NCBI GenBank assembly: GCA_003135635.1 | Contig: PLCJ01000001.1 | Span: forward strand, 8,836 to 72,835 | DNA: 64,000 bases | From: Candidatus Adlerbacteria bacterium | Lineage (GTDB): Bacteria; Patescibacteriota; Minisyncoccia; Phycocordibacterales; SBAW01 | Direction of reading: 5' to 3' | Shown here: in pieces, positions 1 to 64,000 of the stretch | How the letters are laid out: each line of letters starts with the position of its first letter | How positions within the stretch are numbered: the first letter of the stretch is position 1 | Position numbers and translations under genes: made by a program | Notes under the pieces: generated by a model | What the model saw: the letters and a program-made list of their open reading frames with translations, nothing else | The model's database searches: none | Told to the model about the DNA's origin: nothing

Positions 1-501
1 CGCGCCTAGGGCACAGGTATTGTACCCGTGGGCAGTTATGGTGGTACGCACAGGATTTCCGTTTTTCGCTACGGTTACTCGTACACAAGAGCTCGATTGA
101 TTCTGACCCATTGATATCTCAAAGGTAGTTGTCGCATCACTCGGGTCGGGCGCCGTTATGGTCCAAGGAAACTGCAGCGGGCTTGAGCCACCAACAATGT
201 CTTGTCCATTGCAATATACCTGACCCGGGGAGGCGGTGCCCCCATAGACATAATCACTTGACGTAGCAAACGCACTTCCATCGGCATCAGTTGGGATTAC
301 CGTGTTGTACTTGAAGTCCCAGTACAAAGCACATTCGGCTCCTGTATCAGCGGCATAAATTGCATACTGCGACTGTGTCTGAGTGATGGAAAGATTGAGT
401 TCGCGCGAAGCAAGATCATAGATAGCAAGCCCTATCGCAAGCGCCAGGGAGGCGATGAGAACTGCAAGAAAAATAGTGAAACCCCGCGTTATAGAGTACA
501 T
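1..501 (-). CDS. Prepilin-type N-terminal domain protein (pilin-like), 3' end truncated by window edge
   Basis: Manual translation of minus strand from ATG at 501..499 gives MYSITRGFTIFLAVLIASLALAIGLAI..., i.e. short leader + G|FT cleavage motif + hydrophobic helix. Not in ORF track because it runs off the window. Lacks Glu at +5. Confidence 0.55.
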   Translation of the reverse strand, partial: MYSITRGFTIFLAVLIASLALAIGLAIYDLASRELNLSITQTQSQYAIYAADTGAECALYWDFKYNTVIPTDADGSAFATSSDYVYGGTASPGQVYCNGQDIVGGSSPLQFPWTITAPDPSDATTTFEISMGQNQSSSCVRVTVAKNGNPVRTTITAHGYNTCALGA

Positions 502-502
502 A

Positions 503-1066
503 TTATTCCCAATTAAATAAATTTTCCTGCACCTGCACGGAGCGAGTAATCCTGGCAGTATCATTCCACGATACTTTAACAGTAACCACAGCCTCAAAAG
601 GATTAGAGCCGCTTGGTATAGGTACCGGTGTGAGTATAGAAACGGTTCTTGTAAAAATAGATGCCGATCCAGCGTTGTAATTAAAATATCCTCCGTTAGT
701 CACTGAATCGTAGTTAAGTATCGGGCAGCCTCCTGTGGGACAGGCTGCTACCGTGGCGTTTAGTGAATCGATAGTGCATTGAGCAGTGCCACCTACGTTA
801 GCATTTATGCAAGAACTCAGTCCCGTAAGCCACGTGGCATTTGATGAATTTCCTGAAAGGTTATTGGAATCGCGGACGGAACGCACATATTCTATGGCAT
901 CTTGAGCAAGGTAATAGGCGGTTATTTGGTCTTTTGCAATAAGAGTGGCATGTAAGTCTCCCTCCGCGATAGCAATCGGACCCGCTAGTGCCATAGTAAG
1001 AATAAGTATCGCAACAAGCGTTTCAACCAGAGTGAATCCTTGGGTGATGTTATATTTATTGATCAT
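503..1066 (-). CDS. Type IV pilin-like / pseudopilin (prepilin N-terminal methylation domain)
   Basis: MINKYNITQGFTLVETLVAILILTMALAG: class III signal peptide, G|FTLVE with Glu+5; start trimmed to internal ATG (cat at 1064-1066) because upstream gene stop lies at 1056. Confidence 0.8.
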   Translation of the reverse strand: MINKYNITQGFTLVETLVAILILTMALAGPIAIAEGDLHATLIAKDQITAYYLAQDAIEYVRSVRDSNNLSGNSSNATWLTGLSSCINANVGGTAQCTIDSLNATVAACPTGGCPILNYDSVTNGGYFNYNAGSASIFTRTVSILTPVPIPSGSNPFEAVVTVKVSWNDTARITRSVQVQENLFNWE

Positions 1067-1655
1067 ATATGCGTTGAGTAACGGAGGCCTGTAAATTAAA
1101 CGATGATGTCTGGGTGCTTGATACTGGGACAGAACCATGTATCAGCATAATGACTCTTGGCTGTATAGTGTCTGGCGCACATCCCCCCGTCCCGGAGGCT
1201 GAGCAAGAACCAATAACATAGAACATAGAACTATTAGCCACATTTACATCAGGCGAGGTGAGGGGCGAGGGTGTGAGGCTTATGGAGGGCACCTGTCGTT
1301 CAATGCAGCCTCCGATATATCCCGCGGGACACTGTCCGGATGGAACAAAACTATACGCAACAACAATGCCACCGCTTGTGGTAAATGAAAGATAATTACT
1401 CCCATTAATGCAGTCTTGCGGTATGGTGGTCACCGTTCCAAAAGTACCACCGCAGTGATAATTGGTGCCGGTTCGAATAGCCCGAGACATACTATCAAGT
1501 GAAAAATTGAGATTATTGATTGCCGATTTCAATACTTCAGCCTTGAGATCACTTTGCGATAGTGTTAAAAGGGCGCCAAGCGCTACTACCATAACGACCA
1601 TAAACAGTGCGACCGCCACCATCATTTCTATAAGAGTAAATCCGCGTTTTTGCAT
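1056..1655 (-). CDS. Type IV pilin-like protein
   Basis: MQKRGFTLIEMMVAVALFMVVMV prepilin leader and cleavage motif; start chosen at internal ATG 1655. Confidence 0.8.
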   Translation of the reverse strand: MQKRGFTLIEMMVAVALFMVVMVVALGALLTLSQSDLKAEVLKSAINNLNFSLDSMSRAIRTGTNYHCGGTFGTVTTIPQDCINGSNYLSFTTSGGIVVAYSFVPSGQCPAGYIGGCIERQVPSISLTPSPLTSPDVNVANSSMFYVIGSCSASGTGGCAPDTIQPRVIMLIHGSVPVSSTQTSSFNLQASVTQRIYDQ

Positions 1656-1659
1656 ATGA

Positions 1660-2292
1660 TTAACTTCCCACAATTCCTACGGCTATTTCCCCCGTGGGAG
1701 AAATGGTCACACTGCGCGTACTGCCCCCTTGAGAGGAAAATTGTATGCTGGCGCTACTATACTCTCCTGGCACACACGCACCAGAATCAAGATTGGTTGC
1801 AAAACATGCATCAGGATTTGGCCGGCTAAAGATAACGGTGAGTGATGTAATAGTCCTGTTGCTACTGCACTGCGAGCCGGCACAAAAATTAGTGATAGTA
1901 TATCCAGGTCCAAGAGTAAAAGTTTGCACTATTTTATCTCCCGAATCATATTGTCCACTGCTATTGGTGTCAGCAAAAAGGAAATAGCTTGTCGGGGTAC
2001 CCGAACTAAAATAGGCCCCGTATGCAGAAGCAAAAACGGTACTCCCCGAAGCACTTTCCCCTTGTACCGATACCCCATACGTCTGCGCTTGGCGAATAGA
2101 GAGCGCCGCACTGTAGGCAAGTGAGCGCAGTAGAATTGAGCTGTCAAACTGTTGTTGGCGCAGCAGAAGAATCGTTGTGATAATAGCCATGATAGCGATT
2201 ACCACTAAGAGCTCAATGAGCGTAAATCCGCGCGTGCGCGGAGAAGTGTGGTTAGCTAAGGAGGCTTGAAAGTGAGAAGAAGAGATCAACAT
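1660..2292 (-). CDS. Type IV pilin-like protein
   Basis: ...SPRTRGFTLIELLVVIAIMAIITT; 22-aa leader; 5' end overlaps 3' end of pilD ORF by ~40 nt (start uncertain, TTG at codon 2 possible). Confidence 0.75.
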   Translation of the reverse strand: MLISSSHFQASLANHTSPRTRGFTLIELLVVIAIMAIITTILLLRQQQFDSSILLRSLAYSAALSIRQAQTYGVSVQGESASGSTVFASAYGAYFSSGTPTSYFLFADTNSSGQYDSGDKIVQTFTLGPGYTITNFCAGSQCSSNRTITSLTVIFSRPNPDACFATNLDSGACVPGEYSSASIQFSSQGGSTRSVTISPTGEIAVGIVGS

Positions 2293-3040
2293 GTAGGAAA
2301 TACACTATGGCCGCTCCAAGAACAAGAAACGGCGCGAAGGGGATTTCGCTTTTCATTGTAAAACGAGAAGCCTTAGTTTTCCATCGACGCGATGCGAACA
2401 ACAGTACGATACCAATACCAGCGCCGCTCCAAAATGCAAGCATGAGCGCAGTAAGTCCCAGAGAAAATCCTAAGAGCCATCCCAAAGAAAGCTCGAGAAT
2501 GCCGTCTCCCCATCCCATCCACTGGCCCTTTGATACAAACGATAACAAAAAAAGTGGCAGGGCAAGCACTACCCCAGCCAGTAAGGTATGGGGAGAAGCG
2601 GGCAGTAGAAAGAGTGCCCGACCAAATCCGAGAATAACAAGCAACAATGAAGGAGCCCGAGGAATAATTGCGTGTCGTAGATCATACACGACAATAAAAA
2701 GAAGGGTCATCCATACAATAAACCAATAACAAAACCAGTACGGATTGAACACAAGCAAATAGATACCCAAGGAAAGCAACGCTGCAGATATTTCAACTAA
2801 CGGATATTGCAGCGAGATAGCGCTACTGCAGTAGCGACACCGACCAGCAAGAGCGAGATAGGAAAAAACAGGGATGAGGTCAAAGAAAGTAAGGACGTGC
2901 CCGCAGCGCATGCAGTGTGAGCGGCCATATATAACTGAGCGTCCAGTGCCGAATCGAAACGACAGAACATTTAGAAAACTACCCGCAATGGCTCCGAGAA
3001 GTACTGCGCCTATTGCAAACACCACTCCCTGCCCATCCAT
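2252..3040 (-). CDS. pilD: Prepilin peptidase (A24 family), PilD
   Basis: MDGQGVVFAIGAVLLGAIAGSFLNV..., CxxC..CxxC zinc motif (CMRCGH...CRYC), polytopic membrane; start at ATG 3040 overlapping stop of upstream pilin by 1 nt (TAATG). Confidence 0.88.
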   Translation of the reverse strand: MDGQGVVFAIGAVLLGAIAGSFLNVLSFRFGTGRSVIYGRSHCMRCGHVLTFFDLIPVFSYLALAGRCRYCSSAISLQYPLVEISAALLSLGIYLLVFNPYWFCYWFIVWMTLLFIVVYDLRHAIIPRAPSLLLVILGFGRALFLLPASPHTLLAGVVLALPLFLLSFVSKGQWMGWGDGILELSLGWLLGFSLGLTALMLAFWSGAGIGIVLLFASRRWKTKASRFTMKSEIPFAPFLVLGAAIVYFLHVDLFFSLSSLLS

Positions 3041-3588
3041 TAGTTTGTAACGTCGTAGCAAGCTTCCGTGCCACCAGGCTGAGGCGTACCGGCAGTTGCG
3101 TCGCAACTTCCGTTGGAACCAGCACTCGTCCCAGAAAAATCACTATTACTGCTCGAACAATTATTAGATCTGTATGCAGCATCACTATCTTGAGTAAGTG
3201 CAGAATTGCTCGTTTGTTCAAGGAGTGCCCCGAGATGGTACGCGATAGGCGGAGGCGGACTACATATGTTGTTTACTGGATTTACCGCATTAAATGCAGC
3301 GTAGGAATATTGTTGACCTGTTTTTGGGTCAAGAGGCATGGTGGGCAGGTACGTTGGAACCAGAGTGCTTAACTGTAGAGGATAGCTAAGATTGTCACTA
3401 TAGTACTGCTCAAGGGAAAGCTGGATGGTGCGAATATCAGCAATGCGTTTAGCATCGCGGCCTTTGGCTTGAGCACTACTCAGAGACACCAAAATGATAG
3501 AGGCTAAAATGCCGATCAGAGCAATGACTACCAACAGCTCAATAAGGGTGAAACCACGAAGACGAAAAATAGATAATTTCATATACAC
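3040..3588 (-). CDS. Type IV pilin (PilA-like)
   Basis: MYMKLSIFRLRGFTLIELLVVIALIGILASIILVSLSSAQAKGRD; N-terminus nearly identical to next pilin. Confidence 0.85.
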   Translation of the reverse strand: MYMKLSIFRLRGFTLIELLVVIALIGILASIILVSLSSAQAKGRDAKRIADIRTIQLSLEQYYSDNLSYPLQLSTLVPTYLPTMPLDPKTGQQYSYAAFNAVNPVNNICSPPPPIAYHLGALLEQTSNSALTQDSDAAYRSNNCSSSNSDFSGTSAGSNGSCDATAGTPQPGGTEACYDVTN

Positions 3589-3654
3589 GTACCTATCCTA
3601 CGATACAATGAGGTCAAATTAAGTGCAGGTAAACCCCTCAGAAAAGTATCCTCC

Positions 3655-4152
3655 TTAGTTACATCCCACCGCAACACTGGCACTACTATTGCTACTAACA
3701 CTTACTATGTACGTGCCTGCTGAGCCTCCAGCAAACTGAGCTGTCCCACTTTCAAGGTACGTGCAAATTTCATAATTCTCTGTTCCGGGAGCACCTGCGC
3801 CGCCTGCTTGAGGAGCCACCATATATTGGCAGGTAGCAGCGGATGTTTTAGTGCAGACGGTCGCTGGAGTAGTTGGATCAAGATAATTTGAGAAGCTAAT
3901 AGGGCTAGGGCCGGTACACGTAGAGGCCATGACGCCGCCACTTACGCACCCGGTAAGGGCTACATTTGTCCCCGTATCAGCCAAGCTTATTGCTTTTCCC
4001 ATTTCCTGCAGAGAGGAAATACGTGCTGCATCGCGTCCTTTTGCCCGAGCGCTGTTAAGAGACACTAAAATGATAGAGGCCAAAATACCAATGATGGCGA
4101 TAACCACCAACAGTTCGATGAGGGTGAAACCACGTTTAAAATGTTTAGACAT
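3655..4152 (-). CDS. Type IV major pilin candidate (PilA-like)
   Basis: MSKHFKRGFTLIELLVVIAIIGILASIILVSLNSARAKGRD; 165 aa, Cys pairs in C-terminal region. Confidence 0.85.
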   Translation of the reverse strand: MSKHFKRGFTLIELLVVIAIIGILASIILVSLNSARAKGRDAARISSLQEMGKAISLADTGTNVALTGCVSGGVMASTCTGPSPISFSNYLDPTTPATVCTKTSAATCQYMVAPQAGGAGAPGTENYEICTYLESGTAQFAGGSAGTYIVSVSSNSSASVAVGCN

Positions 4153-4267
4153 ATATATAATTCATCAATAATTTACACACTTCCTTCACTGCCTCAAGTA
4201 TACCTCGCCCTTAGTATGTCACTTTTTATTGCTGTGGATAATATGTACCTTCCCTTGTAAGCTCTTT

Positions 4268-5482
4268 TTAGAGTTGGCTCGTCGTGTTATAAATCGGCAA
4301 CAATATTGATGCGAGAAGAAATCCAACCCCTATCGCCAAAACGACAATCATTGCTGGCTCAATAAGAGCAACCAGGGTGTCTACCGCTGCGCTTACCTCG
4401 CGATTATAAAATTTAGCAAGCCGATCAAGGATATTGGCAGTTTCCCCCGTCTCATTGCCTATCTGGAGCATTTGCACCATGATCGTAGGAATTTCCTTGG
4501 GATATCGAGACAATATGTCATGAAGGGGCGCGCCTCCCTTCACCCCCTCCACGGCAGCTTGGAGAATATCTTCGTACACAGCATTTTGTATGATTGAGGC
4601 AGTTATCTCAAGGGCGCGGAGAGTAGAGATACCACTACTTAGCATCACGTGCAAATTGTCGGCGATACGGGAAAGATATAACTTTTGGTATAGCGATCCA
4701 ATATAGGGCAAGGTGATCTGCAACCGAGAAATAGACCAGCGTCCTTGGGGTGTTTGAGCGTAACGGAAGAGAAAATAACCTGCGATAATAAGTGCAATAA
4801 GGAGAAATATTCCATAATCGACGAAAAATCCGCTGAGGTTAAGAACAATCTGAGTATATATAGGAAGTGTTCCACCTTCACTGGTCAAAATAGTGGCAAT
4901 TTTAGGAATAATGACCGTAATCATGAGTAGCATTACAGCAATAAACGTCACGATAATGAATGCTGGGTAAATGAGGGCATTGCGCACCTTACTGGTTATC
5001 TCGTAGGAACGATCAATATGATCTGCAAGAAATATAAATGTTTGGCTAAGCTTTCCCGTCTCTTCTCCGGCTCGCACCATATTGACGTAGAAATCTGAAA
5101 AAACCTTCGGGTGTTTGCCGAGCGCCTGAGAAATACTGCTTCCCGCCTGAAGATCATCGCTCACGCTCACGAGCGTTTGCCGCAGATAGGATGTGTCGGC
5201 CTGCTGGCTGAGGAGTTGGAATATGCGCAGTGGAGAAACCTGGGCCTCAAAGAGCGTTGCCAGTTGGCGCGAGAGAATAACGATACTGCGGCCACTTACC
5301 CCTCCAAAAATAGTAATATTGTGCAGTGAGGAGAATACATCTTTTTTTTGATTTGTTGAAAAAACAGTGAGGGTAAGCCCACGACGCTGCAGTATAGTAA
5401 TAGCCGCTTCCTCCGTTGCGGCGTTTACGGTTCCAGCTTGGGGCTTGCCTTCTTGATCTAGTGCTTCGTATTTATACTCCAT
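4268..5482 (-). CDS. pilC: Type IV pilus platform protein PilC (GspF family)
   Basis: 404 aa, two GspF repeats, 3 TM segments, position between pilin and pilT. Confidence 0.9.
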   Translation of the reverse strand: MEYKYEALDQEGKPQAGTVNAATEEAAITILQRRGLTLTVFSTNQKKDVFSSLHNITIFGGVSGRSIVILSRQLATLFEAQVSPLRIFQLLSQQADTSYLRQTLVSVSDDLQAGSSISQALGKHPKVFSDFYVNMVRAGEETGKLSQTFIFLADHIDRSYEITSKVRNALIYPAFIIVTFIAVMLLMITVIIPKIATILTSEGGTLPIYTQIVLNLSGFFVDYGIFLLIALIIAGYFLFRYAQTPQGRWSISRLQITLPYIGSLYQKLYLSRIADNLHVMLSSGISTLRALEITASIIQNAVYEDILQAAVEGVKGGAPLHDILSRYPKEIPTIMVQMLQIGNETGETANILDRLAKFYNREVSAAVDTLVALIEPAMIVVLAIGVGFLLASILLPIYNTTSQL

Positions 5483-5486
5483 AGCT

Positions 5487-6551
5487 CTACATCATTAACC
5501 GCTCCAGTGTTTTGGGGTTCCAAGAACGTGCGTAGGCGCTCTCTGGAGTAATTTCTCCGGCACGCACGAGATCCGCCAAGCAGCGATTCATATCAATCAT
5601 GCCTTCCTGGGAACTCGTTTCGATGATAGCGTCGATTTCGTGGATACGTTTTTCTCGAATAAGATTTGCAACTGCACTGGTGTTGATAAGAAGTTCATAG
5701 GCAGGAATAAGTCCACCAGAGATGCGCGGTATAAGCCGCTGAGAAAAGATGCCGCTGAGTGTTTCTGCAAGCTGGGCCCGGACTTGTTCCTGCTGACCCG
5801 AAGGAAATGTATCAAGGATACGATCGATAGTTTGGGAAGCGTTGTTGGTATGGAGCGTCGAAAAAACGAGGTGGCCCGTCTCTGCGGCAGTGACCGCAAT
5901 GGCCATTGTCTCTGATGTCCGCATCTCACCTATCATAAGAACGTCAACATCTTGACGAAATACGGATCCCAGTGCTGTTTCAAAGTCAGCGGTATCAATA
6001 CGCACTTCGCGTTGATCAACAATAGAGCGCTTATTTTCAAATAGATATTCGATTGGATCTTCAATGGTAATAATATGCTCGGTGCGTTCGATGTTGATTT
6101 TTTCAAGAAGCGCCGCAAGGGTGGTCGTCTTTCCTTGTCCCACTGGCCCAACTACTAAAAAAAAGCCCTGCTCACGGGTTGCAAACTGCTCAAGCTCTGA
6201 AGGAAGGTTTAATTCTTTTACTGAGCGAATGGTGCGGGGAACTAGCCGGAGTGCAACACCGATATGACCGCGCTCAACAAATGCATTTCCACGGAAACGC
6301 GCAGTATTGCCGTAGGAGAAAGAAAAATCGGCTTCCTGAGTCTGCAAAAACTTCTGTATACGCTCTGGAGAGAGCATGCGCTCAAGTAGACCCCGCACAT
6401 CTTCGTCGCTGAGTTTCGCTTCAGAGAGAAGTGGTGTCAAGATGCTAGAAACACGAATGACTGGATGCGCACCAGCCGACAAATGAAGATCTGATGCACC
6501 TTGTGCGATTACTTGATTGACAAAAGAAGTGAGCAATTGTTCGTAGTTCAT
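5487..6551 (-). CDS. pilT: Twitching motility retraction ATPase PilT
   Basis: Walker A GPVGQGKTTTLAAL, Asp box DVLMIGEMR, His box GHLVFSTLHTNNA; 354 aa. Confidence 0.92.
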   Translation of the reverse strand: MNYEQLLTSFVNQVIAQGASDLHLSAGAHPVIRVSSILTPLLSEAKLSDEDVRGLLERMLSPERIQKFLQTQEADFSFSYGNTARFRGNAFVERGHIGVALRLVPRTIRSVKELNLPSELEQFATREQGFFLVVGPVGQGKTTTLAALLEKINIERTEHIITIEDPIEYLFENKRSIVDQREVRIDTADFETALGSVFRQDVDVLMIGEMRTSETMAIAVTAAETGHLVFSTLHTNNASQTIDRILDTFPSGQQEQVRAQLAETLSGIFSQRLIPRISGGLIPAYELLINTSAVANLIREKRIHEIDAIIETSSQEGMIDMNRCLADLVRAGEITPESAYARSWNPKTLERLMM

Positions 6552-8401
6552 AATTGAATTTCTGTTTGGGGCTCTTCCGATTTCGTCTCTTCTTCTTCTG
6601 TTAGTTCTTTGGGCACAGAAGGAGGAATATCCGCACCAATATCAGAAAGTTCAAATTGGCCCCCAAGGCTATTGACCTCCTCAAACGGAATGACGCCCTT
6701 TACCGCTTTAATGATAGCATCCTCTTTCATCGTGAGCATGCCATCTTTACGTACAATGGAGAACATTTCTTCTTCAGATTTCCTTGCGAGGATGGCGCGT
6801 TCCAATTCCGGCACCATTTCAAAGGCTTCGGATACCGCAATGCGTCCTTTGGTTCCTGTTGGATACTCAAGCGTGGGCTTGATACGATATATTTCCTTAA
6901 GGGCGGGAATCTGATCACGAAATTCCTCTGGCACATCGGCAAATTCATCCTTAATCAGAGCCTCCATGCTGCCTTCAATCGGCATTTTCTGTCCACCTCC
7001 TTGCGGAAGCGTCCGTACGAGACGTTGTGCCATACCCAAAATGAGCACCGGGGGAATAAGATATGGCTCAATTTTCATATCAAGGAGACGCGGCACTATA
7101 CCGATAGCATTGTTGGTGTGTATTGTAGAAAGCACTAAATGGCCAGTGAGTGCAGCCTGCACAGCCAAGTCAGCTGTTTCGGCATCACGAATCTCACCCA
7201 CCATTATGATATTTGGGTCTTGGCGCAAGGTTGTACGCAGTCCGTTGGCAAAGGTATAGCCAATTTCAGGATGAACTTGTGATTGTGAAACCCCAGCAAT
7301 GGTGTATTCAACTGGATCTTCAAGCGAGAGCACATTTTGTCCTTCGCGGTCGATTTCATTGAGAACCGCATACAACGTCGTAGATTTTCCCGATCCAGTA
7401 GGACCAGAGATAAGAACGAGGCCGTAAGGCTTTTTTATAGCAGTACGAATAAGTTTAAGACTGCGGTCTGAAAAACCAAGATTCTCCAGTTTGACTTCTT
7501 GGGCAGACGCGCCAAGAATGCGCATCACCACCTTTTCGCCATAGTAGGTTGGAAAAGTAGAAACACGGAAATCCACCTTATTGCCACCCACCCGTGCAGA
7601 AAAACGGCCGTCCTGAGGCTTCCGTTTTTCATCAAGACGCATATTACAGAGTACTTTGATTCGAGCCACTACCGCTGGATGCACCTTGAGTGGCAACGTA
7701 ATGTTTGTTGAAAGGAACCCATCCACACGAAAGCGTACTCGTGTTTTATCGGCGAGTGGTTCGATATGAATGTCAGATGCTCGCTTCTCAGATGCATGAC
7801 GTAAGATGGTCGCTACAATCTTCGTAATGGGTGCATCAGTGGTGGTAGCATCGCTTGCTGTTTCAGTAATGGTTTCTTCTTGTATCGAAACAGTACGTTT
7901 ATTTTCCTTATCTGTTTTTTTAGTTTCATCAGTGATCTCAACTTCAAGTTCACTGAGAGCCTTCCCCACCTCTCCTGAAAGACCCTTATACTGGCCCATG
8001 ACACGATCAAAATCAGTTTCTGTAATAAGAAACACTTTGTATGGCATTCCTAATTTCGAAGAAATAAAGCTGAGAGCGTCTCGTGCTTCTAAATTGTCTG
8101 GATCAGTAATACCTACCTCAAGCACATTATCTTTGACCGTCAGAGGTACTAGCCCGTAATGTCGAGCAGATTCTTCAGGAATAAGCTGCAAAATATCAAA
8201 GGGTACTTGCTCTTCTCCCACTAAGCGCGTGGGGACAGCATAATATTGTCCTTTGGTCTTTAGGATGTCTTCAAGTGATATCCCCGCCTGGATCAAGAGG
8301 GCTTCTGGGGAGGCACCGGGAGATTTGAGATTCCGTTCTATTTCGGAAACTTTTTTTCGATCAAGTGTACCGTTTTGCAGGAATGTTTGCAGAAGGTCCA
8401 T
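6548..8401 (-). CDS. pilB: Type IV pilus assembly ATPase PilB (GspE family)
   Basis: T2SSE_N domain, Walker A ISGPTGSGKSTTLYAV, DPNIIMVGEIRD, TGHLVLSTIHTNNA; no Cys in the region where the tetracysteine motif usually lies; overlaps pilT start by 4 nt. Confidence 0.92.
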   Translation of the reverse strand: MDLLQTFLQNGTLDRKKVSEIERNLKSPGASPEALLIQAGISLEDILKTKGQYYAVPTRLVGEEQVPFDILQLIPEESARHYGLVPLTVKDNVLEVGITDPDNLEARDALSFISSKLGMPYKVFLITETDFDRVMGQYKGLSGEVGKALSELEVEITDETKKTDKENKRTVSIQEETITETASDATTTDAPITKIVATILRHASEKRASDIHIEPLADKTRVRFRVDGFLSTNITLPLKVHPAVVARIKVLCNMRLDEKRKPQDGRFSARVGGNKVDFRVSTFPTYYGEKVVMRILGASAQEVKLENLGFSDRSLKLIRTAIKKPYGLVLISGPTGSGKSTTLYAVLNEIDREGQNVLSLEDPVEYTIAGVSQSQVHPEIGYTFANGLRTTLRQDPNIIMVGEIRDAETADLAVQAALTGHLVLSTIHTNNAIGIVPRLLDMKIEPYLIPPVLILGMAQRLVRTLPQGGGQKMPIEGSMEALIKDEFADVPEEFRDQIPALKEIYRIKPTLEYPTGTKGRIAVSEAFEMVPELERAILARKSEEEMFSIVRKDGMLTMKEDAIIKAVKGVIPFEEVNSLGGQFELSDIGADIPPSVPKELTEEEETKSEEPQTEIQL

Positions 8402-8407
8402 GACATA

Positions 8408-8767
8408 TTAACGTCCCAAGGTTGGCACGGGTAATTTCGTTGTCTGAGATTGGGGCACACTATTTCCAAATGATGCAAAGGGGTTGTGACGACCAACATT
8501 TTCAGGCGGTATAACAACACCAAAATTTGTAAGAGATACAAACACAGGATCAGTAAATATTGAGCTATCAAGCGTTATCGTGCTAAGGCTTGTCAGCGAG
8601 GTAAGTAGTTTCTGGGAAGCGGGCGAGGAAGAGGAATCTCCTGTCGAAATCAAAAGCGTGCTGCTTGAAGAAGAGTTATTCATGCCAAGGGTATAGTAGA
8701 GAAGGCCGCCGATTACCCCCACAGTGACAATGGTCAAGAGTACATTTTGTTTAATAAAGGTCATCAT
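8408..8767 (-). CDS. Small bitopic membrane protein in pilus operon (PilP/PilO-like accessory?)
   Basis: N-terminal TM (LLTIVTVGVIGGLLYYTL), Ser-rich periplasmic part; only positional evidence. Confidence 0.5.
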   Translation of the reverse strand: MMTFIKQNVLLTIVTVGVIGGLLYYTLGMNNSSSSSTLLISTGDSSSSPASQKLLTSLTSLSTITLDSSIFTDPVFVSLTNFGVVIPPENVGRHNPFASFGNSVPQSQTTKLPVPTLGR

Positions 8768-8770
8768 ACG

Positions 8771-9322
8771 TTAATAGAGCCAATAGGTGCGAAAGGTGAT
8801 GGTATACGTTGTGGTGTTTCCGGTTCCATTTTGAAATGAAAGCTGTGTAATATCGACTATGCGCTCACTATGCTCAAGGTCCTGCAGAAACGCCATGAAC
8901 GTATCGTAATTTGTCGTTACTGAAAACCCAAGTTCTGCAGAACCAACTGGATTGCCAGAAGAGCCCACCGCAGCAATGCCGCCCGTGGTGCTGCTGTTTG
9001 ATGCCGTAGCTAATTTAAGGTTGCTGAGCGATAGGTTATACCGGGATGCAATATTGTTAACATCAATGATAAGACGGATGTTATCTACATTGTCAGGAAG
9101 TATCTGCTGCAATTTATCTACATCACTTTGAGAGAAGGCGTTGCTTTTGGTCAATAGTTGCTGACGCAAACCTTGCAACTGTTGCACTTTACTGAGTGCG
9201 TCATCATACTGCACCCCTTGTGATTGCACTCCTTTGATTTGTTGGTAGGTCGGATTGATATACAAGACAAACAGTCCGATGGCAGCAGCAATTAATATGA
9301 GAGGGATGAATATACGAGTCAT
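8771..9322 (-). CDS. pilO: PilO-like pilus assembly protein
   Basis: N-terminal TM + coiled-coil (QQLQGLRQQLLTK) typical of PilO; operon position. Confidence 0.6.
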   Translation of the reverse strand: MTRIFIPLILIAAAIGLFVLYINPTYQQIKGVQSQGVQYDDALSKVQQLQGLRQQLLTKSNAFSQSDVDKLQQILPDNVDNIRLIIDVNNIASRYNLSLSNLKLATASNSSTTGGIAAVGSSGNPVGSAELGFSVTTNYDTFMAFLQDLEHSERIVDITQLSFQNGTGNTTTYTITFRTYWLY

Positions 9323-9324
9323 AG

Positions 9325-9987
9325 TTATTGAAGAGGAGTAGTTGTGGCGGGAAGGATAGGAATAGAAGAGGAAGCAATGGGTTGTACATTTTGGTTAGAA
9401 GTTGCACCAGTGATAAGCTTGTTGCTGTAAAGAAGGAGAGCCTGGCTAACGTTTGTACTCAGGGTAAAAACCACCTGTCCGGATGTGTTGGTATTAATAT
9501 TAGAGAAAATGATATTTTTGAGCATATTGCTGCTGCCGAACTGGTCGCTTTGAAGCGCAAGAGTCGAAAAGGAATCCGCAATGCCCTGCAAGGTGACAAG
9601 TGCGGAACCATTAGGTTGTAGTTGATAATTAAAACTTGTAAATTGGACGTTTAATAGTGTCTGCTGCGAGAGAAAATCAAAAAGAGCAGAGGGAGCCACA
9701 TGCCCGGCAAGCAAAATCTTTGCCTGCAGTATCCGGTTATCCATGCGAACAAGATCATTAATGGAAGAAAGATCAATTGCGCTTTGGTCTTTTTGCAGTA
9801 CAGCGCTTTTATTTGCAATAGATTGGTTCAGATACTGCTCATACCCAAATACCAGCCCAGCTGCAACTAGTGATACTATGAAAATTAACAGCGCAATTAA
9901 AAACAAAAGCCCCGCTCCTTCTCCATGAGAAGGACCCGGAGTAAAAGATTTTTTCGGTATAAAGGACGCGGGAGCTTGAGGATCCAT
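9325..9987 (-). CDS. pilN: PilN-like pilus assembly protein
   Basis: Short cytoplasmic N-term, single TM (LLFLIALLIFIVSLVAAGLVF), follows pilM. Confidence 0.6.
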   Translation of the reverse strand: MDPQAPASFIPKKSFTPGPSHGEGAGLLFLIALLIFIVSLVAAGLVFGYEQYLNQSIANKSAVLQKDQSAIDLSSINDLVRMDNRILQAKILLAGHVAPSALFDFLSQQTLLNVQFTSFNYQLQPNGSALVTLQGIADSFSTLALQSDQFGSSNMLKNIIFSNINTNTSGQVVFTLSTNVSQALLLYSNKLITGATSNQNVQPIASSSIPILPATTTPLQ

Positions 9988-10037
9988 CAGTATTAGTATA
10001 CCGTTAAAAATTCCACAACTGCGGATCTATCAACAGA

Positions 10038-11117
10038 TTAGGCGATTTCCTGCAAACGCCGCAGCGCAAGGCCTACCGCAACAGAAAACTCTGGTCCTGC
10101 TTCTTTAAGAACACCTTCCAGAAATGCTGGCGCCTGTGTTTTTCCAAAAGGATCGGCAAGTCGAATTTCGTTTTGTAACTTACTCTGTGCAAAATCTTTA
10201 AGCCCCTTGAGGGTGGCGCTTCCTCCGGTGACCACCATGGTGCTGAGCGATTGGTTCATGCGCTGCTCGTAGGCAGCAATGGTGCGTGATACCTCCGACA
10301 GCAAGGGTGTTACGGAAAGAGCGAGCGTCTGAGTAAGATCGGGGCCCCCCTCCGGCATAAGGCCAAATTTTCTCTTGCGCTCTTCCGCTTGAGAGACACT
10401 AATATTAAGTGCACGGGAAGCGGCAAGTGTTAAATCTTGGCCTCCGTGATTAATAATATGGCTTTCGCGAATGAGTCCTCGTTCAACCACATAAAACTTT
10501 GTTGTCGCCGCGCCCATGTCAACCACTGCAACCGGCGCAATACCGCGATCAAGGGATGCTCGCACCGCACTAAATACTTCTATTTCAAAAAATGCTAGGG
10601 TAAGTCCGGCATCGCTGACAATACTTTTGAATTTAGCGATGGTATCGTTGTGTATGGCGACTAAAAGTACTTCAAGCTTACTTCCTGGCGTTGCTTCTTT
10701 GCCTCCGCCGGAGAGTACAAACCAATCAAGTAGTACTTCATTTATGGGAACTGGAATATACTTGCGTGCTTCAAGGGGTACCACTTGTGCAAGCTGCTTT
10801 TCGACAGACGCGGGCAATTTCAATATCGAAATAAGGCTCAAGGCATAAGGAATGGAGATTGCTACATCAGTAGTGGTGACACGCGCTTCACGAATCACAT
10901 CTTTAAGCGCTTCAGCGATCTTTTCAGTAGGCAAAGAGGTTGCACGACCAATTTCAAGACCGGCGTATGGCCCAAGGGCGATAGCACCATATGTTTCAAG
11001 TATCACCCGTCCATGTTCACGCCTGAGTTGTACCACCTTGATTGAAGAAGTGCCGACATCGACCCCAATGACACTCTTTTGTTCTTTGGAGAATAATGAT
11101 GAAAAAGAAAAGGCCAT
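10038..11117 (-). CDS. pilM: Type IV pilus assembly protein PilM (actin-like ATPase)
   Basis: SVIGVDVGTSSIKVVQL..., FtsA/actin fold motifs; start trimmed to ATG 11117 (MAFSFSSLFSKEQK) removing 44-aa ORF extension. Confidence 0.88.
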   Translation of the reverse strand: MAFSFSSLFSKEQKSVIGVDVGTSSIKVVQLRREHGRVILETYGAIALGPYAGLEIGRATSLPTEKIAEALKDVIREARVTTTDVAISIPYALSLISILKLPASVEKQLAQVVPLEARKYIPVPINEVLLDWFVLSGGGKEATPGSKLEVLLVAIHNDTIAKFKSIVSDAGLTLAFFEIEVFSAVRASLDRGIAPVAVVDMGAATTKFYVVERGLIRESHIINHGGQDLTLAASRALNISVSQAEERKRKFGLMPEGGPDLTQTLALSVTPLLSEVSRTIAAYEQRMNQSLSTMVVTGGSATLKGLKDFAQSKLQNEIRLADPFGKTQAPAFLEGVLKEAGPEFSVAVGLALRRLQEIA

Positions 11118-11233
11118 CAGGGAGTAGTATACCACTGTGTAGAAAGAGATTTGTGGCTCTAGGGCCTTCTGGTGTATACGTTTTCCGTCAGACTGAGTAT
11201 CTGGTACATTTATGAAGCAAAGGAAAGAATTAC

Positions 11234-11785
11234 GTGGTTGTTTCGTCATTACCTATGGAGCATAAAGATAAAGAAGAGGAGTTTCGGGAGGTATTCGAAA
11301 AACACTCAGATGAGTTATTTCGGCACTGCCACCTGCGCCTCTCTGATCGAGAGCGAGCGGTCGAGCTCACGCAGGAGACCTTCCTGCGGGCGTGGGAGTA
11401 CGTCTCCAAAGGAAATGTGGTTAAAAATTATCGACCTTTTCTCTATCGCATTCTCAACAACCTTGTTGTAGACGAATACCGTAAGAAAAAATCTCAGTCA
11501 CTGGATGCCCTTCTTGAAGATGAAGAAACAGTGGTTTCAATCGAAGGAGAATTTCTGCGGGATGAATCCGATGCGCTTGAAGCCGCTATGATTCGGTTTG
11601 ATGCGGCTCATGCTATTGAGGCTCTAAAAAAACTTCCCCAGCAGTATCAGGTTGTTCTTATTATGCGCTACGTTGATGGCTTTTCTTCTACGGAAATTGC
11701 CGCATATATGAAAGAAAAAGAAAACGCGATCGCGGTGCGCATCCACCGGGGCCTTCGGAAACTACGCGATATGCTTGAACTATAA
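11234..11785 (+). CDS. ECF-type RNA polymerase sigma factor (sigma-70 regions 2 and 4)
   Basis: ETFLRAWEYVSKG region 2; VVLIMRYVDGFSSTEIAAYM...RIHRGLRKLRDML region 4; alternative start at 11255 (MEHKDKEE). Confidence 0.85.
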   Translation: MVVSSLPMEHKDKEEEFREVFEKHSDELFRHCHLRLSDRERAVELTQETFLRAWEYVSKGNVVKNYRPFLYRILNNLVVDEYRKKKSQSLDALLEDEETVVSIEGEFLRDESDALEAAMIRFDAAHAIEALKKLPQQYQVVLIMRYVDGFSSTEIAAYMKEKENAIAVRIHRGLRKLRDMLEL

Positions 11786-11790
11786 AAAAC

Positions 11791-13053
11791 ATGAATGATT
11801 TTGAAACACAACTAAAAAAAGAAACCTCAACACTTCGTCTTTCCTATGAAGAAAAAGAGCGTATGCGTGGAGTACTTGAGGAGCAAATCGTGCATCATCC
11901 TCTGCGGCCCGTTGCTTCTCCATACCAAGCACGATGGCCTTTTCCCTCGCGCGCAGTAGCGGTTTCTTGGGGTATTACGCTGGGAGTGGCTCTCATGAGT
12001 GGCACCGCCTATGCCGCGCAAGGTACCCTACCTGGTGATTTGCTCTACCCGATAAAGATCCACGTTACCGAACCAGTCGCCGGAGCCTTAGCGATTTCTA
12101 CACAAGCAAAAGCTCAGTGGAACGCGGGTGTGGCTCAGGAGCGGGTGCAAGAAGCAGAAAAACTTGCATATAAAGGTGATCTGACCGCAAGTGCTACCCA
12201 AGAGATACAAACTAATTTTGATATGCATGCTACTCAAGCAATCGCTCTAACGCAGAAGCTGAAAAAAGATAATCCCTCGCAAGGGTTGCAGCTCTCTGCA
12301 CAGCTAAGCGCATCGCTTGAAGCGCACAGCCTCGTACTTGAAAGCGTGGCTCAAAACCAACAAAATCCTGCTACGAGAGAGAATGCAAAAAATATAGCGG
12401 AGCAGGTGCAGATACAAGATGCCGTGCTACAAGAAACGGGGAATAAGACGGCATCGTCTAGTCTTCCCCTTCTGCAGACACAGGAAATAGCCACTTCCTC
12501 GCGTGCGTCAAAGGATACTACTGCAGTAACTATAAGAGAAAAAGCAGTGGAGCAACTTTCTTTGGTGGAAGCTAATTTTAATCTTCTACGCTCCTCTCTT
12601 AGCGCAACAACGACAGATGCGTTTGATGCGCGCGTTGCCAAAGCAAACCTATTGATAGAGGAGGGTGATACGGCTTCTACTACCTCTCCACAAACTTCTC
12701 GAGCCCAATATGAAGCAGCACTTGAAGTAGGAATCGTGCTTCAAACATTTCTTGACGCTAATAAAGAATTCAAGGGGGATATCCTTGTTCCGTTGCTGCA
12801 AAACGATACGCTACAAAATCTGATGATTCAGGGGGAAAAGAGCTCCCAAGGAGTTGGCCGTTATAATGAAAATATCTATCTGCAGCAGAAAACGTCTGAC
12901 ACTGCAACAACTTCAGCTCCTTTCATAAAGCTAAATACCTCAGTCAATATTTCATCTTCTACCGGAGGGAGAAGCGCGGATGCATCGGGTACTTTTCATG
13001 CTGATGGGCAGAACACTCTGCAAAATATTATTCAAGCGCTTCCCAGTAAGTAA
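11791..13053 (+). CDS. DUF5667 domain protein (putative anti-sigma / sigma-associated factor)
   Basis: N-terminal cytoplasmic segment, TM (AVSWGITLGVALMSGTAYA), LPGDLLYPIKI motif typical of DUF5667; immediately downstream of ECF sigma. Confidence 0.7.
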   Translation: MNDFETQLKKETSTLRLSYEEKERMRGVLEEQIVHHPLRPVASPYQARWPFPSRAVAVSWGITLGVALMSGTAYAAQGTLPGDLLYPIKIHVTEPVAGALAISTQAKAQWNAGVAQERVQEAEKLAYKGDLTASATQEIQTNFDMHATQAIALTQKLKKDNPSQGLQLSAQLSASLEAHSLVLESVAQNQQNPATRENAKNIAEQVQIQDAVLQETGNKTASSSLPLLQTQEIATSSRASKDTTAVTIREKAVEQLSLVEANFNLLRSSLSATTTDAFDARVAKANLLIEEGDTASTTSPQTSRAQYEAALEVGIVLQTFLDANKEFKGDILVPLLQNDTLQNLMIQGEKSSQGVGRYNENIYLQQKTSDTATTSAPFIKLNTSVNISSSTGGRSADASGTFHADGQNTLQNIIQALPSK

Positions 13054-13155
13054 GGTAACGCTCTTTAGATCAAACTTCTTGACTCTCCCACCAACTCTTA
13101 ATACCCTAGTGCCTAGATGACTCAAAGGTAATTATAGCTAGCTCAGGAGGTTCCC

Positions 13156-13497
13156 GTGCTCAAGATTCAACATGGCGTATCTACCTTTTATACTCCCTAC
13201 CGCGTGGTGCAGCACGATCATGTCGATGTTGGTTTGCAGTTCATCGAGGTTCTGGAGATTCCTCCCGGGGAGATTATTCTTCACGAATACAACCCCCGCA
13301 CCGGCTCAAGCTTCTCCGAGTGGGATACGCTGGATCATGCAAAGCAAGCATTCTGCGCTCGTCCGAGTGGCGGACAAAAGGACGGCTACAGATTCTTTCC
13401 AAAACTCTCTGGCTTCATACGTCTTGTAGAGTGCGGTGAGTCCCTTCCGTGGTTCTATACCCGACGGAAAGACAGGGTGGTGGAAAGCGTGTTATAA
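13156..13497 (+). CDS. Hypothetical protein, 113 aa
   Basis: GTG start at 13156 preceded by AGGAGG (13145-13150, spacing 5); own rho-independent terminator downstream; no recognizable motif. Confidence 0.55.
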   Translation: MLKIQHGVSTFYTPYRVVQHDHVDVGLQFIEVLEIPPGEIILHEYNPRTGSSFSEWDTLDHAKQAFCARPSGGQKDGYRFFPKLSGFIRLVECGESLPWFYTRRKDRVVESVL

Positions 13498-13529
13498 GCG
13501 GTATGGAGATGTAATGTGTCTCTAACCCA

Positions 13530-13571
13530 AGGTCGCCAAGTCCAAAAGGAATGGCGACCTTTAATTTTTAT
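13530..13571 (+). terminator. Rho-independent terminator
   Basis: AGGTCGCCA-agtccaaaaggaa-TGGCGACCT 9-bp stem followed by TTAATTTTTATG. Confidence 0.7.
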
Positions 13572-13648
13572 GTGTTTCAGTTCCCTAAGTAACAGTAGTT
13601 CTCCTACTAGCGGAGGGGTTTGGATGGATTGGTTTATAATGAATCCTC

Positions 13649-14365
13649 ATGGAGCAAAATCAAAACGTTGCCGCTTCCAGTTTACAGCCAGGAACAAAGA
13701 TCATGGTTGATGGTGCTGTTTACGAACGTTTTCCCATAAAAGTGATGCGGCTCATTGAGTTCGGTGAGAACTTAGAGGACAATTTCAATGAATTCGTAAA
13801 ACCTTATTATAAAAAAGGAGACTGGGTTATGCTTTCGGAGAAAATTATCTCGATCTCTCAAAACAGAGTGCGACATATTTCCACGGTACGGGTGACCTGG
13901 CTTGCGCGGCTCATCACGAAAGGAGTGAAAAAACATAAAAATATGACTGCATGGTCAAAGCCGGAAAAAGTTCAGGTGGCAATAGAGGAAGCGGGCATTT
14001 ACCGCATTATTCCCGCCATGATCTTAGGCGGCATTGGAAAGCTCTTCGGCCTCCATGGCATATTTTGGATTATTGCAGGCGGCCGTGTTTCAGAGATCGA
14101 CGGTTTTATTCCGGAGGATATGTATCCCTATACTGAATGGGCGGTACTTCCTCCCCCCGATCCACAAAGAGTGTGCGAGGATTTAGAAAAAAAACTCGGC
14201 ATTCCTATTGCAACTGCAGACGCAAATTATATCGATGTAAAAGTACTGGGAGTAAGCAAGAGCGTCGGGCTTGATAAAAAAACCGTGCGACGAGTCATTC
14301 TCGACAATCCTCTGGGCCAAGGAAATAAAATGACACCATTCGTGCTGGTTCGAAAAATAAGCTAA
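13649..14365 (+). CDS. CofE-like protein (F420-0:gamma-glutamyl ligase family fold), function unknown here
   Basis: GDWVMLSEKIISISQNRV matches the GD..V.SK.VSKAEGR core of PF01996; alternative start ATG 13703 (MVDGAVYE) has weak SD. Confidence 0.5.
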   Translation: MEQNQNVAASSLQPGTKIMVDGAVYERFPIKVMRLIEFGENLEDNFNEFVKPYYKKGDWVMLSEKIISISQNRVRHISTVRVTWLARLITKGVKKHKNMTAWSKPEKVQVAIEEAGIYRIIPAMILGGIGKLFGLHGIFWIIAGGRVSEIDGFIPEDMYPYTEWAVLPPPDPQRVCEDLEKKLGIPIATADANYIDVKVLGVSKSVGLDKKTVRRVILDNPLGQGNKMTPFVLVRKIS

Positions 14366-14378
14366 GCGTTATTTTACA

Positions 14379-15161
14379 ATGAATCTGCGAAGTAAGATTA
14401 AAAGACATCTGCCTTGGATATTCCTGTATATATATCGGAAGATTTACTACTTGCCCCAAGACTTTCCGGCCGCAGTCGGTTTTTTGCTCCATAGAACAAA
14501 GTCACCAACTACCCTCACGAGCCGTCTCTCCCTTATATACAAGTTCTACGCGATCTCTTACAAGGTTGACTGTCCCCATACCGAGCATGAACTTTTGACT
14601 ATCGCGAGACGGATTTTGAATCTCGGCACCGGAGTTTCCGGAGTGATTGTGGAGGCTGGAGCGTATCACGGAGGAAGCACCGCTAAACTTAGTTTGGTCG
14701 CTCGACTGTGTAGGCGGCAGCTGGCAGTTTTTGATTCCTTTGAGGGGATGCCGGGGAACACCGAGATGCATGGGAAAAGCATTTTTGGGAGAGAGCATCA
14801 TTTTCCAAAAGGAAGTCATGCAGTTACTCTTCAGGAAGTGAAGCACAACATCACCCGGTATGGCGATATCAATCGATGCCACTTCTATAAAGGCTGGTTT
14901 AGTGAGACTATGCCACATTTTAGAGATATGGTTGCCGCGGCATGCATTAATGTGGATCTCGTGCAGTCCACGAAAGACTGTTTACGCTACCTATATCCTT
15001 TAACACAAAAAGGCGGCGTCATTTTTTCCCAAGATAGCCACTTCCCGTGGATCATTGACCTCTTAAGTGATGATGCTTTTTGGGAACATGATCTGGGAAT
15101 TAAAAAACCAACGCTCGAAGGACTGGGCTCCTCTAAGCTCGTCGCCATTCCTATAGACTAA
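14379..15161 (+). CDS. TylF/MycF-family SAM-dependent O-methyltransferase
   Basis: GVIVEAGAYHGGS...FDSFEGMPG motif set and C-terminal VIFSQDSHFPW region typical of macrocin O-methyltransferase family. Confidence 0.7.
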   Translation: MNLRSKIKRHLPWIFLYIYRKIYYLPQDFPAAVGFLLHRTKSPTTLTSRLSLIYKFYAISYKVDCPHTEHELLTIARRILNLGTGVSGVIVEAGAYHGGSTAKLSLVARLCRRQLAVFDSFEGMPGNTEMHGKSIFGREHHFPKGSHAVTLQEVKHNITRYGDINRCHFYKGWFSETMPHFRDMVAAACINVDLVQSTKDCLRYLYPLTQKGGVIFSQDSHFPWIIDLLSDDAFWEHDLGIKKPTLEGLGSSKLVAIPID

Positions 15162-15162
15162 G

Positions 15163-16497
15163 TCACTGCGGAAGTGGCGGGAGATATGATAAGGGATTGA
15201 GGTAGGCCTGAAGTGTCGCAACGGGCATCGTATAAATTTTGCCCAAGCAGTAGGGATTTTTAGTAGGCCATGAGGAAATCTCGGATCCTTGAGTGGCATA
15301 GACACCAAAGTGGAGGTGTGGGCCTATGGCGTACCCGGTAGTGTCGGAATATGCAATGACCTGGCCAGTTGTCACTTGTTGTCCCTGAGAGACAAGTATT
15401 GAGGAGAGATGCGCATACATTGTTGAAAGTCCATCATCGTGCTGAATGAATACCCATTTCCCAAAAGATGCTCCAGGGCATGTAAGATCTGTGTTACCTG
15501 TTCCCATCACGACTCCGCTTCGCGCTGCCATAATGGGTGTACCAGGACTCGCGCTCAAGTCGATACCATCGTGACCGTGACCGTTATAGATTTGTGGATT
15601 GGCTGTAGCAAAGGGAGTGTTGCCAAAATACTGAGTGATGATTGTGTGAGCAACTGGCCACTGGAGCACCCCGCTGCCGGCAGGAGGTAGTCCCCCTGGC
15701 TGTATTTTTAGATTCAACTGCGATTCATAATTTAGGAGACTTTGTTCGAACTGCGCCTCTTGGACTTTCTTTTGGGCGATAAGAGCCTGGTACGCGGATT
15801 CTTTGTTTTTGGTCTCTTGGAGTAATTGATTTTGAGATGCACGGGTGATAACAACGCCTTGTTTTTGCTCACTTAGATTCTGCTGCAAGACGGCAAGCTC
15901 CTGGCGCTTACTTTGAGCACTAAACTTATTCGCCTCAAGAGTGGTCTTAAGAGAGGAGAGCTCCTGTATCTTATTTTCCAAATCGATTCGGAGAGATGAG
16001 AGGGCTTCCGCTTCATTAAAAACAGACGAGAGCGTTCCCCCAGAGAGAAGCGTGATGATAAGAGGCTGAGCATCTAATATGTTAAGCTGGCGCAAAGAAC
16101 TTGCTACTTGGGCTTGAGTCTGGAGAACCCCTTGTGACGTCGTGGCAATACTGCCAGAGAGACCTTTGATCTGCAGATTTTTTTGATCAATCTGGAGATT
16201 CGTGAGCGCAATGCTTTTAGTGAGCTTCTGGATATTAAGATTAAGCGATGCTATCGCACTCTGCAGGGTCTGTTTCTGGCTGCTGGTGGTATTAAGTTGC
16301 GCCTGAAGCTGAGCCACTTCGGACTGGAGTGCTTGAAGTTGTGCATTTTGTTGGTCTATCTGTGTTTGAAGCGAAGAAGAGGCGGCCGTCTGAGCTTCCG
16401 ACCGAGGTACGAGAAAAAGAGATACTGTAGTAATGAGAAAAAGTAAGATGCCAAAGAGTATAAGAGGACGAGTTAAGAGAAATACGGCAGAGCGCAT
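15163..16497 (-). CDS. M23 family metallopeptidase with long N-terminal coiled coil (EnvC-like murein hydrolase/activator)
   Basis: Signal/TM, ~250 aa Q-rich coiled coil, C-terminal HGHDGIDL...HLHFGVY M23 motifs. Confidence 0.85.
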   Translation of the reverse strand: MRSAVFLLTRPLILFGILLFLITTVSLFLVPRSEAQTAASSSLQTQIDQQNAQLQALQSEVAQLQAQLNTTSSQKQTLQSAIASLNLNIQKLTKSIALTNLQIDQKNLQIKGLSGSIATTSQGVLQTQAQVASSLRQLNILDAQPLIITLLSGGTLSSVFNEAEALSSLRIDLENKIQELSSLKTTLEANKFSAQSKRQELAVLQQNLSEQKQGVVITRASQNQLLQETKNKESAYQALIAQKKVQEAQFEQSLLNYESQLNLKIQPGGLPPAGSGVLQWPVAHTIITQYFGNTPFATANPQIYNGHGHDGIDLSASPGTPIMAARSGVVMGTGNTDLTCPGASFGKWVFIQHDDGLSTMYAHLSSILVSQGQQVTTGQVIAYSDTTGYAIGPHLHFGVYATQGSEISSWPTKNPYCLGKIYTMPVATLQAYLNPLSYLPPLPQ

Positions 16498-16619
16498 CTA
16501 TCCACTGTAAAGCCCTGTAGGAAACACCGCAACGTATGCCCATAAACTTAAGCAGACTTGCTGTAAAAAGAATTGCAAACTACTCCCCTCTCTTGCTACC
16601 ATAAAGTTCCACTGATTTC

Positions 16620-17750
16620 ATGAAATATCACACAAACTACATTCTTGTATCACTAGTTGTTATAGTCTCTTACTTTTCTATCCATAGCACAGCTCTCGCT
16701 CAAAGCGGTACTTCAGAACAAGACTACATTGAGAGAGCAAAAGTGCTTGAAGTGCTCTCCCAAGCGCAAAAAATTATTCCCGGCACCAATACCCAAGCGA
16801 ATTATCAAACGCTCAAAGCTCAGGTACTGGACGGGCCGGACAGCGGAAAAACAGTCACGGTTCAAAACGATTATCTCAATCTCACGCAAGGAGAGGAATT
16901 TTATCTGACCCACGTCATAGATCCACTGGATGGTATCGATGCATACAATGTGTCGCAACCGTACCGTTTACCTACAGTGCTTTTTTTCGTTGGTTTGTTT
17001 GTGCTTGCAGTCATTGTGTTTGGAGGAAAGCAGGGTGTGCGTGGACTCCTCTCTCTTATGGTAAGCATCGCTGCTATTTTCTATGTCCTACTGCCCGGTA
17101 TTTTGAATGGCTATTCACCGATACTTCTGAGTGTGGTGATTTCATCATTCATCGTTACCATGGGCTCCTATATAACGCATGGCTTCAATAGAACAACGAC
17201 CGCTGCTGTGCTGGGTATGATTATTACCATATGTTTTACTGGAGCATTAGCCTACTGGGCGGTACACGCAACGCAACTCTCCGGATATACCACGGAGGAA
17301 TCCACGTACCTTAATTTTGATACCGCAGGAAAAATAGATTTTGTCGGTCTGCTGCTTGGGGGTATCATGATAGGGTTACTTGGAATTTTGTATGACGCTG
17401 CGATAGGGCAAGCGGTGGCTGTCGAGGAATTACGTGCTGCAGCAGAGCACTTCTCGCGAGGGCAGGTATATAAACGTGCACTGCGCATTGGAAAAGAGCA
17501 TATCGGGGCTCTTGTGAATACTCTGGCAATAGCCTATGTGGGAGCGTCTCTCCCGCTGCTTCTGCTTCTGCATTTTTCCAATAGTTCCCTCAGCATAACG
17601 CTCAATCAAGAAATTTTCTCAACTGAAATTGTTCGCACGGTGGTGGGCAGCATCGGACTAGTCCTCGCGGTGCCTATTACTACTCTTATTGCCGTATATA
17701 TATTGTTTAAATGGCCAGTAGAAAGACTGGCTAAAAGTTCCAGTCATTAG
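16620..17750 (+). CDS. YibE/F family membrane protein
   Basis: Signal peptide, extracellular domain then multiple TM helices with YibE/F-like Gly-rich helices. Confidence 0.7.
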   Translation: MKYHTNYILVSLVVIVSYFSIHSTALAQSGTSEQDYIERAKVLEVLSQAQKIIPGTNTQANYQTLKAQVLDGPDSGKTVTVQNDYLNLTQGEEFYLTHVIDPLDGIDAYNVSQPYRLPTVLFFVGLFVLAVIVFGGKQGVRGLLSLMVSIAAIFYVLLPGILNGYSPILLSVVISSFIVTMGSYITHGFNRTTTAAVLGMIITICFTGALAYWAVHATQLSGYTTEESTYLNFDTAGKIDFVGLLLGGIMIGLLGILYDAAIGQAVAVEELRAAAEHFSRGQVYKRALRIGKEHIGALVNTLAIAYVGASLPLLLLLHFSNSSLSITLNQEIFSTEIVRTVVGSIGLVLAVPITTLIAVYILFKWPVERLAKSSSH

Positions 17751-17773
17751 TGGCATTTCTATAACCTATAGAG

Positions 17774-18370
17774 TTATTTGTTTTGTCGTGCAGCTTTGAG
17801 TGCCTTTGCAAACCACAGCAGCTGGCTCAGCATGCTACCAGCACGCTCGACGACCGGTTTAAAGAGCTCTGGATTAGTGGGCACTTGCTCTTTCATCACC
17901 GCCATATAGACTTCCATGGGTATATGTACCGCGTAGCGTATAGGAGTCATCTGAAGCTCTATAACAACCTGCCTTAGTTGTTCAACGGCACGGGCTCCTC
18001 CTACACCACCATACCCAACAAACGCGACCGGCTTGTTATTCCATTCTACAAAAATTGAATCAAGCGCATTTTTGAGCACACCGGAATATCCGTGGTTGTA
18101 CTCTGGTGTGACAATGATATACGCATCAGCTTCACTTATCTTCTTTCCAAACTTTTTTACCATATTATCTGCGTAGTTACCCTTAGCCGCAGATGGAGGC
18201 GTCTCTTCCTCAAGAAAAGGAAGCGGATAGTCTTTTAGGTCAATGAGTTCAGCTTCAACCCTTTCCAATTTCTTCGCTTCCCCCAAAATCCAATGAGCGG
18301 GTTTGTCGCCGAACCTACCGTGACGAATGCTTGCGAGAATAACCTGAATCTTTATATGCGCGCTGTCCAT
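17774..18370 (-). CDS. NAD(P)H-dependent FMN reductase (flavodoxin-like fold)
   Basis: IVTPEYNHGYSGVLKNALD motif. Confidence 0.8.
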   Translation of the reverse strand: MDSAHIKIQVILASIRHGRFGDKPAHWILGEAKKLERVEAELIDLKDYPLPFLEEETPPSAAKGNYADNMVKKFGKKISEADAYIIVTPEYNHGYSGVLKNALDSIFVEWNNKPVAFVGYGGVGGARAVEQLRQVVIELQMTPIRYAVHIPMEVYMAVMKEQVPTNPELFKPVVERAGSMLSQLLWFAKALKAARQNK

Positions 18371-18432
18371 ATAAAGATATTAGCATATACTTATAGCCAA
18401 GTAATGATCTCATAAAAGTGTAAAATATACCT

Positions 18433-18882
18433 GTGCACATTAAAGAACTTGGTCATGTGGTGTTGTACGTCTCCGCCCTTAAAAGATCGGCGAATTTTTA
18501 TCGCGACCTGCTTGGTTTTCAAGAAGTTTATCGAGGAGATGGCGTTGCGGTTTTTTCATCTGGACGGACCCATCATGAACTGCTCTTAATTGAAGTTGGC
18601 GGAGAACCAATCCGCAGGGGGCACCCCACCCCGGGTCTGTATCACATTGGGTTTAAGATTGGAGATTCTCCCAAAGAGGCGAAACAGGTATATCAAGAAT
18701 TAAAAGAAAAAGGCGTAGTCATCGTAGGCACCGGAGATCATGGAATTACTCATAGTATCTATATTCTTGATCCCGATGGAAATGAACTCGAGCTGTATGC
18801 GGATGTTTCCGATGAGTGGAAACAAAATCCAAAAGCCATCATGAAACCCGTTAAGTTGCTCAATTTAGAAGAGAAGATATAG
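18433..18882 (+). CDS. VOC/glyoxalase-bleomycin resistance-dioxygenase family protein
   Basis: GTG start; LGHVVLYVSALKRSANFYRDLLGF ... HHELLL...HIGF... paired beta-alpha-beta-beta-beta modules. Confidence 0.75.
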   Translation: MHIKELGHVVLYVSALKRSANFYRDLLGFQEVYRGDGVAVFSSGRTHHELLLIEVGGEPIRRGHPTPGLYHIGFKIGDSPKEAKQVYQELKEKGVVIVGTGDHGITHSIYILDPDGNELELYADVSDEWKQNPKAIMKPVKLLNLEEKI

Positions 18883-18914
18883 CAGCTCCCCTTTCTTCCT
18901 TATATAATGAAACT

Positions 18915-19280
18915 ATGGAAGCTACTTCTGTGTCTGCGGCACCTTTGCTCTGCCCACAATGCCATCAGGTAGTTTCTCCGACCGCATATTATTGCTCAAA
19001 TTGCGGAAAGAAATTACATGAGCCACCATTCTCAACGAGCGCAGGGGCGCAGCTCTGGATATACGCGTTTAGCATTATCCTTCCCATTATTTGTTTTTTA
19101 GCGATAAGTTACTGGCCCGGGATAAAATATGTACGATCAGATGATCCGAAGGTAAAACAGATCGGGTATATTGCAATCGCTCTGGTGGTGATTTCAACGA
19201 TCATAACATTTTGGTACGCAACAGTATGGATTAATCAGCAGATTCAGTCATCGGTAAGCAGCATTGGGAGTCTAGGATAA
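18915..19280 (+). CDS. Zinc-ribbon domain membrane protein
   Basis: CPQCH...CSNCGK ribbon followed by two TM helices. Confidence 0.55.
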   Translation: MEATSVSAAPLLCPQCHQVVSPTAYYCSNCGKKLHEPPFSTSAGAQLWIYAFSIILPIICFLAISYWPGIKYVRSDDPKVKQIGYIAIALVVISTIITFWYATVWINQQIQSSVSSIGSLG

Positions 19281-19418
19281 ATCTGAAAAATTTTTATTGT
19301 AAGAGCTACTTTTTGGACACGAAAATGCCTATGGGGTGTCAGTACATTACAAGATTCATTTTTAAGTGTACTATCCGGGAAGAAGATCTTCATATAGAGG
19401 ATCTATCCCACCAAGGAG

Positions 19419-20453
19419 ATGTTTATGAGAGACCTAAAGCAACACCCTATTTTTGAGGCTACAGACCCGACCCGTGGTCGATCGGTACGTATCTCAGCAC
19501 CATCTCCAAAGTGGCTTAATCCGTTTTGGAAAGATGGAGTGGTTATCCGTGCAGCCGGAATTCCGGGAGAGTTGCCCCATAGTAAATTCTACGTGGCTCG
19601 CGAACTTTTGCTGGGTGGCATCCTTGATGGATCAATCCTACCTGGTACCACCATTGTCGAAGCAACGAGCGGTAATACCGGTGATGGGCTTGCATTATTT
19701 TGCAAGGCACTTGGCTTACCAGTCAGACTTATCATATCGGCTGGCACGGTCGGATGGAAGGTGGATAAAATCCGGGTGATGGGAAGTGGCGTAGAAGTCG
19801 TACTAGATACCATCGCGGGGGAAACCACGGTTGAACGTGCCCGCCGGGAAGGTAAATTAGAAGGACACTACAACCCCGACCAGTATGCAAACCCTCTCAA
19901 TCCACTTTCGCACAAAAAATATTTGGCTCCGCAGCTCTTTAAGGCAGCGGAGGAAATAACTCTTCTTGCGGTTGCGTCAGGTACGATGGGCACTTCCATG
20001 GGCCTCAAGCAATATGCGGAGGAACAGGGTCTTCCTACCTACGTACTTGCTGTTATTCTCGAAGAGAAAGAAGAAGTTCCCGGCATTCGGTCGCTTAGTA
20101 AGATCAAACATGATATACGGCAGCCGTGGAAGAACTTTTTCACGCTTGAAGATCTTGAGTTCGTAAAGCGTCACGAATCGTTTCTTACGTCCTTTTACTC
20201 TTGGCGGTGGGTGCTGCAATCATTTGGCCCGAGCTACGGTTCAGCGCACTTCGGCGCGCTCAAACGCCTCTATAAAGCCAAACGGGCAGGGACGCTTGAT
20301 CGCTACCGTTCGAAGAGGAGTGGAATGGTTGAAGTGGTTGTTCTCGGCGCTGACACGAACGCTCCTTATCTCGACCTCTTCTCAGGAGAGCTCAAGGCTG
20401 AGGAACGACACACGGATAAGGAACCAGATCTTCTAAGTTTACTCGCGGCATAG
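19419..20453 (+). CDS. PLP-dependent enzyme of cysteine synthase / Trp-synthase-beta fold (PALP), with ~100-aa C-terminal extension
   Basis: TSGNTGDGLAL glycine-rich PLP loop, HSKFYVAREL (Lys candidate); function not assignable. Confidence 0.55.
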   Translation: MFMRDLKQHPIFEATDPTRGRSVRISAPSPKWLNPFWKDGVVIRAAGIPGELPHSKFYVARELLLGGILDGSILPGTTIVEATSGNTGDGLALFCKALGLPVRLIISAGTVGWKVDKIRVMGSGVEVVLDTIAGETTVERARREGKLEGHYNPDQYANPLNPLSHKKYLAPQLFKAAEEITLLAVASGTMGTSMGLKQYAEEQGLPTYVLAVILEEKEEVPGIRSLSKIKHDIRQPWKNFFTLEDLEFVKRHESFLTSFYSWRWVLQSFGPSYGSAHFGALKRLYKAKRAGTLDRYRSKRSGMVEVVVLGADTNAPYLDLFSGELKAEERHTDKEPDLLSLLAA

Positions 20454-20473
20454 ATAGTCCTCTACAAAGACTC

Positions 20474-20507
20474 GCCCGGTTGGAATCTCCAACCGGGCAT
20501 TTTTTTC
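20474..20507 (+). terminator. Rho-independent terminator
   Basis: GCCCGGTTGG-aatctc-CCAACCGGGC followed by ATTTTTTTC. Confidence 0.85.
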
Positions 20508-20794
20508 TCACTAACAGTATTTGAGTTCATCAACATATACAGCACAATAAAATAGAAGAGGGTTCGCATTTCTGCGAACCCTCAAACGCTAGATTTAAGT
20601 CTAGCGAGACTTGTGGATCATCCTCCCTTCTTGGGAGAAGGGGGACGGTACGCGGCGTAGGTATGCTGATTTACGACGCCTAAACAAAGTCTCAAATGAG
20701 AGGTACCTCCTATAGGGGACAATATATGATAGGAAGGAAATTGGCAACGATTTTTTGTGAATAAAATTTTGTCGCTTACAAAATGTTCTCTTAC

Positions 20795-21409
20795 CTATTC
20801 TTTATCAGCAAATACCACTAGTCGATCGGAGTAACTTTTCTGAGCCTTATTCCAAACTCCCTGGCACGTGATGAGATTAAGGTGTGCTTTTCCATCGCTT
20901 GAATTAAACACACTTGAGGCATCCTCATTCTGGTCATATGTCCGAACTTCGCGTACCACGAAAGTAGTTATTGTTCCTGTTTCATCTTCAACGTATATTT
21001 TGTCTCCTTTCTGCAATTTATATAAATTATCAAATACCGCTGGTATGCCATTTTTCCAGCCGAAGTGCCCGACAATAACAGCACTACCATTTTCTCCGGG
21101 ACGTGGTCCGAGATCAAACCAGGCTGCGTTAACGGGACCTTCCGGTACCCCCACTGCTCCTTGAGGCGTAAGACCCACAGATTCGAGGGCGGCATCAACA
21201 TTAATCTTTGGAATTTCGAGATGCACTGGCAATCCAGAATTCACTTTTTCTTGTTCATACAGAGCAGAGGTGTTTGCGGCAAGTGCTATCGGGACGTTCT
21301 GAGTCGGGCTTCTTAAGAAAAAAAGGAAAACAAACACTAAAGAAAGCGCAACTCCTGCGAAGGTGATTATTACTAGTGTTCGCCTTAATAAGGTTTTCGA
21401 TATATTCAT
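20795..21409 (-). CDS. Sortase (transpeptidase), membrane anchored
   Basis: N-terminal TM, LEIPKINVDAAL, VGHFGW, catalytic LITC motif; start trimmed to ATG 21409 (MNISKTLL). Confidence 0.85.
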   Translation of the reverse strand: MNISKTLLRRTLVIITFAGVALSLVFVFLFFLRSPTQNVPIALAANTSALYEQEKVNSGLPVHLEIPKINVDAALESVGLTPQGAVGVPEGPVNAAWFDLGPRPGENGSAVIVGHFGWKNGIPAVFDNLYKLQKGDKIYVEDETGTITTFVVREVRTYDQNEDASSVFNSSDGKAHLNLITCQGVWNKAQKSYSDRLVVFADKE

Positions 21410-21512
21410 ACACAACTCAGAAGAGCCAGACCAGCCTTGCTCCTTGGTCTGGCTCTTCTTGCTTACCGGCAGGCAAGGCAAACAATTTTGTTAACTCTCT
21501 TCAAGACTTGGA

Positions 21513-23099
21513 CTACATTGTTAGTTCCTTTCGAGCTAGATAGAACGAGAACAGGGCAAGGAAAATTCCAGTCGGAATGATGATATTCCATGGAGTATTC
21601 CCTTCAGGAGGAAGTCCTGTATTGGGCAAACCAGGAGCAGTTACAGCGACAGTAGCGGGTGAGAAATCGATGGCGGTCAAACCATTGGCACTTCCCTCGG
21701 CCGTGCCGATGTTTGTTGTTGTTTGTGTAAGGTGCGTTTGGCAAGTGAAAGTCCATGTTTCATTACTATCAAGCAGACCATTGTGATTGAGGTCTCCCGG
21801 ATTTCCCAAGACGAGGCCTGGTAGACCGGTACATTTATTGTCAGTAACACTGACATTATTCAGTGGCACTATACCGGGGTTGGTTACCGTGTACGTGTAG
21901 GTAACTGCTCCACCGCCTGCAGGAAGAACAAACACGCTGGGCTTTTTTACTAGGTGGATTAACGGCGGCGTCAATGGCAGTCCAACAACGACAGTTGCGT
22001 TTGCGGTGTCGTACGTGTCCCAACCATTAGCCTGACCATGAGCAGTAGCTGTATTTGTCTGAGTTTGAGAAACTGTTTTAGTACAGTTGTATATCCATGT
22101 TTCAGTTACATCAAGCATTGAGTCATGGTTGGTATCGCCAGATACATATGTTACAGGACTACACATATTGTCCTTGACCCACACACCATGCATTGCAACT
22201 GTGCTTAGATTGGTCGCTGTGTATATGTAAGTAACAGATCCAGGTCCTGAAGGTAAAGCTAAAGGATTTGGTACTTTTATAATGTCAATAAGTGGTAATA
22301 CCGCAAAACTACCGCCACCAGCACCAGGTCCAGATGGTGGGGGAGGAGGAACCACACACGTCGCTTTGATAACGTGAGTATTATTTAATGTAACCGCAGC
22401 ATTTCTTGCCAGAAGTCTTCCGTTGACAGTTGAACCGCCGTTATCTGTGATCGATTGTAAGGCTAGTATATTTCCCTTGAAATCGGAGCCCGTTCCAAGT
22501 GTTGCAGAACTGGTGACTTGCCAAAAGACGTTGCAAGCCTGGGCACCGTTGATCAAGGTTACATGGCTTGCTGATGCTGTGGTTAGCGTGGAGCCCGCTT
22601 GAAAGATGAAGACTGCATTGGGATCGCCACCGGCATCGAGTGTAACCGTTCCGGTGATTGCAAACGAGCTGGGGTCATTGTAAACACCAGGTGTCAGCAC
22701 TGCCCCCCCGAGGTCATGGATCGGACCGTACGTTGTAGTCGGTGTTTGTCCTGCGGCGTTTGTGTAGGCCGCAGTCAGAGAAGTTTGGGCTGCACCCACT
22801 AAGACTGGGTTATTTCCCGCGGCACCTGCAGGACCAGTGGCGTCAACGGCATATATCGTGCCCGTTACTTCTCCTGTAGTTAACACCGGCGTAAGATAAA
22901 AGGTACCTGCGGCTGGACTCAATCCAACATCCCCGCTAATAACAGAGGGAGTAGTGTCCGTAATCGCCGAGCCGGCCAGAACTGCAAAACTATCCGCAGT
23001 GCCAAGACTTACCGTCGTCGCAGCTCTGACTAGCCCAGCCAGACCAAACGTAAACGCAACAGTCAGTACAACTACTGAAACCTTATTAAATATTTTCAT
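21513..23099 (-). CDS. LPXTG-anchored surface protein: N-terminal DUF3494 (ice-binding-like) domain + two DUF11/TIGR01451 repeat domains
   Basis: Signal peptide; LGTADSFAVLAGSAIT...ISGDVGLSP; Pro-rich linker PPPPPSGPGAGGG; C-terminal LPNTG + hydrophobic helix + RKE tail. Confidence 0.85.
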   Translation of the reverse strand: MKIFNKVSVVVLTVAFTFGLAGLVRAATTVSLGTADSFAVLAGSAITDTTPSVISGDVGLSPAAGTFYLTPVLTTGEVTGTIYAVDATGPAGAAGNNPVLVGAAQTSLTAAYTNAAGQTPTTTYGPIHDLGGAVLTPGVYNDPSSFAITGTVTLDAGGDPNAVFIFQAGSTLTTASASHVTLINGAQACNVFWQVTSSATLGTGSDFKGNILALQSITDNGGSTVNGRLLARNAAVTLNNTHVIKATCVVPPPPPSGPGAGGGSFAVLPLIDIIKVPNPLALPSGPGSVTYIYTATNLSTVAMHGVWVKDNMCSPVTYVSGDTNHDSMLDVTETWIYNCTKTVSQTQTNTATAHGQANGWDTYDTANATVVVGLPLTPPLIHLVKKPSVFVLPAGGGAVTYTYTVTNPGIVPLNNVSVTDNKCTGLPGLVLGNPGDLNHNGLLDSNETWTFTCQTHLTQTTTNIGTAEGSANGLTAIDFSPATVAVTAPGLPNTGLPPEGNTPWNIIIPTGIFLALFSFYLARKELTM

Positions 23100-23116
23100 A
23101 TATCTTATTTGTTAAT

Positions 23117-24295
23117 CTAATAATGTGCACTTATATAGCCTCTCGTTATTGGTCCGAAATTTCCCAGAGCTGGGCTAATCCCCACACTCGCTTGAAACTC
23201 AGCCAATGCTGCACGGGTCAGAGCGCCAAAATAAGCAGTCGCGCCAACGTTAGCCAAGGCTTGAGCAGCTGGACCTTTATTTTGGGAAATCAAAAACTGT
23301 TGAAGGATTGTTACATTGTTATTACTCTTGCCTTTTTGAAGATTGACCGCGATCGTTCGAATTTGTTGGCCAGAAGCGGAAGATGCAGTGGCAGTTGCAT
23401 TAGTAGTCGGAACTGTAGATTGCGTAACTGGATAGACATACACATATCCTCCTCCACTACCACCACTGGATGATGAACTAACTGGCACTGTGGAAGTGGG
23501 GGTTGTAGCGGGGGTTGGAGTTGGAGTCATAACCACAGTGGAAGGAATAGTGACAGAATTCGCATTTAATGTAACTGCACTTTGCGCCAACGCTCTACCA
23601 ATTAATTGTGCACCAGTGTTCAGCACAATCGCTGTTTGATCTAATATATTTCCATTAAAGACAGCGGTCGTACCGATGGTCGTTTGACCGGCAACAACCC
23701 AAAAAACATTACCAGCCTGGGCACCGCCAGCAAGAACTATGTTTGTAGCGGAGCTAATACTAAGATTTTGCGCTACCTGAAAAATCCAGACATCATTGGC
23801 ACCACCAGAGAGAGTGACATTTGTTGGTATTGTTACATTAGTACTCCATTTATAGAGCCCAGGAGCGATTGTCAGTCCGCCAATATTTCCCGCTCCAAGT
23901 TCAGTCGCGGTCGGATTTGTCCTTCCAGCGGCATCGACGTACGCGGCTTGCATATCATTGACCGCAGCAGTTACAGTAGCAGGAGTTGGGTTAGCATAAT
24001 CCGGGGCATATATATTTCCAGTTACTAAGGCTGATGTGGAAAATGCACTCGCTGCGGGAAGAATTAACGCAAATCCGGTTATATAACTCGCGGCTGCCGG
24101 ACTGAGTCCAAGATTTCCAACAATGGAGGTGGATCCGGTAGTTGAGATTCCTGTTTTTGCCAGAATCACAAAATTACCTGCCGTTCCAAGATTTACTGCT
24201 GCCGGGCCGGCCGCAAGCGCAGTAATTGGCCCAGCGAGAACAAGCACCGAGGCGGCGGTTAATATAACTACCGAAACCTTATCAAATATTTTCAT
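23117..24295 (-). CDS. Secreted DUF3494 (ice-binding-like) protein with C-terminal peptidoglycan-binding (PG_binding_1-like) domain
   Basis: Paralogous N-terminus (MKIFDKVSVVILT vs MKIFNKVSVVVLT, near-identical DNA around start codons); LGTAGNFVILAKTGIST...VGNLGLSP; C-terminal LQQFLISQ...YFGALTRAALAEFQ. Confidence 0.8.
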   Translation of the reverse strand: MKIFDKVSVVILTAASVLVLAGPITALAAGPAAVNLGTAGNFVILAKTGISTTGSTSIVGNLGLSPAAASYITGFALILPAASAFSTSALVTGNIYAPDYANPTPATVTAAVNDMQAAYVDAAGRTNPTATELGAGNIGGLTIAPGLYKWSTNVTIPTNVTLSGGANDVWIFQVAQNLSISSATNIVLAGGAQAGNVFWVVAGQTTIGTTAVFNGNILDQTAIVLNTGAQLIGRALAQSAVTLNANSVTIPSTVVMTPTPTPATTPTSTVPVSSSSSGGSGGGYVYVYPVTQSTVPTTNATATASSASGQQIRTIAVNLQKGKSNNNVTILQQFLISQNKGPAAQALANVGATAYFGALTRAALAEFQASVGISPALGNFGPITRGYISAHY

Positions 24296-24797
24296 AATAT
24301 TATTTTTTTATAAGCGATTATTGGGAAATTATTAAATACACGTGGAGGTTACGGAATCTCGAAATTCCGAATGGTTGATAATGGTTTAATGGGTTGTTTG
24401 GACAATTGGGGGGCAAGAAGGGGGGTTAATGCCTTTCTTCTTATAGTCTACCCCCAATAAGCTTGCAATACCAACCCCTTGTGCATAATTGGGAAAGAAT
24501 TGACTCTAGGCAAAGGGTAGCAGTACGGCGGATCCTTGCGAATTTGCTTTATAACATGGGGACTTTCGGGGCGCACTGCAGCCATACCTCTGATAAAAAA
24601 TACCCTGTGCGGTGGGGGTTGGTCTCGGAATAAGACGTATGAGGCAGTGTAAGAGTTTTGGGACGAGTTAGCGACTCAGGAAACTGAGGGGGAACGGTCG
24701 GGATTTCCATCGCACCTCGCCTACTCCGAGTGCCGCTCGGAGGCTCTCGACTCTTTTCAGGAAGAGGGTGCCGTTCAGAAATAAAGCGCGGCGACTC

Positions 24798-25340
24798 TCA
24801 TTTAGGCTCCTGGCCGTATGCCTCATCTTGGACATTTGCGTCCGCGGCCACTTTGGTAACTTCGATAGTTCCGTCGATATGGTTTGGCGGAGCATAGACT
24901 GTATAGAGTTTGAGCGGGACGGTACCCGTGTTTATGAAATTATGCAGCGTTCCGGGCGTAACCACAACGACATCACCTGGGCCAATGGGGCTGATCTTTC
25001 CATTTAAGACCGCCTCTCCTGTGCCACTCACAAAGAACAGTGTCTGCTCGGTGTAGATATGTGTTTCCGCACCAATTTCCCCGCCGGGTGGAATGCTCTG
25101 GATGACAAGCTGGCTTCTGGTACCAGTAAAAAGAACTTTTCGAAAATCAGTATTTTGCTGTGTTTCTTGAACTATATTTCCCAGGTATGACATATTGGCT
25201 TTGCTATCTATTTGAGTGACACTGTAGACTACTCCGTCACCTTGTTTAGTTTGATAATAGAAATACATCCCGACCAAGGCGGCGATAAGAACTACTATGA
25301 CTACTACCAACGCTGAGTTACCTTGTTGTACTTTTTTCAT
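24798..25340 (-). CDS. Membrane-anchored cupin domain protein
   Basis: N-terminal TM, GGEIGAETHIYTEQTLFFVSGTG...GDVVVVTPGTLHNF cupin motifs. Confidence 0.75.
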   Translation of the reverse strand: MKKVQQGNSALVVVIVVLIAALVGMYFYYQTKQGDGVVYSVTQIDSKANMSYLGNIVQETQQNTDFRKVLFTGTRSQLVIQSIPPGGEIGAETHIYTEQTLFFVSGTGEAVLNGKISPIGPGDVVVVTPGTLHNFINTGTVPLKLYTVYAPPNHIDGTIEVTKVAADANVQDEAYGQEPK

Positions 25341-25568
25341 TTATTACTTTCGCTCGTGATTATTTGAATAATAGAAATGAGAGATGAGGTTCAAGACCTT
25401 CGTTGCTTTGAGTGTACCATTCTTCGAACATTGCGGTTCGTGACAAATCCCCGCGCTTTTCCGTATCCGCTCCGTTTGATTTTGTCGCTACGCGACGAGA
25501 GTTATTATCTCTCTCCACACGTGCGTCGCGAAGCGGCGCGGCTCTATCTAAACGCGAAGTTTCTATAT

Positions 25569-25656
25569 GCGGAGGCGGAAGGATTCGAACCTTCGGACCA
25601 GTTTCCCGGTCAGCAACTTAGCAGGTTGCTGCTTTCGACCGCTCAGCCACGCCTCC
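25569..25656 (-). tRNA. tRNA-Ser (anticodon GCU)
   Basis: Minus strand GGAGGCGTGGCTGAGCGG...CTGCTAA anticodon loop (GCT), long variable arm GACCGGGAAACTGGTCC, T-arm GAAGGTTCGAATCCTTC, acceptor closed; no encoded CCA. Confidence 0.88.
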
Positions 25657-25747
25657 GTGTTTTATACCCTACACCAAATATACATGACCTGCATTATGTG
25701 TCTGACAGTTGTAGCACAAAAAATATTATTTTCCTGTTCCTTTTATA

Positions 25748-25776
25748 TATGTAAGCATTGAGCGCAGATAAAGCGC
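25748..25776 (+). promoter_or_regulatory. Sigma-70-like promoter upstream of recG
   Basis: TTGAGC-17 nt-TATAAT ending ~8 nt before recG ATG region. Confidence 0.5.
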
Positions 25777-25783
25777 ACGTATA

Positions 25784-27949
25784 ATGGACACGATGCGTAT
25801 AGATGATAGCCTCTCTTCCCACTTCCGGCTTACCGATTCACAAAAAAGTGCCTGCGATACCTTAGGAATCAGAACGGTTCATGATCTTCTTTTTCACTTC
25901 CCTTCTCGTTATGAAGAAGGAGGAAATGAATCGACTATTAGTGGGCTTGCCTCTGGAATGGAAGCCTCCATTATCGGAGTGCTTGAAAAACTAGAAACGA
26001 AAAAATCTTGGAAACGAAAAATTCCGGTATCTGAAGGATATGTATGCGACCAGACCGGTCGCATCAAAGTAATGTGGTTTAACCAGCCCTACATCGCCAA
26101 GATGTATGCCGACGGAGTGCATGTGCGTGCAACCGGTAAGATAACCGGCTCAAGTGGCAAATTGTATTTAGCCAATCCTCATCTTGAGCGTATCTCTCCT
26201 ACTGAAAGCAGCTTATTTGAAAAAAAGACTGCCGACAAAAAAGAAGAGCGCGAACTTTTTGCGATCTATCCGGAAAGTCGTGGCATCACCTCGCTGTGGT
26301 TTCGGCATGCCATCCAAAAGGTGTTGACAAGTGAAATCATGGGCCCCCTGAAGGATCCGATTCCCGCAGATCTGCTCAAGCGCTACAACTTGCCGACGCT
26401 CAAAACCGCACTCGTGTGGGTGCATACGCCACAGCGGCTGAGGGATGCGGAGGCTGCGCGCAAGCGTTTTGCATTTCAGGAAGTATTTTTGATACAGCTT
26501 GAGCTTGGGCGCGAACGTCAAGCACAATTAAAAGAGCAAAGCTTCACCATTGATTCTCCTATAGAGGACATAGAAAGGTTTATGGGTGCGTTCCCTTTCA
26601 AAGCAACCCAAGCGCAAAAGCGAGCGATAAGTACCATCCTTGGTGATATGAAAAGCGGACTCCCGATGTCGCGCTTACTTGAAGGAGATGTGGGGAGTGG
26701 TAAGACCGCAGTTGCTGCAACAGTCGCATATTCGGTAGTGCATACACGCCCCCTAGGACAAAACTATGGAACCCTACAAGCCGCATACATGGCACCCACA
26801 GAGATTTTAGCAAAGCAACATTTTGAATCCTTCATAGCATACTTCAAACAGTTTCCCATCAATATCGGCCTTATCACCGGAAGCGGGTGTTATAAGTTTC
26901 CTTCTAAATTATCGCGAGAAAAAGCAACTCCCATCTCCCGTGCGCAGCTTTTAAAGTGGGTGGCAAATGGTGAGATACCGGTACTCATCGGCACGCACAC
27001 ACTTATTCAAAAATCAGTGCGGTGGAAACATTTGGCACTCGTTATCATCGATGAGCAGCATCGCTTTGGCACCAATCAGCGGCGTCTACTTACGCGCAAA
27101 GAAATACGTCTACCCCATTTACTCTCCATGACCGCAACACCAATCCCCCGAACGCTTGCGCTTACCATATACGGAGACCTAGACCTCACTTTGCTTGACG
27201 AGATGCCTCCGGGACGAAAACCTATTATCACCGAAATCATAAAGCCCGAAGACCGACTAAGAGCGTATGAAAAAATTCGCAAGGAACTACAGGCTGGTCG
27301 TCAAGCGTATATCATTTGTCCGCGCATCGATGAGCCAGATCCTGAAAAAGCATTTGCACTCATTGCAAAGTCAGTGAAAGCAGAGGCAAAACGATTGAAA
27401 AAAGATATATTCCCTGAGTACATCATAGGGATACTTCACGCAAAAATGAAAACCGCTGAAAAAGATGCCGTGATGCGTGCGTTTTCACTACATGAAACAG
27501 ATATCTTGGTTGCAACATCGGTCGTCGAGGTGGGTATCAATATACCAAACGCAACGGTCATCATGATTGAAGGTGCGGAGCGCTTCGGGCTTTCCCAGCT
27601 CCACCAGCTGCGTGGAAGAGTCGTTCGCAGTAACCACCAGGCCTATTGTTTTGTCTGTTCAGAGACCCGCGGGCAGGTGTCACTTACCCGACTCAAAAGT
27701 CTCATCACCGCCAAAAACGGCTTTGAACTTGCTGAACAAGATCTGATGCAGCGAGGACCCGGGGAGCTTTCTGGTCGCAAGCAGTGGGGCATTTCTGACA
27801 TTGGCATGGAAGCACTAAGAAATTTGAAATTGGTTGAAGCCGCCCGTAGTGAAGCTCTAGAGCTCATACAGCATGATGAGAAACTTGCTCACCATCCCCT
27901 CCTTTTGGAGGCACTCAAGCGGCGTCTGGGGGCGATGCATTTGGAATAA
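25784..27949 (+). CDS. recG: ATP-dependent DNA helicase RecG
   Basis: OB-wedge N-terminus, Walker A DVGSGKTAVA, DEQHRFG, helicase C motifs; 721 aa. Confidence 0.92.
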   Translation: MDTMRIDDSLSSHFRLTDSQKSACDTLGIRTVHDLLFHFPSRYEEGGNESTISGLASGMEASIIGVLEKLETKKSWKRKIPVSEGYVCDQTGRIKVMWFNQPYIAKMYADGVHVRATGKITGSSGKLYLANPHLERISPTESSLFEKKTADKKEERELFAIYPESRGITSLWFRHAIQKVLTSEIMGPLKDPIPADLLKRYNLPTLKTALVWVHTPQRLRDAEAARKRFAFQEVFLIQLELGRERQAQLKEQSFTIDSPIEDIERFMGAFPFKATQAQKRAISTILGDMKSGLPMSRLLEGDVGSGKTAVAATVAYSVVHTRPLGQNYGTLQAAYMAPTEILAKQHFESFIAYFKQFPINIGLITGSGCYKFPSKLSREKATPISRAQLLKWVANGEIPVLIGTHTLIQKSVRWKHLALVIIDEQHRFGTNQRRLLTRKEIRLPHLLSMTATPIPRTLALTIYGDLDLTLLDEMPPGRKPIITEIIKPEDRLRAYEKIRKELQAGRQAYIICPRIDEPDPEKAFALIAKSVKAEAKRLKKDIFPEYIIGILHAKMKTAEKDAVMRAFSLHETDILVATSVVEVGINIPNATVIMIEGAERFGLSQLHQLRGRVVRSNHQAYCFVCSETRGQVSLTRLKSLITAKNGFELAEQDLMQRGPGELSGRKQWGISDIGMEALRNLKLVEAARSEALELIQHDEKLAHHPLLLEALKRRLGAMHLE

Positions 27950-27972
27950 GAATACGATATAGTCGTGGCATT

Positions 27973-28044
27973 GCGCGAGTAGCTCAATGGTAGAGCATCC
28001 GTCTTATACACGGACGGCTCCTGGTTCGAGTCCAGGCTCGCGCA
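27973..28044 (+). tRNA. tRNA with anticodon UAU (tRNA-Ile(UAU)-like)
   Basis: GCGCGAG acceptor, D-arm GCTCAATGGTAGAGC, anticodon arm TCCGT-CTTATAC-ACGGA (U33, anticodon TAT, A37), T-arm CCTGGTTCGAGTCCAGG, 3' CTCGCGC+A; followed by CC. Confidence 0.8.
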
Positions 28045-28073
28045 CCGGAGGTTTAGCAGTATACTAATGTCGT

Positions 28074-30008
28074 TTACACAAGCGGCTGATGTTCGATATC
28101 TTCTTTTTTCTTGGGAGTGATGCCGTGAATGATAAGAATTTTTTCGAATTCTTCGCGCTCGAGCGTCTCTACTTCAACAAGTCGCTTGGCGATGGCGTTG
28201 AGTGCCGCACGATGATGGGTGATAATATGTTCTGCTTTTTTATACGCCTCATCGATGATACGGCGCACTTCAGTATCAATTTCTGCAGATATTTTTTCAG
28301 AATGTTCCTTTCCTTCGATACCTCCGCCAAAAAGAGCTCGTCCTCCGTCGCCGGCGAGCGCTATCGTGCCCATTTTCTCACTCATCCCATAGCGGGTCAC
28401 CATATCCCGCGCCAGGGCGGTCAGTATTTGCAGATCATTGGAAGGACCAGTAGTAATATCGCCAAAGACTGTTTTTTCAGCGACGTACCCACCAAGAGAC
28501 ATCGCAATATCATCGAGAAATTCCCGCTTGCTCTGCATTCTTTTGTCTTCAAAGGGAAGCTTCAAGGTATATCCGCCCGTGCGGCCGCGGCTGATGATTG
28601 ATATCTTGTGGACCGGATCGGCATAAGGCAATACCGAAGCCACCAGCGCGTGACCCGCTTCGTGATAGGCGGTAATTTCCTTTTCTTTTTTGTTGAGTAC
28701 GTGGCTTCGTTCGGGACCGAGCATAACCTTTTCGATAGAGCGGATGAGATCGTATTGGGCAATAGTTTTACGGTTTTCCCGTGCGGCTAAAATTGCGGCT
28801 TCGTTCATAAGAGAGGAAAGATCGGCGCCGGAGAAGCCCGGGGTGCGCTCAGCAACAACTGTTAAATTAACATCCTCAGCAAACGGCTTTTTGCGGGAAT
28901 GGATGTTGAGTATATCGAGGCGATCTCTGCGATCAGGCAGATCAATAACCACCCGGCGGTCAAACCGACCCGTGCGTAAAAGTGCGGGATCAAGCACATC
29001 CGGGCGATTAGTCGCTGCCATGACAATGACCTTCTCGTTCGGTTCAAAGCCGTCCATTTCAACAAGAATCTGATTGAGCGTTTGCTCGCGCTCGTCGTTG
29101 CCCCCACCCACTCCCGTGCCGCGTACCCGGCCGACCGCGTCGATTTCATCGACAAAAATAATAGATGGAGCAGCTTTTTTTGCAGTCAAAAAAAGATCGC
29201 GCACCCGGCTTGCACCAACACCCACAAACATCTCCACAAACTCTGAGCCGGAGATGGAGAAAAACGGCACTCCTGCTTCACCGGCAACTGCACGCGCCAA
29301 AAGGGTCTTACCGGTGCCCGGCGCACCCATAAGAAGAATCCCCTTGGGAATGCGCGCTCCGATATCAAGGAATTTTTTCGGATTGCGCAGAAAATCAACC
29401 ACTTCAATCAGTTCTTCTTTTGCTTCCCGCGCACCTGCGACATCTTTAAACGTCACTCGCTGCGATTGGTCATTGGGATCAGTAACCCGCGGGCGGGATT
29501 GGCCGAAAGAGAATACCTGCATACCCGCGCCGCGCATCTGCCTGGAGAGATACCATACGAATACTACAATGAGAAGAATCGGCGCAAGAAAAGGAGCAAG
29601 GCCCGTGAGCCAAAGCTCCCAGGTACTTTCAGACTTTATTGTGAGCATCACTTTACTGAGCGCATCTTTAGACACCCCATAGTTGGCAAGTGTTTGGGAT
29701 AGAGCGGTGCCGGGTTCTTTTTTTGAGAGCTTCTCAGATTTGTCGGTGTATATAACATCGAGATCATCCCCGTTTACCGTTATCGAGGATACCGTACCGG
29801 CGCCAATGTCCGTGGCAAGTTGGGAAATGGGAATAGTTGGTGGTTGCGGCTTTACACTCCCTGTCACGTACGCATAGGCAGTTGCAAGCAGCGCGAGCAC
29901 CAGGATACTTGCGGCGAGGTTAAATAAAAAGCCATTCCGCCGCGGAGCGGGAGGAGGAGAGACCTTTTTTGGCTTTTTGGAGTCCGGCATCGCGGGGCAG
30001 TATATCAT
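28074..30008 (-). CDS. ftsH: ATP-dependent zinc metalloprotease FtsH
   Basis: Two TM, AAA+ Walker [24 protein letters not shown] zinc site; alternative start 29990. Confidence 0.93.
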
Positions 30009-30040
30009 TTTTATGTTCTGGGTGCTACACTTTTTTCAAA

Positions 30041-30484
30041 ATGACCATCTTGGAGCATAAAAAAGCACGACTCAATTTTGAGCTGCTTGAAGAATTTGAA
30101 GCGGGTATCGAACTATTCGGGTTTGAGGTCAAAGCGTTGCGCGCAAAGCTCGGCAAACTCGATGGGTCGCATGTGATCGTGCGGGGCAAAGAGGGTTACA
30201 TAGTTGGTATGCATATCCCTCCCTACCAGCCCAAAAATACGCCAAAAGAATATGATCCCGATAGAATACGTAAATTACTTCTCACAAAAAAAGAATTAGC
30301 AGTCCTTGCTGGTTTGGAGTCGCAAAAGGGCTTGACAATAGTGCCTATTTCGGTATATACTAAAAACAGGAAATTGAAACTGCGTATCGCAGCTGCGCGC
30401 GGGAGAAAAAGATACGATAAGCGCGAAGTGCTTAAGGCACGCGATGCGAAACGAGAGATGGATCGATCATTGAAAAATCAATAA
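30041..30484 (+). CDS. smpB: SsrA-binding protein SmpB
   Basis: MTILEHKKARLNFELLEEFEAGIELFGFEVKALRAK...; start trimmed to ATG 30041. Confidence 0.9.
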   Translation: MTILEHKKARLNFELLEEFEAGIELFGFEVKALRAKLGKLDGSHVIVRGKEGYIVGMHIPPYQPKNTPKEYDPDRIRKLLLTKKELAVLAGLESQKGLTIVPISVYTKNRKLKLRIAAARGRKRYDKREVLKARDAKREMDRSLKNQ

Positions 30485-30538
30485 TCATTGGAAAGACAGT
30501 TCACTGCGAATATTGCAGGTTAGCGTCGTGCGCTCTTC

Positions 30539-30915
30539 GGGGATGCATTGTCTAGACAATAGAATCATGTGGTCGGCAGTGCGAAGTAGAAGTCCGGAAC
30601 TTCTCTAACACTCCGGAAAACTATAACTGCCAAATCAGTTAGTTCGCCGTATTTCTCGGCGAATAATTTCGCGTTCGCCTACGCTAAGGCCTAACGCGAC
30701 ACTCGCTGCACAACGCTCGTACGTGCAGGCTTGGGTGTCATAATATCGAGCTGCATTGATAAGAGCGCTTTCTCTTATTAATAAAGATTTAGAGCTTAGA
30801 TACAAAATGGTTTTGTCTGTTTTTTACATTTTGTATCGAAACTATAAATAGACTACGCTTTGTAGAAACACCACCACTTCTCTGTTGCACGCGAGCTCAC
30901 TACTCGCCATCTCCA
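30539..30915 (+). ncRNA. ssrA: tmRNA (ssrA) candidate
   Basis: 5' GGGGAUG... pairs with 3' CAUCUCC-A (G3:U wobble, tRNA-Ala identity); T-arm-like GCGAG-CTCACTA-CTCGC just before acceptor; internal ORF GCC AAA...GCC TAA (30629-30694) with B. subtilis-like ACUGCCAAAUC resume context, proposed tag ending ...ANNFAFAYAKA*; directly downstream of smpB. Confidence 0.6.
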
Positions 30916-30944
30916 CAAATAAAGTTGGAATCACTTGTTTGTGC

Positions 30945-30972
30945 TTGACAAGTTTGTATTATATGCTATGAT
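30945..30972 (+). promoter_or_regulatory. Strong sigma-70-like promoter
   Basis: cTTGACAAGT-16 nt-TATGAT, 30 nt upstream of ORF 31001. Confidence 0.6.
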
Positions 30973-31000
30973 AGCACACGCTAACATTAATTAAACAGCC

Positions 31001-31525
31001 ATGAACAAATTTCGTCATATTTCACAAGCATTTTATGGCATTGCCATTTTGGCAACAATTGTGATAGTTCCACACATGTTGTCCGTACCAGTTGCACATG
31101 CTTATGGAAGCGTTAACTCAACGGCTCCATATCTTTGCTGGAATAATTCTTCCTACTGTTCCCCAGTTGTTATTGATACAACTGGACAGTATGTCACACC
31201 TATTAACGTCGCCGGAACGTGGTCTGCTAATGAAGTTCCTGCAACTTATAATGACGTACCTGTGACAATAAACCTTCCGTCCTCGACTGTTACACCTGTT
31301 GGTGAGAGCCCGATCATTATTCCTCCCACCACCTGTGGGACTTATAATTGCATTCCTTCTCATCAAAATTGTATACGTGGCGTTGACTACATCAATGGCT
31401 GCATTAACTATTGCGGAATCGATAATTGTATTCCTCACAATTATAACTACTGTCTCGCGAGCATTGACGGTTGTGTATGGAATAATCCTTGGAACAATTC
31501 GTGGGTGAACAACTATAACTACTAG
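31001..31525 (+). CDS. Secreted Cys- and Asn-rich small protein (174 aa), unknown function
   Basis: Signal peptide ...VAHAYG; 10 Cys with repeated C-I-P-(S/H) and NxxC motifs; C-terminal WNNPWNNSWVNNYNY. Confidence 0.65.
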   Translation: MNKFRHISQAFYGIAILATIVIVPHMLSVPVAHAYGSVNSTAPYLCWNNSSYCSPVVIDTTGQYVTPINVAGTWSANEVPATYNDVPVTINLPSSTVTPVGESPIIIPPTTCGTYNCIPSHQNCIRGVDYINGCINYCGIDNCIPHNYNYCLASIDGCVWNNPWNNSWVNNYNY

Positions 31526-31705
31526 AATTATTATCCTTTTACTGTTAGTCAAAACTGCCCCTAGGGGTAGTTTTGATTTACAAACGATATATATTCATCG
31601 CACTAGTCACTAAGACAGGTTCTAACTTGGTCAACTCATCTCCACAGATAAAATAGCCTTATTTTATAAGGCTCTATAGAGTCAGATCCTTCGTGCACAC
31701 TACAC

Positions 31706-31733
31706 TTGACAAGTAAGCATTATACGATACAAT
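31706..31733 (+). promoter_or_regulatory. Strong sigma-70-like promoter (same extended -35 as 30945)
   Basis: cTTGACAAGT-16 nt-TACAAT upstream of ORF 31762. Confidence 0.6.
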
Positions 31734-31761
31734 ATAAACCTCAATCTTGGCTTAGAGCTTT

Positions 31762-33471
31762 ATGAATTCTCGCTATATTTCCAAACTATTTTACGGAGTC
31801 ACAGTTCTTTGCGTAGTTGTCTTTTCTGTCTCGGTAGCAAGCAGCGTACAGGCGCAGCAACTGCCTATATCGGGCACGCTTACCTGCACCTCTCTTTCTT
31901 ATAACCTCCGGGAAGGATCTACTGATGCATATACGGGCGGAGAGGTAAGTAGATTACAGACCTTTTTGAATCAGGAAAACTATTTTCCCTATGCGGCAGT
32001 AGGTATCTTTGGTCCAGTAACGTATACATCCGTACGAAATTTTCAAGCGGCCCACGGCATATCTAGTACAGGATACGTTGGACCGATAACGAGAGCCGCG
32101 ATTCAACAAATGTCTTGCGGGGGCGCTACGAATATTCCAACGTCAGGTCTTTCACTCCAGTCGTTATCGCCTAATTTAGTAGCGATAGGAAATACGGTAA
32201 CGCTATATGGTACAGGATTTACTTCTGACAATACCATTCTCCTTGCGAGCGGGGCGATTGCTCACGTAGCTTCATATAATGGGACTTCTCTTTCCTTTAC
32301 TGTGCCAAGCACCATCGGGCCAGATTGCTCGGGAACCACTCTGTGTCCAGATTGGATAAGACAGCTTACTCCCGGCACATATAACGTATCTATTGAAAAT
32401 ACATACGGCACTAGCAACACACTGACGTTAACAATTACAGCAAACGGAATAATTCAAGGGGGATATCAATCTCCTGTCATCTCTAGTATCAGCGCTCCTA
32501 CACAATTAACTGTAGGTCAAACAGGAACGTGGACTGTCTATGCCACTAGTCAAACGCAAAATGGGCAGCAACTGAACTATGCAGTTAATTGGGGTGATGG
32601 ATCAAATAATCCATACTCTCAAAACTTCTCTGCTTCAACGGTGTCTTCTGGAACATTTACCCATGCGTATAGTAGTCCAGGCACCTATACTTCCACTTTT
32701 ACAGTCACGGATAGCAATGGTCAATCAAACTCAGCAAGTGCTTCAGTCATAGTGAGTGGACAGCAAAACCAAACTTCAAGCCTGTACATTCAATCACTCT
32801 CACCTTCTTCAGGAGTTGTTGGAACTACGGTGACTATATATGGCTCTGGTTTTACCTCTAATGACACGGTCAACTTCCAAGGCCAAGGAAACGCTTACGT
32901 GAGTTCTGTATCTAGTAATGGGACTTCTCTTTCCTTTACTGTGCCAAGCACATTGACTCAAACTGGATCGGTGACCGGAACTGGATACTGTGCGGTTTCT
33001 TGGACCTGTTCCTATCCTCCTACGAGTCCAGGAATATATAACGTCTCAGTCACAAATGGAAATGTTACCAGCAATGCGCTCCCTTTCACTGTTACCACTG
33101 GCAGTACTAGTAATATTTCTGCCACTCCTTCCATCCAATCACTTTCACCAATATCAGGAATAGTAGGAACAATCGTGACAATATATGGATCAGGATTTAC
33201 TTCTAATGATGTTATAGATTTTGGTACCACTGTATTTTCAGCAGACGTCCTCAATCCCATATCTATATCTAACGATGGAACGAGCATCTCTTTCACTATC
33301 CCGAGTACATGGTCGTCGGGGTTTCTCTGCCCCACAGATATTGTGTGCTCTCCAGTTTTTATAGTTCCAGGAACTTACGGTGTATGGGTTGCCAATATTA
33401 GTACAAACAAGATAAGTAACGCTCTTAGCTTCACCGTCATCAGCTCGGGACAAACGAGAACTCTTCAATAA
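31762..33471 (+). CDS. Secreted wall-associated protein: N-terminal peptidoglycan-binding domain + three IPT/TIG-like repeats + PKD-like domain
   Basis: Signal peptide; LQTFLNQENYFPYAAVGIFGPVTYTSVRNFQAAHGI; repeats IQSLSPxSGxVGTxVTIYGSGFTSND...NGTSLSFTVPST x3; NWGDGS...THAYSSPGTYTSTFTVTDSNG PKD signature. Confidence 0.75.
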   Translation: MNSRYISKLFYGVTVLCVVVFSVSVASSVQAQQLPISGTLTCTSLSYNLREGSTDAYTGGEVSRLQTFLNQENYFPYAAVGIFGPVTYTSVRNFQAAHGISSTGYVGPITRAAIQQMSCGGATNIPTSGLSLQSLSPNLVAIGNTVTLYGTGFTSDNTILLASGAIAHVASYNGTSLSFTVPSTIGPDCSGTTLCPDWIRQLTPGTYNVSIENTYGTSNTLTLTITANGIIQGGYQSPVISSISAPTQLTVGQTGTWTVYATSQTQNGQQLNYAVNWGDGSNNPYSQNFSASTVSSGTFTHAYSSPGTYTSTFTVTDSNGQSNSASASVIVSGQQNQTSSLYIQSLSPSSGVVGTTVTIYGSGFTSNDTVNFQGQGNAYVSSVSSNGTSLSFTVPSTLTQTGSVTGTGYCAVSWTCSYPPTSPGIYNVSVTNGNVTSNALPFTVTTGSTSNISATPSIQSLSPISGIVGTIVTIYGSGFTSNDVIDFGTTVFSADVLNPISISNDGTSISFTIPSTWSSGFLCPTDIVCSPVFIVPGTYGVWVANISTNKISNALSFTVISSGQTRTLQ

Positions 33472-33571
33472 GAAGCTTCTTTTCGACTTCGTAGAGGCAG
33501 CCTTATTTTCACTATTTCTATAGTGAGTATAGGAGTAGTGAAAGAATATTTATTGGTTGTATAATTGAGCT

Positions 33572-33952
33572 ATGAATAAAACTTCTTTTCTCATTTTGAG
33601 AGTGGGGCTGGCTATTACTTTTATTTGGGTGAGTGTATTGATTTTTAGGCAACCAGAAACTTGGGGAAGTCTTATACAACCTTGGGCACTTAAACTGCTG
33701 CCCATTCCGCTTGTACAGATAATGATGGGAACTGCACTATTGGATATGGTCATCGGTATATTATTTTTCTTTGGTCGAACTGCGTGGATTGCAGGCCTGC
33801 TGGGATTCCTGCACCTTGTGACCGTCCTTGTAGCAACTGGAATCAACGACATAACCGTTCGAGACATCGGACTTCTTGCCGCTTCCCTTGCCGTTATGAT
33901 TACCTCACTGCCTCCATCTGTGAGAAACTTATTTGCTAAAACAAGAATATAG
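33572..33952 (+). CDS. Small polytopic membrane protein (DoxX-like?)
   Basis: 4 predicted TM helices; no catalytic motif. Confidence 0.5.
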   Translation: MNKTSFLILRVGLAITFIWVSVLIFRQPETWGSLIQPWALKLLPIPLVQIMMGTALLDMVIGILFFFGRTAWIAGLLGFLHLVTVLVATGINDITVRDIGLLAASLAVMITSLPPSVRNLFAKTRI

Positions 33953-34032
33953 ACACCCACCTCTGAGGGGCTGTGGATGTCTGTATGTGTTAAAATATTC
34001 CTTAATTATATATTAGCCAATAAATAACTCGT

Positions 34033-34341
34033 ATGATTTTTTTCCTTATCCTTGGCATTATTCTCGGTGCAATTTCAGTAGTTTTTCTCTTGCAGAATAT
34101 CACTGTGGTTACGGTGGCATTCTTAACCTGGCAGATTCAAGGTTCACTAGCTGTGGTATTATTTCTCGCTATTTTGTGTGGGGCGATAATGGCTTTGTTG
34201 TTTTTGCTCCCCAGCTTTATTAGCGATGCTTTGTATCTCTCTGCAATAAAAAAGCGGAAAAAGGAACTTGAAGATGAGCTTGCGGATACTAAGCATGCTT
34301 TAGAAAATGCAACCTCTCACACCGAGACTTCTATCCTCTAG
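34033..34341 (+). CDS. LapA/DUF1049-like membrane protein
   Basis: Two TM helices then KKRKKELEDELADTKHALENA coiled coil. Confidence 0.5.
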   Translation: MIFFLILGIILGAISVVFLLQNITVVTVAFLTWQIQGSLAVVLFLAILCGAIMALLFLLPSFISDALYLSAIKKRKKELEDELADTKHALENATSHTETSIL

Positions 34342-34389
34342 TACAAGGCTATCTCCCACTACAAAAGGACGAATACCGTAAGGAGTAAG

Positions 34390-34917
34390 CTATCGTATAC
34401 CAGTATCGATACTGATAGCGACTGTTGAAACTTGTCCCGTAGTAATAATAAGAGTTGTTGGTACCCCTCGCACGCCACCAATCGATTGGTGTTGTATGTC
34501 AATAAAATATGTACCTGTAGGAAGAGTTGCGGAAAAATTACCGTTTGCATCAGGAATGAGCGTCGTGATGAGCTTCGACCTGTCAGAAGAGTAGACAAAG
34601 ACCGTGTGTGCGGCATACATCTGAGGTGTTGGGTTACACGGATGACCAACTTGCTCAACAGGACAAATTGGTCCGATGGTCATAGTTCCTTGAAGAACAC
34701 CGTTTCCTTTTTCTTGCAGTGGTGGGGGGCAAGCTGCAAATGCACAGTCTGGACCTGTTCGACCGACATAGCTTCCATCAGGACACTGCTTTGCTTCCTG
34801 AGTACACGCAACTGGATGTGGGGAATTATTGAAAAAATAAACTGTCCATAAAACGCCGCCAATTATTAAGATAATTGCGAGAAGCAAAATAGCATGCCAC
34901 TTCCCCATCCAAGCCAT
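34390..34917 (-). CDS. Membrane-anchored extracytoplasmic protein, unknown function
   Basis: N-terminal TM (AILLLAIILIIGGVLWTVYFF), Cys pairs, beta-rich C-terminal domain. Confidence 0.5.
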   Translation of the reverse strand: MAWMGKWHAILLLAIILIIGGVLWTVYFFNNSPHPVACTQEAKQCPDGSYVGRTGPDCAFAACPPPLQEKGNGVLQGTMTIGPICPVEQVGHPCNPTPQMYAAHTVFVYSSDRSKLITTLIPDANGNFSATLPTGTYFIDIQHQSIGGVRGVPTTLIITTGQVSTVAISIDTGIR

Positions 34918-35027
34918 ATGGTTTTAATGGTATCACTTGTTTTTAGCTCTTGGAGTAGATTCGAGCATCGCTCAAGACAAAGAGTAAGTGAGATCTCATC
35001 TTGAAGTATTCCGCATTGAGTCGTTCA

Positions 35028-35336
35028 TTACACTCTATCCATAGAACTGAAAATGAATGAGAAAAGCTGAATGATAAGCCAGCCCAAAATGGCGTAGCAG
35101 ATCATGGCCAAAACGATTGAGAGGTTAATCACTGAGTTGCCTCCGATGAATAGCCCCGGGAAGGCTCCTACAAAGGGACCTGCGAGTCTATCGGTGACTT
35201 CATAGAGCCATGCGATGAATTGTGCTGCTGGACTTGCACCGAACAATTGCAATGCCAGCCGCAGAGCGAAGAGAGCTTCAATGATTCCGATAATTGTGTT
35301 GACCAGTCGCATTATAAAAGTTGCCATGATAATCAT
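35028..35336 (-). CDS. YggT family membrane protein
   Basis: ~100 aa, two TM helices, YggT-like LRLALQLFG motif. Confidence 0.6.
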   Translation of the reverse strand: MIIMATFIMRLVNTIIGIIEALFALRLALQLFGASPAAQFIAWLYEVTDRLAGPFVGAFPGLFIGGNSVINLSIVLAMICYAILGWLIIQLFSFIFSSMDRV

Positions 35337-35498
35337 TATACTCCAGATACTATTTAGTAGCCTAGGTTAATACTTCTACTTCCTGAACCTTAAACTTGAG
35401 AGAAATTTGTTCTACTTTGCACACTAGCGTTCGTACTGGATGAGAATAGTTGCCTCTTATATTTTTCTTTGATATAGTCTCTCACATCAGCTACTATT

Positions 35499-36011
35499 TT
35501 GGATACTCGAATTAATCACCAGATCCGTGCGAAAGAAGTGCGTGTCATCGGTCCTGAAGGAGAGAACTTCGGGGTGCTGGCGCTGAGCGAAGCCTTGGGA
35601 CAAGCAGAGAGTTTTGGACTTGACCTTATTGAAATTTCTCCAAACGCCAACCCTCCCGTTGCAAAAATAATGGAGTATGGTAAATTCCATTACGAACAGG
35701 AGAAAAAACGCCGAGAGATGAAGGCGAAATCCCATGCCACCGAGACCAAAAATGTACAGGTCAAAATCGGCACGGGTGATCATGACTTAACACTCAAGGC
35801 AAAAAAAGCTGCCGATTGGCTTAATGAAGGCCACCGTGTCAAAGTGAATCTTTTTCTCTGGGGTCGGTACAAGTACATGGAATTTGATTTCCTAAAAGGA
35901 CGGCTAGAGCGATTTTTGAAACTGATTCCGTATGAATATAAGTTGGGAGAGCCGATAGCAAAAAGCCCGAAGGGGCTCTCTGCCGTCATAGAAAGAGACA
36001 CTAAAAAGTAA
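35499..36011 (+). CDS. infC: Translation initiation factor IF-3
   Basis: INHQIRAKEVRVIGPEGENFGVL...IEISPNANPPVAKIMEYGKF; non-ATG start (TTG at 35499 or ATT at 35496) as in other infC genes. Confidence 0.9.
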   Translation: MDTRINHQIRAKEVRVIGPEGENFGVLALSEALGQAESFGLDLIEISPNANPPVAKIMEYGKFHYEQEKKRREMKAKSHATETKNVQVKIGTGDHDLTLKAKKAADWLNEGHRVKVNLFLWGRYKYMEFDFLKGRLERFLKLIPYEYKLGEPIAKSPKGLSAVIERDTKK

Positions 36012-36013
36012 TT

Positions 36014-36202
36014 ATGAAAACGACTAAAGCATTTACCAAACGCCTCAAGCTCACGCGCCGGGGCAAAATCGTAGCGCGCAAGCCTGGTCAAAATCATTTC
36101 AACGCAAAGGAAAGCCGTTCTGGCCACATGAACCGCCGACGTACGCAAAATATTTCATTAACCAAGAAAGTGATGCAGCGATACATCGACATCGTTAAAT
36201 AA
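36014..36202 (+). CDS. rpmI: 50S ribosomal protein L35
   Basis: MKTTKAFTKRLKLTRRGKIVARKPGQNHFNAKES. Confidence 0.9.
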   Translation: MKTTKAFTKRLKLTRRGKIVARKPGQNHFNAKESRSGHMNRRRTQNISLTKKVMQRYIDIVK

Positions 36203-36207
36203 AAAAT

Positions 36208-36558
36208 ATGGCACGCGTAAAAGGAGGAAAAACATCAAGTAAACGACGCCGCAACGTGCTTCGTATGGTGAAGGGATACCGCTTTGCCCGCAGTAAAAAG
36301 GAACGCGCGGCGCGAGAAGCGATCTTTCATGCGGGCAAATACGCCTTCGCCCACCGTAGAGACAAGAAAAATGATTTTCGCAAACTCTGGAACGTGCGCA
36401 TCAACGGTGGCCTTGACGCCATGAATACAAAACTTTCCTATAGTAAACTCATCAATGCCCTGAAGGTAAAAAAGGTATTGGTAAACCGCAAGATGCTCGC
36501 GGAGCTTGCCGAGAAGCGGCCGGAGAGCTTTATGCGGATCATTAAACAGGTTTCCTGA
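36208..36558 (+). CDS. rplT: 50S ribosomal protein L20
   Basis: MARVKGGKTSSKRRRNVLRMVKGYRF... Confidence 0.92.
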   Translation: MARVKGGKTSSKRRRNVLRMVKGYRFARSKKERAAREAIFHAGKYAFAHRRDKKNDFRKLWNVRINGGLDAMNTKLSYSKLINALKVKKVLVNRKMLAELAEKRPESFMRIIKQVS

Positions 36559-37192
36559 AAGCCTGATCCGGGGCTTTTTCGTATGGGGCAGGCGCCTCTG
36601 CTGATTGTTCAAAACGAAATGAGGCGCGATTAATTCTGTCTTTATTAACAAGCTCCACGACGCGTTCAACAAGTGCCTTGGGGTCGGTATCAAACACGAT
36701 ACAATCGTTCGGACGATGTCCGTTTCGCAAGATATCTTTAATAACCTCATCCGTTTCCCAGCCTGCTTCATATACACCGATGGGTTTTTGATCTTCAAAC
36801 GCAACCGTAAACTCATGTATTGTGCCGATACGCCCACATCCAAAAAAAAGAGCGTCACACGAACGGGTAAAGACAAGATCTCGGCCAGGATACCCAAAAC
36901 CGGTGTATACAATGACATCCAGATACTCAATAGGAAGGTTATAAGTTTCAATGTGTTCCTTCTCCGAGCTTGCGGGAGAAAAGCCCAACGTAAATCCTCC
37001 AGCCTCTTTTGCTCCCATAGCCGCCCATAGCGGAAATCCCGTGGTAGCCCCGTTTATAAGAATGGCTTTGTGGGAAGCAATTATTTTGCCGAGCTCTATT
37101 CCTTTGTCGTATGCATCGGCGCCACAATGGCCGGTTTCTGCCGCCCCTGAGACACCAAATTTCATCTGGAGGTATTGCTGACTTGTATTCAT
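36542..37192 (-). CDS. TIGR00725/SLOG-family Rossmann-fold protein (LOG-like), unknown function
   Basis: MKFGVSGAAETGHCGADAYDKGIELGKIIASHKAILINGATTGFP. Confidence 0.55.
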   Translation of the reverse strand: MNTSQQYLQMKFGVSGAAETGHCGADAYDKGIELGKIIASHKAILINGATTGFPLWAAMGAKEAGGFTLGFSPASSEKEHIETYNLPIEYLDVIVYTGFGYPGRDLVFTRSCDALFFGCGRIGTIHEFTVAFEDQKPIGVYEAGWETDEVIKDILRNGHRPNDCIVFDTDPKALVERVVELVNKDRINRASFRFEQSAEAPAPYEKAPDQAFRKPV

Positions 37193-37209
37193 ACTGCTTC
37201 TTAAGTCTA

Positions 37210-38592
37210 CTACACCTCTATAGTTACCTTCTCTCCGCGCTCTGGCGTCACTGCTTTAACACCGAGGTAATCCCTGATGCGCTGTGCTAAAAATGCCGAT
37301 GAGGCTGGTTCTCCCATAACCACAAATACTTCTTTGAGTGAGGCATTTCCTTTATTGACGAATTCAAGTAGCGCTTCACCATCCATATGGGCCGAGTAGC
37401 CGTAGATGTGTTCAATTTGGCACTTGACGGGCACACTGCGTCCCATGATCTCTACTTTCTTTGCGCCATCAATGAGCCTGCGGCCGAGACTACCGGCTGC
37501 TTGGTAGCCGACAATAAGAAGTGTTGAGGCGGGGTCGGGTAAAATATGCTCTTCGTGACTTATCACTCGGCCGCCATTGCTCATGCCGGAGCCTGCAATA
37601 ATTATTTTTGGGTTAGGTGCCTGCATAAGAGCGCGCGACTGCTCCATATCTTCAATCCACCGCAACTCAGGAAAAGTAAAAATGTTTTCACCCTTCTCAA
37701 TACGTTTTTCAATATTAGGCGCAAAGTAGGAAGGATACGAGAGATAGGCAGTGGTAATTTTTTGGGCCAAGGGTGAATCAAGGTATACCGGCATTGAGGG
37801 GATCTGTTTTTTCAGCATGAGTGTACGGATATCAAAAAGAAGATCTTGTGTGCGTTCAGTTGAAAAAGCGGGGATAAGAAGCGTGCCGCCTCGTCTTACA
37901 GTATTTTCGATAATATTTTCAAGCTCTTGGCAACTATTCCCGTCCTCGTGGCGCACACGATCACCGTACACGCTTTCCATGACGAGATACTGAACCGCGG
38001 GGAGATCTTCCACAAGAGGAAGGAGCGGCGAATTACCACTGCCGAGGTCGCCGGTAAATACGATACTTCTGCCATCACGGGTAAAGCACGCCATAGAAGA
38101 GCCGAGAATATGCCCGGAGCGAAAAAACTCAAAAGAAACACCTCCCCTGAGCGCTTGCTTAGTGTGAAGAGGTACTGTTTCCCACATCTGGAGCGCTTTA
38201 GTAATATCTTCTTTTCCGTAGAACGGTTCTTTACCCTGGCGCTTGGCGCTGTGGAAGAGAAGTTCAAGCGCATCAAAAAGAAGTGGCTCAGCAATAGCTT
38301 TAGTGGGTTCCGTTGAAAGAATCTTGCCCCGAAAACCGTCGTGCACGAGCTTTGGGATTCGGCCGATATGATCGATATGCGCGTGGGTCACGATAAGAAA
38401 AGAGATGTCTTCAGGTTTATACGGAAACGGTTCCCAATTGAGCGCTTCCGTTTCCAAGGTTCCTTGAGTAAGTCCGCAATCAATAAGAAACTTCGCCTCA
38501 CCGATATCAAATAAAAAATTGGAACCCGTGACGAGTCCCGCTCCGCCGCAAAACGTAATCGTTGAGCGCATACTATTTCCATGGTACAGCAA
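37210..38592 (-). CDS. MBL-fold beta-CASP RNA-metabolising hydrolase (RNase J / CPSF-like)
   Basis: HAHIDHIG metallo-beta-lactamase motif, beta-CASP and RMMBL-like C-terminus; alternative start 38571. Confidence 0.8.
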   Translation of the reverse strand: MLYHGNSMRSTITFCGGAGLVTGSNFLFDIGEAKFLIDCGLTQGTLETEALNWEPFPYKPEDISFLIVTHAHIDHIGRIPKLVHDGFRGKILSTEPTKAIAEPLLFDALELLFHSAKRQGKEPFYGKEDITKALQMWETVPLHTKQALRGGVSFEFFRSGHILGSSMACFTRDGRSIVFTGDLGSGNSPLLPLVEDLPAVQYLVMESVYGDRVRHEDGNSCQELENIIENTVRRGGTLLIPAFSTERTQDLLFDIRTLMLKKQIPSMPVYLDSPLAQKITTAYLSYPSYFAPNIEKRIEKGENIFTFPELRWIEDMEQSRALMQAPNPKIIIAGSGMSNGGRVISHEEHILPDPASTLLIVGYQAAGSLGRRLIDGAKKVEIMGRSVPVKCQIEHIYGYSAHMDGEALLEFVNKGNASLKEVFVVMGEPASSAFLAQRIRDYLGVKAVTPERGEKVTIEV

Positions 38593-38750
38593 ATCCCGCG
38601 TGAGCGGGATTGACTGTCAGACGACGGAAGCAAGTGTCTCTTGTAAAGCTAGGTGGGTACTTTAAGTGAAGCGCCAAGGCGCACCAACAAGATCAAGTTC
38701 CCTAAAACACTTAAGGACATTGCCTCCGCTGTCTACCGTTAATTATACAC

Positions 38751-39335
38751 CTACTCGTCAACGCCAAACCGCTTATAGCTAAACGTGGCATCTTTGCCGA
38801 ACCAGTGCGCTATTTCGTGCTGTGCTTCCTCGGGGGTTTCTGAAGCATGAAGAATATTTGCAACTGCACGTTTTTCGCTGTTTGCAATCGCGGGAGAATC
38901 AATGGAGAAATCACCCCGTATGGTACCCATATCTGCCATATACGGCATGGTTGGTCCTGCAATTTTACGCACCATATCAACCGCATGTACCCCCTCCACC
39001 ACCATGCGAACCAGAGGCGCTGAGGTCATGTAATCGATCACCCATAGGCGTACCATGGGGCCTATTTTTTTTGGATCGTTTGTGCCGAGAACTTCTATAG
39101 GGTCTATCTTGTACTTCTCGTACGTGGCAAGTGTCTTCGTGGCCAACCGCTCGATCCAGGCCGAGTCTTTGGGGTAATGATCATCAATCATCTGCCGAGT
39201 CGGTTCAAACATTTGCAGTGCCACGATTTTAAGATCGCGCTGCTCAAAACGCCGAATAACTTCTCCAATGAGTCCTTTGCGCACACCGTCTGGCTTCAGG
39301 AGCACAAAAGTTTGTTCTCTTTTTAAATCTTTCAT
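38751..39335 (-). CDS. ndk: Nucleoside diphosphate kinase (elongated, 194 aa)
   Basis: TFVLLKPDGVRKGLIGEVIRRFE, catalytic His region; ~50 aa longer than typical Ndk. Confidence 0.88.
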   Translation of the reverse strand: MKDLKREQTFVLLKPDGVRKGLIGEVIRRFEQRDLKIVALQMFEPTRQMIDDHYPKDSAWIERLATKTLATYEKYKIDPIEVLGTNDPKKIGPMVRLWVIDYMTSAPLVRMVVEGVHAVDMVRKIAGPTMPYMADMGTIRGDFSIDSPAIANSEKRAVANILHASETPEEAQHEIAHWFGKDATFSYKRFGVDE

Positions 39336-39340
39336 TGCTC

Positions 39341-39727
39341 CTAGATCATCTTTACTTCAATAGTAACTCCTGAAGGCAGTGAGAGATTGGTCAACGCTTC
39401 AATGACCTTCTGCGATGGATCAAGAATATCTATGAGACGTTTATGCACGCGCATTTCAAACTGCTCGCGGGCGTCTTTGTAAATGAACGTGGAGCGATTC
39501 ACCGTATATTTTTTAATCTCTGTCGGAAGCGGAATAGGGCCGGCGATTTTTGCGTCATAGCGAAGCGCAGTTTCTACAATCTGCTTCACAGACATATCAA
39601 GCACTTTGTGCTCATAGGCGCGCACCTTAATGCGCAGCCGTTGTGGCGGAGCGACGACGGCTACTTTGCGAGGACGCCTGGGCGTTGCCACTTTCTTTTT
39701 CTTTTCTTCTTTTGCGGCTACTGCCAT
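39341..39727 (-). CDS. rpsJ: 30S ribosomal protein S10 with Lys-rich N-terminal extension
   Basis: ...[41 protein letters not shown]; start trimmed to ATG 39727 ([12 protein letters not shown]...). Confidence 0.9.
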
Positions 39728-39737
39728 GACAAAACAG

Positions 39738-40937
39738 CTAGGCAGTGATCTTGGTGATAACGCCTGCGCCGACGGTCTTACCACCTTCGCGCACGGCGAA
39801 GCGCTGCTTTTCTTCAAGCGCAACCGGGGCAACGAGCTTGACCTTAAAGGTAATGGTATCCCCTGGCATGACCATCTCGGTTCCTCCGGGAAGCGTTACT
39901 TCCCCTGTTACATCCGTAGTGCGCAGATAAAACTGCGGTTTGTATCCGGTGAAAAACGGTGTGTGCCTGCCACCTTCCTCTTTGGTAAGAACATATACCT
40001 CTGATTCAAATTCGGTGTGCGGCGTCACTGAACCGGGTTTTGCAAGCACCTGGCCACGATGGATATCTTCTTTTTTAGTGCCACGAAGAAGTACGCCTGC
40101 ATTATCCCCTGCAACACCGGAGTCAAGCTGCTTGTTGAACATTTCAATACCAGTGACTGTAGTTTTTGTCGTTGGCTGAAGACCGACAATTTCTATTTCT
40201 TCACCTACTTTCACTTGCCCGCGTTCAATGCGACCAGTGACGACCGTGCCACGGCCTTCAATTGAGAAGATGTCTTCAATCGGCATGAGAAATGGCTTGT
40301 CTAACTCGCGCTGCGGAAGCGGAATATAGCTATCAAGCGTCTTTACGAGCTCAAGCACCTTCTGAGATGCTTCGCTGTTTATATCTTTTGATTCAAGTGC
40401 CTTCAGGCCCGATCCGCGAATGACTGGAGCATCTTTGCCATCAAAGCCTTGTTTGGTAAGAAGATCGCGAACTTCTTCTTCAACGAGATCAATGAGGTCT
40501 TTATCATCCACCATGTCTACTTTGTTTAAGAAAACGACCACCCGAGGCACACCGACCTGTTTTGCAAGCAGAATGTGTTCACGGGTCTGGGGCATAACAC
40601 CATCGGTTGCAGCGACAACCAAAATTGCGCCGTCCATCTGTGCGGCACCGGTAATCATGTTCTTAATGTAGTCGGCGTGGCCTGGAGCATCAATGTGTGC
40701 GTAGTGGCGCTCTGGAGTCCAGTACTCAGAGTGGTGAAGTGCAATAGTAATACCGCGCGCTTTTTCCTCAGGCGCGTTGTCGATACCCTCAACTCCCTCT
40801 ACGCGTGCGCCATAGCCCTGGTCTTTGGCCATATCAAGCGTATGGAGAATTGCCGCGGTAAGAGTAGTCTTTCCGTGGTCAACGTGGCCAATGGTGCCGA
40901 CGTTTACGTGAGGCTTGGTGCGTTCAAATGTTGCCAT
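39738..40937 (-). CDS. tuf: Elongation factor Tu
   Basis: [44 protein letters not shown]. Confidence 0.97.
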
Positions 40938-41178
40938 ATCTATAACTAATACTAAGTAATAATGTGCACAATATTGATGTTCTCAAAAGAAAAACCACGC
41001 ACGGATGCGTTGCTTCCTATAGTAGCCGAGGAGCAAGAAAGAGTCAATAACTATATAGCAATCCACTGAAGGGAGTTTGACAAAAGAGTGGGGATGGTGT
41101 ATAAGGAACATAGATGTTTGTGGGGCAAATCTGCACCGCATTCACAATCACTCCACTCCCTACCTAAGGAGGTAGAGA

Positions 41179-41724
41179 ATGAACAATCTCCAACGGCTTG
41201 TCCTGCTAATCGCAGTGGCGAGCGGTGGGCTCGTTGCCTGCACAGGAGGAGGTAGCGGAGGTGGAGGATTTAACCCTACCCCACTGCCGGTGTCTCCGAC
41301 GCCAATGATCACACCCAAGTCCTTCAATGGATTTGATCTCACGGTGTTGGGTAGTGGAAGCCTCGCCGTGGATTACATCCTCACGGGGTCCTATGCCCAG
41401 CAAGTCCCGGCAGCGGATGTCGGGAAGGGAGTCACCTGCGTTCAATCAAACGGGCAGAATTACCTCCAGGGAGCAAGTTTGCATCTTGCTGTCGGGGGAG
41501 AATTGAACGACCCCGACGCTTCGTCAACGGGCTATATCGTGGAGCTGACCGCCAGCTCCGGAGGAAACATTCCCGCAAACGTACAGGTGAAGTGTCAGAT
41601 GAAGCTCAATGACGGCACGGTGATTACCCCCTTCTCCGCGTCCTACGAGACCTGGACGACCGCAGTCCCTTCCGGCTGGACGGAGACGAACGACACTCCG
41701 AGCACGGCAACAGCCGCGCTTTAA
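41179..41724 (+). CDS. Predicted lipoprotein, unknown function; GC-rich relative to neighbours
   Basis: Signal + lipobox LLIAVASGGLVAC; strong SD AAGGAGG 7 nt upstream; codons end mostly in G/C, unlike flanking genes. Confidence 0.7.
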   Translation: MNNLQRLVLLIAVASGGLVACTGGGSGGGGFNPTPLPVSPTPMITPKSFNGFDLTVLGSGSLAVDYILTGSYAQQVPAADVGKGVTCVQSNGQNYLQGASLHLAVGGELNDPDASSTGYIVELTASSGGNIPANVQVKCQMKLNDGTVITPFSASYETWTTAVPSGWTETNDTPSTATAAL

Positions 41725-41730
41725 TTCCCA

Positions 41731-41790
41731 AAACACGAGAGCCCGTTCCGACGCACAGATTGTGCATCGGCGCGGGCTCATTTTTTATAT
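41731..41790 (+). terminator. Rho-independent terminator
   Basis: GAGCCCG...CGGGCTC stem with internal palindrome, followed by ATTTTTTAT. Confidence 0.65.
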
Positions 41791-41796
41791 AACTAA

Positions 41797-42687
41797 TCAG
41801 TGAGAAGAAAGGGTGGAGTCATTGCTCTGACTAGGAAGTGCACGAATAGCAGTGAGAAAATCGTTGAAGTGTTGCGCCAAAATTGGCTGGCCCGTTACTA
41901 AGTTCTTTGTCCAACTAAATTCAGGTAGCCCGCATTGCGTATATATTGCATTTACTGCGTCTCGTAAAGCTATGTAGTGGGCAGCTCTAATTACAGTATT
42001 GCCTGATACGAGTTCTGTGGGCTCTCCCCCATTTATTGCCAGTGGATCAGTATTCCCAAAGCTGTCTAGGTCAAGGTGTGTACCCGTTACCTGAAAATAC
42101 AGCTGTATTATCGCAGCACGGAGATCTGTAACCCCAGCTGCATATATGGGTGTGCCCAGAGATACGCTTGGGGGCAATGAGACAGAAAATAAGCTGCAAT
42201 TACTTCCTGCCACCGTATAGGTTGCTGTTGCAGTAAGTCCATAGGACTCTGCGCTTACTGTATAGGTACCCGGAGTATCTGGAGCATTAAACGTCGTACT
42301 GTAAAGAAATCCTCCTCCAGTATCTACAGTTTGATCGGAGGGATCTCCCGGGGCCGCTAGAATTAAAATACCATCAAACGCATCTCCAGTAATAGGACTG
42401 AGTGGAATTATTCCACTAATTGTAACGGTTTCCCCTGGTGCATACGCTGATTTGTCCGTACTCACAGTGGTACACTGTATATCTTTATACTCAATAATTT
42501 TCTCATCAGAGGTATAGCCCGGTAAATCAGCATTGGTATAATAGATCGTTGTGCAGGAAGAGCCAAACGTGCCATTATTTCGTGAAGCATTAACACTGTG
42601 AGAAGAAAAAGAAAATATCACACTAAAGACTGCTACAAAAAGAAGAGCGAATTTGAAAAAGGTTGAAGTTGCTGAGATTTGTTTCAT
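41797..42687 (-). CDS. Secreted protein, unknown function
   Basis: Signal peptide MKQISATSTFFKFALLFVAVFSVIFSFSSHSVNA; Thr/Gly-rich beta domain; start trimmed to ATG 42687. Confidence 0.6.
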   Translation of the reverse strand: MKQISATSTFFKFALLFVAVFSVIFSFSSHSVNASRNNGTFGSSCTTIYYTNADLPGYTSDEKIIEYKDIQCTTVSTDKSAYAPGETVTISGIIPLSPITGDAFDGILILAAPGDPSDQTVDTGGGFLYSTTFNAPDTPGTYTVSAESYGLTATATYTVAGSNCSLFSVSLPPSVSLGTPIYAAGVTDLRAAIIQLYFQVTGTHLDLDSFGNTDPLAINGGEPTELVSGNTVIRAAHYIALRDAVNAIYTQCGLPEFSWTKNLVTGQPILAQHFNDFLTAIRALPSQSNDSTLSSH

Positions 42688-42723
42688 ATAATCGCCAAGT
42701 TTAGTCATAAAAAATTTTTCTAC

Positions 42724-44028
42724 TCATAGCTCTACATGATGCATTCCATGCTTCAGTGCAAAAAATGCACCAAGAAGGATAAGAAGCACTAGAATAAACG
42801 CAAATAATTCGGTATTTGCTTTGCTCCATGGCAAAGTATTTATCGGAGGATGTGCGCTTATAACGATTAGCATTTTGTGAGCATATACATTTCCCGTTCC
42901 GTCTGTTATGGAAGCCGTAACTGTAGGGCTTATACATGTCGCTGTTATTTGCATGGGCACGACAATCTGAATGCTACTTGAGCTAGTTATTGTTTGTGAC
43001 ACGGGCGCGGCGCACGAGAATCCTTTTCCATCTACAAGAGAGAGGCCGAGATAGGCTTCTCGTGCAGTAGATCCGCTAAAAAAGTCAGGAGAGAGTGTCC
43101 AGGTGACGGTGGCAGTTGCAACATCACCTCTAGCATACATATCTTTATCAAGAACAAGATCTTCTATCGTTGCAGAAGGTCCGCTTACCTGATAAAGGAA
43201 AAAGGTAGGATTTGAAACTATGCTACCGGCACTATCAGCAAAGCTTAATTTAGCTTCATACAGCTGAGGCATTTGAGGTACGAGCAATAGGAAAGAAACC
43301 GAGTGCAGGGCGCCAGGAGAAAAAACACTTCCCTGCTGTGCAGAAGGTGCGGCTGTCACCATTTGACCGAACTGACTTTGATAAAATGTCTCAACGACAG
43401 GTGAGAGCGTTTGCACAGACGTAAAATGGCTTTGCACCTGACAGGTCGCACGAAGTATGTCCGTGGAGGATACTCCTATTCTCTGCTGAGGCAGATAATG
43501 TGTAGTACTTGTCCCTACGGTAAGAAAGCAGGTCGAAGGAAGAATTGTTGCATATCCCTGATTAGATGCTGGCACAATTATCTTCCCAGCAAAGGCAACC
43601 CCAAGTGGAAGTCCACTGCTTGTACGGGCTTCTATAACAATTTGATATGTGCCGGATAGATAGGGAGGAATCGGATATGAAATACTGCGGCCGATGGATT
43701 GATTGGCAGAGAGAGAAAGAGTTTCATTTGCAACGCTGGTATCAACAATTTGCTGCGGTGTTCCTTTTTGTGTTGATAGGACATCGATACCGTAGCGAAT
43801 ATCCGGCTGCGCAGTATCGCTATTTTGTAGCGCAAAAGTAACGGTGAGAATCCCGCCACTTAGCTGTGCATTCGCGGCATGAATCGATACCGTGGAAATG
43901 GTGGCTTGCTCTGTAGAAGTACTCACTGCGGCAAAAGCTGTCGAAGAGTAAGAAAGAGCAATTAACAAAATCGCTGCCGCGCCAAGATGCTTAAACACAA
44001 ACGTAATAAGGGGATAGGGCTTTTTCAT
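42724..44028 (-). CDS. Secreted protein with C-terminal membrane anchor, unknown function
   Basis: N-terminal signal (AAILLIALSYSSTAFA), C-terminal LFAFILVLLILLGAFFALKH helix; start trimmed to ATG 44028. Confidence 0.6.
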   Translation of the reverse strand: MKKPYPLITFVFKHLGAAAILLIALSYSSTAFAAVSTSTEQATISTVSIHAANAQLSGGILTVTFALQNSDTAQPDIRYGIDVLSTQKGTPQQIVDTSVANETLSLSANQSIGRSISYPIPPYLSGTYQIVIEARTSSGLPLGVAFAGKIIVPASNQGYATILPSTCFLTVGTSTTHYLPQQRIGVSSTDILRATCQVQSHFTSVQTLSPVVETFYQSQFGQMVTAAPSAQQGSVFSPGALHSVSFLLLVPQMPQLYEAKLSFADSAGSIVSNPTFFLYQVSGPSATIEDLVLDKDMYARGDVATATVTWTLSPDFFSGSTAREAYLGLSLVDGKGFSCAAPVSQTITSSSSIQIVVPMQITATCISPTVTASITDGTGNVYAHKMLIVISAHPPINTLPWSKANTELFAFILVLLILLGAFFALKHGMHHVEL

Positions 44029-44035
44029 TTGAATT

Positions 44036-44383
44036 CTATTGATAGACGATGCCCGCGGTTGAAGGAGAACATATAATATTTCCTTGTGCATCTGTGGCGA
44101 GATTAGTGCAGTTTTGTATTGGTATCAACTCAACACTACCTTGACGCACAATAAGAGCTTGGGCCTGTACGCCCCCTGCGTTTAGCTCTACACCACCCTG
44201 TTTTATTTGCCAGCTGGAACCAACATTTAAGGGAGCCGGGGTGTTGCCACCTGGAGCTTGGGCGGTAGGAGGATTCCACACACCGGAGTCAGCAGAGACG
44301 ATATTAGCGAAAAGCACGGCACCGCCAAGGGCAAGAAAAACAACTGCGGCCTGAGTTAGTATGGCTTTTAATTCTATTTTCAT
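44036..44383 (-). CDS. Small secreted protein (116 aa)
   Basis: Signal peptide AVVFLALGGAVLFANIVSA; Gly-rich; start trimmed to ATG 44383. Confidence 0.55.
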   Translation of the reverse strand: MKIELKAILTQAAVVFLALGGAVLFANIVSADSGVWNPPTAQAPGGNTPAPLNVGSSWQIKQGGVELNAGGVQAQALIVRQGSVELIPIQNCTNLATDAQGNIICSPSTAGIVYQ

Positions 44384-44428
44384 ACTCTGTGATTCCTTAA
44401 TTACACCTAATAATATCACTTTCCCACA

Positions 44429-45490
44429 CTATAACTCTCTATACGAAGGTATGAGGGTAATACTCACACTTGAAGTATAGGGAGCTCCGTTTGAATCCGT
44501 GCACGTTAAAGTATATATCGCCTTTTGGGTAATGGGTTTAGTGGTAAACTCCGAATTCCCCGAAAGAGTCCCTCTGTCAGCATTTGTGGCAGAGATAGAG
44601 CATGAACTTAGATTAACATTTGACAAATTGACCCCATACAGGTTGACCTTCGATTGAGCAGTAACAAGTGCGCTTTCAACACATGAGGATTGTTTCGTAC
44701 TGAGACAGCCACTAGCAGAAGGGGGTATGCATTGGCCCGTGCTTTGATTGCATCCATCATTACAAGCAGTAACCGCTACTTGATTTGGATCGGTGGTACA
44801 TTCACTGCTACCGTCTGGAGAACAGGTACACCCCGTAATGCATTCCCCCGTACCTTGATTGCAGCCCAGTGGACAATCTGTTGTTGTTGTATTTCCTTGG
44901 GTGTCTGTGGTCTGACTATTATTGCTGTCAATGCAGATATGGGTGTTGGGGGTCGCATACACTCCGCTAAATGATACCCAGCCAACGACATTTCCTCCCC
45001 ATGCAAACCCACTCAATACGCCATCCTGTGCAGTAAGGCCGTCCCCATAGCCAGTGCTGCCAAGATCGATCCATCCATCCCATCCATCAGTACGGCCAAT
45101 AGCTGAGATCGCCCGTGCCCATCCCGTAACAGTGCCATCTCTAGCAACTTTTCCCTGACAACTACTCCCTTGGGGGACAGGGCATCCTTGCACATCATTG
45201 TAGTTGAAACTCACCCAACCGATGTTGCTGCTCCAGGCATAACCGCTTAATGTTCCCGTAGGGAATCCGGAGGAAATGACGTCGTAATTACTTGTTCCGC
45301 ACACATTACTTTGTCCTGGACCGCCCTCCTCGCAGTTTAAGCTTATCCATCCGATATTACTGCTCCATGCATAACCTCCAATTGGGGTTGGGGGAACAGC
45401 GAAAGCATGCACTCGTGAAGATAGAGCGACTATAGACACAAAAACCAGAAGGAGGGACAGTAGAAACCACCACCGGCCGAAAATATTCAC
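44429..45490 (-). CDS. Secreted repeat protein: three G[YF]AW[SG][SG]N[IV][GV]W[IV]SF motifs + Cys-rich C-terminal modules
   Basis: Signal peptide; GYAWSSNIGWISLN / GYAWSSNIGWVSFN / GFAWGGNVVGWVSFS; CPLGCNQGTGECITGC and CNDGCNQSTGQCIP modules. Confidence 0.65.
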   Translation of the reverse strand: MNIFGRWWFLLSLLLVFVSIVALSSRVHAFAVPPTPIGGYAWSSNIGWISLNCEEGGPGQSNVCGTSNYDVISSGFPTGTLSGYAWSSNIGWVSFNYNDVQGCPVPQGSSCQGKVARDGTVTGWARAISAIGRTDGWDGWIDLGSTGYGDGLTAQDGVLSGFAWGGNVVGWVSFSGVYATPNTHICIDSNNSQTTDTQGNTTTTDCPLGCNQGTGECITGCTCSPDGSSECTTDPNQVAVTACNDGCNQSTGQCIPPSASGCLSTKQSSCVESALVTAQSKVNLYGVNLSNVNLSSCSISATNADRGTLSGNSEFTTKPITQKAIYTLTCTDSNGAPYTSSVSITLIPSYREL

Positions 45491-45544
45491 TCCCCAATTA
45501 TACTTGGGTAGAAGGTATGAAGGAGCGCGGTTATCAACAACGAC

Positions 45545-47689
45545 CTATTTTCTCTCAGCCACTATTGCTGCCGAAACACTGGGCGGCACCACCTCATAAT
45601 GGTCAAATTCCATAGTAAAACTTGCCCGTCCCTCAGTCATTGAGCGCAGCACGGTCGTATAGCCGAACATCTCCGCAAGAGGGACGGTTGCTCTAATAGC
45701 TCGGGCAAGCCCCCGCTCTTCGGTCCCCTCTATCTGACCGCGCCTTCCGTTGAGGTTGCCCGTAACGTCACCCATAAACTTTTCAGGCGTCACGACTTCT
45801 ACCTTCATGACAGGCTCAAGCAAGACTGGCTTAGCAGCTTTTGCCGCGTCCTGGAAGCCCATTGAAGCCGCAATTTTAAAAGCGATTTCTGAGGAATCTA
45901 CATCGTGATAGGAGCCATCGTAGAGTTCAACGGAAATATCAACGAGCTTAAAGCCCGCAACGATGCCTCGCTCCATTGCCTCGCGTACTCCTTTTTCAAC
46001 TGCAGGTATGTACTCCTGAGGAATCACTCCTCCTTTGATGTTATTGATGAATTCAAAGTGATCCTCCCGAGTAATGTTTTTGCGCACCTTTGCTCCCTCC
46101 ACAATTTTCTCAAGAGGTTTTATGCGCAGCCGTACATGACCATACTGTCCGCGGCCGCCTGTTTGTTTTATATATTTCCCTTCCGCCTCAGCCTCTTTTT
46201 GTATAGTTTCGCGATACGCCACCTGCGGCTTGCCGACATCAGCCTCAACGTTAAATTCGCGTTTCATGCGATCAACCAAAATTTCCAAGTGGAGCTCCCC
46301 CATGCCCGCAATAAGAGTCTCGAGAGTCTCCGCATCAGTTGAAACTTTAAACGTAGGATCTTCATCGGAGAGTTTCTTCAGAGCAATACCCATTTTTTCC
46401 TGGTCTGCTTTGGTCTTGGGTTCAATGCGCATAGAAATAACTGGTTCGGGAAAGTGTATTTGCTCAAGGATAATGGGATTATTCTCATCACAAAGTGTAT
46501 GGGAAGTTTTGGTGTTTTTGAGGCCCACCGCCGCAGCAATCTCTCCGGAGTACACCGTCTTTACTTCTTCGCGCTGGTCAGCTTGCAGGCGCACGATGCG
46601 TCCCACTCGCTCTTTCTCTCCCGTGGTCGAGTTATAAACATAGGAACCCGCTTCAACAATGCCCGAATACACACGGAAAAACGTGAGCTGCCCCACAAAG
46701 GGATCCGCTTGGAGTTTAAAAGCAAGCGCACAAAAGGGCTCAGAGTCAGACGCATGGCGTTCCACCTCTTTGCCATCTTTTGGATTAATGCCCTTAACTG
46801 GTGGCATATCAAGAGGAGAAGGCAAATAGTCTACAACCGCGTCAAGCACGAGCTGCACCCCTTTGTTTTTAAGCGCGGAGCCGGTGTAAACGGGAAAGAT
46901 CTTGTTATCTATGACCGCTCCCCGAAGGGTGGCATTGAGCTCTTCAAGACTCGGCTCTTTACCGTCAAGGTAGCTGGTCATGAGTGCATCATTGTGCTCG
47001 ACAATTCTTTCGACGAGCTCAGCGCGATACTTGGTGGCGTCAGGGAGATATGCCTCTGGAATAGCAAATTCGATGACCGCATCACCCATATTCCCCTCAA
47101 AGCGGTAGGCTTTCATTTTCAAAAGATCAATCACGCCTTCAAACTTCTCTTCAGCGCCAATAGGGATTTGCATGCGTACGGCGCTCTTGCTCAAGCGATC
47201 AAGAATAGAGTGAAAGGATTTCTCAAAGGATGCACCGGTGCGATCAAGTTTGTTGATGAAACACACCCGCGGCACTTTCGCTTCGTCGGCATAGCGCCAG
47301 TTGGTCTCCGACTGCGGTTCAACGCCGGCAACACCATCAAATACAACGATTGCCCCATCGAGCACTCGCATAGAGCGCTTTACTTCAGCGGTAAAATCAA
47401 TATGCCCCGGGGTATCGATAATATTGAAACGGTATTTCTTAGACGCATCTTTTTTATCCTGCTCCTCAGTCTTTGACCAAAAACAAGTAATCGCAGCGGC
47501 AGTGATAGTAATACCTCGCTCCCTCTCCTGCTCCATCCAGTCAGTGGTGGTCTCCCCTTCATGCACCTCACCGATTTTGTGCTGCGACCCTGTGTAGTAC
47601 AAAACACGCTCAGACGTGGTCGTCTTGCCCGCGTCGATGTGCGCGATGATGCCGAAATTGCGAACTTTTTGAAGTGGGTAGTCTCTCAT
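45545..47689 (-). CDS. fusA: Elongation factor G
   Basis: [33 protein letters not shown]; 714 aa. Confidence 0.97.
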
Positions 47690-47769
47690 AAAATGTGGTC
47701 AAAAAAAACCGCCCGAGGCGTAGCTGTAGAGTACTGCAAAATCACAAAAAATGCAAAAGAAATGAGCCG

Positions 47770-48780
47770 CTAAAGATCAAGAATATGCCGCGCAAGTAGT
47801 GTGGAATCGTGACGAATAAGATCCTGCACAAGACCAGGCTTGCTTAAGAAATCCGCGCACACAATTTTTTCCGACCGCAAACGCACCCGCTCCTCAGCCC
47901 CCGCATCAAAGACAACCGGGAATGCTTTTTCTTTCGCCTGGTATGCCTGAAGCAACTTCTTCGGGATCACTCCACTATTAACGAGTACCGCGTCAAGACA
48001 ATCTCTCCCGATACCATAGGCAAAGAGCGTTTCAACAAAATCCGCAACGCTAAAATCTCTCGTTTCGGCATACTTCGTCATAATATTTGCAACGTATATA
48101 ACTCGCGCGGAGGAATCATGAATTGCTTCTGCGGCTCCCTCTACCAGAAGATTTGGGATAATGGAGGTGTAGAGGTCGCCCGGTCCCAACACAATGAGAT
48201 CGGCTTTCTGTATTGCCTCAGCTGCTTCACGGCAGATAAGCGCAGAGGGCTGAAGTGATACACGCACAATAGTGCGCGTATCATTGTACCCGCGCGTATC
48301 AATCGCTCCTTCACCTTCCAGAGAAGAGCCGTCGGAGAGCTCCGCCACCAAAGTAGCGTGATCTATTGAAATCGGCAGTACTTCTCCGTGGGCATCAAGG
48401 AGCCTGCTTATCCGACGAATGCCTTCAATCGGTCCCCACAATTGCTCCGCGGCAAGTAGCAGCACATTGCCTACGTTGTGTTCGGAAAGTCCCGAACCAT
48501 TTCCTTGAAAACGGTGGCTAAAAATTTCTCGCAGAGTATCGTACTCATCATTTGCCAGTGCCAAGATACACCGGCGAATATCTCCTTGGGGCAGTGAACC
48601 AAATTCATCGCGCAGCTTCCCAGTGCTCCCGCCGCTGTCAAACACCGTACAAATCGCCGTCGGTCGGCCAGGATACCGGTTGAGCCCGCGATTGACTATA
48701 AACCCACCGCTTCCGCCGCCGATGGTCACAATCCTTCGCTCTAATATGTGGGAGCTGCCCTGCATGCCTTTAGGATACAA
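47770..48780 (-). CDS. yvcK: YvcK/CofD-like (UPF0052, gluconeogenesis factor family) protein
   Basis: IVTIGGGSGGFIVNRGL, FDSGGSTGKLRDEFG motifs. Confidence 0.8.
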   Translation of the reverse strand: MYPKGMQGSSHILERRIVTIGGGSGGFIVNRGLNRYPGRPTAICTVFDSGGSTGKLRDEFGSLPQGDIRRCILALANDEYDTLREIFSHRFQGNGSGLSEHNVGNVLLLAAEQLWGPIEGIRRISRLLDAHGEVLPISIDHATLVAELSDGSSLEGEGAIDTRGYNDTRTIVRVSLQPSALICREAAEAIQKADLIVLGPGDLYTSIIPNLLVEGAAEAIHDSSARVIYVANIMTKYAETRDFSVADFVETLFAYGIGRDCLDAVLVNSGVIPKKLLQAYQAKEKAFPVVFDAGAEERVRLRSEKIVCADFLSKPGLVQDLIRHDSTLLARHILDL

Positions 48781-48809
48781 CTATATACCTCCCCCTCGTG
48801 GTCACAGAA

Positions 48810-49280
48810 CTACCACGCAAAGTGCGCAAACGCTTTGTTCGCTTCAGCCATTTTATGCGTATCTTCGCGCTTTTTTACCGCCACTCCTTCATTATTGGAA
48901 GCCGAAAGAATTTCTTCAGCAAGACGTTTATGCATTGCCATGCCTTTGCGCGAACGGGCTGCGGTTAAAATCCATCGAAACGCAAGTGCTTGTTTGCGCT
49001 CAGAGCGGACTTCCCTTGGCACTTGATAGTTAGCACCCCCGACTCGGCGAGAGCGAATTTCCATAGTGGGACTTACATTGCGCAGCGCCGTTTCAAACAC
49101 TTCAACCGGATTTTCAACCTTTGCTTTCTCTTTGATCAGGTCAAATGCGTCATACACCACCTTGCGTGCAGTTGATTTCTTTCCATCCAACATCACCGAA
49201 TTGATAAATTTTTCAACCCGAAGTGATTGGTACTTGAGGTCAGGTTTAAGTTCGTGTTTTTTCTTAAGAGGTCTGCGCAT
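48810..49280 (-). CDS. rpsG: 30S ribosomal protein S7
   Basis: [26 protein letters not shown]. Confidence 0.95.
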
Positions 49281-49285
49281 ATGTC

Positions 49286-49702
49286 TTACTTATTTTTGGG
49301 CTTCTTACCCCCATAGCGGCTGCGAGAAACCCGCCGCTTCTCAAGGCCGGAAGCATCCAGACGGCCACGCACCACTTGATAGCGGACGTTAATATCTTTC
49401 ACCCGACCCGCGCGCACCATAACCACGGAGTGTTCCTGGAGATTATGGGTCTCGCCAGGAATATACGCAGTAATTTCTTGTCCGTTCGTGAGACGCACCC
49501 GAGCAATTTTTCGAATGGCAGAGTTTGGTTTGCGCGGTGTTTTGGTAGTCACCTTAGTACACACACCGCGTTTAAAGGGCGATGGGTAAAAAACAGGACG
49601 GTTTTTAACTGCATTAAAACCACGCCCGAGCGCCGGCGCTTTTGATTTTGATTTAATCATTCCCTTACGTCCGCTGCGAACTAGTTGTGAGATACGTGCC
49701 AT
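49286..49702 (-). CDS. rpsL: 30S ribosomal protein S12
   Basis: [15 protein letters not shown]...[29 protein letters not shown]. Confidence 0.95.
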
Positions 49703-49774
49703 ATTTTCTTAAATAAAATGCCCGCTGAGGTGCGTGCTTGCGCAGTGTACTATAGGCATACTGCTGACGCAACT

Positions 49775-50419
49775 CTACACAGCAACTCCAGTCAAAAGCG
49801 AAAATAGCCAGGAGAGAGCTGCGGTAAAAAAAGGAGAAAGCGCATAAAAAATAATAAGTATGAGAAGCATGCCAGGAAGGAGTCCGATGCGTTCAAAATT
49901 GCTGCGAAACATGGCGTAGGTCTGGGAAAGCCCCGAAGGCAATATGCCGGAAAGTACTTTGGAGCCATCAAAGGGTGGTATAGGGATGAGGTTAAAGAGA
50001 GCAAGAAGCATGTTGATATAAACAATGGCAGCAAACGCGCTTAGCATGGGTGCGCTCATTGCCACTGCTCCAAAACGAATGGTGAGGCCGAATATAAGCG
50101 CGATGCAAATGTTTGTCCCTGGCCCCGCAAATGCGACCAGCGTTTCGTCATACCGGCCAGGTAAATTATCAGGATTGTATGGTACTGGTTTTGCGTAGCC
50201 GATCAGTATAGGAGAGCCGGTCAACCCTAAGAAAAGGGGCAAAATGATCGAGCCGATGGGATCAATATGTGGAAGAGGGTTTAGAGTAAGTCGGCCCATA
50301 AGTCTTGCGGTCGGATCTCCCAACATATCTGCAACGTACCCATGAGCGACTTCATGGAGAATGACGGAAACAATAAGCACCACAAGCCCGAATACAATTT
50401 CTATTTGCATAATGTACAA
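49775..50419 (-). CDS. Site-2 protease family (M50) intramembrane zinc metalloprotease
   Basis: HEVAHG (HExxH) in TM1, NLIPIPPFDGSKV (LDG) motif; alternative start 50410. Confidence 0.8.
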   Translation of the reverse strand: MYIMQIEIVFGLVVLIVSVILHEVAHGYVADMLGDPTARLMGRLTLNPLPHIDPIGSIILPLFLGLTGSPILIGYAKPVPYNPDNLPGRYDETLVAFAGPGTNICIALIFGLTIRFGAVAMSAPMLSAFAAIVYINMLLALFNLIPIPPFDGSKVLSGILPSGLSQTYAMFRSNFERIGLLPGMLLILIIFYALSPFFTAALSWLFSLLTGVAV

Positions 50420-50447
50420 AAAATGATACCATAATTTGCTTAACTAT

Positions 50448-50690
50448 ATGGCAAAAATCTGTCCCATCACGAAAAAAGGTTCGAAAGTCGCCGGCGGCTA
50501 TAGTAACCGCGTGCGTGCTACAAAATTCAATCCAACGGGATCTGTACGCAAACAGCCAAATATGCAGAAGAAGCGCATTTTTGTACCTGAACTGAATCGC
50601 ACCATCGTCGTAACCCTTTCTACGAAAGGGATGCGAACCCTTACAAAAAACGGCGTCTACAATACTTTAAAAAAAGCTGGGGTGATATAA
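50448..50690 (+). CDS. rpmB: 50S ribosomal protein L28
   Basis: MAKICPITKKGSKVAGGYSNRVRATKFNPTGSVRKQPNMQKKRIFVPE; start trimmed to ATG 50448. Confidence 0.88.
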   Translation: MAKICPITKKGSKVAGGYSNRVRATKFNPTGSVRKQPNMQKKRIFVPELNRTIVVTLSTKGMRTLTKNGVYNTLKKAGVI

Positions 50691-50698
50691 CCCGACAC

Positions 50699-50727
50699 TT
50701 GACAAATATTGTGCTGTTGTTTAATAT
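50699..50727 (+). promoter_or_regulatory. Sigma-70-like promoter for candidate sRNA
   Basis: TTGACA-17 nt-TAATAT. Confidence 0.55.
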
Positions 50728-50734
50728 AGCGCGC

Positions 50735-50915
50735 AGAGGTTGGGTTGTGTTGCCCCACTTCCTTGGGAAATCTCCCAAGTGGTGGGCACGTGCTGCACAG
50801 TCATAGGTGGGAGACCCGATGCGGTTTCCAGTCCAGACATCCCTTGGATGTCGACACACACACTTCACAACCTATGGGGACCTCGGCTGCGTCAGCAACC
50901 GGGGTCCTTTATTAT
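50735..50915 (+). ncRNA. Candidate small RNA (~180 nt), family unassigned
   Basis: Between consensus promoter and intrinsic terminator GGACCUCGG-cugcgucagcaa-CCGGGGUCC + UUUAUU (50878-50915); internal hairpins CCACUUCCUUGGG-aaaucu-CCCAAGUGGUGGG and GACAUCC-cuu-GGAUGUC; GC-rich island in AT-rich spacer; short antisense/sense ORFs look spurious. Confidence 0.45.
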
Positions 50916-50997
50916 TTACATATAGTAATTACTTTATTCATAAAATTTTAAAAAGTGTATACTTAGAAATGAACACTACTAGTAATAAACAACTTCT

Positions 50998-51591
50998 ATG
51001 GCATACGAAGAAAAAAAATTTAATCTCCCCGACCTCATAGATATTTCAAAAGAAAGTGTCATTGCGCATCTTGGTCTCTACGCAGGATATGTAAAAAACT
51101 GCAATGCACTCATGAGCCTGGAGAAAGAACTTCGGGGGGACGCCGCCAGCAATACACATGCTCTTGCTGAAGTTGTACGCCGGTTTGCTTTTGAATTTGA
51201 TGGCATGCGCATGCATGAATACTACTTTCAACAGTGGGAAGAGGGAGCAAACGCGCTTGATGGTGCTGGCGCCCTGGGCAGCGCACTCATACAGCAGTTC
51301 GGCAGCATTGTGGAGTTTGAGAAACAGCTCCGTAGTGTCGGTATGATGCGCGGTGTCGGTTGGGCAGTACTCTTTTTTGATCCGGCAAGCAGCCTCTTCC
51401 ACATCGTGTGGGTGGGCGAGCACATGCAAGGACATTTGGCTGGAGTGCCTATCATTTGCGGGCTTGATGTATGGGAGCACGCCTATATTGCCCAGTTTGG
51501 AGCGGGGGGACGAAATGCCTATATTGACGCTTTCTTCAAAAATCTTAATTGGAAAGTAATGGAGAAGCGCTTTAGTGCCGCGATAAAATAA
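50998..51591 (+). CDS. Fe/Mn superoxide dismutase family protein (divergent N-terminus)
   Basis: C-terminal GWAVLFFDP...ICGLDVWEHAYI and MHEYYFQQW match SOD signatures; N-terminal helical hairpin shortened, only one His where HHxKHH is expected. Confidence 0.7.
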   Translation: MAYEEKKFNLPDLIDISKESVIAHLGLYAGYVKNCNALMSLEKELRGDAASNTHALAEVVRRFAFEFDGMRMHEYYFQQWEEGANALDGAGALGSALIQQFGSIVEFEKQLRSVGMMRGVGWAVLFFDPASSLFHIVWVGEHMQGHLAGVPIICGLDVWEHAYIAQFGAGGRNAYIDAFFKNLNWKVMEKRFSAAIK

Positions 51592-51608
51592 ACACGCGTT
51601 GTGGGACG

Positions 51609-52040
51609 CTAGTGATGCCCATCAATCGCCGCATTCACTAATGTGTCGGCGTGCGTATTTTTCTCCCGCCCCACATGGGTAAAGATTACATTTGGCATAT
51701 GCTCAAGGCGCACCGTAGCGACACGCGCAAATAGTTTTTTGAGTGTTGCATCTTTCACCTTATAAATTCCATTGAGCTGCCGTACGGCAAGCTCACTATC
51801 CATACACACCTCAATCTTCATAGACCTGAGTTTTTCTCCAAATAACTCCACTACCGCAGTGAGCGCGCGAATAAGCGCTTCATATTCGGCAACGTTGTTT
51901 GTCGTCTCGCCAATGTAGTCTGATATCTCTTTCAGTACCTTTCCTTCCCCATCAAGAATCACTGCGCCCACGCCGGCGGGCCCCGGATTGCCACGCGCGC
52001 CTCCGTCGGTATATATGGTTATTGCTTCCATGTGCTTCAC
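51609..52040 (-). CDS. rnhA: Ribonuclease HI
   Basis: IYTDGGARGNPGPAGVGAVIL, TNNVAEYEALIRAL. Confidence 0.88.
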   Translation of the reverse strand: MKHMEAITIYTDGGARGNPGPAGVGAVILDGEGKVLKEISDYIGETTNNVAEYEALIRALTAVVELFGEKLRSMKIEVCMDSELAVRQLNGIYKVKDATLKKLFARVATVRLEHMPNVIFTHVGREKNTHADTLVNAAIDGHH

Positions 52041-52052
52041 TATATCCCCAAG

Positions 52053-53705
52053 TTATAGCAAGTCGACGACCCGAACGCGCACACCGCCGCGCCAATCAGT
52101 TTCTATGTGACCCACGACATCAAACCGCTCCCCCACTCGCGCAGGTTTTGTAAATGAGTTTGGTGTCGAAAAAAAGGCTATACCTGAAACTTGATCAGTA
52201 TCTGCGCTCAGTGTAAGCGCGAGGTGATCTTTTGCTTTACCAAAGGTGCGTGCTCCTGCAATTGAGACTCGAGGAAAGAGAAACAGCGGCTTTGGATTTC
52301 CTTGGCCAAAGGGGGCGAGCTGTTTCACGATGCGATGCGCATGCGTAATTTCATGGAGCGGAAGCTCCCGCTCAACAATGGTATCGGGAAGAGGTGTGGG
52401 AGATGTGCGCATCTCTTCATATGCGCTTTGGAGTCTGCCGCTGAGTTCATGTACTCGTTCTTGGGAAACGGAAAAACCGCCTGATGCATAGTGTCCTCCA
52501 AAATCATCAAACACATCCCGTGCAGCACTCATAAGTGCAACGACGTTGAGTGAACCGTCAGAGCGGCATGAACCACGAACCATCGTGCCACCCTCTCGAC
52601 CCCATAAAAATACTGGCTTGCGGTGTACCGCGACTAGTGAATTGGCAACCAGACCAAGCACCCCGGGGCGCCAACGAGGATTTCCCATGATGATGATGGG
52701 GCTTTCTATAGCGCCGCTCAGAAGTCGTTTGTTTACTTCTTTTACCGTCGTCGCCACAGCACCTTTGCGCTTGTCGTTGAGTCTCTGGAGTGTTTGGGCA
52801 AGTTCGCGTGCTTCCTCTGCGTCTTTTGTTGCAAGGAGATGAGCCGCTGTCTCTGGAGCATCCATGCGCGATGCTGCGTTTATGCGTGGCGCAATCATGA
52901 AGCCAATATCATCTTCCGTGAGCGTAGAGGCACGGATGCGCAGCAAGCTCATAAGAGCTGCAATACCCGGCCTGCGACCGCGTTTCATAACCAAGAGACC
53001 GTAGTGCGCGAGCATACGATTTTCTCCTACGAGCGGAACCATGTCAGAGAGCGTTGCAAGCCCAACTAAATCAAGAAGCCATTTCTCTTGGCCCTCGGCG
53101 ATACCAAAACGCTCCCCCCGGAGCATCCCTTGCACGAGCTTCCATGCAACTCCCGCGCCGCACAAGCTATCAAAAGGATAAGTGCTGTCGGGTCGCTTCG
53201 GATTAATTATTGCATAGGCCTCCGGCAGAGACCCAGAGACTAAATGGTGGTCAGTAATAATGATTTCGATATTTTTTTCTTTTGCAAAAAGAACCGGCTC
53301 GACATCACTTATGCCAAGATCAACAGTGATTACCAAAGAAATACCCTCCCTAGCCAGTTGTGCAAGACCGTTCTCATTGAGACCATACCCTTCTGCGTGT
53401 CGATGCGGGATATAGTGTCTGACTTCAAGACCGATGCTGCGTAAAAACTCTACCAGCATGACACCTCCGGGAATGCCGTCGCAGTCGTAGTCGCTCCATA
53501 CGGCAATCTTTTCGCCACGCACCAGTGCATGTTTGATACGCTCTACCGCTTTTTCCATATCAGGAAGAAGAAATGGATCATGAGAATCACGCGTAAAATC
53601 AGGCTCAAGAAAACGCGTTTGTGTTTCTTCAGTTATAAGCCCTCGCGCGCGTAGAAGATCGGTGAGTAATTCGGGATGGAATACTTCTCGCACGCGATAT
53701 ATCAT
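52053..53705 (-). CDS. recJ: Single-stranded-DNA-specific exonuclease RecJ (DHH/DHHA1)
   Basis: DYDCDGIPGG, IITDHH, DHHA1 C-terminus; start trimmed to ATG 53705 (MIYRVREVF), upstream in-frame ATGs possible. Confidence 0.85.
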   Translation of the reverse strand: MIYRVREVFHPELLTDLLRARGLITEETQTRFLEPDFTRDSHDPFLLPDMEKAVERIKHALVRGEKIAVWSDYDCDGIPGGVMLVEFLRSIGLEVRHYIPHRHAEGYGLNENGLAQLAREGISLVITVDLGISDVEPVLFAKEKNIEIIITDHHLVSGSLPEAYAIINPKRPDSTYPFDSLCGAGVAWKLVQGMLRGERFGIAEGQEKWLLDLVGLATLSDMVPLVGENRMLAHYGLLVMKRGRRPGIAALMSLLRIRASTLTEDDIGFMIAPRINAASRMDAPETAAHLLATKDAEEARELAQTLQRLNDKRKGAVATTVKEVNKRLLSGAIESPIIIMGNPRWRPGVLGLVANSLVAVHRKPVFLWGREGGTMVRGSCRSDGSLNVVALMSAARDVFDDFGGHYASGGFSVSQERVHELSGRLQSAYEEMRTSPTPLPDTIVERELPLHEITHAHRIVKQLAPFGQGNPKPLFLFPRVSIAGARTFGKAKDHLALTLSADTDQVSGIAFFSTPNSFTKPARVGERFDVVGHIETDWRGGVRVRVVDLL

Positions 53706-53729
53706 AAGATTCAAGTATACTAGAGATGC

Positions 53730-54119
53730 ATGGATTGTATTTTTTGCAAAATCGTCGCTGGAGAAATTCCTTGCGATCGTATCTATGAAGACACCGAGGT
53801 GCTCGCATTTCTTGACATCCACCCCAAGACGCCGGGGCATACTCTGGTCATACCCAAAACTCATTCTGAAAATATCTACGACATACACTCTCAATCCTTA
53901 ACAGCGATAATGAGTAGCGCACAAAAAATCGCGTGCGCTATAAAAACTGCCCTAGCGGTTGATGGTATTAATGTCATTATGAATAACGGAGCTGCCGCCG
54001 GTCAGATTGTCTTTCACGCACACCTACATGTTATTGCGCGCTTTGCAGCGGGAAGCAACACTTCTCGCCATGAAGAGCTTGGAATCGTTGCCTCAAAAAT
54101 TAGAGAAGCACTTTTATAA
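53730..54119 (+). CDS. HIT family (histidine triad) hydrolase
   Basis: CIFCKI zinc-ribbon start, HAHLHVI histidine triad. Confidence 0.88.
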   Translation: MDCIFCKIVAGEIPCDRIYEDTEVLAFLDIHPKTPGHTLVIPKTHSENIYDIHSQSLTAIMSSAQKIACAIKTALAVDGINVIMNNGAAAGQIVFHAHLHVIARFAAGSNTSRHEELGIVASKIREALL

Positions 54120-54154
54120 CCCTATAGAAGGTTTATCATTCAATGAGCACAAAG

Positions 54155-54192
54155 GAGCACCGAGAGGGCGTACCCAATCGGTGCTCTTGTTT
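54155..54192 (+). terminator. Rho-independent terminator
   Basis: GAGCACCGA-gagggcgtacccaa-TCGGTGCTC then TTGTTT. Confidence 0.75.
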
Positions 54193-54639
54193 AACGCTGA
54201 TCAGTTACCAGACTGTTTAACGGGTTGGCCTTCGGCCGTCATTGCGATCTTGAATCGCCGCCGACCTTTCTTCATCGGGGAGCATTTCGCCGCTTGTTGG
54301 ACAACGAACGAAACTGCTACCTCTGCCGTGGTGGGTAATTTTAGGACCGAGGCTCAATGAGCTTCTCACCGAAGCCATCGTACTAGCTCGATCTGGATCT
54401 ACAGCATTTCTGCTGTTGGAGTCGTTGTCATCCACGGATAACCCTTTCAGCGATCATTGTGCAAAAAGATTGCACTGAAAAAAGAATACGATACGAGATT
54501 TAATTGTCAATGTGGATATTAACTTCATGTTAGCGAGACTCAAATCTATAACCTTCACTAGTTACGAAATGATTTCACGAGTTTGCTTCCAGAACTTTTA
54601 GAAAAAGAGAAAGGAAGTTCTGAATATTCCTCAGTGTCT

Positions 54640-55773
54640 TCAGTTTTGTCTGAGCGCTTCAATACCAACGAGAGTTCCCGCCGTTAAAAAGGCAAGCATA
54701 GCCCCACCGCCAGTTGAGAGAAACACACGTTTTGGATCAAAAGAAAACTTCTGAAGTGCCGCAAGTGTGTCTCCGCCTCCAACCACGCCGACGCCCGTTG
54801 CCCTTGTCAGCGCTTCAGCAAGTGCATCGGTGCCTGAGACAAAACCAAGCTCATATACACCAACTGGGCCATTCCATAAAATAAATGGTGCAGTAGAAAT
54901 TTCCTTGCCCCATTCTTGCGCAGTGATCGGGCCAATATCATCGATTTGCTCGGCTTTATGTACATTGTTTATATACGCTTCCCGTTCGGCATTTGCACCT
55001 TCATCTTTAAATACAGCATCTACCGGCACCACCAGTCGTTCATTTTGCGCAAGCTCAACGGGAATGGGAGTTGAGGAAATAACTGAGCTTCCAATGGGAG
55101 CGCCGCGAACCTTCAGCACATCGTTTGCAAGCGCGCCGCCAAGAAAAATCTTTTCGTAGGAAGAGAGTAGTTTGCTGATGAGGGGTTCTTTTGTTTGAAA
55201 TTTTGCCCCACCGATGATAGCAAGCGCGTGGGGAGGAGGAGTGAGCGCCGGGGAAAGTCGTGCAATTTCCTCGGCCATCAAAAAGCCACAGTAGGAAGGC
55301 AGGAGTGGGGGTATGCCGATGATTGATGCATGTCCTCGATGCGAATCGGCAAATGCATCGTTTACATAGATGTCACCGAGGCTTGCAAACGCCTCCGCAA
55401 GCTTAGAGTCATTGCTTTCTTCCCCCGCGTTGCGTCGCACATTTTCAAGTACCAGGCACTCACCATCAAGAAGCTTCTTTATCTCTGCCTTTGCGGCGCT
55501 CAGCGCTCCAGGAAAAAATTTGACCGGCACTCCCGAAATGAGGCTTGAGAGCGCAGTGACAATGGGCTCAAGTGTGGCTCCTTCACTGCCCAAATGAGCA
55601 AGGATAACAATACGCGCTCCATGTTCATGCAACCATAAGATAGTAGGCAGTGCTGCTTTGAGGCGAAATAGGTCACCAGGGGCACCATTAAGGAGCGGCA
55701 CATTAAGACTGGTGCGCAGAAGCACCCGCTTGCCGCGGACCTCGGCCGAGGAAATAATTTTTACTTCTTGCAT
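54640..55773 (-). CDS. pgk: Phosphoglycerate kinase
   Basis: N-terminal KRVLLRTSLNVPL, hinge and C-terminal GGGDTLAAL motifs. Confidence 0.93.
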   Translation of the reverse strand: MQEVKIISSAEVRGKRVLLRTSLNVPLLNGAPGDLFRLKAALPTILWLHEHGARIVILAHLGSEGATLEPIVTALSSLISGVPVKFFPGALSAAKAEIKKLLDGECLVLENVRRNAGEESNDSKLAEAFASLGDIYVNDAFADSHRGHASIIGIPPLLPSYCGFLMAEEIARLSPALTPPPHALAIIGGAKFQTKEPLISKLLSSYEKIFLGGALANDVLKVRGAPIGSSVISSTPIPVELAQNERLVVPVDAVFKDEGANAEREAYINNVHKAEQIDDIGPITAQEWGKEISTAPFILWNGPVGVYELGFVSGTDALAEALTRATGVGVVGGGDTLAALQKFSFDPKRVFLSTGGGAMLAFLTAGTLVGIEALRQN

Positions 55774-56537
55774 GCAGAGAGTATCTCGATAAATGATTCT
55801 ATCTCAGCGCTTGCGTGCCCAACCAAAAAACCCGAGACCCCACCTTCTTGCATAAGCAAGTGGGCATTTTGAGGCTCAATCGAACCACCATAGAGAACCG
55901 GCACTCCGCGCGCTGACTCGCGGCCTAAAATATCGACAAGAATTTTCCGGATGAAAATTTGCATCTCTTGAAGTTCACCAGGGTTCATTGCGTCTTGTGC
56001 GGTCTTCCCGATCGCCCAGACCGGCTCATAGGCAATCATCAGTTTACGAGTTGCACTGCGCGGAAAGTCGGAAAGCGCTGACGATAATTGCGAAGAAATA
56101 ACTTCAAAATAGGATCCATTGTGATCATGTTCCCGCTCCCCTATGCACAGCACTGCCGTAAGACCCGCTTGTATGGTCTGCAAAAGTTCTTCATGAATGA
56201 GTGCGTCTGTCTCCCCGAGCGCACGACGATCAGAATGTCCTACAAGCACAAACGAAGCGCCAGTCTGTTTTAGCATAGTGGCCGAGACATCGCCCGTATG
56301 CGCGCCCGCTTTGTGGGCGGAGACTGTTTGTGCCCCCAGGCGCACCGAAGTATTTTTAAGCGTGGGTTGCAGAAGTGAAAGGAGTGTAAAAGGAGGAGCT
56401 ACCCATACCTCAAGACCCCGAAAGAGGCGAGCGCGTCGCGTAAGCGTCAGAGCAAATTTCTTTGCTTCACTCGGCGAGGCAATATACATCTTCCAATTAC
56501 CAATAACAAAACGTTTTTTCACCCCCCAACTATACAA
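55761..56537 (-). CDS. tpiA: Triosephosphate isomerase
   Basis: IGNWKM, AYEPVWAIG, VLYGGSI motifs; overlaps pgk start by 13 nt. Confidence 0.9.
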   Translation of the reverse strand: MYSWGVKKRFVIGNWKMYIASPSEAKKFALTLTRRARLFRGLEVWVAPPFTLLSLLQPTLKNTSVRLGAQTVSAHKAGAHTGDVSATMLKQTGASFVLVGHSDRRALGETDALIHEELLQTIQAGLTAVLCIGEREHDHNGSYFEVISSQLSSALSDFPRSATRKLMIAYEPVWAIGKTAQDAMNPGELQEMQIFIRKILVDILGRESARGVPVLYGGSIEPQNAHLLMQEGGVSGFLVGHASAEIESFIEILSACKK

Positions 56538-56543
56538 TTCTTA

Positions 56544-58274
56544 TTACTGGGCCGCTATCCGCAAGACTTCTTCTATTGTTGTATATCCTTGTGTCGCTTT
56601 ATAGATACCATCTTCAGCAAGAGTAAGCATGCCTTCATCGTAGGCAATCTGCTGGAGATCCTGTAGATCAGTATGCTGGGTGATCATTTCCTTCATGTTG
56701 CGCGATATTGGCCATACCTCCTGCACGCCGATGCGTCCCCGGTATCCCCCGTCGCACTTCTCACAGGGCACCTGGCGGTGAAAACTAATTTCCTTCCACG
56801 GCGTATGCGGGGCCACAGCTCCACCTTCTCTCAGTGCCGCCAAAATACGGGAGGGATCTGCTACCTCTTCAATCGATTGCAACTCCGATCGTAGTGCCTG
56901 ATATGTCTCTCGTTTAGTGCAAAGTCTGCGTACGTGGGAAACCCCGATGGCTGTATGTAGAACAGATGCAATGGATAGAGGAGGCGCTACCTCTTGGAGT
57001 TTTGTGATACCTTCTGCGGTAGAAGATGCTCCAATACCTGCAAGTACCAATATGCCGCGGTTCGCTGCAGCAAGTGCGACCGTGGCCACAGCCGCATCGT
57101 CAATAGTACCCACCATGAGCACGTCGGGATCTTGTTTTGCTGCGGCACGAAGCGCTGCGACCAACGAAACGCCCATCTCAGGCTGCGCTTGTGTTTGGAC
57201 AATATGACGAAGCGGATACTTAACACGCTCTTCTACCGTGATTATGTTTTTATCAGAGGTAGCAAGAATATCAAGAAGTGTATAGAGGAGCGTTGCTTTT
57301 CCCGCCCCCAGTGCGCCACATACCATAATAAGTCCAGAGCGTTGGGCAAGAGCGTGGTGGACATTTTCAAGTGACTGTCCATGCAACCCGAGTGCCTCAA
57401 GCGTAAAGCCGGCGCGATGGGAATAGTCAGGGATAAGATGAAGCACCATCCGCTCGCCATGAGCGCTCGGGATACTTGCAAGTGTTACCAAGGCTCGGCC
57501 TGCTTCTCCTTCTAACCGAAAGCGCCCCTCTTGTGGTGACACTTCGGAAAGTGGTACCTGTGCGAGGAATTTTAAACGCAGAAGCATGCTAGTTGCTGTA
57601 GAGGGTGGCAACACCATGCTGTCGCATAATTTTCCAGCAATCCTATAGCGCACTAACAAACCGTGCTCCGTGGGATCCAAATGAATATCTGTCGCGCGAC
57701 TGCTAAGCGCATGTCGCATGAGCAGGTCAACAAGATGTGATACCGGCTGGAGCTGCGCTGCTTGAAGCACATCTTGAGGAGTGTCTGAAAAAGGGACGGA
57801 CACGTCATGAGCCACCTGCGCCATAGCATTCCCGACCGTTTGTTTGAGATATTTTTGATATTTCAGAAGAGCCATCTTCATACTTTCCGCGTCGGTCAAA
57901 CGAGGCAGGACGCGCCAGCGATCTTCTAAAAACGAAATCGCGGGTCGATCCTCAAGATCAAGAAATGCTACTTCCAGCGTATGGCCATGCGCGGCAAATG
58001 CCACCGTATGATGAGCCCGAGCAAGAGGTTCAGGAATAAGGGTGAAAACCTCAGGAGTAATATCCTCAGCGGTGAGTTTTACAAATGGTACGCCAGTCAT
58101 ATTGGCTACTGCCCGATTGAGCTCATCTGAGGAAAGAATGCCAGCGCCCACAAGTGCTTGCTCGAGAGTTTCCCGCATTTCCTCTGCGCGCTCTTGTGCA
58201 GCCGCTGCATCGGCGCGAGAGAGCATACCGCTTCCGAGTAAAAAATCAAGCAGCTGTGCTTCATCAATCTCCAT
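56544..58274 (-). CDS. PilB/GspE-family ATPase paralog with degenerate catalytic motifs (predicted pseudo-ATPase)
   Basis: T2SSE_N-like N-terminus; Walker A GALGAGKATLL (Ala after Lys), Asp box VGTIDD (catalytic Glu lost), His box replaced by NRGILVLAGIGASS; retains C..CxxC; start trimmed to MEIDEAQLL (coordinate +/-1). Confidence 0.75.
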   Translation of the reverse strand: MEIDEAQLLDFLLGSGMLSRADAAAAQERAEEMRETLEQALVGAGILSSDELNRAVANMTGVPFVKLTAEDITPEVFTLIPEPLARAHHTVAFAAHGHTLEVAFLDLEDRPAISFLEDRWRVLPRLTDAESMKMALLKYQKYLKQTVGNAMAQVAHDVSVPFSDTPQDVLQAAQLQPVSHLVDLLMRHALSSRATDIHLDPTEHGLLVRYRIAGKLCDSMVLPPSTATSMLLRLKFLAQVPLSEVSPQEGRFRLEGEAGRALVTLASIPSAHGERMVLHLIPDYSHRAGFTLEALGLHGQSLENVHHALAQRSGLIMVCGALGAGKATLLYTLLDILATSDKNIITVEERVKYPLRHIVQTQAQPEMGVSLVAALRAAAKQDPDVLMVGTIDDAAVATVALAAANRGILVLAGIGASSTAEGITKLQEVAPPLSIASVLHTAIGVSHVRRLCTKRETYQALRSELQSIEEVADPSRILAALREGGAVAPHTPWKEISFHRQVPCEKCDGGYRGRIGVQEVWPISRNMKEMITQHTDLQDLQQIAYDEGMLTLAEDGIYKATQGYTTIEEVLRIAAQ

Positions 58275-58383
58275 TATCTTCACATTATATACGCTACACA
58301 GGAAAATTAGAGTGACGTGCACGGGTGACACAAAGGCATTTGACATATGCGACCGTCTCATATATCATGTGTACATCTGGCAG

Positions 58384-58407
58384 CCGCCCTGAGGGGGCGG
58401 TTGTTTT
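58384..58407 (+). promoter_or_regulatory. Leader hairpin/attenuator-like element upstream of nusA
   Basis: CCGCCC-tgag-GGGCGG followed by TTGTTTTG, ~10 nt downstream of a TTGACA-17-TATCAT promoter (58339-58367). Confidence 0.4.
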
Positions 58408-58439
58408 GTGCCAGGGCATATTCATTAACCTATTTTTTT

Positions 58440-59633
58440 ATGTTCGACCTTAAAGTCATTAACTCGGTTCTGAGTGAACTTGAGCAAGAGCGTGGCATAC
58501 CGCGAGAAAAAGTTATCGAAGCGATAGAGGCTGCTCTTGCGACCGCATACAAAAAAGAATACGCAAAAAAAGGACAGATCATACGCGCACATATTGATCT
58601 TGAGACCGGCACTACTGAATTTTCGCAAGTAAAAGTAGCAGTAGATGCGTCAACCGTACGATTTTCTGAAGAAAATGAGAGCGATGCGCACAAACCAGCT
58701 CAGGGGTTGACTGATGAGGAACTTTTGCCCCACTTTAATCCTGAACAGCACATCCTTCTTTCAGATGCCAAGCTCATCAAGCGCGACGCACAGGTAGGTG
58801 ACGAGCTTATTTTCCCCCTCGAAACGAAGGGTGATTATGGGCGTATTGCGGCACAAACCGCAAAACAGGTCATTATCCAAAAAATCAGAGAAGCGGAAAA
58901 AGTTTCCATCATGGCCGAGTTCGGCAAGCGACAAGGAGAAATTATTACTGGCATGGTACAGCGCATGGAACGAGGCAATTTGTATGTGGATCTCGGACGC
59001 GCTACTGGCATTATTCCCTACAGCGAACAAATTCCCGGTGAACGCTATCGACAAGGTGAGCGTATTCGAGCACTCCTGTATCAAGTTGAAGAAAGTCTGC
59101 ATGGGATGTACTTGCGACTTTCGCGTGCACAGCCACAATTTCTTGCAAAGCTTTTTGAAGCAGAAGTGCCAGAAGTTGCACACGGTACTGTCGTGTTTAA
59201 ATCCATCGCAAGGGAGGCCGGCAGTCGCTCCAAAGTAGCAGTTGCTTCCACCGATCCCCACGTGGATCCTGTGGGTTCTCTGGTGGGCCAGCGTGGTGTG
59301 CGTGTTTCGACAGTTACCACTGAGCTTGGGGGAGAAAAAATCGACATCGTCGAATGGTCAGAAGATACAAAAAGATTTATTGAAGAAGCCCTTTCCCCTG
59401 CTCGCGTTATAGAAGTGGACATTGATGAAGCAGAGCACAAGGCAGTCGTTAAAGTCTCTGAAGATCAGCAATCCCTCGCCATCGGCAGGGGGGGTCAAAA
59501 TGTACGGCTTGCCGCAAAACTGACTGGCTGGCGCATTGATATTCAATCAATAGGCGGAGGAAAAACTGCTGAGATGACTGAGAACACTAAAGCTACAGAA
59601 GAAAAACCAACGGGGGAAATTATAAAAGAGTAA
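58440..59633 (+). CDS. nusA: Transcription termination/antitermination factor NusA
   Basis: MFDLKVINSVLSELEQERGIPREKVIEAIEAAL, S1 and two KH domains; start trimmed to ATG 58440. Confidence 0.9.
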   Translation: MFDLKVINSVLSELEQERGIPREKVIEAIEAALATAYKKEYAKKGQIIRAHIDLETGTTEFSQVKVAVDASTVRFSEENESDAHKPAQGLTDEELLPHFNPEQHILLSDAKLIKRDAQVGDELIFPLETKGDYGRIAAQTAKQVIIQKIREAEKVSIMAEFGKRQGEIITGMVQRMERGNLYVDLGRATGIIPYSEQIPGERYRQGERIRALLYQVEESLHGMYLRLSRAQPQFLAKLFEAEVPEVAHGTVVFKSIAREAGSRSKVAVASTDPHVDPVGSLVGQRGVRVSTVTTELGGEKIDIVEWSEDTKRFIEEALSPARVIEVDIDEAEHKAVVKVSEDQQSLAIGRGGQNVRLAAKLTGWRIDIQSIGGGKTAEMTENTKATEEKPTGEIIKE

Positions 59634-59648
59634 GATATAATCACCTAT

Positions 59649-60188
59649 ATGAATCTTTGGCACGACATACCTCTTGGTAAGAATGTTCCCGAAGAAATTA
59701 ATACTATTATTGAAATCCCGCGCGGTTCATCTAACAAGTACGAAATTGATAAAGAAACAGGCCTTATAAAATTAGATCGGGCTAATTATTCATCTGCCCC
59801 ATACCCCTTTGATTATGGGTTTGCACCCCAAACACTGTGGGAAGATAATGATCCTTTGGACGTTATGGTTCTTACAACTTATCCGCTGTTTCCGGGAATC
59901 TTAGTTGCGGTCCGCCCTGTCGGTGTTATTGAAATGATTGATTCAGGTGAATCTGATTACAAAATTATTACAGTACCAGTTGCAGACCGCAATTGGGATC
60001 ACGTGAAAGATCTATCTGATCTCAATCCTCACAGTTTGAGAGAATATCAGCACTTCTTTGAAACTTACAAAATGCTTAAAGGAAAACCAGTCTCAGTAGA
60101 AATAAAAGGTATCAAAGGTAAAGCAGAAGCACTGGAAGCAATACGGAAGTCTATAGAAATGTACCAACAGAAATTTCCAAAAAAATAG
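59649..60188 (+). CDS. ppa: Inorganic pyrophosphatase (family I)
   Basis: NTIIEIPRGSSNKYEIDKETG, DNDPLDVMVL. Confidence 0.9.
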   Translation: MNLWHDIPLGKNVPEEINTIIEIPRGSSNKYEIDKETGLIKLDRANYSSAPYPFDYGFAPQTLWEDNDPLDVMVLTTYPLFPGILVAVRPVGVIEMIDSGESDYKIITVPVADRNWDHVKDLSDLNPHSLREYQHFFETYKMLKGKPVSVEIKGIKGKAEALEAIRKSIEMYQQKFPKK

Positions 60189-60203
60189 CGCTATACTTAC
60201 GGC

Positions 60204-60377
60204 ATGGATCCCTCTCCCCCACCACCTCAAAGGCACAAACGCCGAGAAGAGGTTGGGGAGATAATTGGAATAATTGTTGTTGTACTGTTATTTTTCTTTG
60301 CGGGTATATACTTTGTCATCACTGAAAAATCTCGTTTGCATACTGCGCCAGTACAAGAGCAAGTGAACTCTTAATCT
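60204..60377 (+). CDS. Possible small single-TM protein (57 aa), below ORF-track cutoff
   Basis: ATG...MDPSPPPPQRHKRREEVGEIIGIIVVVLLFFFAGIYFVITEKSRLHTAPVQEQVNS*; Pro-rich N-term, one hydrophobic helix; no homology evidence. Confidence 0.3.
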
Positions 60378-60413
60378 ATTGCGACCAAGATCTCTACCTG
60401 CTAGTATCGCGCA

Positions 60414-61460
60414 ATGTCTCATGATCTTTTTTCCGATATTGCAAAAACATTTACACTTACGAAGTTACCAGACTCAGAAATAGAGCTCTCTGGCGACATC
60501 CCACCCGAAATAATCGCCCTCTACAGCAAGAAGGCACTTGAGGAGATCGCGCGTAGTCTTAAACTGCCAGGGTTTCGCGAAGGCCACGTGCCGGAGGAGA
60601 TCGCGCGCAAAAAAGTGGGTGATATTGCTGTTCTTGAAGGGGCAGTTGCGCTCTGTATAAAAGAGTTTTACCCAGTGCTTATAACTCAGAAAAACGTAGA
60701 TGCGGTAGGCCAGCCCGCTATACGCCTCACCAAACTAGCCCCTGGCAATCCCGTCGGCGTAGTCCTTAAAACAGCAGTGTACCCTGCGGTCAGCTTACCG
60801 AAAGACTGGAAAACCCTGGGCACGAAGATTCCTCCTGTTGTAGAGGGAGCAGTAACCGAGGAGGAAGTATTGAAGATGCTCACTTCTCTTCAAGAAAATC
60901 ACAAGCAAGAAAAAGGAGACGGGGCTCAAGATCTTCCCGAGATTAATGATGCATTTGCGAAATCTCTTGGGGCATTTGAAAATCTCGATGCACTCAAGAA
61001 ACAAATCAGGCAAGGCATTCAGGAAGAGAAGGAACGCGTGGCACACGATACTTATCGTGGGCATATAATCGATGCCTTACTACAAAAGGTAGTGGTTACC
61101 ATACCAAAAATTTTTGTCGAAAGTGAGCTTGATAAAATTATAGGTCAGATGCGCCAAGATATTACACGTTTCAATATGACATTTGAGGCATATCTTGAGC
61201 GTACACAAAAAACCGAGGAGAGCGTGAGAAACGAGTTTGAAGCACAAGCAGCAAAACGTGCGAAACTTCAACTTACCCTTAATAAAATTGCCGAACTGGA
61301 AAAAATTACGGCAGATACTGATGCGGTTGAGCGAGAAATGAAATATGCGTTGGAACACTTCCCTAACGCAAAGCCGGAACTTGTGCGTATTCACATTGAA
61401 ACGGTGCTACGAAATGAGAAAGCACTGCAGTTACTTGAGTCTCGGGACAAAAAAGAGTAG
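60414..61460 (+). CDS. tig: Trigger factor (short form lacking FKBP/PPIase domain)
   Basis: Ribosome-binding signature LPGFREGHVP in N-domain; C-terminal helical arm domain; 348 aa; immediately upstream of clpP. Confidence 0.75.
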   Translation: MSHDLFSDIAKTFTLTKLPDSEIELSGDIPPEIIALYSKKALEEIARSLKLPGFREGHVPEEIARKKVGDIAVLEGAVALCIKEFYPVLITQKNVDAVGQPAIRLTKLAPGNPVGVVLKTAVYPAVSLPKDWKTLGTKIPPVVEGAVTEEEVLKMLTSLQENHKQEKGDGAQDLPEINDAFAKSLGAFENLDALKKQIRQGIQEEKERVAHDTYRGHIIDALLQKVVVTIPKIFVESELDKIIGQMRQDITRFNMTFEAYLERTQKTEESVRNEFEAQAAKRAKLQLTLNKIAELEKITADTDAVEREMKYALEHFPNAKPELVRIHIETVLRNEKALQLLESRDKKE

Positions 61461-61469
61461 AGTCGTAAC

Positions 61470-62084
61470 ATGCAAACCAAGATCATAAGAAGCCAGCTCG
61501 TGCCTATGGTAGTTGAGAAAAGCCCTTACGGAGAACGGGCCTTTGATATCTACTCTCGGCTCCTCAAAGAGCGAATTATTTTCCTTGGAGGACCAATTGA
61601 AGATCATACCGCTAACCTGGTTATTGCCCAGCTCCTCCACCTAGAATCTGAGGACCCAAAGAAAGACGTTCAGATATACATAAATTCTCCCGGGGGGTCG
61701 GTTACCGCAACACTCGCCATGCTTGATACGATGAACTACATTAAGCCCGATGTCGCTACCGTGTGTGTGGGTGTCGCTGCGTCAGGGGCAGCAATTATTC
61801 TTGCGGGAGGCGCTAAAGGAAAACGCTTCGCGCTTCCAAACGCCGAAATATTGGTGCATCAACCATGGGGCAATGCGCAGGGTCAAGCAACCGATATCGA
61901 AATAACCGCAAAGCATATCATTGCAAGTCGTAGTCGACTCAACAAAATTCTTGCGAAAGCGACTGGTAAACCTTTGGCTCAAGTTGAAAAAGACGTGGAA
62001 CGTGACTACTTTATGGATGCAGATGAAGCAAAAAAGTATGGAATTATTGACGATATTCTTACTCATAAAGGAGAGAAAAAGTAG
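61470..62084 (+). CDS. clpP: ATP-dependent Clp protease proteolytic subunit
   Basis: [33 protein letters not shown] (Ser), HQPWG (His). Confidence 0.93.
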
Positions 62085-62210
62085 CTATCCCCAGGCCTAG
62101 AAAATTTTTGGGCCCCAGTCCTCTATTCCTATTGCCTAATGGGAATTTTATTGCTATTGTAAAGTCGTTCGTTTTCCCTGTTTTCTTATAAAATCCTATG
62201 TTTAATCTTT

Positions 62211-63740
62211 ATGTCATTAAAATTATTGCTTGCGCTCCTGGCGTTTTCAGGAATCGTGGGAGCAGTCATCGGATACGTATTCCGCTGGCTTTTCGCTCTT
62301 GCCCGTAAAAGTTCGATAGAAGTTGAAGTCAAACAATTACTGTTTGATGCTCGCGAAGAGGCAAAAAAAATAACTACCCGGGCGGAAGAAGAATCGAGGA
62401 AGCATGTCGCAATCCTTGAGAATGAGCTGAAGGAAAAAGAAGAGAAAGTAGCTCGCATGGAAGATCGCGTTTTTAAACGCGAAGAATCTCTCGACAAGAA
62501 ACAAACTGAACTGAATGCAGAAGTGGAAGGTCTCAAGGTTCGCATTGAAGAAATAAAAGTCATTAAAGAACGCGCGAGCGTACTCCTCGCACAGCGCAGC
62601 GAAGAACTCGCAAAAGTTGCAGGACTTACGAAAGAAGAAGCAGAAGAACTTCTCTATAAGGAATTGGCCCGTGAGGGTGAGGAAGATCTTATGGTGCGCC
62701 TACAAAAACTCGAGCGCGATGGACTGGAAAAAATTGAACGCAGAGCAAAAGAAATCCTTACTACCGCTATTCACCGATTGGGTAATTCTGTTGCCTCCGA
62801 CACCATGGCGACCGCTATTACTATTCCCAATGATGAATTAAAAGGCAAAATTATCGGTAAAGAAGGCCGTAATATCAAGGCCTTTGAACGCGCGGCGGGG
62901 GTGGAAGTCATTATCGATGATACACCGGGTTCCATACTTATTTCTTCTTTTGACCCAATCCGTCGTGCCATTGCACGAGTTGCGCTTGAAAATCTTATTA
63001 TCGACGGACGTATACAACCAGCGAAAATAGAAGAAACCGTTGAAAAAGCGAAAAATGAGATCCAAAAGATTATAAAAGAGAAAGGCGAACAAGCCGCATT
63101 TGAGACGGGTGTGCTTAATCTTGATCCTCGCCTCCTTCAAATTCTTGGTCGACTCTACTTCCGTACGAGTTACGGTCAAAATGTACTTCAACACTCAATT
63201 GAAATGGCACATCTCTCTGGAATGATCGCCGAAGAGCTTGGAGCAAATCCGCAAATTGCACGTGCGGGAGCTTTGCTGCATGACATTGGCAAAGCCCTCG
63301 ACCATGATATACAAGGTACCCATGTGGAAATTGGCCGGCGCGTCCTTCAAAAATTCGGCGTAAATGAAGAAGTAGTTAAGGCTATGCAAGCGCATCATGA
63401 GGAATATCCATATGAAACAGTGGAATCAATCATTGTACAGGTTGCAGATGCTATCTCCGGAGGACGCCCTGGCGCTCGGCGAGACTCGGTTGAAAATTAT
63501 CTTAAACGTCTGGCTGACATCGAAGAAATCACAAACTCTTTCGGAGGAGTCGAGAAATCTTACGCCATTTCAGCTGGTCGCGAGGTACGCGTCTTTGTAA
63601 GGCCAGAGGAAATGTCTGATCTTGCGGCCCGCGAGTTGGCCCGCAATATTGCTCTGCGTATTGAAAATGAACTTAAATATCCAGGCGAGATAAAAGTAGC
63701 AGTTATTCGAGAGACACGCGCTATAGAGTTTGCTCGATAA
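62211..63740 (+). CDS. rny: Ribonuclease Y
   Basis: N-terminal TM, coiled coil, KH domain (GKIIGKEGRNIKA), HD domain LLHDIGKALDHD. Confidence 0.92.
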   Translation: MSLKLLLALLAFSGIVGAVIGYVFRWLFALARKSSIEVEVKQLLFDAREEAKKITTRAEEESRKHVAILENELKEKEEKVARMEDRVFKREESLDKKQTELNAEVEGLKVRIEEIKVIKERASVLLAQRSEELAKVAGLTKEEAEELLYKELAREGEEDLMVRLQKLERDGLEKIERRAKEILTTAIHRLGNSVASDTMATAITIPNDELKGKIIGKEGRNIKAFERAAGVEVIIDDTPGSILISSFDPIRRAIARVALENLIIDGRIQPAKIEETVEKAKNEIQKIIKEKGEQAAFETGVLNLDPRLLQILGRLYFRTSYGQNVLQHSIEMAHLSGMIAEELGANPQIARAGALLHDIGKALDHDIQGTHVEIGRRVLQKFGVNEEVVKAMQAHHEEYPYETVESIIVQVADAISGGRPGARRDSVENYLKRLADIEEITNSFGGVEKSYAISAGREVRVFVRPEEMSDLAARELARNIALRIENELKYPGEIKVAVIRETRAIEFAR

Positions 63741-63867
63741 TCGGCGAGTGTAGTTTTTACTCCAAAAATCCGCATATTGGCTTCAACACTGTATCCGGGA
63801 GTAAAAACGCTGTTTCATACTCTTGAGAGTAGTTCTCATATGCTACACTTAATCGTGGACTGTTCGC

Positions 63868-63907
63868 CCAAACCCGCTCTACGGCACAAGCCTCGGGGCG
63901 GGTTTGG
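63868..63907 (+). terminator. Terminator-like hairpin downstream of rny (second of two inverted repeats)
   Basis: CCAAACCCGC-19 nt-GCGGGTTTGG; an upstream 11-bp inverted repeat AGTTTTTACTCC/GGAGTAAAAAC at 63755-63813. Confidence 0.5.
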
Positions 63908-64000
63908 TGCATATTGGGAAACTTTTTTGTATATCTGTCAAAAATTTATTATCCCCGTGGCTCTATTGCAAGGTTTTTCACAATCAGTATACTTTGGGCG

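Follow-up and report, generated by a model that had tools for sequence, protein, structure and literature searches.

What is the short reading frame that lies beside the tmRNA gene of this Paceibacteria/Parcubacteria (CPR) bacterium, how did it come to be there, and what might its product do? CPR/Patescibacteria live in dependence on contact with host cells, through proteins that are for the most part unknown and lineage-specific. We describe a 174-codon orphan that is a real, lineage-specific surface gene of an ordinary kind. The best overall explanation, which we put forward tentatively and with rather less than even confidence, is that this genuine orphan gene encodes an exported, disulfide-locked, adhesin- or lectin-like surface factor and sits on a cassette in the slot 3' of the tmRNA gene. 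The general significance is modest, since the case concerns a single orphan from a single metagenome-assembled genome, and such genes are common in the group. The features discussed are listed in Table 1; the window is the whole 64,000-nt stretch of DNA that was analysed.

Table 1. Features of the orphan gene and its surroundings, in window coordinates.
Feature	Position	Strand	Basis or description
smpB	30041-30484		Upstream of tmRNA gene
tmRNA (ssrA) gene	30539..30918	+	Full-length match (1-374) to Rfam RF00023; 90.9 bits, gathering score 47
Direct-repeat copy A, CATCTCCACAAATAAA	30908..30923	+	tmRNA acceptor stem 3' strand, discriminator base and first trailer bases
Sigma-70-like promoter of orphan gene	30945..30972	+	TTGACA, 16-nt spacer, TG-TATGAT; 11/12 matches
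174-aa orphan gene, CDS	31001..31525	+	174 codons; stop codon within coordinates
Predicted signal peptide, aa 1-34, MNKFRHISQAFYGIAILATIVIVPHMLSVPVAHA	31001..31102	+	Hydropathy profile and AXA rule; cleavage predicted before YG
N-terminal Cys loop, C46-WNNSSY-C53	31136..31159	+	Read from sequence; disulfide inferred
Pro/Thr/Val/Ile-rich spacer, aa 54-111	31160..31333	+	Composition; no domain match; AlphaFold2 pLDDT ~30-40
4-Cys unit b, aa 112-134, CGTYNCIPSHQNCIRGVDYINGC	31334..31402	+	Alignment to unit c
4-Cys unit c, aa 138-158, CGIDNCIPHNYNYCLASIDGC	31412..31474	+	Alignment to unit b
Asn/Trp/Tyr-rich C-terminal tail, aa 159-174, VWNNPWNNSWVNNYNY	31475..31522	+	Read from sequence
GC-cored hairpin, 14 bp	31547..31578	+	22 nt past stop codon; inverted repeat I1; T-run weak
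Direct-repeat copy B, CATCTCCACAGATAAA	31637..31652	+	Lies 729 nt beyond copy A, with 15/16 positions identical; closes cassette
AT-rich hairpin, AGCCTTAT-TTT-ATAAGGCT	31655..31673	.	Just after repeat copy B
Sigma-70-like paralogous promoter of 569-aa gene	31706..31733	+	TTGACA, 16-nt spacer, TACAAT
569-aa secreted protein gene	31762..33471	+	PG_binding_1, PKD and three IPT/TIG domains (Pfam)

The orphan gene has its own near-consensus promoter, a downstream hairpin, a Sec-type leader, and a duplicated 4-Cys unit, and the same reading frame is called in two public assemblies, both identical to each other. The hairpin has a folding energy of -26.1 kcal/mol (z = -5.9; 0/200 shuffles equally stable) and, despite its weak T-run, is likely the terminator of the gene. 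Could the frame nonetheless be a chance opening between the tmRNA gene and the next gene? Codon usage contrasts weakly between frames (-0.11 to -0.13 in the reading frame, the lowest score of all genes tested, and -0.20 in the +1 frame), the opposite strand holds a 144-codon ORF, and neither a homologue nor a Shine-Dalgarno sequence accompanies the frame. However, we estimate the chance of 174 stop-free codons at 42% GC at ~2e-5 per frame start, and the rarity of such a run speaks against an accidental frame; the low codon-usage score could stem from an odd amino-acid composition; and Shine-Dalgarno sequences are likewise missing from most real genes here. The promoter, a spacing of 27 nt to the ATG as in the neighbouring real gene, the canonical leader, the in-frame Cys repeat with its synonymous divergence, and the terminator all fit this frame. 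A chance frame is, in our judgement, highly improbable.

A sequence-only reading of this DNA had described a small secreted protein with 10 Cys, and the ORF, the leader, and the Cys count are all borne out. The assignment to Sec and signal peptidase I is rule-based (basic n-region, h-region of 10-20 residues, AXA), and the N-terminus displays each element of the signal peptide named in that reading: K3 and R5 in the n-region, a hydrophobic core with a 19-residue hydropathy peak of 2.08 at aa 13-31, and the site V-A-H-A↓Y-G. The predicted mature protein has 140 aa, a mass of 15.3 kDa, a pI of 4.1, and no Lys. Features of other surface classes are absent. There is no lipobox of the form L-[AS]-[GA]-C, the first Cys being residue 46, which follows P-Y-L and lies 12 residues beyond the AXA site; the type IV pilin/pseudopilin model PF07963, matched by four true pilins in the window, does not match the orphan; and the C-terminus lacks an LPXTG-type motif with a TM helix and basic tail, with nothing hydrophobic after residue 34 in the hydropathy profile. 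Because no wall anchor (LPXTG, LysM, PG_binding, C-terminal TM) is present, retention at the surface would need an uncleaved leader or a wall-binding tail.

The protein is Cys-rich. There are exactly ten Cys, at residues 46, 53, 112, 117, 124, 134, 138, 143, 151, and 158, and the core consists of a 4-Cys unit present twice, with the pattern C-G-x2-N-C-I-P...G-C. Successive core cysteines are separated by 4, 6, 9, 3, 4, 7, and 6 residues, and no CC doublet occurs. The repeated C-I-P that had been proposed is there, at 117-119 and 143-145, each copy adjoined by His (CIPSH, CIPH), but the proposed N-x-x-C spacing is not; the recurring spacings are N-C and N-x-C. The alignment of units b and c scores 61, against 27.3 +/- 5.9 for shuffles, and only 1/2000 shuffles does as well, so the internal repeat is non-random. 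Since 6/11 of the residues conserved between the units are encoded by different synonymous codons, the units are conserved at the level of the protein. Disulfides outside the cell are plausible here, because other exported proteins of the window also have paired Cys: the 569-aa neighbour, a 175-aa CPDGS-motif protein (34390-34917), and an 18-Cys protein (44429-45490). The Thr/Pro-rich segment of the sequence-only reading corresponds to the spacer of aa 54-111, rich in Pro, Thr, Val, and Ile, and its Asn/Trp-rich C-terminus is recovered as WNNPWNNSWVNNYNY, ending in ...WVNNYNY. Further repetition was sought within the gene: Tandem Repeats Finder reported no repeats, neither the linker pair TYNDVP / TYNCIP nor the tail pair HNYNY / NNYNY is significant against shuffles, and the similarity of the tail to unit c is likewise not significant.

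Among ~15 billion proteins, no relative of the orphan is detectable. In a word-indexed search of 5.8 billion clusters it matches itself alone, and exhaustive phmmer against 1.84 billion representatives returned the orphan and two repetitive proteins, which we judged spurious on inspection since their scores sum over six low-complexity stretches. Also empty were peptide-pattern searches of GTDB genomes, JGI metagenomes, and IMG/VR, tblastn against phage and plasmid records, phmmer --max against six-frame ORFs of 80 related smpB loci, and comparisons of the cassette with the window and with relatives by blastn and tblastx. The earlier reading had recognised no domain, and Pfam, NCBIfam, PHROGs, PADLOC, and PDB sequences gave none either; at E up to 10, Pfam yielded noise only for the whole protein and for each half, and phmmer against 177,635 PDB sequences returned only a histidinol dehydrogenase and a pentapeptide-repeat effector (E 0.8 to 9.7). 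Membership among pentapeptide-repeat proteins, suggested by the latter near-match (E 9.6), was rejected, since Pfam gave no pentapeptide match at E up to 10. A clear relationship to some housekeeping periplasmic protein, the finding that would have refuted the earlier proposal, did not appear, nor did homology to anything else.

Two further leads were followed and rejected. The motif NCIP-x22-NCIP, back-translated and scanned over metagenomes, gave 78 loci, all of them satellites, out-of-frame, or members of a marine Bacteroidota T9SS family with 26-aa GCTD...NY...DDGSC repeats; that family was rejected as a relative, having in common only the fished NCIP and one Cys. A link between the tail and the motif GYAWSSNIGW in the 18-Cys protein was rejected as well (BLASTP E about 1; three-repeat HMM E 460). 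In the literature on CPR Cys-rich secreted proteins we found nothing specific. AlphaFold2 gave a pLDDT of 34-37 (36.7 for the full-length and 33.7 for the mature protein) and no usable model.

The one likeness that emerged is to the gene next door, and it is confined to the 5' end. The sequence-only reading had spoken of a strong promoter; what stands is a match to consensus only (11/12). Only four promoter sites as good exist on both strands of the 64 kb, the orphan's being one. The promoters of the orphan and of the 569-aa gene are 77% identical over 30 nt and each lies 27 nt from its ATG, and the extended promoter block CTTGACAAGTnnGnATTATA occurs in the window only at the orphan promoter and at 31705. 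The first ~22 leader codons are also shared: the orphan leader resembles the signal peptide of this neighbour alone, with a score of 53, compared with 20.4 +/- 3.9 over 119 signal peptides of the homologues of the 569-aa protein, and the common leader motif is found in 0/119 of the family members examined. A protein search with a profile built from the two signal peptides yielded zero candidates of any kind, which makes it uninformative. The neighbour itself has 343 homologues in Paceibacteria (best 45% identical) and, like the orphan, is exported and contains Cys. Its PG_binding_1, IPT/TIG, and PKD domains are absent from the orphan by Pfam, and beyond the 5' module the two proteins share no similarity by phmmer, tblastn, or blastn; a derivation of the orphan body from the neighbour's 5' coding region, by divergence or frame shift, was rejected, as no collinear similarity exists in any frame.

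In a second reading, this is a young gene that has no settled function: the promoter and leader start next door were copied and joined to unrelated sequence, so that a novel polypeptide is made and exported which has, as yet, no specific role. In favour of this reading, the orphan is a singleton among ~15 billion proteins, with a paralogous 5' module and an unrelated body, a codon-usage score lower than in any other tested gene, low GC, and a position in a hypervariable slot. The 4-Cys duplication argues otherwise: its copies have diverged at synonymous sites yet keep Cys, Gly, Asn, Ile, and Pro, which implies long selection at the protein level, and the even Cys count, clean leader, and terminator look finished rather than incipient. 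We consider a young gene rather unlikely.

The setting of the gene is the 3' side of tmRNA. The conserved backbone among relatives is smpB-tmRNA...infC-rpmI-rplT, and the slot from tmRNA to infC measures anything between 0.1 and 8.8 kb in 23 relatives. Here, all six genes of the slot encode membrane or exported proteins. The tmRNA gene was found via Rfam and was not called by ARAGORN; both this gene, immediately upstream of the orphan, and the duplicated 5' module common with the next gene had been overlooked in the earlier reading. The 16-mer repeat has only two copies in the window (<=2 mismatches), with 0.04 expected by chance, and these delimit a cassette (30919 to 31636, a 729-bp unit) directly 3' of tmRNA, in which GC dips to 0.39-0.41 and the 174-aa gene is the only ORF. 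In relatives, a terminator hairpin follows tmRNA immediately, whereas here a hairpin comes after repeat copy B; it is weak (z = -1.5 for the enclosing 76-nt stretch 31630-31705). The repeat, the placing of the hairpins, the dip in GC, and the variable slot speak for an insertion.

[quoted passage not shown] As in those islands, the cassette lies 3' of a single tmRNA gene, interrupts synteny, differs between relatives, and ends in a distal repeat of the tmRNA 3' end, of 16 nt here. It differs in its size (~0.7 kb), its one cargo gene, and its lack of an integrase or integration module, and no recombinase or integrase domain was found anywhere in the tmRNA-infC slot. A further difference lies in the homology of its promoter and leader start to the corresponding parts of the chromosomal gene alongside, a likeness that simple site-specific integration does not predict. 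Nor does simple tandem duplication predict that the stretches separating the 16-nt repeat from the promoter should be dissimilar, as they are. The evidence on the origin of the cassette is thus mixed. The cassette may have entered, or arisen in, this hypervariable slot, bounded by the 16-nt repeat and carrying a promoter and leader start that would have been copied from the neighbour. The locus bears a clear footprint of how such a gene came, beside tmRNA, under the control of a promoter and export signal that already existed, and strains with and without the cassette, if found, would document turnover of the surface-protein repertoire in reduced genomes.

A bolder form of this idea is that the 729-bp unit represents one instance of an integrase-less cassette that stacks at the tmRNA 3' end, with a conserved expression and export head and interchangeable, fast-evolving bodies; the Cys-knotted, Asn/Trp-rich body of the orphan would be a new binding fold. 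Within it, the head may comprise the tmRNA-end repeat, the promoter, and the signal-peptide start. We rate the idea as a long shot; if true, host-dependent bacteria would swap or add secreted surface proteins via recombination at the head.

What, then, might the protein do? The sequence-only reading had offered a bacteriocin or an adhesin. For a secreted antimicrobial or toxin, directed against competitors or the host cell, it speaks that the orphan is small, exported, disulfide-rich, and strain-specific and has a strong promoter, and that islands beside t(m)RNA genes often house such accessory genes (PMC3146451). Sec-dependent class II bacteriocins in particular share with the orphan their strain specificity, a Sec leader at the N-terminus, and a small product that contains disulfides. 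They are, however, cationic and below ~10 kDa, whereas the mature orphan is two to three times larger, acidic, and free of Lys; no homology links it to them, and no immunity or transport partner accompanies it. A check for homologues and for adjacent immunity or transport genes had been proposed, and neither was found. The neighbours are tmRNA, the PG_binding/TIG/PKD protein, a 126-aa membrane protein, a LapA-domain protein, the CPDGS-motif protein, and YggT; no immunity, ABC-transporter, maturation/modification, or lysis gene was recognised in the slot, although its small membrane proteins might conceivably act as immunity factors. No toxin or bacteriocin model matched, and no relative of the orphan turned up in any library that contains bacteriocins. 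Given the acidity of the protein and the lack of recognised adjacent immunity or transport genes, the bacteriocin proposal is disfavoured, and we hold it to be quite unlikely.

Ten Cys, and His beside both C-I-P motifs, could also serve an extracellular metal-binding protein, for instance in copper or zinc handling. In two relatives (L006 and L012), the same slot is occupied by P-type ATPases with HMA motifs, recognised by motif inspection only, which are probably copper pumps. The orphan itself lacks CxxC, HMA, and CopZ-type motifs and matches nothing in Pfam, the slot of this genome has no metal-transport gene, and exported repeats with even Cys counts are more typically disulfide-bonded. 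Metal binding is accordingly very unlikely in our view.

This leaves the preferred reading of an acidic, 15-kDa, disulfide-knotted extracellular protein with a binding or adhesin-like role. Trp, Tyr, and Asn typically line sugar-binding sites, and the orphan is rich in all three. Disulfide-rich tandem-repeat lectins and chitin binders, such as hevein/CBM18 domains and scytovirin-type lectins, resemble it in being small, exported proteins with an even number of Cys and a short core of two tandem units, and the scytovirin-type likeness we take to be a lead only. Unlike the hevein/CBM18 family, the orphan has no CC doublet, no hevein spacing, and no match to Pfam or to a solved structure, and it differs from hevein and scytovirin-type lectins in its 58-residue Pro/Thr/Val spacer and Cys-free tail. 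The earlier proposal of an adhesin or carbohydrate-binding module remains plausible by composition and by the neighbouring gene, while no CBM, hevein, or lectin family matches; composition and neighbourhood are the two lines that point to binding.

In the proposed mechanism, Sec would export the precursor, and signal peptidase I would cleave it behind AHA to release the 140-aa acidic protein. Five disulfides would lock the C46-C53 loop and the two 4-Cys units, and the extended spacer would keep the knotted C-terminal module at a distance from the cell. The Asn/Trp/Tyr-rich surface of this module may bind a glycan or cell-wall polymer, of the producing cell or of the host, so that the orphan would work at the surface in the manner of a small adhesin or lectin. 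Its expression may be coupled, through the common promoter type, to that of the peptidoglycan-binding TIG/PKD protein next door. At 140 aa, the protein offers a compact and concrete candidate for a host-contact factor. The surroundings fit a surface role, since a sortase, two surface proteins of the Ice_binding type, and a type IV pilus cluster are encoded nearby.

The orphan gene is a 174-codon open reading frame (ORF) with an ATG start, whose translation reads MNKFRHISQAFYGIAILATIVIVPHMLSVPVAHA before the predicted cleavage point and YGSVNSTAPYLCWNNSSYCSPVVIDTTGQYVTPINVAGTWSANEVPATYNDVPVTINLPSSTVTPVGESPIIIPPTTCGTYNCIPSHQNCIRGVDYINGCINYCGIDNCIPHNYNYCLASIDGCVWNNPWNNSWVNNYNY after it. At the N-terminus, a hydrophobic core (19-residue hydropathy reaching 2.08) is accompanied by 2 basic residues and a site between A-H-A and Y-G, features that conventional rules read as a leader of the Sec/signal peptidase I type. 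The predicted mature protein has 140 residues (15.3 kDa, pI 4.1), among them 21 Asn, 12 Tyr, 5 Trp, 13 Pro, and a single Arg, but no Lys. Its 10 cysteines lie at residues 46, 53, 112, 117, 124, 134, 138, 143, 151, and 158. Residues 112-134 and 138-158 form two 4-Cys units of the pattern C-G-x2-N-C-I-P-x4/5-C-x4-D-x0/3-G-C. The sequence-only reading had described a small secreted 10-Cys protein, bacteriocin- or adhesin-like; the feature is real, and every element of the description is found in the sequence. The repeated Asn/Cys spacing also stands, with the correction that it takes the forms N-C and N-x-C, not N-x-x-C.

The gene is a self-contained transcription unit among genes for surface proteins, with an export-type leader and an even number of cysteines arranged as a local pair and the two 4-Cys units. 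Its promoter (TTGACA, 16-nt spacer, TG-TATGAT; 30945-30972) matches 11 of 12 consensus positions; only 4 sites in the 64 kb score as high on either strand, and 2 of these precede the orphan and the adjacent gene for a 569-residue protein. A 14-bp hairpin (31547-31578) with a weak T-run starts 22 bases 3' of the stop codon and folds at -26.1 kcal/mol (z = -5.9; none of 200 shuffles is as stable). Like most genes of the window, the orphan has no Shine-Dalgarno sequence. Its codon-usage log-odds (-0.11 to -0.13) are the lowest among 22 genes tested, the +1 frame falling slightly below (-0.20); the odd amino-acid composition may be the cause. The two 4-Cys units align with a score of 61, against 27.3 +/- 5.9 in composition-preserving shuffles, 1 in 2,000 of which reaches that value. 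The units share 11 identical residues, 6 of them written with different synonymous codons, and are 63% identical in nucleotides overall (a small sample, in an alignment optimised for identity); what has been preserved in the repeat is thus its amino-acid sequence rather than its DNA. Such a pattern would be expected of translation under purifying selection and speaks against the orphan body having arisen de novo very recently; on both points it is supportive, not conclusive. That the ORF arose by chance is hardly tenable: the leader, the terminator, the spacing of the promoter, and the repeat in frame all speak against it.

Searches for relatives were uniformly negative. No orphan relative was found in a word-indexed search of 5.8 billion clusters, by exhaustive phmmer against 1.84 billion representatives, in GTDB genomes, JGI metagenomes, or IMG/VR, among phage and plasmid records, or among PDB sequences at E values up to 10. 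Two weak phmmer matches were rejected once the sequences were read, as they are repetitive proteins. Pfam, NCBIfam, PHROGs, and PADLOC gave no family match; the orphan matches no PDB chain and does not belong to hevein/CBM18 or other Pfam carbohydrate-binding modules, nor to the pilins, lipoproteins, or sortase substrates. AlphaFold2 run without an alignment gave pLDDT values of 36.7 (full protein) and 33.7 (mature form), which make a fold comparison meaningless. One ENA contig (263,578 bp) and one Logan contig (41,148 bp) carry the ORF; its sequence is identical in these two public assemblies, so they offer no population variation. The orphan is thus a new one-member sequence family within a familiar category. 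Since CPR genomes commonly encode exported orphans, a specialist would not find it very surprising.

A scan of metagenomes with the back-translated double-NCIP motif likewise yielded no orphan relative. It did bring up marine proteins, some above 1000 residues, made of long arrays of a 26-residue repeat, G-C-[TM]-D-x2-A-x-N-[YF]-[DN]-x2-A-N-x-[DN]-[DN]-G-[SN]-C-I-P-x-I-Y, with a T9SS-type C-terminal tail wherever the end is present. No Pfam family scores above threshold on this repeat; the best is Toxin_35 (21 bits against a 26.8-bit cut-off).

What might such a protein do? We propose that it would be exported by Sec with cleavage after AHA, that the mature form would hold five disulfides, and that an extended Pro/Thr/Val spacer would present a compact knotted module whose Asn/Trp/Tyr-rich face and tail may bind a polysaccharide or wall polymer. 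Together with its co-regulated peptidoglycan-binding TIG/PKD neighbour, the orphan could function in attachment, whether to a host cell or to the envelope of the source cell itself, working much as a small disulfide-rich lectin or adhesin module would. Other exported proteins of the window hold paired cysteines, so extracellular disulfides appear normal for the source organism. The core claim, a real exported, disulfide-bonded orphan protein, is very probable; the whole chain, from Sec export to an attachment role with the neighbour, is tentative and falls somewhat short of probable. A bacteriocin or toxin is decidedly improbable: the product is acidic and 15 kDa, it does not belong to the class II bacteriocins, and immunity or transport partners are absent. 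A Cys/His metal binder, for which the orphan carries no supporting motif, is more improbable still.

The locus lies within a conserved backbone. SmpB has its closest matches (up to 72% identity) in Adlerbacteria, Paceibacterota, and 'Parcubacteria' metagenome-assembled genomes, and many of 80 related loci keep the order recG, ftsH (minus strand), smpB, tmRNA, then infC, rpmI, rplT, followed 3' of rplT by LDcluster4, RNase J, and ndk on the minus strand; in others, the infC block is inverted or off the contig. The stretch between tmRNA and infC spans 0.1 to 8.8 kb in 23 relatives, with contents unrelated between them: as labelled by eye from the sequences, without domain searches, these are HMA-motif P-type ATPases (probably copper pumps), apparent PLD-type enzymes and apparent response regulators, Cys-rich proteins that resemble zinc ribbons, and many membrane proteins. 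Across Paceibacteria (L003-L082, the related loci), this stretch is a hypervariable accessory slot. In the source genome, it covers 30919-35538 and six genes, all membrane or exported (table), and the orphan is poorer in GC (0.39-0.41) than the backbone (about 0.50).

Coordinates of features in the window and, in the last row, of metagenome proteins with the 26-residue repeat
Feature	Position	Strand	Remarks
Type IV pilus cluster, complete	503-11249	-	Four N_methyl pilins, prepilin peptidase, PilC, PilT-like ATPase, PilB, PilO, PilN, PilM
ECF-type sigma factor	11234-11785		After pilus cluster
DUF5667 protein	11791-13053		After ECF-type sigma factor
F420-ligase-like gene	13649-14365	+	
tRNA-Ile, anticodon TAT (UAU)	27973-28046	+	Between recG and ftsH
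smpB	30041-30484		Adjoins tmRNA
tmRNA	30539-30918	+	Rfam, full length, 90.9 bits; none found by ARAGORN
Slot gene: orphan	31001-31525	+	
Slot gene: 569-aa protein	31762-33471	+	PG_binding_1, PKD, three IPT/TIG domains
Slot gene: 126-aa protein			Three TM
Slot gene: LapA-domain protein			
Slot gene: 175-aa protein	34390-34917	-	CPDGS four-Cys motif
Slot gene: YggT			
353-aa exported protein, 18 Cys	44429-45490	-	No family match
CofD-family gene	47770-48780	-	Between fusA and rpsG
Second PilB-like ATPase	56544-58361		
26-aa-repeat proteins	L100 10107-12654	-	Motif scan; also L155, L104, L145, L128, L123, L109, L093, L130, L158

The orphan ORF starts 83 nt past the tmRNA end, and three collinear blocks 5' of it reappear 5' of the 569-residue gene. 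Block (a) is a 16-mer: copy A (CATCTCCACAAATAAA, 30908-30923) takes in the acceptor-stem 3' strand of tmRNA, then the discriminator base and the first part of the trailer, and copy B (CATCTCCACAGATAAA) occupies 31637-31652; with up to 2 mismatches allowed, the window has these two copies and no other (0.04 matches expected by chance). Block (b) is the promoter, 77% identical over 30 nt with CTTGACAAGT exact; the pattern CTTGACAAGTnnGnATTATA has no further occurrence in the window (0.02 expected). Block (c) is the coding start and the stretch before it: 27 nt separate the promoter block from the ATG in each gene, and the first ~22 codons align (MNKFRHISQAFYGIAILATIV versus MN-SRYISKLFYGVTVLCVVV). 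The leaders score 53 against each other, compared with 20.4 +/- 3.9 (maximum 33) for the orphan leader against the first 35 residues of 119 homologues of the neighbour, so the likeness is specific; past about codon 22, the two genes show no similarity in any frame.

The closest relatives carry a terminator hairpin within ~10 nt of the tmRNA 3' end, and none of the seven checked has the tmRNA-end repeat downstream. In the source genome, tmRNA leads directly into the orphan promoter, with a weak hairpin located past the second 16-mer copy. The orphan thus carries an unusual, tidy insertion or duplication footprint at the tmRNA gene. A 729-bp unit (30908-31636) of promoter, ORF, and terminator looks to have been inserted between tmRNA and its original trailer. 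In its position and boundary repeat, the locus is like an ssrA island, from which it differs in having no integration module. Simple integration does not fit, since the insert comes with no recombinase and shares promoter and leader homology with the flanking gene; nor does simple tandem duplication, since the repeat-to-promoter spacers and the gene bodies are unrelated. What the sequence does support is placement of the gene by recombination in which the tmRNA end and the 5' region of the neighbour took part. The singleton status and the captured 5' module would both suit a young gene of unsettled function, an account that we consider unlikely and that is weakened by synonymous-site divergence within the internal repeat. 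As a system it is of no new kind, but the locus makes a good small test case.

Several other features of the region were recorded. With a 3' end that reads ...CATCTCCACAA, tmRNA lacks a fully encoded CCA. It may be driven by a promoter-like site at 30332, within the end of smpB (TTGACA, 18-nt spacer, TATACT; 11 of 12 matches). The 569-residue gene holds two identical copies of a 36-nt stretch, 639 nt apart (32277-32312 and 32916-32951, plus strand), that encode NGTSLSFTVPST in two TIG domains; the identity suggests recent gene conversion or duplication between them. The CPDGS motif of the 175-residue protein, C-T-x-E-A-K-x-C-P-D-G-S-x-V-G-R-x-G-P-x-C-x-F-x-x-C, follows an N-terminal membrane helix and is also N-terminal in several Paceibacteria homologues of the 569-residue protein (P0009, P0048, P0057, P0117); it looks like a widespread extracellular module outside Pfam coverage.

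Farther from the orphan, the window encodes a sortase and two Ice_binding-type surface proteins; with the type IV pilus, this repertoire fits a cell-surface-centred lifestyle. Four consecutive genes (181, 303, 455, and 353 residues; 41179-45490) without a Pfam or NCBIfam family lie between tufA (39738-40937) and fusA (45545-47689), breaking the normally contiguous str operon; 3 of the 4 have an exported-type N-terminus, and the 455-residue protein has internal and C-terminal hydrophobic segments. The 353-residue protein carries three copies of G-[YF]-A-W-[SG]-[SG]-N-(V)-[IV]-G-W-[IV]-S-[FL] and a Cys-rich stretch of repeated G-C-N-Q-[GS]-T-G-x-C; it was rejected as an orphan relative (BLASTP E about 1, motif HMM E 460). 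Most bacteria decode AUA with a lysidine-modified CAU tRNA, so the tRNA-Ile with a UAU anticodon is an uncommon decoding arrangement. For a CPR genome that lacks F420 metabolism, the CofD-family and F420-ligase-like genes are unusual; they probably have other roles.

Follow-up and report, generated by a model that had tools for sequence, protein, structure and literature searches.

Exported-protein genes between fusA and tuf in a Candidatus Adlerbacteria genome: a proposed fast-diverging surface cassette

Background

The str operon joins rpsL, rpsG, fusA and tuf in one order on one strand, and in the genome analysed here the last two of these genes are separated by 4.6 kb of other coding sequence. 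The stretch studied, called the window below, comprises 64,000 nucleotides of Candidatus Adlerbacteria contig PLCJ01000001.1. The initial annotation had proposed that genes for secreted proteins are inserted between fusA and tuf, that they share the transcript and the high expression of their neighbours, and that the arrangement is uncommon and may represent a lineage-specific surface or host-interaction module. The questions raised by this locus are what the inserted genes encode, how they are transcribed, and whether their position has any meaning.

Co-oriented genes unrelated to translation, inherited within lineages, are known in or between conserved translation operons, as exemplified by tusDCB, bfd-bfr and nrdHEF (2019, PMC6735719; Brandis 2021, PMC8046335). 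Those cases concern Gammaproteobacteria and Bacilli and lie mostly between operons (PMC6735719; PMC8046335), whereas the genes described here are placed inside the str string (fusA/tuf) and, in relatives, inside the S10 operon (rpsJ/rplC, rplB/rpsS). They differ also in that one recurrent exported-protein module forms the cargo and that the junction is variable across the whole radiation.

Results and discussion

Structure of the locus

The ORF listing combined with Pfam and NCBIfam scans gave the minus-strand order rpsL-rpsG-yvcK-fusA-P1-P2-P3-P4, followed by P5 on the plus strand and then by tuf-rpsJ-ndk, again on the minus strand. The str-type string is headed by rpsL (ribosomal protein S12, 49286-49702; Ribosom_S12_S23 was matched on the identical locus L001) and continues with rpsG (ribosomal protein S7, 48810-49280; Ribosomal_S7), a yvcK/CofD-like gene (47770-48729; PF01933 CofD, E 3.7e-76, and TIGR01826 YvcK, E 1.7e-76, above cutoff) and fusA (EF-G, 45545-47689), which encodes the complete EF-G set of Pfam domains. 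The interval between the fusA stop and the tuf start is exactly 40938-45544. Beyond it lie tuf (EF-Tu, 39738-40937; GTP_EFTU, D2 and D3), rpsJ (S10, 39341-39727; Ribosomal_S10) and ndk (38751-39335; NDK). The order and common strand of rpsL, rpsG, fusA and tuf are those of a canonical str operon; contiguity is lost at two points, since yvcK splits rpsG from fusA and five genes split fusA from tuf. The interruption downstream of fusA by co-oriented signal-peptide genes, and the resumption of tuf-rpsJ beyond P5, were thus read correctly at the outset; ndk had been omitted.

The yvcK gene between rpsG and fusA had also been overlooked. rpsJ is detached from the remaining S10 operon: ndk stands where rplC would be expected, and rplC, rplD, rplW, rplB, rpsS and rplV were not found within the 64-kb window. 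The same rpsJ-ndk order is present in two related loci, L004 and L087.

Transcription signals

The fusA-P1 spacer (45491-45544, minus strand) is 54 bp long and contains no hairpin (fold z +0.5). P1 and P2 are separated by 45 bp, P2 and P3 by 7 bp, and P3 and P4 by 15 bp, so that there is no room for terminators, as the initial annotation had held. Since terminators are absent, we infer that P1-P4 are co-transcribed with fusA and prolong the rpsL-rpsG-yvcK-fusA unit at its 3' end. A perfect TATAAT (45502-45497) lies in the fusA-P1 spacer, 6 nt ahead of the GTG start of P1, and this TATAAT-N6-GTG arrangement is shared by L004; it may be a candidate internal promoter adding to P1-P4 transcription.

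The 55-bp region between the convergent genes P4 and P5 (41725-41779; stem 41739-41779) was predicted to form a bidirectional intrinsic terminator, with a folding energy of -33 kcal/mol (z -5.1) on the minus strand and -30.5 kcal/mol (z -6.0) on the plus strand. The hairpin, assigned at first to P5 only, also directly follows the P4 stop. It is followed by UCUCGUGUUUUGGG on the island strand and by AUUUUUUAUAU on the plus strand; the island-strand U-tract is mediocre in this genome, while L004 and L087 keep hairpins at the position after P4 with canonical T-runs.

A sigma-70-like promoter was predicted upstream of tuf by consensus scan and conservation (41019-41047, minus strand; TTGACT, 17 nt, TACTAT). 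Promoter-like matches were overall no commoner than in shuffled sequences, and the evidence for this element is therefore its conservation: TTGACT-N16/17-TAC(T/A)AT is retained in the window, L004 and L087 amid diverged DNA. The tuf leader of the same three genomes contains a 28-nt block (40985-41012, minus strand) that is near-identical, with two single-base differences, and consists of the hairpin ACGCA-N4-TGCGT followed by GGUUUUUCUUUUG, a terminator- or attenuator-like layout. The block is absent from 168 other loci and has no Rfam match; folding by itself gives no significant signal (z -0.6). The 3' end of the block is overlapped by another promoter-like site, at 40986-40959 (TTGAGA, 16 nt, CATTAT).

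Because a hairpin terminator follows P4, an antisense gene intervenes and a conserved promoter precedes tuf, we argue for two transcription units rather than one running through tuf, and the read-through across P5 envisaged earlier would not be required. The supposed high expression of P1-P4 by hitch-hiking on fusA finds no support in their codon usage: the preference for C-ending codons is 0.18-0.40 in P1-P4 versus 0.55 in tuf.

The encoded proteins

Export signals are readable in the translations of all five proteins. The signal peptides of P1-P4 end in AxA-type sites and N_methyl (the class III signal peptide) was not found in P1-P5; genuine N_methyl pilins are encoded at two other places of the window (1660-2292 and 3655-4152). 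Apart from a weak MG2 match of P4, no Pfam, NCBIfam or PDB-sequence match was obtained for P1-P4. The features by which the proteins had first been described, namely repeats and cysteines in P1, a C-terminal anchor in P3, a threonine-rich P4 and a lipoprotein P5, were all seen, the anchor as a transmembrane (TM) segment.

P1 (44429-45490, minus strand; 353 aa, cleavage site SSRVHA/FA) contains 18 Cys, 11 Trp and three clear G[YF]AW(S/G)..(I/V)GW(I/V)SF repeats. The AF2 model, all-beta like that of P3, comprises a barrel-like domain of 8 strands with W-rich hairpin repeats (residues ~35-180), a Cys-rich spacer of low confidence (~182-260) and a C-terminal PKD/Ig-like domain. The hemophilin and TbpB/HpuA/fHbp barrels are likewise small, soluble, 8-stranded and secreted or surface-located, but they are only 6-18 % identical to P1, which has no PDB sequence match and whose barrel is assembled from four W-rich repeats. 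The likeness may be purely topological.

P2 (44036-44383, minus strand; 115 aa, cleavage site NIVSA/DS) is a minimal member of a family named P2N here. Its mature N-terminus follows the conserved pattern W-x-(G)P...PP..N..AP(L/I)NVG...Q.K.GG and its short C-terminal part contains two Cys. Matches were found in L004 (E 1e-8), L087 (44 % identity, E 1.5e-21) and three L002 paralogues, and the P2N profile matched proteins in 20+ loci (E 1e-14 to 1e-24). The family combines this conserved N-terminus with variable tips: longer relatives carry the fibre chaperone Peptidase_S74 (E 1e-15 to 2e-20; L139, L143, L134 and L168), Shufflon_N, Lcl_C or Fibrinogen_C. They thereby resemble phage-type trimeric fibres and spikes with a C-terminal S74 chaperone, having a conserved attachment end and exchangeable distal ends, some with Shufflon_N-like or lectin tips. 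Unlike such fibres, P2N proteins are chromosomally encoded with Sec signal peptides and no phage genes nearby, and P2 of the window is the N-terminal module alone, without any fibre or lectin tip; the Pfam scan found no Peptidase_S74 in P1, P2, P3 or P4.

In each of the 11 Patescibacteria contexts with P1 or a full-length homologue (the window and 10 others), the P1 gene adjoins a P2N gene. A small single-TM protein with EEK..L..L repeats is encoded upstream of P1 in L002 and L167-L171, and in a 112-aa version in L174; L172 and L173 have equally placed ORFs of 127 and 145 aa that were not counted in this comparison. The protein is absent from the window and L004, where the fusA-P1 gap is 50-54 bp.

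P3 (42724-44028, minus strand; 434 aa, cleavage site STAFA/AV) has three to four tandem beta-sandwich domains, modelled by AF2 as Ig-like, ahead of a C-terminal TM helix (residues 403-427). P4 (41797-42708, minus strand; 303 aa, cleavage site HSVNA/SR; 12 % Thr) contains an Ig-like domain with the motif STDKSAYAPGETVTISG and I.A.H..LR.A-type repeats in its C-terminal part; orthologues are present in L087 (E 4e-7) and L004 (E 2e-4). In most P3 homologues a TM hairpin links P3 to a fused P4-like part; these proteins read SP-P3-TM1-basic loop-TM2(AxA)-'TDKNTYAPGETITLSG', and P4 corresponds to the region beyond that hairpin, aligning with residues 501-614 of the fused homologue P0235 (phmmer, E 1.6e-9). 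These alignments indicate that P3 and P4 together are the split form of a large membrane-anchored multi-Ig family whose protein most relatives encode as one polypeptide. With its signal peptide, tandem beta-sandwiches and C-terminal membrane anchor, P3 resembles the MSCRAMM/SpaA-type multi-Ig adhesins of monoderms (MG, FnIII and PKD repeats). It differs from them in matching no Pfam adhesin family and in having no LPXTG motif in its C-terminus, which ends in PPINTLPWSKANTELFAFILVLLILLGAFFALKHGMHHVEL and presents a TM segment and basic residues. We know of no counterpart of the TM-hairpin fusion or split among these adhesins.

P5 (41179-41724, plus strand; 181 aa) is convergent with P4 and divergent from tuf, and is preceded by the Shine-Dalgarno sequence AAGGAGGT. 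Lipoproteins were recognized by a signal peptide ending in [LVI][ASTVI][GAS]C, and P5, reading MNNLQRLVLLIAVASGGLVA/C with the lipobox LVA/C followed by the Gly-rich linker GGGSGGGG, is one of them. At the corresponding position, L004 (397 aa, LAA/C) and L087 (184 aa, LSA/C) also encode lipoproteins with Gly runs on the opposite strand, without detectable sequence similarity to P5.

Conservation of the slot and variability of the junction

Synteny comparison, proposed with the initial annotation, revealed P1 or P3 homologues in the same fusA-tuf slot in four other assemblies, in which the flanking proteins are 64-92 % identical to those of the window and the island proteins only 21-44 %. L004, read from a 548-kb contig, has fusA at 87 %, tuf at 92 %, yvcK at 68 %, P1 at 32 % and P3 at 33 % identity; L087 has tuf at 91 %, P2 at 44 % and P3 at 39 %, together with a P4-like gene and the opposite-strand lipoprotein. 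In L167 and L168, fusA is 71 %, tuf 80-81 % and P1 30-40 % identical, and a P2N gene is adjacent.

The junction was surveyed in 36 relatives, all of them species representatives whose fusA identity reaches 60 % or more. The fusA-tuf gap was at most 150 bp in only five of them and 1.7-6.7 kb in nine, while tuf was not within 5-10 kb in seven, so that the junction is interrupted (by at least 1.7 kb, or with tuf not nearby) in 16 of 36. The same scan of non-CPR genomes gave gaps of 47-180 bp. An interrupted junction is therefore uncommon only when set against model bacteria, and it is common among relatives.

Such figures could also mean that the junctions of the str and S10 operons simply tolerate insertions and that dynamic surface-protein genes gather there by chance, their position and co-orientation having no regulatory significance; we regard this as possible but rather unlikely. 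The gaps of other relatives hold heterogeneous genes (signal-peptide proteins, type IV pilin-like proteins, coiled-coil proteins and metabolic genes), and because the slot also receives unrelated, even metabolic, genes, the fusA-tuf location may lack functional meaning. The rpsG-fusA junction varies as well, with yvcK in the window and L004, UDG in L168 and a PaaX-like gene in L167. P1-P4 have ordinary codon usage, and 5 of 80 P3-family loci are next to r-protein genes, not clearly above the ~5 % that we estimate for equally permissive junctions. Against chance gathering, the same module is retained although fusA has diverged down to 71 % and the island proteins to 21-40 %, and 5 of 11 independently sampled P1 contexts are inside the str/S10 string, at two junctions. 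One of these is rpsJ-[...small TM protein, P2N, P1]-rplC in L174. P3 relatives occupy a further junction, rplB-[P3 family]-rpsS in L118 and L157, and also occur as rpsJ-P3 in L129 and fusA-330 aa-P3 in L101; the cassette is co-oriented with the flanking translation genes in every case.

The island is thus no isolated cargo but one case of a module, P1 + P2N + P3/P4, that is widespread in Patescibacteria and found in several genomic places. The module, which is defined in this analysis, is undescribed and corresponds to no published family. Of the earlier suggestion of a lineage-specific surface module, export and conservation in the lineage stand; the idea of a lone cargo does not.

Other origins and roles

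CPR cells show a patterned surface layer by cryo-EM, and to our knowledge its proteins are unidentified. P3/P4 with P1 might build such a regular layer or another part of the envelope of these ultra-small cells, and not a device for host attachment, with translation operons supplying high constitutive expression. The P3 family is very large, nearly all of its members combining Ig-like domains with a signal peptide and a TM anchor (longer ones add PKD, Big and CARDB domains), and it recurs inside r-protein operons. A structural role is nevertheless improbable: no SLH or other recognised S-layer domain was found by Pfam in P1-P5 or in 53 P3-family members, the codon bias of very high expression is absent, and lectin and fibre tips are present on the accompanying P2N proteins. 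Because some loci (L094, L106, L135 and L149) hold two adjacent P3-family genes, adhesin-type variability fits better than a single lattice protein.

It is very improbable that the island is a recently acquired mobile or phage-derived element, such as a prophage tail-fibre remnant, which landed in the str operon by chance. The phage-type Peptidase_S74 of P2N relatives, the atypical composition of P5 (GC 0.58 and GC3 0.65, versus about 0.44 for the window) and a full-length P1 homologue in L005, within an integrase/AlpA/HicAB island on a GC-rich, apparently non-CPR contig, would fit such an origin. Yet the island borders showed neither an integrase nor a transposase, no tRNA and no repeats flanking them in direct or inverted orientation; there was no PHROG match at E<0.01, P1 matched no viral fold at E<=1e-3, P1-P4 lie within the GC range of the window with only P5 atypical, and the position is conserved even where fusA identity between genomes has fallen to 71 %.

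A chimeric join in assembly or binning can be dismissed, since the identical 263,578-bp contig was recovered in two samples (P1 being found on 4 contigs) and the gene order recurs in L004, L087, L167 and L168, independent assemblies from other studies.

Proposed function and expression

We consider it probable that the fusA-tuf interval is a vertically inherited, very fast-diverging cell-surface cassette typical of Paceibacteria (Patescibacteria/CPR) that works and is transcribed as follows. P3/P4 would form a membrane-anchored stalk, on which P1 would assemble with P2-type proteins, through the conserved N-terminus of the latter, into a surface fibre or adhesion structure that contacts host cells, partner cells or other ligands outside the cell. 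We infer purely from gene neighbourhood and gene fusion that P1, P2 and P3/P4 might interact physically. The fast divergence of the island proteins would reflect selection on exposed surfaces, and these proteins are most reasonably read as serving at the surface or in host interaction. P1-P4 would be transcribed as the tail of the rpsL-rpsG-yvcK-fusA unit, possibly aided by the TATAAT-N6-GTG promoter, the unit ending at the strong hairpin after P4, and tuf-rpsJ-ndk would restart from their own conserved promoter. The classical str operon would therefore be split in two, with the cassette as the tail of the first unit.

Conclusions

Judged from the genes themselves, the inserted cassette most likely encodes a fibre or adhesion apparatus of the cell surface that is expressed by 3' prolongation of the rpsL-fusA unit. 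It is a tentative and, in our view, unlikely extension of this that the P3/P4 stalk, P1 and the fibre proteins of the P2N family constitute an undescribed Patescibacteria-specific organelle for host or partner attachment, with a membrane anchor, a barrel acting as adaptor and fibre tips that can be exchanged. Embedding at fusA/tuf, rpsJ/rplC and rplB/rpsS would then be adaptive because production of the attachment apparatus would be coupled to the translation machinery. If such an organelle exists, fusA and tuf, being universally conserved, would flank the hypervariable cassette as ready anchors for recovering it from any community.

Gene order of the interrupted str operon

In the window, the 40938-45544 interval between fusA and tuf is filled with five genes encoding exported proteins, P1 to P5. 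The minus strand carries rpsL (49702-49286), rpsG (49280-48810), fusA (47689-45545), tuf (40937-39738), rpsJ (39727-39341) and ndk (39335-38751), as assigned by the ORF listing and Pfam/NCBIfam scans. The same strand contains the ORFs for P1 (353 aa, 45490-44429), P2 (115 aa, 44383-44036), P3 (434 aa, 44028-42724) and P4 (303 aa, 42708-41797), whereas P5 (41179-41724), encoding a 181-aa lipoprotein, lies on the plus strand. Export signals are readable in all five products, and the signal-peptidase sites of P1-P4 are of the AxA type. Since the gene order matches and all five products carry export signals, the interruption of the str order by four co-oriented exported-protein genes and an opposite lipoprotein gene, described in the initial annotation with coordinates corresponding exactly to the fusA-tuf interval, was confirmed.

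Two features of the locus had been missed. The rpsG-fusA junction is broken by a YvcK/CofD-like gene (48729-47770, minus strand; UDP-GlcNAc-binding protein family, TIGR01826) and constitutes a second variable junction of the same operon. This yvcK is kept in L004, one of the loci of other genomes compared with the window (L-numbers), and the slot is occupied by UDG in L168 and by a PaaX-like gene with a 114-aa ORF in L167. Furthermore, the genes after rpsJ are ndk and one for a beta-CASP RNase, in place of rplC. None of rplC, rplD, rplW, rplB, rpsS and rplV is present within the 64-kb window, so that in this lineage S10 is separated from its operon, likewise in L004 and L087.

Elsewhere in the window, a type IV pilus gene cluster (500-8401, minus strand) encodes a PilB-like ATPase (6548-8401), a PilT-like ATPase (5487-6551), PilC (4268-5482), two N_methyl pilins (3655-4152 and 1660-2292) and a prepilin peptidase (2252-3106). 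ARAGORN called a tRNA-Ile with anticodon TAT at 27973-28046 (plus strand); such a tRNA is unusual in bacteria, in which AUA is normally read by a lysidine-modified CAT tRNA.

The fusA-tuf junction in other genomes

The fusA-tuf distance was scanned in species-representative genomes, and those with fusA at least 60 % identical were regarded as relatives (n = 36). In the non-CPR genomes of the scan the gap was 47-180 bp. Among the relatives it was 150 bp or less in 5, 405-1125 bp in 15 and 1.7-6.7 kb in 9, and in the remaining 7 tuf was not found within 5-10 kb of fusA. Among bacteria generally the arrangement is thus uncommon, as had been proposed, but within this radiation it is ordinary. In the nearest representative, L007 (fusA 84 % identical), the two genes are 116 bp apart. 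The inserted genes are heterogeneous: many are co-oriented and encode signal-peptide or pilin-like proteins (L011, L014, L018, L033, L038, L067, L068), and metabolic or coiled-coil inserts are present in L026 and L031. The gaps of L067 (2726-5519) and L068 (12198-13337) contain type IV pilin-like genes with FTLIELL N-termini, followed by a gene for a conserved acidic protein of 93-97 aa. For this gene cluster 163 alterations, typically small insertions between operons, have been catalogued in Gammaproteobacteria and Bacilli (Brandis 2021, PMC8046335). No description of the protein motifs reported here, nor of str/S10 operon interruption in CPR bacteria, was found in the literature.

The synteny comparison demonstrated that the same slot is filled in four other loci. 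L004, a 548-kb contig (GCA_027451965.1), has the gene string of the window, rpsL-rpsG-yvcK-fusA-[four genes]-(opposite lipoprotein)-tuf-rpsJ-ndk, with identities of 87 % for fusA, 92 % for tuf, 91 % for rpsL, 68 % for yvcK and 64 % for the beta-CASP gene. The island proteins are far less conserved: P1 is 32 % and P3 33 % identical, P2 is recognisable in its N-terminal half only and P4 barely. In L087 (tuf 91 %) the order is P2 (44 %), P3 (39 %), a P4-like gene, an opposite lipoprotein gene and tuf-rpsJ-ndk. In L167 (fusA 71 %, tuf 81 %) and L168 (fusA 71 %, tuf 80 %) the gap holds a P1 homologue with an adjoining gene of the P2N family, defined by the conserved mature N-terminus of P2, and other accessory genes. 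The cassette of exported-protein genes is conserved in position in the fusA-tuf slot and diverges rapidly. It is thus old, vertically kept and diverging much faster than its neighbours, the flanks being far more conserved than its products.

Signals for transcription

The spacers fusA-P1, P1-P2, P2-P3 and P3-P4 are 54, 45, 7 and 15 bp long and no hairpins were found in any of them, in agreement with the claimed lack of terminators inside the co-oriented genes. Directly 3' of the P4 stop codon lies a 41-nt hairpin (41739-41779). Its predicted energy is -33 kcal/mol (z -5.1) on the island strand, where the U-tail is moderate, and -30.5 kcal/mol on the other strand, where the U-run is canonical. 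Being stable with U-tails on both strands, it is predicted to terminate both convergent genes, P4 and P5, and so to provide the lipoprotein gene with its own terminator. Canonical terminators occur at the equivalent position in L004 and L087.

Promoter-like matches in the region are no commoner than in shuffled sequence, so conservation alone was taken as promoter evidence. When the regions upstream of tuf were aligned among the three closest genomes, a conserved promoter-like element, TTGACT-N16/17-TAC(T/A)AT, emerged at 41047-41019 in the window. Directly downstream of its -10 element, the tuf leader contains a 28-nt block (41012-40985, minus strand) consisting of a 5-bp hairpin and GGUUUUUCUUUUG. 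This hairpin with its U-tract (AACGCATCCGTGCGTGGTTTTTCTTTTG) is near-invariant in the window, L004 and L087, and only in these three among 171 loci. Rfam gave no match within 40850-41900 at a permissive threshold. Judged by its sequence, the block could serve in attenuation, in 5' stabilisation or in insulation from antisense read-through. Its end is overlapped by another promoter-like site.

A perfect TATAAT is located 6 nt before the GTG start of P1 in both the window (45488-45502, minus strand) and L004 (9989-10003), and may mark an internal promoter from which a leaderless or near-leaderless mRNA would be made; the GGGGA beside this start lies too near it to serve as a Shine-Dalgarno sequence. 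A hairpin around the Shine-Dalgarno sequence of P5 was neither significant (z -0.8) nor conserved, and this idea was dropped.

By its predicted terminator and promoter signals the str string is divided, in our reading into two units, rpsL...fusA-P1-P4 and tuf-rpsJ-ndk. Given the putative terminator after P4 and the conserved tuf promoter element, read-through into tuf across antisense P5, considered in the initial annotation, would be unnecessary. Codon usage, a proxy that gives a weak signal throughout this genome, left high expression of the island genes without support: C-ending codons make up 0.18-0.40 of the two-fold codons in P1-P4 vs 0.55 in tuf. Overall, the feature is real and was correctly described, and its interpretation was right only in part.

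Proteins encoded by the cassette

No meaningful match to P1-P5 was obtained in Pfam, NCBIfam or PHROGs, only sub-threshold ones (Pentapeptide, MG2, a fusolisin signal-peptide region). P1 contains 18 Cys and 11 Trp residues and has at least 2669 homologues; all those with a source name come from Patescibacteria lineages. The AlphaFold2 model of P1, based on 63 homologues (mean pLDDT 78.9), predicts an N-terminal helix and a beta-barrel-like domain (about residues 35-180) made up of repeated W-rich hairpins, then a Cys-rich spacer of low confidence and, at the C-terminus, an Ig/PKD-like domain. The model gave no match to a viral fold library at E<=1e-3, only generic Ig/PKD matches, and a phage origin was rejected on this ground; the P1 profile had no match among PDB sequences. 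The C-terminal end (last 6 columns of alignment A1, window residues 348-353) is conserved as P-x-[FYV]-x-E-x-COOH; it reads IPSYREL in the window, and P348 and E352 are nearly invariant in the family. This end may simply complete the PKD-like domain as its last strand, or it may serve as a recognition/sorting tag. A full-length homologue with the same architecture (34 % identity) and no P2N neighbour was found in L005 (10001-10975) and L006. The L005 contig is GC-rich (0.59), its other genes look proteobacterial and the P1 gene lies within an integrase/AlpA/HicAB island, possibly a sign that P1 has spread horizontally beyond Patescibacteria.

In P2 and its counterparts the signal peptide is followed by the P2N module, W-x-(G)P...PP..N..AP(L/I)NVG...Q.K.GG. 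Longer P2N proteins carry C-terminal modules of several kinds, including Peptidase_S74 (E down to 2e-20), Shufflon_N, Lcl_C and Fibrinogen_C; Peptidase_S74 is the intramolecular chaperone of trimeric phage-type fibres. The P2 of the window is a minimal form without a tip.

A word-indexed homologue search with P3 and P4 returned the query itself as the sole match. The P3 family emerged only in an exhaustive HMMER search and comprises at least 1243 representative clusters (50 % identity), 534 of them at E<=1e-30. P3 has a C-terminal TM helix, and its model (pLDDT 89.3, pTM 0.79) predicts a row of beta-sandwich domains with the TM helix last; its fold matches are generic Ig/FnIII/MG only. Its homologues are mostly 700-1800 aa long, typically with a signal peptide, the P3 region, TM1, a short basic loop and TM2 with an AxA site, followed by 'TDKNTYAPGETITLSG...'. 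This last part is homologous to P4 (phmmer E 1.6e-9), in which Thr accounts for 12 % of residues. In this lineage P3 and P4 are therefore the separated halves of one protein, a direct argument for a joint function.

In P5, a Gly run comes after the lipobox LVA↓C. P4 and P5 had no match among PDB sequences. The counterparts of P5 in L004 and L087 are positional only, being opposite-strand lipoproteins with Gly-rich linkers and no detectable sequence similarity to it. The P5 gene is a compositional outlier (GC 0.58 and GC3 0.65 vs about 0.47 and 0.44 for the window). The fixed position and dissimilar sequence suggest repeated replacement or very fast evolution.

Recurrence of the module

Twelve full-length P1 homologues on long contigs were picked regardless of context, and the P1 gene directly adjoins a P2N gene in 11 of 11 Patescibacteria contexts. 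A gene for a single-TM protein of 93-151 aa with EEK..L..L repeats lies 5' of P1 in L002 and L167-L171, a 112-aa one is present in L174, and small ORFs occupy this position in L172 and L173, judged by position alone; the window and L004 lack it. P2N genes are found directly upstream of P3-family genes in L087, L088, L127, L131, L132 and L162, and P1-type genes near them in L108, L124, L138 and L139. The cassette thus belongs to a widespread module defined by the P1-P2N adjacency and the P3/P4 fusion.

The module occurs at fusA-tuf (window, L004, L087, L167, L168), at rpsJ-rplC within the S10 operon (L174, with P3-like, small TM, P2N and P1 proteins all there), and downstream of rpoD (L002, L170), tyrS (L169, L171, L173) or a ManC-like gene (L172). 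The P3 family alone is found at the rplB-rpsS junction (L118, L157), directly 3' of rpsJ (L129) and one gene after fusA (L101). The L174 insertion is an approximately 10-kb island (1029-10996), which also contains a PaaX-like gene and genes for several large proteins that have signal peptides and Cys-rich/PKD modules of the P1 type; the P1 is full-length and the small TM protein has repeats. A further gene (177 aa) lies at rplB-rpsS of L174. In the related low-GC Paceibacteria contigs L118 (3986-8199) and L157 (6110-13225), a P3-family protein of 1108-1228 aa is encoded at rplB-rpsS beside a small membrane protein, with additional 226-aa and 794-aa signal-peptide proteins in L157.

It is striking that the module returns repeatedly in the translation gene string; statistically this cannot be called established, because the fusA-tuf cases may stem from one insertion and because P3 loci close to r-protein genes, 5 of 80, are about what uniform placement would give with every junction permissive (our rough estimate). 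The strongest alternative belongs here, namely that the junction is a neutral permissive slot of no regulatory meaning; it is considered rather unlikely.

Interpretation and significance

CPR bacteria, Paceibacteria among them, are believed to lead a life attached to other cells, and to our knowledge essentially none of their contact-making proteins other than type IV pili are known. The island products would probably form a surface fibre or adhesion apparatus, in which P3/P4 may be the membrane stalk carrying P1 and the conserved end of P2-type proteins. The relatives would bind external ligands through exchangeable tips, and expression of the cassette would come from the 3' end of the rpsL-fusA unit. 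A structural role in the envelope or an S-layer appears improbable. A mobile or phage-derived island is disfavoured and very improbable, since there is no recombinase, repeat or tRNA at the island and no viral fold match; at its borders only chance-level short matches were found, besides a duplication inside the Cys-rich part of P1. An assembly artefact is refuted, as the 263,578-bp contig containing the window was found in two samples and the same slot is filled in independent assemblies.

The broken operon is common in the radiation, and the main value of the finding lies in the link among three families and their repeated occurrence in translation operons. Through conserved adjacency and gene fusion, three large families with no Pfam, NCBIfam or PDB-sequence match (P1, P2N and P3/P4) are joined in what looks like one candidate surface system, which offers concrete targets for structural and localisation work. 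In this radiation several junctions of the supposedly rigid str/S10 string are interrupted, which bears on marker-gene synteny, binning checks and models of operon evolution. Since fusA and tuf, which flank the cassette, occur universally and are strongly conserved, they allow it to be retrieved from different populations for comparison, and this could open surface-protein diversification in uncultured bacteria to study.

What the first reader, a model, noticed from the sequence alone, without database searches (positions are those of the whole stretch)
41179..41790. GC-rich lipoprotein gene with consensus expression signals: probable horizontal acquisition
The 546-nt ORF is visibly richer in G+C than flanking genes, with third-position G/C codons (CTC, ACG, GGG, GCC, CTG). 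It has a perfect AAGGAGG SD, a TTGACA-17-TATAAG promoter and a clean terminator. It is the only plus-strand gene in a 10 kb minus-strand run. The lipobox LVAC, the Gly linker and a small beta domain suggest an exported lipoprotein of foreign origin captured in the island.
Basis: seen in the sequence. Interest (0 to 1): 0.55.

Follow-up and report, generated by a model that had tools for sequence, protein, structure and literature searches.

The report
Swappable GC-rich lipoprotein gene beside tuf
This is a real gene for a surface lipoprotein with no known relatives, sitting in a conserved slot next to the elongation-factor gene tuf in a tiny uncultured (Patescibacteria) bacterium; relatives carry different but equally GC-rich lipoprotein genes in that slot, so its odd composition is a long-standing feature of a variable surface-protein island and not the mark of a single recent foreign capture.

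Summary
ORF 41179-41724 (+, 181 aa) has the highest GC (58.1% vs mean 47.0%) and GC3 (64.8% vs 44.7%) of 65 window ORFs. It has a lipobox (LVAC, Cys21), Gly and Pro linkers, AAGGAGG, TTGACA-17-TATAAG and a strong terminator.

The protein is an orphan: it matches only itself among 5.8 billion proteins and 1.84 billion HMMER-scanned representatives, so no donor can be named.

The gene is not a lone insert. It lies in a five-gene secreted-protein island between fusA and tuf of an Adlerbacteria-like Patescibacterium. Three relatives (L003, L020, L007) carry, in the same position, orientation and spacing (238-241 nt from tuf, invariant TTGACAAA), a GC-rich lipoprotein gene with the same N-terminal layout. 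Their mature domains are unrelated or very divergent.

L003 and L020 are 98.8% identical up to codon 48 of the gene, then about 50%. A near-identical strain (L002) matches the window at 99.97% up to tuf nt 577, differs about 10% (mostly synonymous) up to the tuf ATG, and is unrelated beyond.

So this is the variable cargo of a conserved lipoprotein expression slot in an island replaced by recombination. Why the cargo stays GC-rich while its neighbours are GC-poor is unexplained.

The parts
41077..41105 (+). Promoter-like site of the lipoprotein gene: TTGACA (41077-41082), 17-nt spacer, TATAAG (41100-41105)
   Evidence: Read. The -35 block TTGACAAA is invariant in window, L003, L020 and L007. 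The consensus scanner did not call it because the last -10 base is G.
41106..41178 (+). 5' UTR with a C-rich tract and the Shine-Dalgarno AAGGAGG (41166-41172), 6 nt before the ATG
   Evidence: The C-rich tract (CCCTnCC) before the SD is shared with L003/L020.
41179..41241 (+). Signal peptide with lipobox L-V-A-C; the lipidated Cys21 codon is 41239-41241
   Evidence: Translation: n-region with Arg6, hydrophobic core LVLLIAVASGGLV, lipobox LVAC. It is the only lipobox ORF found by regex in the 64-kb window.
41245..41316 (+). Gly/Ser linker (residues 23-30) and Pro-rich linker (33-46). In L003/L020 the recombination breakpoint lies at the end of the equivalent segment
41317..41724 (+). Mature cargo domain (residues 47-181, two Cys) plus the stop codon; an orphan sequence; GC3 rises to 0.82 in the last quarter of the gene
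   Evidence: No homologs. No Pfam, NCBIfam, PHROG or PADLOC family. GC3 by quarter.
41739..41787 (.). Hairpin terminator shared by the two convergent genes: stem 41739-41780, T-run 41782-41787 on the + strand, U-rich tail on the - strand
   Evidence: -30.5 kcal/mol, z -6.6. (minus strand -40.1 kcal/mol, z -6.0).
40997..41047 (-). tuf leader that shares the 241-nt divergent intergenic region: TTGACT-17-TACTAT (41047-41019), then a small hairpin plus T-run (41010-40997)
   Evidence: The block is conserved in all relatives.
41797..45490 (-). The four co-directional island genes for secreted or membrane proteins (303, 455, 127 and 353 aa), GC3 0.33-0.42
   Evidence: Homologs occur in the same order in L003 and L007.
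40361..40937 (-). The 5' 577 nt of tuf, carrying 58 of the 59 differences to the near-identical strain L002 (49 synonymous and 5 nonsynonymous codons): a recombination boundary

Best explanation
The ORF is a real, probably strongly expressed gene for a membrane-anchored surface lipoprotein of an Adlerbacteria-like Patescibacterium. It occupies a conserved slot, transcribed divergently from tuf, at the edge of a five-gene island of secreted proteins that interrupts the str operon between fusA and tuf.

The slot has a conserved front module: promoter, 5' UTR, signal peptide with lipobox, and Gly and Pro linkers. Behind it is a variable cargo, the mature domain plus terminator.

The island and the cargo are exchanged between lineages by homologous recombination anchored in conserved sequence, namely tuf and the front module of the lipoprotein gene. 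This is how replacement flexible genomic islands for exposed cell structures behave.

The cargo in this genome is one orphan allele. Its composition (58% GC, GC3 0.65) is normal for sister lineages of 55-61% GC, and I take such a GC-richer gene pool as the most likely source.

Shown: the anatomy, the outlier composition, the conserved slot in four lineages, the mosaic breakpoints, and the lack of homologs. Inferred: lipidation and surface exposure, high expression, a role in contact with a host or with phage, and the GC-rich pool as the cause of the composition.
For: Composition: GC and GC3 rank 1 of 65; GC3 lies 5.7 sampling SDs above expectation from amino-acid content.

Real gene: lipobox, SD, promoter and terminator; no Rfam or tRNA hit; identical in an independent assembly.

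Conserved slot: L003/L004, L020/L021 and L007 carry opposite-strand lipoprotein genes 238-241 nt from the tuf ATG, with invariant TTGACAAA and the same SP-lipobox-Gly-Pro layout. Their GC3 is 0.661, 0.560 and 0.589, against neighbour GC3 of 0.30-0.42. The other island genes are homologous and in the same order.

Variable cargo: the mature domains of window, L003 and L007 show no detectable similarity (Smith-Waterman shuffle z about 0).

Recombination: L003 vs L020 are 98.76% identical over 2,666 nt up to codon 48, then about 50%. That junction is seen in two independent contigs (L020, L021). The neighbour gene is only 47% identical in protein. Window vs L002: one mismatch in 3,272 nt, then 58 in the first 577 nt of tuf (49 synonymous, 5 nonsynonymous), then no similarity. 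This matches the boundary signature described in PMC4033161.

Possible source pool: relatives with 90-92% identical EF-Tu have 55-61% GC (L005, L009, L024). The L024 gene in the equivalent position has GC3 0.669, which is native there.

Ancestral state: L008 has fusA directly next to tuf.
Against: No homolog of this cargo exists in any GC-rich genome searched, so the source pool is inferred from composition alone.

The GC-rich cargo / GC-poor neighbour contrast is kept in two deeply diverged alleles (L003 vs L020/L021). A single donor genome would be expected to homogenise adjacent genes, so this favours a gene-intrinsic cause over donor composition.

The overall codon-usage distance is only z -1.9.

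L002 is a 4.2-kb metagenome contig and could be an assembly chimera that switches inside tuf.

Lgt and LspA were not found, though only 10 other window ORFs were scanned.

The 181-aa and 184-aa cargos could be orthologs that have diverged beyond detection instead of replacements.
Confidence: 0.5

Rival explanations
1. Vertical, fast-evolving ortholog with an intrinsic GC-raising force. The slot gene was present in the common ancestor of these lineages. Its mature domain diverged beyond recognition under diversifying selection. Its GC3 is kept high by a gene-specific process, such as GC-biased gene conversion at a recombination hot spot, or selection on the mRNA.
For: Slot, orientation, spacing, promoter and N-terminal layout are conserved. 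The GC-rich cargo / GC-poor neighbour contrast recurs in every allele, including two deeply diverged ones. tuf four-fold sites are near saturation between lineages (0.55-0.59), so a neutral ancestral GC3 would have decayed and something must maintain it. Recombination-associated GC enrichment is documented in bacteria (PMC4450053). The neighbour 303/356/475-aa proteins are themselves barely recognisable as homologs, so a slightly faster-evolving gene would be undetectable.
Against: Cargo sizes fall into two classes (181/184 aa vs 385/397 aa). The adjacent island genes lie in the same variable tract but are GC-poor, which a regional gBGC effect does not explain. The L003/L020 breakpoint is abrupt (98.8% to about 50% within 100 nt), indicating replacement and not gradual divergence.
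Confidence: 0.3
2. One reading: a single recent capture of a foreign lipoprotein gene, with its own promoter and terminator, from a distant GC-rich donor into a pre-existing island.
For: Outlier GC and GC3. A self-contained expression unit on the opposite strand. Absent from the near-identical strain L002. A homolog of the L003-type cargo lies beside transposase and integrase fragments in L022.
Against: The same slot holds GC-rich lipoprotein genes in three other lineages, with conserved promoter and spacing. No homolog in any taxon, phage, plasmid or viral contig. No flanking repeats, IS ends, integrase or tRNA. In L002 the whole upstream region differs, not just this gene.
Confidence: 0.1
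3. Artefact: not a gene (a chance ORF in GC-rich DNA, or an RNA element), or a chimeric assembly joining DNA from another organism.
For: GC-rich DNA yields long chance ORFs: antisense ORFs of 79 and 85 aa overlap it. It is an orphan protein with a low-confidence structure model.
Against: Canonical signal peptide and lipobox, SD at 6 nt, conserved promoter, terminator. Positional counterparts in relatives. No Rfam hit. An independent assembly is 100% identical across both junctions.
Confidence: 0.03

Closest known systems
Replacement flexible genomic islands (López-Pérez, Martin-Cuadrado and Rodriguez-Valera 2014, PMC4033161); classic examples from general knowledge are O-antigen and capsule loci flanked by conserved genes
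   Same: Same chromosomal position in related strains but different or very divergent genes. The genes encode exposed or secreted proteins. There are no integrase or tRNA hallmarks. The boundary in a conserved flanking gene carries a peak of mostly synonymous substitutions (tuf: 49 synonymous, 5 nonsynonymous). Composition is atypical relative to the core genome.
   Different: The island sits inside the str ribosomal-protein/elongation-factor operon, with tuf itself as the recombination anchor. The host is a Patescibacterium. One gene of the island is GC-rich while the rest are GC-poor. Classic examples are glycosylation clusters and are usually uniformly low in GC (my own knowledge).
Variable surface lipoprotein systems with a conserved 5' module (Mycoplasma Vlp/Vsa, Borrelia Vmp/VlsE expression sites); comparison from general knowledge, not tested against sequences
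   Same: A conserved promoter/5' UTR/lipoprotein signal peptide is joined to a highly variable mature domain. The mosaic junction lies just after the signal peptide/linker (L003 vs L020).
   Different: No silent cassettes or similar copies in the 64-kb window. No invertible element or inverted repeats. No tandem repeats in the mature domain. The variation seen is between strains and lineages, not shown within a clone.
Compositionally atypical, horizontally acquired ORFan genes
   Same: GC and GC3 outlier, no homologs, self-contained expression signals.
   Different: A positional counterpart with the same layout exists in relatives. No mobility hallmarks. The outlier composition is shared by all alleles of the slot.

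Membership tests
Bacterial lipoprotein (Lgt/LspA substrate) | Positively charged n-region, hydrophobic h-region, and lipobox [LVI][ASTVI][GAS]C with the Cys within about 15-35 residues of the start | tested here: met
   MNNLQR-LVLLIAVASGG-LVAC, Cys21 (regex scan)
Bacterial lipoprotein (Lgt/LspA substrate) | The genome encodes Lgt and signal peptidase II | tested here: inconclusive
   Not among the 18 window ORFs scanned with Pfam. The window is only 64 kb of a contig of at least 263 kb.
Bacterial lipoprotein (Lgt/LspA substrate) | Lipid modification and membrane anchoring shown experimentally | not testable with these tools
   Needs biochemistry or metaproteomics.
Replacement flexible genomic island | Same position between conserved core genes in related genomes, with different or highly divergent genes of a similar functional class | tested here: met
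   fusA-[island]-tuf in window, L003 and L007. Cargos are unrelated, neighbours 21-47% identical, all with signal peptides. L008 lacks the island.
Replacement flexible genomic island | A boundary peak of mostly synonymous substitutions in the flanking core gene between otherwise near-identical strains | tested here: met
   58 of 59 mismatches lie in tuf nt 1-576, 49 synonymous and 5 nonsynonymous; 1 mismatch in the next 3,272 nt. Caveat: L002 is a short metagenome contig.
Replacement flexible genomic island | No integrase, tRNA or IS hallmarks of additive islands | tested here: met
Recently acquired foreign gene (compositional/phyletic criteria) | Atypical GC/GC3 | tested here: met
   Rank 1 of 65, z 3.2-3.6; z 5.7 against expectation from amino-acid content.
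Recently acquired foreign gene (compositional/phyletic criteria) | Closest homologs in a different taxon (an identifiable donor) | tested here: not met
   Only self-hits. Nothing in phages, plasmids or viral contigs.
Recently acquired foreign gene (compositional/phyletic criteria) | Slot empty in close relatives | tested here: not met
   The slot is occupied by analogous GC-rich lipoprotein genes in L003, L020 and L007. Only L002 differs, and there the whole upstream region differs.
Expression-site antigenic variation (pilE/pilS, vlsE, vlp-like) | Silent donor cassettes or paralogous copies in the same genome | tested here: not met
   blastn and tblastn of the gene against the window return only the gene itself. 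Limited to 64 kb.
Expression-site antigenic variation (pilE/pilS, vlsE, vlp-like) | Conserved 5' expression/export module joined to a variable mature region | tested here: met
   L003 vs L020: 98.8% identity through codon 48, then about 50%.
Diversity-generating retroelement target | A template repeat similar to a variable region, plus a reverse transcriptase nearby | tested here: not met
   No second copy of any part of the gene in the window. No reverse transcriptase among the genes called around it.

The most novel reading that the evidence does not exclude
Adlerbacteria-like Patescibacteria may have a dedicated lipoprotein display site next to tuf. In this reading, the conserved promoter, signal peptide and Gly/Pro-linker module acts as a recombination landing pad. 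Unrelated cargo domains from a clade-wide, compositionally distinct (about 57% GC) gene pool are swapped in behind it. This would be population-level surface variation of an episymbiont, using one of the most conserved genes in biology (tuf) as the homology anchor. The persistent GC-richness would then mark either that shared pool or biased gene conversion at the hot spot.
Probability: 0.2. Interest if true: 0.65.

Novelty: new variant of a known kind. Interest (0 to 1): 0.42.

Why it matters
Patescibacteria are thought to live attached to other cells, and their surface proteins are almost entirely uncharacterised. A hypervariable island of secreted proteins embedded in the str operon, with a conserved lipoprotein expression module carrying swappable orphan cargo, is a concrete candidate locus for host or phage interaction and for strain-level diversification in these organisms. 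It is also a caution for methods. A GC/GC3 outlier with perfect expression signals looked like a textbook recent transfer, but comparison with relatives shows the atypical composition is an old, shared property of the slot. The unexplained contrast between GC-rich cargo and GC-poor neighbours inside one exchanged island is a small natural test case for separating donor composition from biased gene conversion.

Tried and rejected
- **Homolog searches for the target.** The 5.8-billion word-indexed search and the 1.84-billion exhaustive HMMER search found only the protein itself. One further weak hit, P0122, is a repetitive 1,176-aa protein matching only the signal/linker region and is spurious. 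Phages, plasmids, viral contigs and PDB sequences gave nothing.
- **Family libraries.** Pfam, NCBIfam, PHROGs and PADLOC gave no family. The NCBIfam 'fusolisin' match (18 bits, cutoff 999) covers the signal peptide only.
- **Structure.** AlphaFold2 on the single sequence gave pLDDT 31.6, so I ran no fold search.
- **RNA gene.** No Rfam or tRNA hit.
- **Translational selection.** Rejected as the cause of high GC3. The codon choice is a general GC3 shift and fits the highly expressed gene set worse than an average gene does.
- **A motif seen by eye.** 'DAS-x-TGY ... IPA ... C' between the window and L007 cargos was rejected by a shuffle test (z 0.3).
- **Neighbour as anchor.** The 303-aa neighbour found no close relatives in the genome or metagenome collections. 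The 455-aa family profile found loci mostly in other genomic contexts, which did not inform on the slot.
- **Other flank of the L002 strain.** A search through the CofD-like protein returned only the same genome.
- **Other mechanisms.** No silent cassettes, DGR repeats or flanking direct or inverted repeats.
- **Lgt/LspA.** Not found among the ORFs scanned.

Full report
**1. The observation**

The ORF at 41179-41724 (+) is 546 nt and encodes 181 aa from an ATG. Among 65 non-overlapping window ORFs of at least 80 aa it has the highest GC (0.581; mean 0.470, sd 0.031, z 3.6). It also has the highest GC3 (0.648; mean 0.447, sd 0.063, z 3.2).

Given its amino-acid composition and the window's codon usage, the expected GC3 is 0.445 +/- 0.036, against 0.650 observed. 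The excess is therefore synonymous and is not a by-product of the Gly/Pro/Ala/Thr-rich protein.

The codon choices are a general shift to G/C-ending codons: ACG, GTC, CTC, ATC, AAG, TCC. They do not follow the preferences of tuf, fusA and the ribosomal-protein genes. The gene fits that highly expressed model worse than an average gene does (-1.294, against a mean of -1.215 and tuf at -1.062). I therefore reject translational selection as the cause.

Read directly:
- TTGACA at 41077-41082, a 17-nt spacer, and TATAAG at 41100-41105.
- AAGGAGG at 41166-41172, 6 nt before the ATG.

The hairpin 41739-41780 followed by TTTTTT folds at -30.5 kcal/mol (z -6.6). It folds equally well on the other strand, so it can serve both convergent genes.

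The gene is the only plus-strand gene in a minus-strand run from 36542 to 50419. No Rfam family or tRNA lies here. An independent Logan assembly is 100% identical over 20,960 nt spanning both junctions. Only the 'small beta domain' could not be checked, because the AlphaFold2 single-sequence model had pLDDT 31.6.

**2. What the protein is**

The N-terminus is a canonical lipoprotein signal: MNNLQR, a hydrophobic core, and the lipobox L-V-A-C with Cys21. It is followed by a Gly/Ser linker (residues 23-30) and a Pro-rich linker (33-46). The mature part of about 135 residues contains two Cys.

The protein has no family in Pfam, NCBIfam, PHROGs or PADLOC. It has no relative in PDB sequences, phages, plasmids or viral contigs.

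In 5.8 billion proteins it matches only itself. In an exhaustive HMMER scan of 1.84 billion cluster representatives it again matches only itself, plus one spurious repetitive protein.

**3. Context**

The EF-Tu encoded next to the gene is closest to Patescibacteria (Paceibacteria/Adlerbacteria) sequences.

The local gene order is rpsL, rpsG, a CofD-like gene, fusA, then four genes for secreted or membrane proteins (353, 127, 455 and 303 aa, all on the minus strand, GC3 0.33-0.42). The lipoprotein gene follows on the plus strand, then tuf, rpsJ, ndk and RNase J. The gene is therefore the last member of a five-gene island that interrupts the str operon. A relative with 90% identical EF-Tu (L008) has fusA directly next to tuf, so the island is a derived feature of a subclade.

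**4. The slot is conserved and its cargo is not**

L003 is from a Candidatus Adlerbacteria MAG with 92% identical EF-Tu and 48% locus GC. Its four co-directional island genes are homologous to those of the window and in the same order.

Directly upstream of tuf on the opposite strand, L003 has a 397-aa lipoprotein gene. The protein begins MRNLLIGTLLVAALAAC-GGGGSSGGGGS-VLPPPPSTMPP. The gene has GC 0.588 and GC3 0.661.

L007 (EF-Tu 91%, locus GC 44.7%, tuf GC3 0.398) has a 184-aa lipoprotein gene in the same place. The protein begins ..LLLSAC-GGGGGGGTGGGGGG-MPPTPPPP, and the gene has GC 0.568 and GC3 0.589. L020/L021 carry a 385-aa version with GC3 0.560, next to a neighbour gene with GC3 0.301.

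The distance from the tuf ATG to the lipoprotein ATG is 238-241 nt in all four lineages. The -35 TTGACAAA, a TAT at the -10 position, a C-rich tract before the SD and the tuf leader block are invariant or nearly so.

By contrast, the mature domains of window, L003 and L007 show no similarity beyond chance (Smith-Waterman against 2,000 shuffles, z 0.3, 0.0 and -0.2). Synonymous sites of tuf are close to saturation between these lineages (0.55-0.59 differences at four-fold sites). A GC3 excess inherited passively from a common ancestor should therefore have decayed.

**5. Direct evidence of exchange**

Two comparisons show recombination at this locus.

(a) L003 vs L020. These two are 98.76% identical over 2,666 nt covering ndk, rpsJ, tuf, the intergenic region and the first 144 nt (48 codons) of the lipoprotein gene. 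This stretch runs exactly through the Pro-rich linker. Nucleotide identity then falls to about 50%. The cargos are 44% identical in protein, and the next gene is 47% identical. Two independent contigs (L020 and L021) span the junction.

(b) Window vs L002, a JGI contig with 99% identical EF-Tu. There is one mismatch in 3,272 nt (window 37090-40360). Then 58 mismatches fall in the first 577 nt of tuf, as 49 synonymous and 5 nonsynonymous codon changes. Upstream of the tuf ATG there is no similarity at all, and L002 has a co-directional 353-like gene there.

This boundary peak of mostly synonymous substitutions is the signature described for replacement flexible genomic islands exchanged by homologous recombination (PMC4033161). 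One caveat applies: L002 is a 4.2-kb metagenome contig, and an assembler switching between co-occurring populations inside tuf could mimic this pattern.

I found no integrase, IS ends, att-like repeats, tRNA, phage or defence families at the island. There is also no second copy of any part of the gene in the window, which argues against silent cassettes or a DGR template.

**6. Explanation**

The best-supported reading has three parts:
- The gene is the variable cargo of a conserved, divergently transcribed lipoprotein expression slot.
- The slot sits at the tuf edge of a surface-protein island.
- The island is exchanged between lineages by homologous recombination, with tuf and the gene's own front module as anchors.

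Horizontal exchange is therefore real, but it operates at the level of the island and the slot. It is not the capture of one foreign gene.

The cause of the GC-richness is not settled. Two points favour a GC-richer source pool. Equally close relatives have 55-61% GC (L005, L009, L024), and in L024 the secreted-protein gene in the equivalent position has a native GC3 of 0.669. The target's composition would be ordinary there.

One point argues against that view and for an intrinsic force such as biased gene conversion (PMC4450053). The GC-rich cargo / GC-poor neighbour contrast is preserved in deeply diverged alleles that were evidently exchanged together (L003 vs L020/L021).

My estimates are:

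| Explanation | Probability |
|---|---|
| Pool-exchange model | 0.5 |
| Intrinsic-force / vertical model | 0.3 |
| Artefact | 0.03 |

The protein's function is inferred only. It is probably a membrane-anchored, surface-exposed protein held away from the membrane by a flexible Gly/Pro tether, and probably involved in contact with a host cell, a substrate or phage. This rests on its companions (all secreted), its variability and the lifestyle of the phylum.

**7. Comparison with known systems**

The locus behaves like a replacement flexible genomic island, and all three defining features I could test are met. It differs in three ways: its location inside the str operon, its host phylum, and its internally split composition.

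It resembles variable lipoprotein expression sites of Mycoplasma and Borrelia (general knowledge) in having a conserved 5' module and a variable mature domain. It lacks silent cassettes, invertible elements and repeats in the sequence available, so I do not file it there.

It meets the compositional criterion for a foreign gene but fails both the donor-homolog and the empty-slot criteria.

**8. Verdict**

The thing is a new variant of a known kind. It is of moderate interest (0.42), mainly as a candidate host- or phage-interaction locus in Patescibacteria and as an unexplained case of persistent gene-specific GC enrichment.

Noticed in passing
window 40997-41047 (- strand); also L002 300-410, L003 9880-9960, L007, L020, L024: Upstream of tuf there is a sigma-70-like site (TTGACT-17-TACTAT) followed at once by a 5-bp hairpin (ACGCA-loop-TGCGT), GG and a T-run. 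The block CAAAAgAAAAACCACGCACGrATGCGTT is invariant in every relative examined, even where all other upstream sequence differs. It would sit at the extreme 5' end of the tuf mRNA, so it could be a stabilising 5' stem-loop or an attenuator. No Rfam family matches.
   Followed up: partly
window 36542-50419: The str/S10 region is rearranged. A CofD-like gene (47770-48780) lies between rpsG and fusA. The secreted-protein island lies between fusA and tuf. rpsJ is followed by ndk, an RNase J-like beta-CASP nuclease and a SLOG-domain gene instead of rplC. The relatives L008, L006, L009 and L024 keep rpsJ close to rplC.
   Followed up: partly
window 41797-45490 (- strand): The four co-directional island genes all have GC3 below the window mean (0.33-0.42). 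They have signal peptides or membrane anchors but no family assignment. The 455-aa family also occurs in other genomic contexts in more distant Patescibacteria.
   Followed up: partly
window 27973-28046 (+): A tRNA-Ile with anticodon TAT (UAU), an uncommon way to read AUA in bacteria.
   Followed up: no
window about 500-11249: A type IV pilus gene cluster: prepilin peptidase (2252-3106), a pilin with an N-terminal methylation motif (3655-4152) and a PilO-like protein (8771-9322). An ECF-type sigma factor lies at 11234-11785.
   Followed up: no
L022 1-1430 (JGI 3300025703, Ga0208357_1001669): A homolog (40% identity) of the L003-type cargo lacks a signal peptide. It starts two codons after the stop of an upstream ORF ending ..LGMLSPAEFERRNQAA, which looks like a transposase C-terminus. 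It is followed by a phage-integrase fragment, and a DDE transposase-SIR2 fusion lies further on. Its GC3 (0.58) is native to that 54% GC contig.
   Followed up: partly
L012 (CAVTDJ010000011.1, 964-kb contig): A contig titled 'uncultured Alphaproteobacteria bacterium' carries homologs of the 455-, 353- and 127-aa island genes typical of these Patescibacteria. The label may be wrong, or the bin may be mixed.
   Followed up: no
L008 18263-19273: In a relative, a Cas1 gene directly follows the ribosomal protein L5 gene inside the ribosomal-protein cluster. This is another case of foreign-looking genes inserted in core translation operons in this clade.
   Followed up: no
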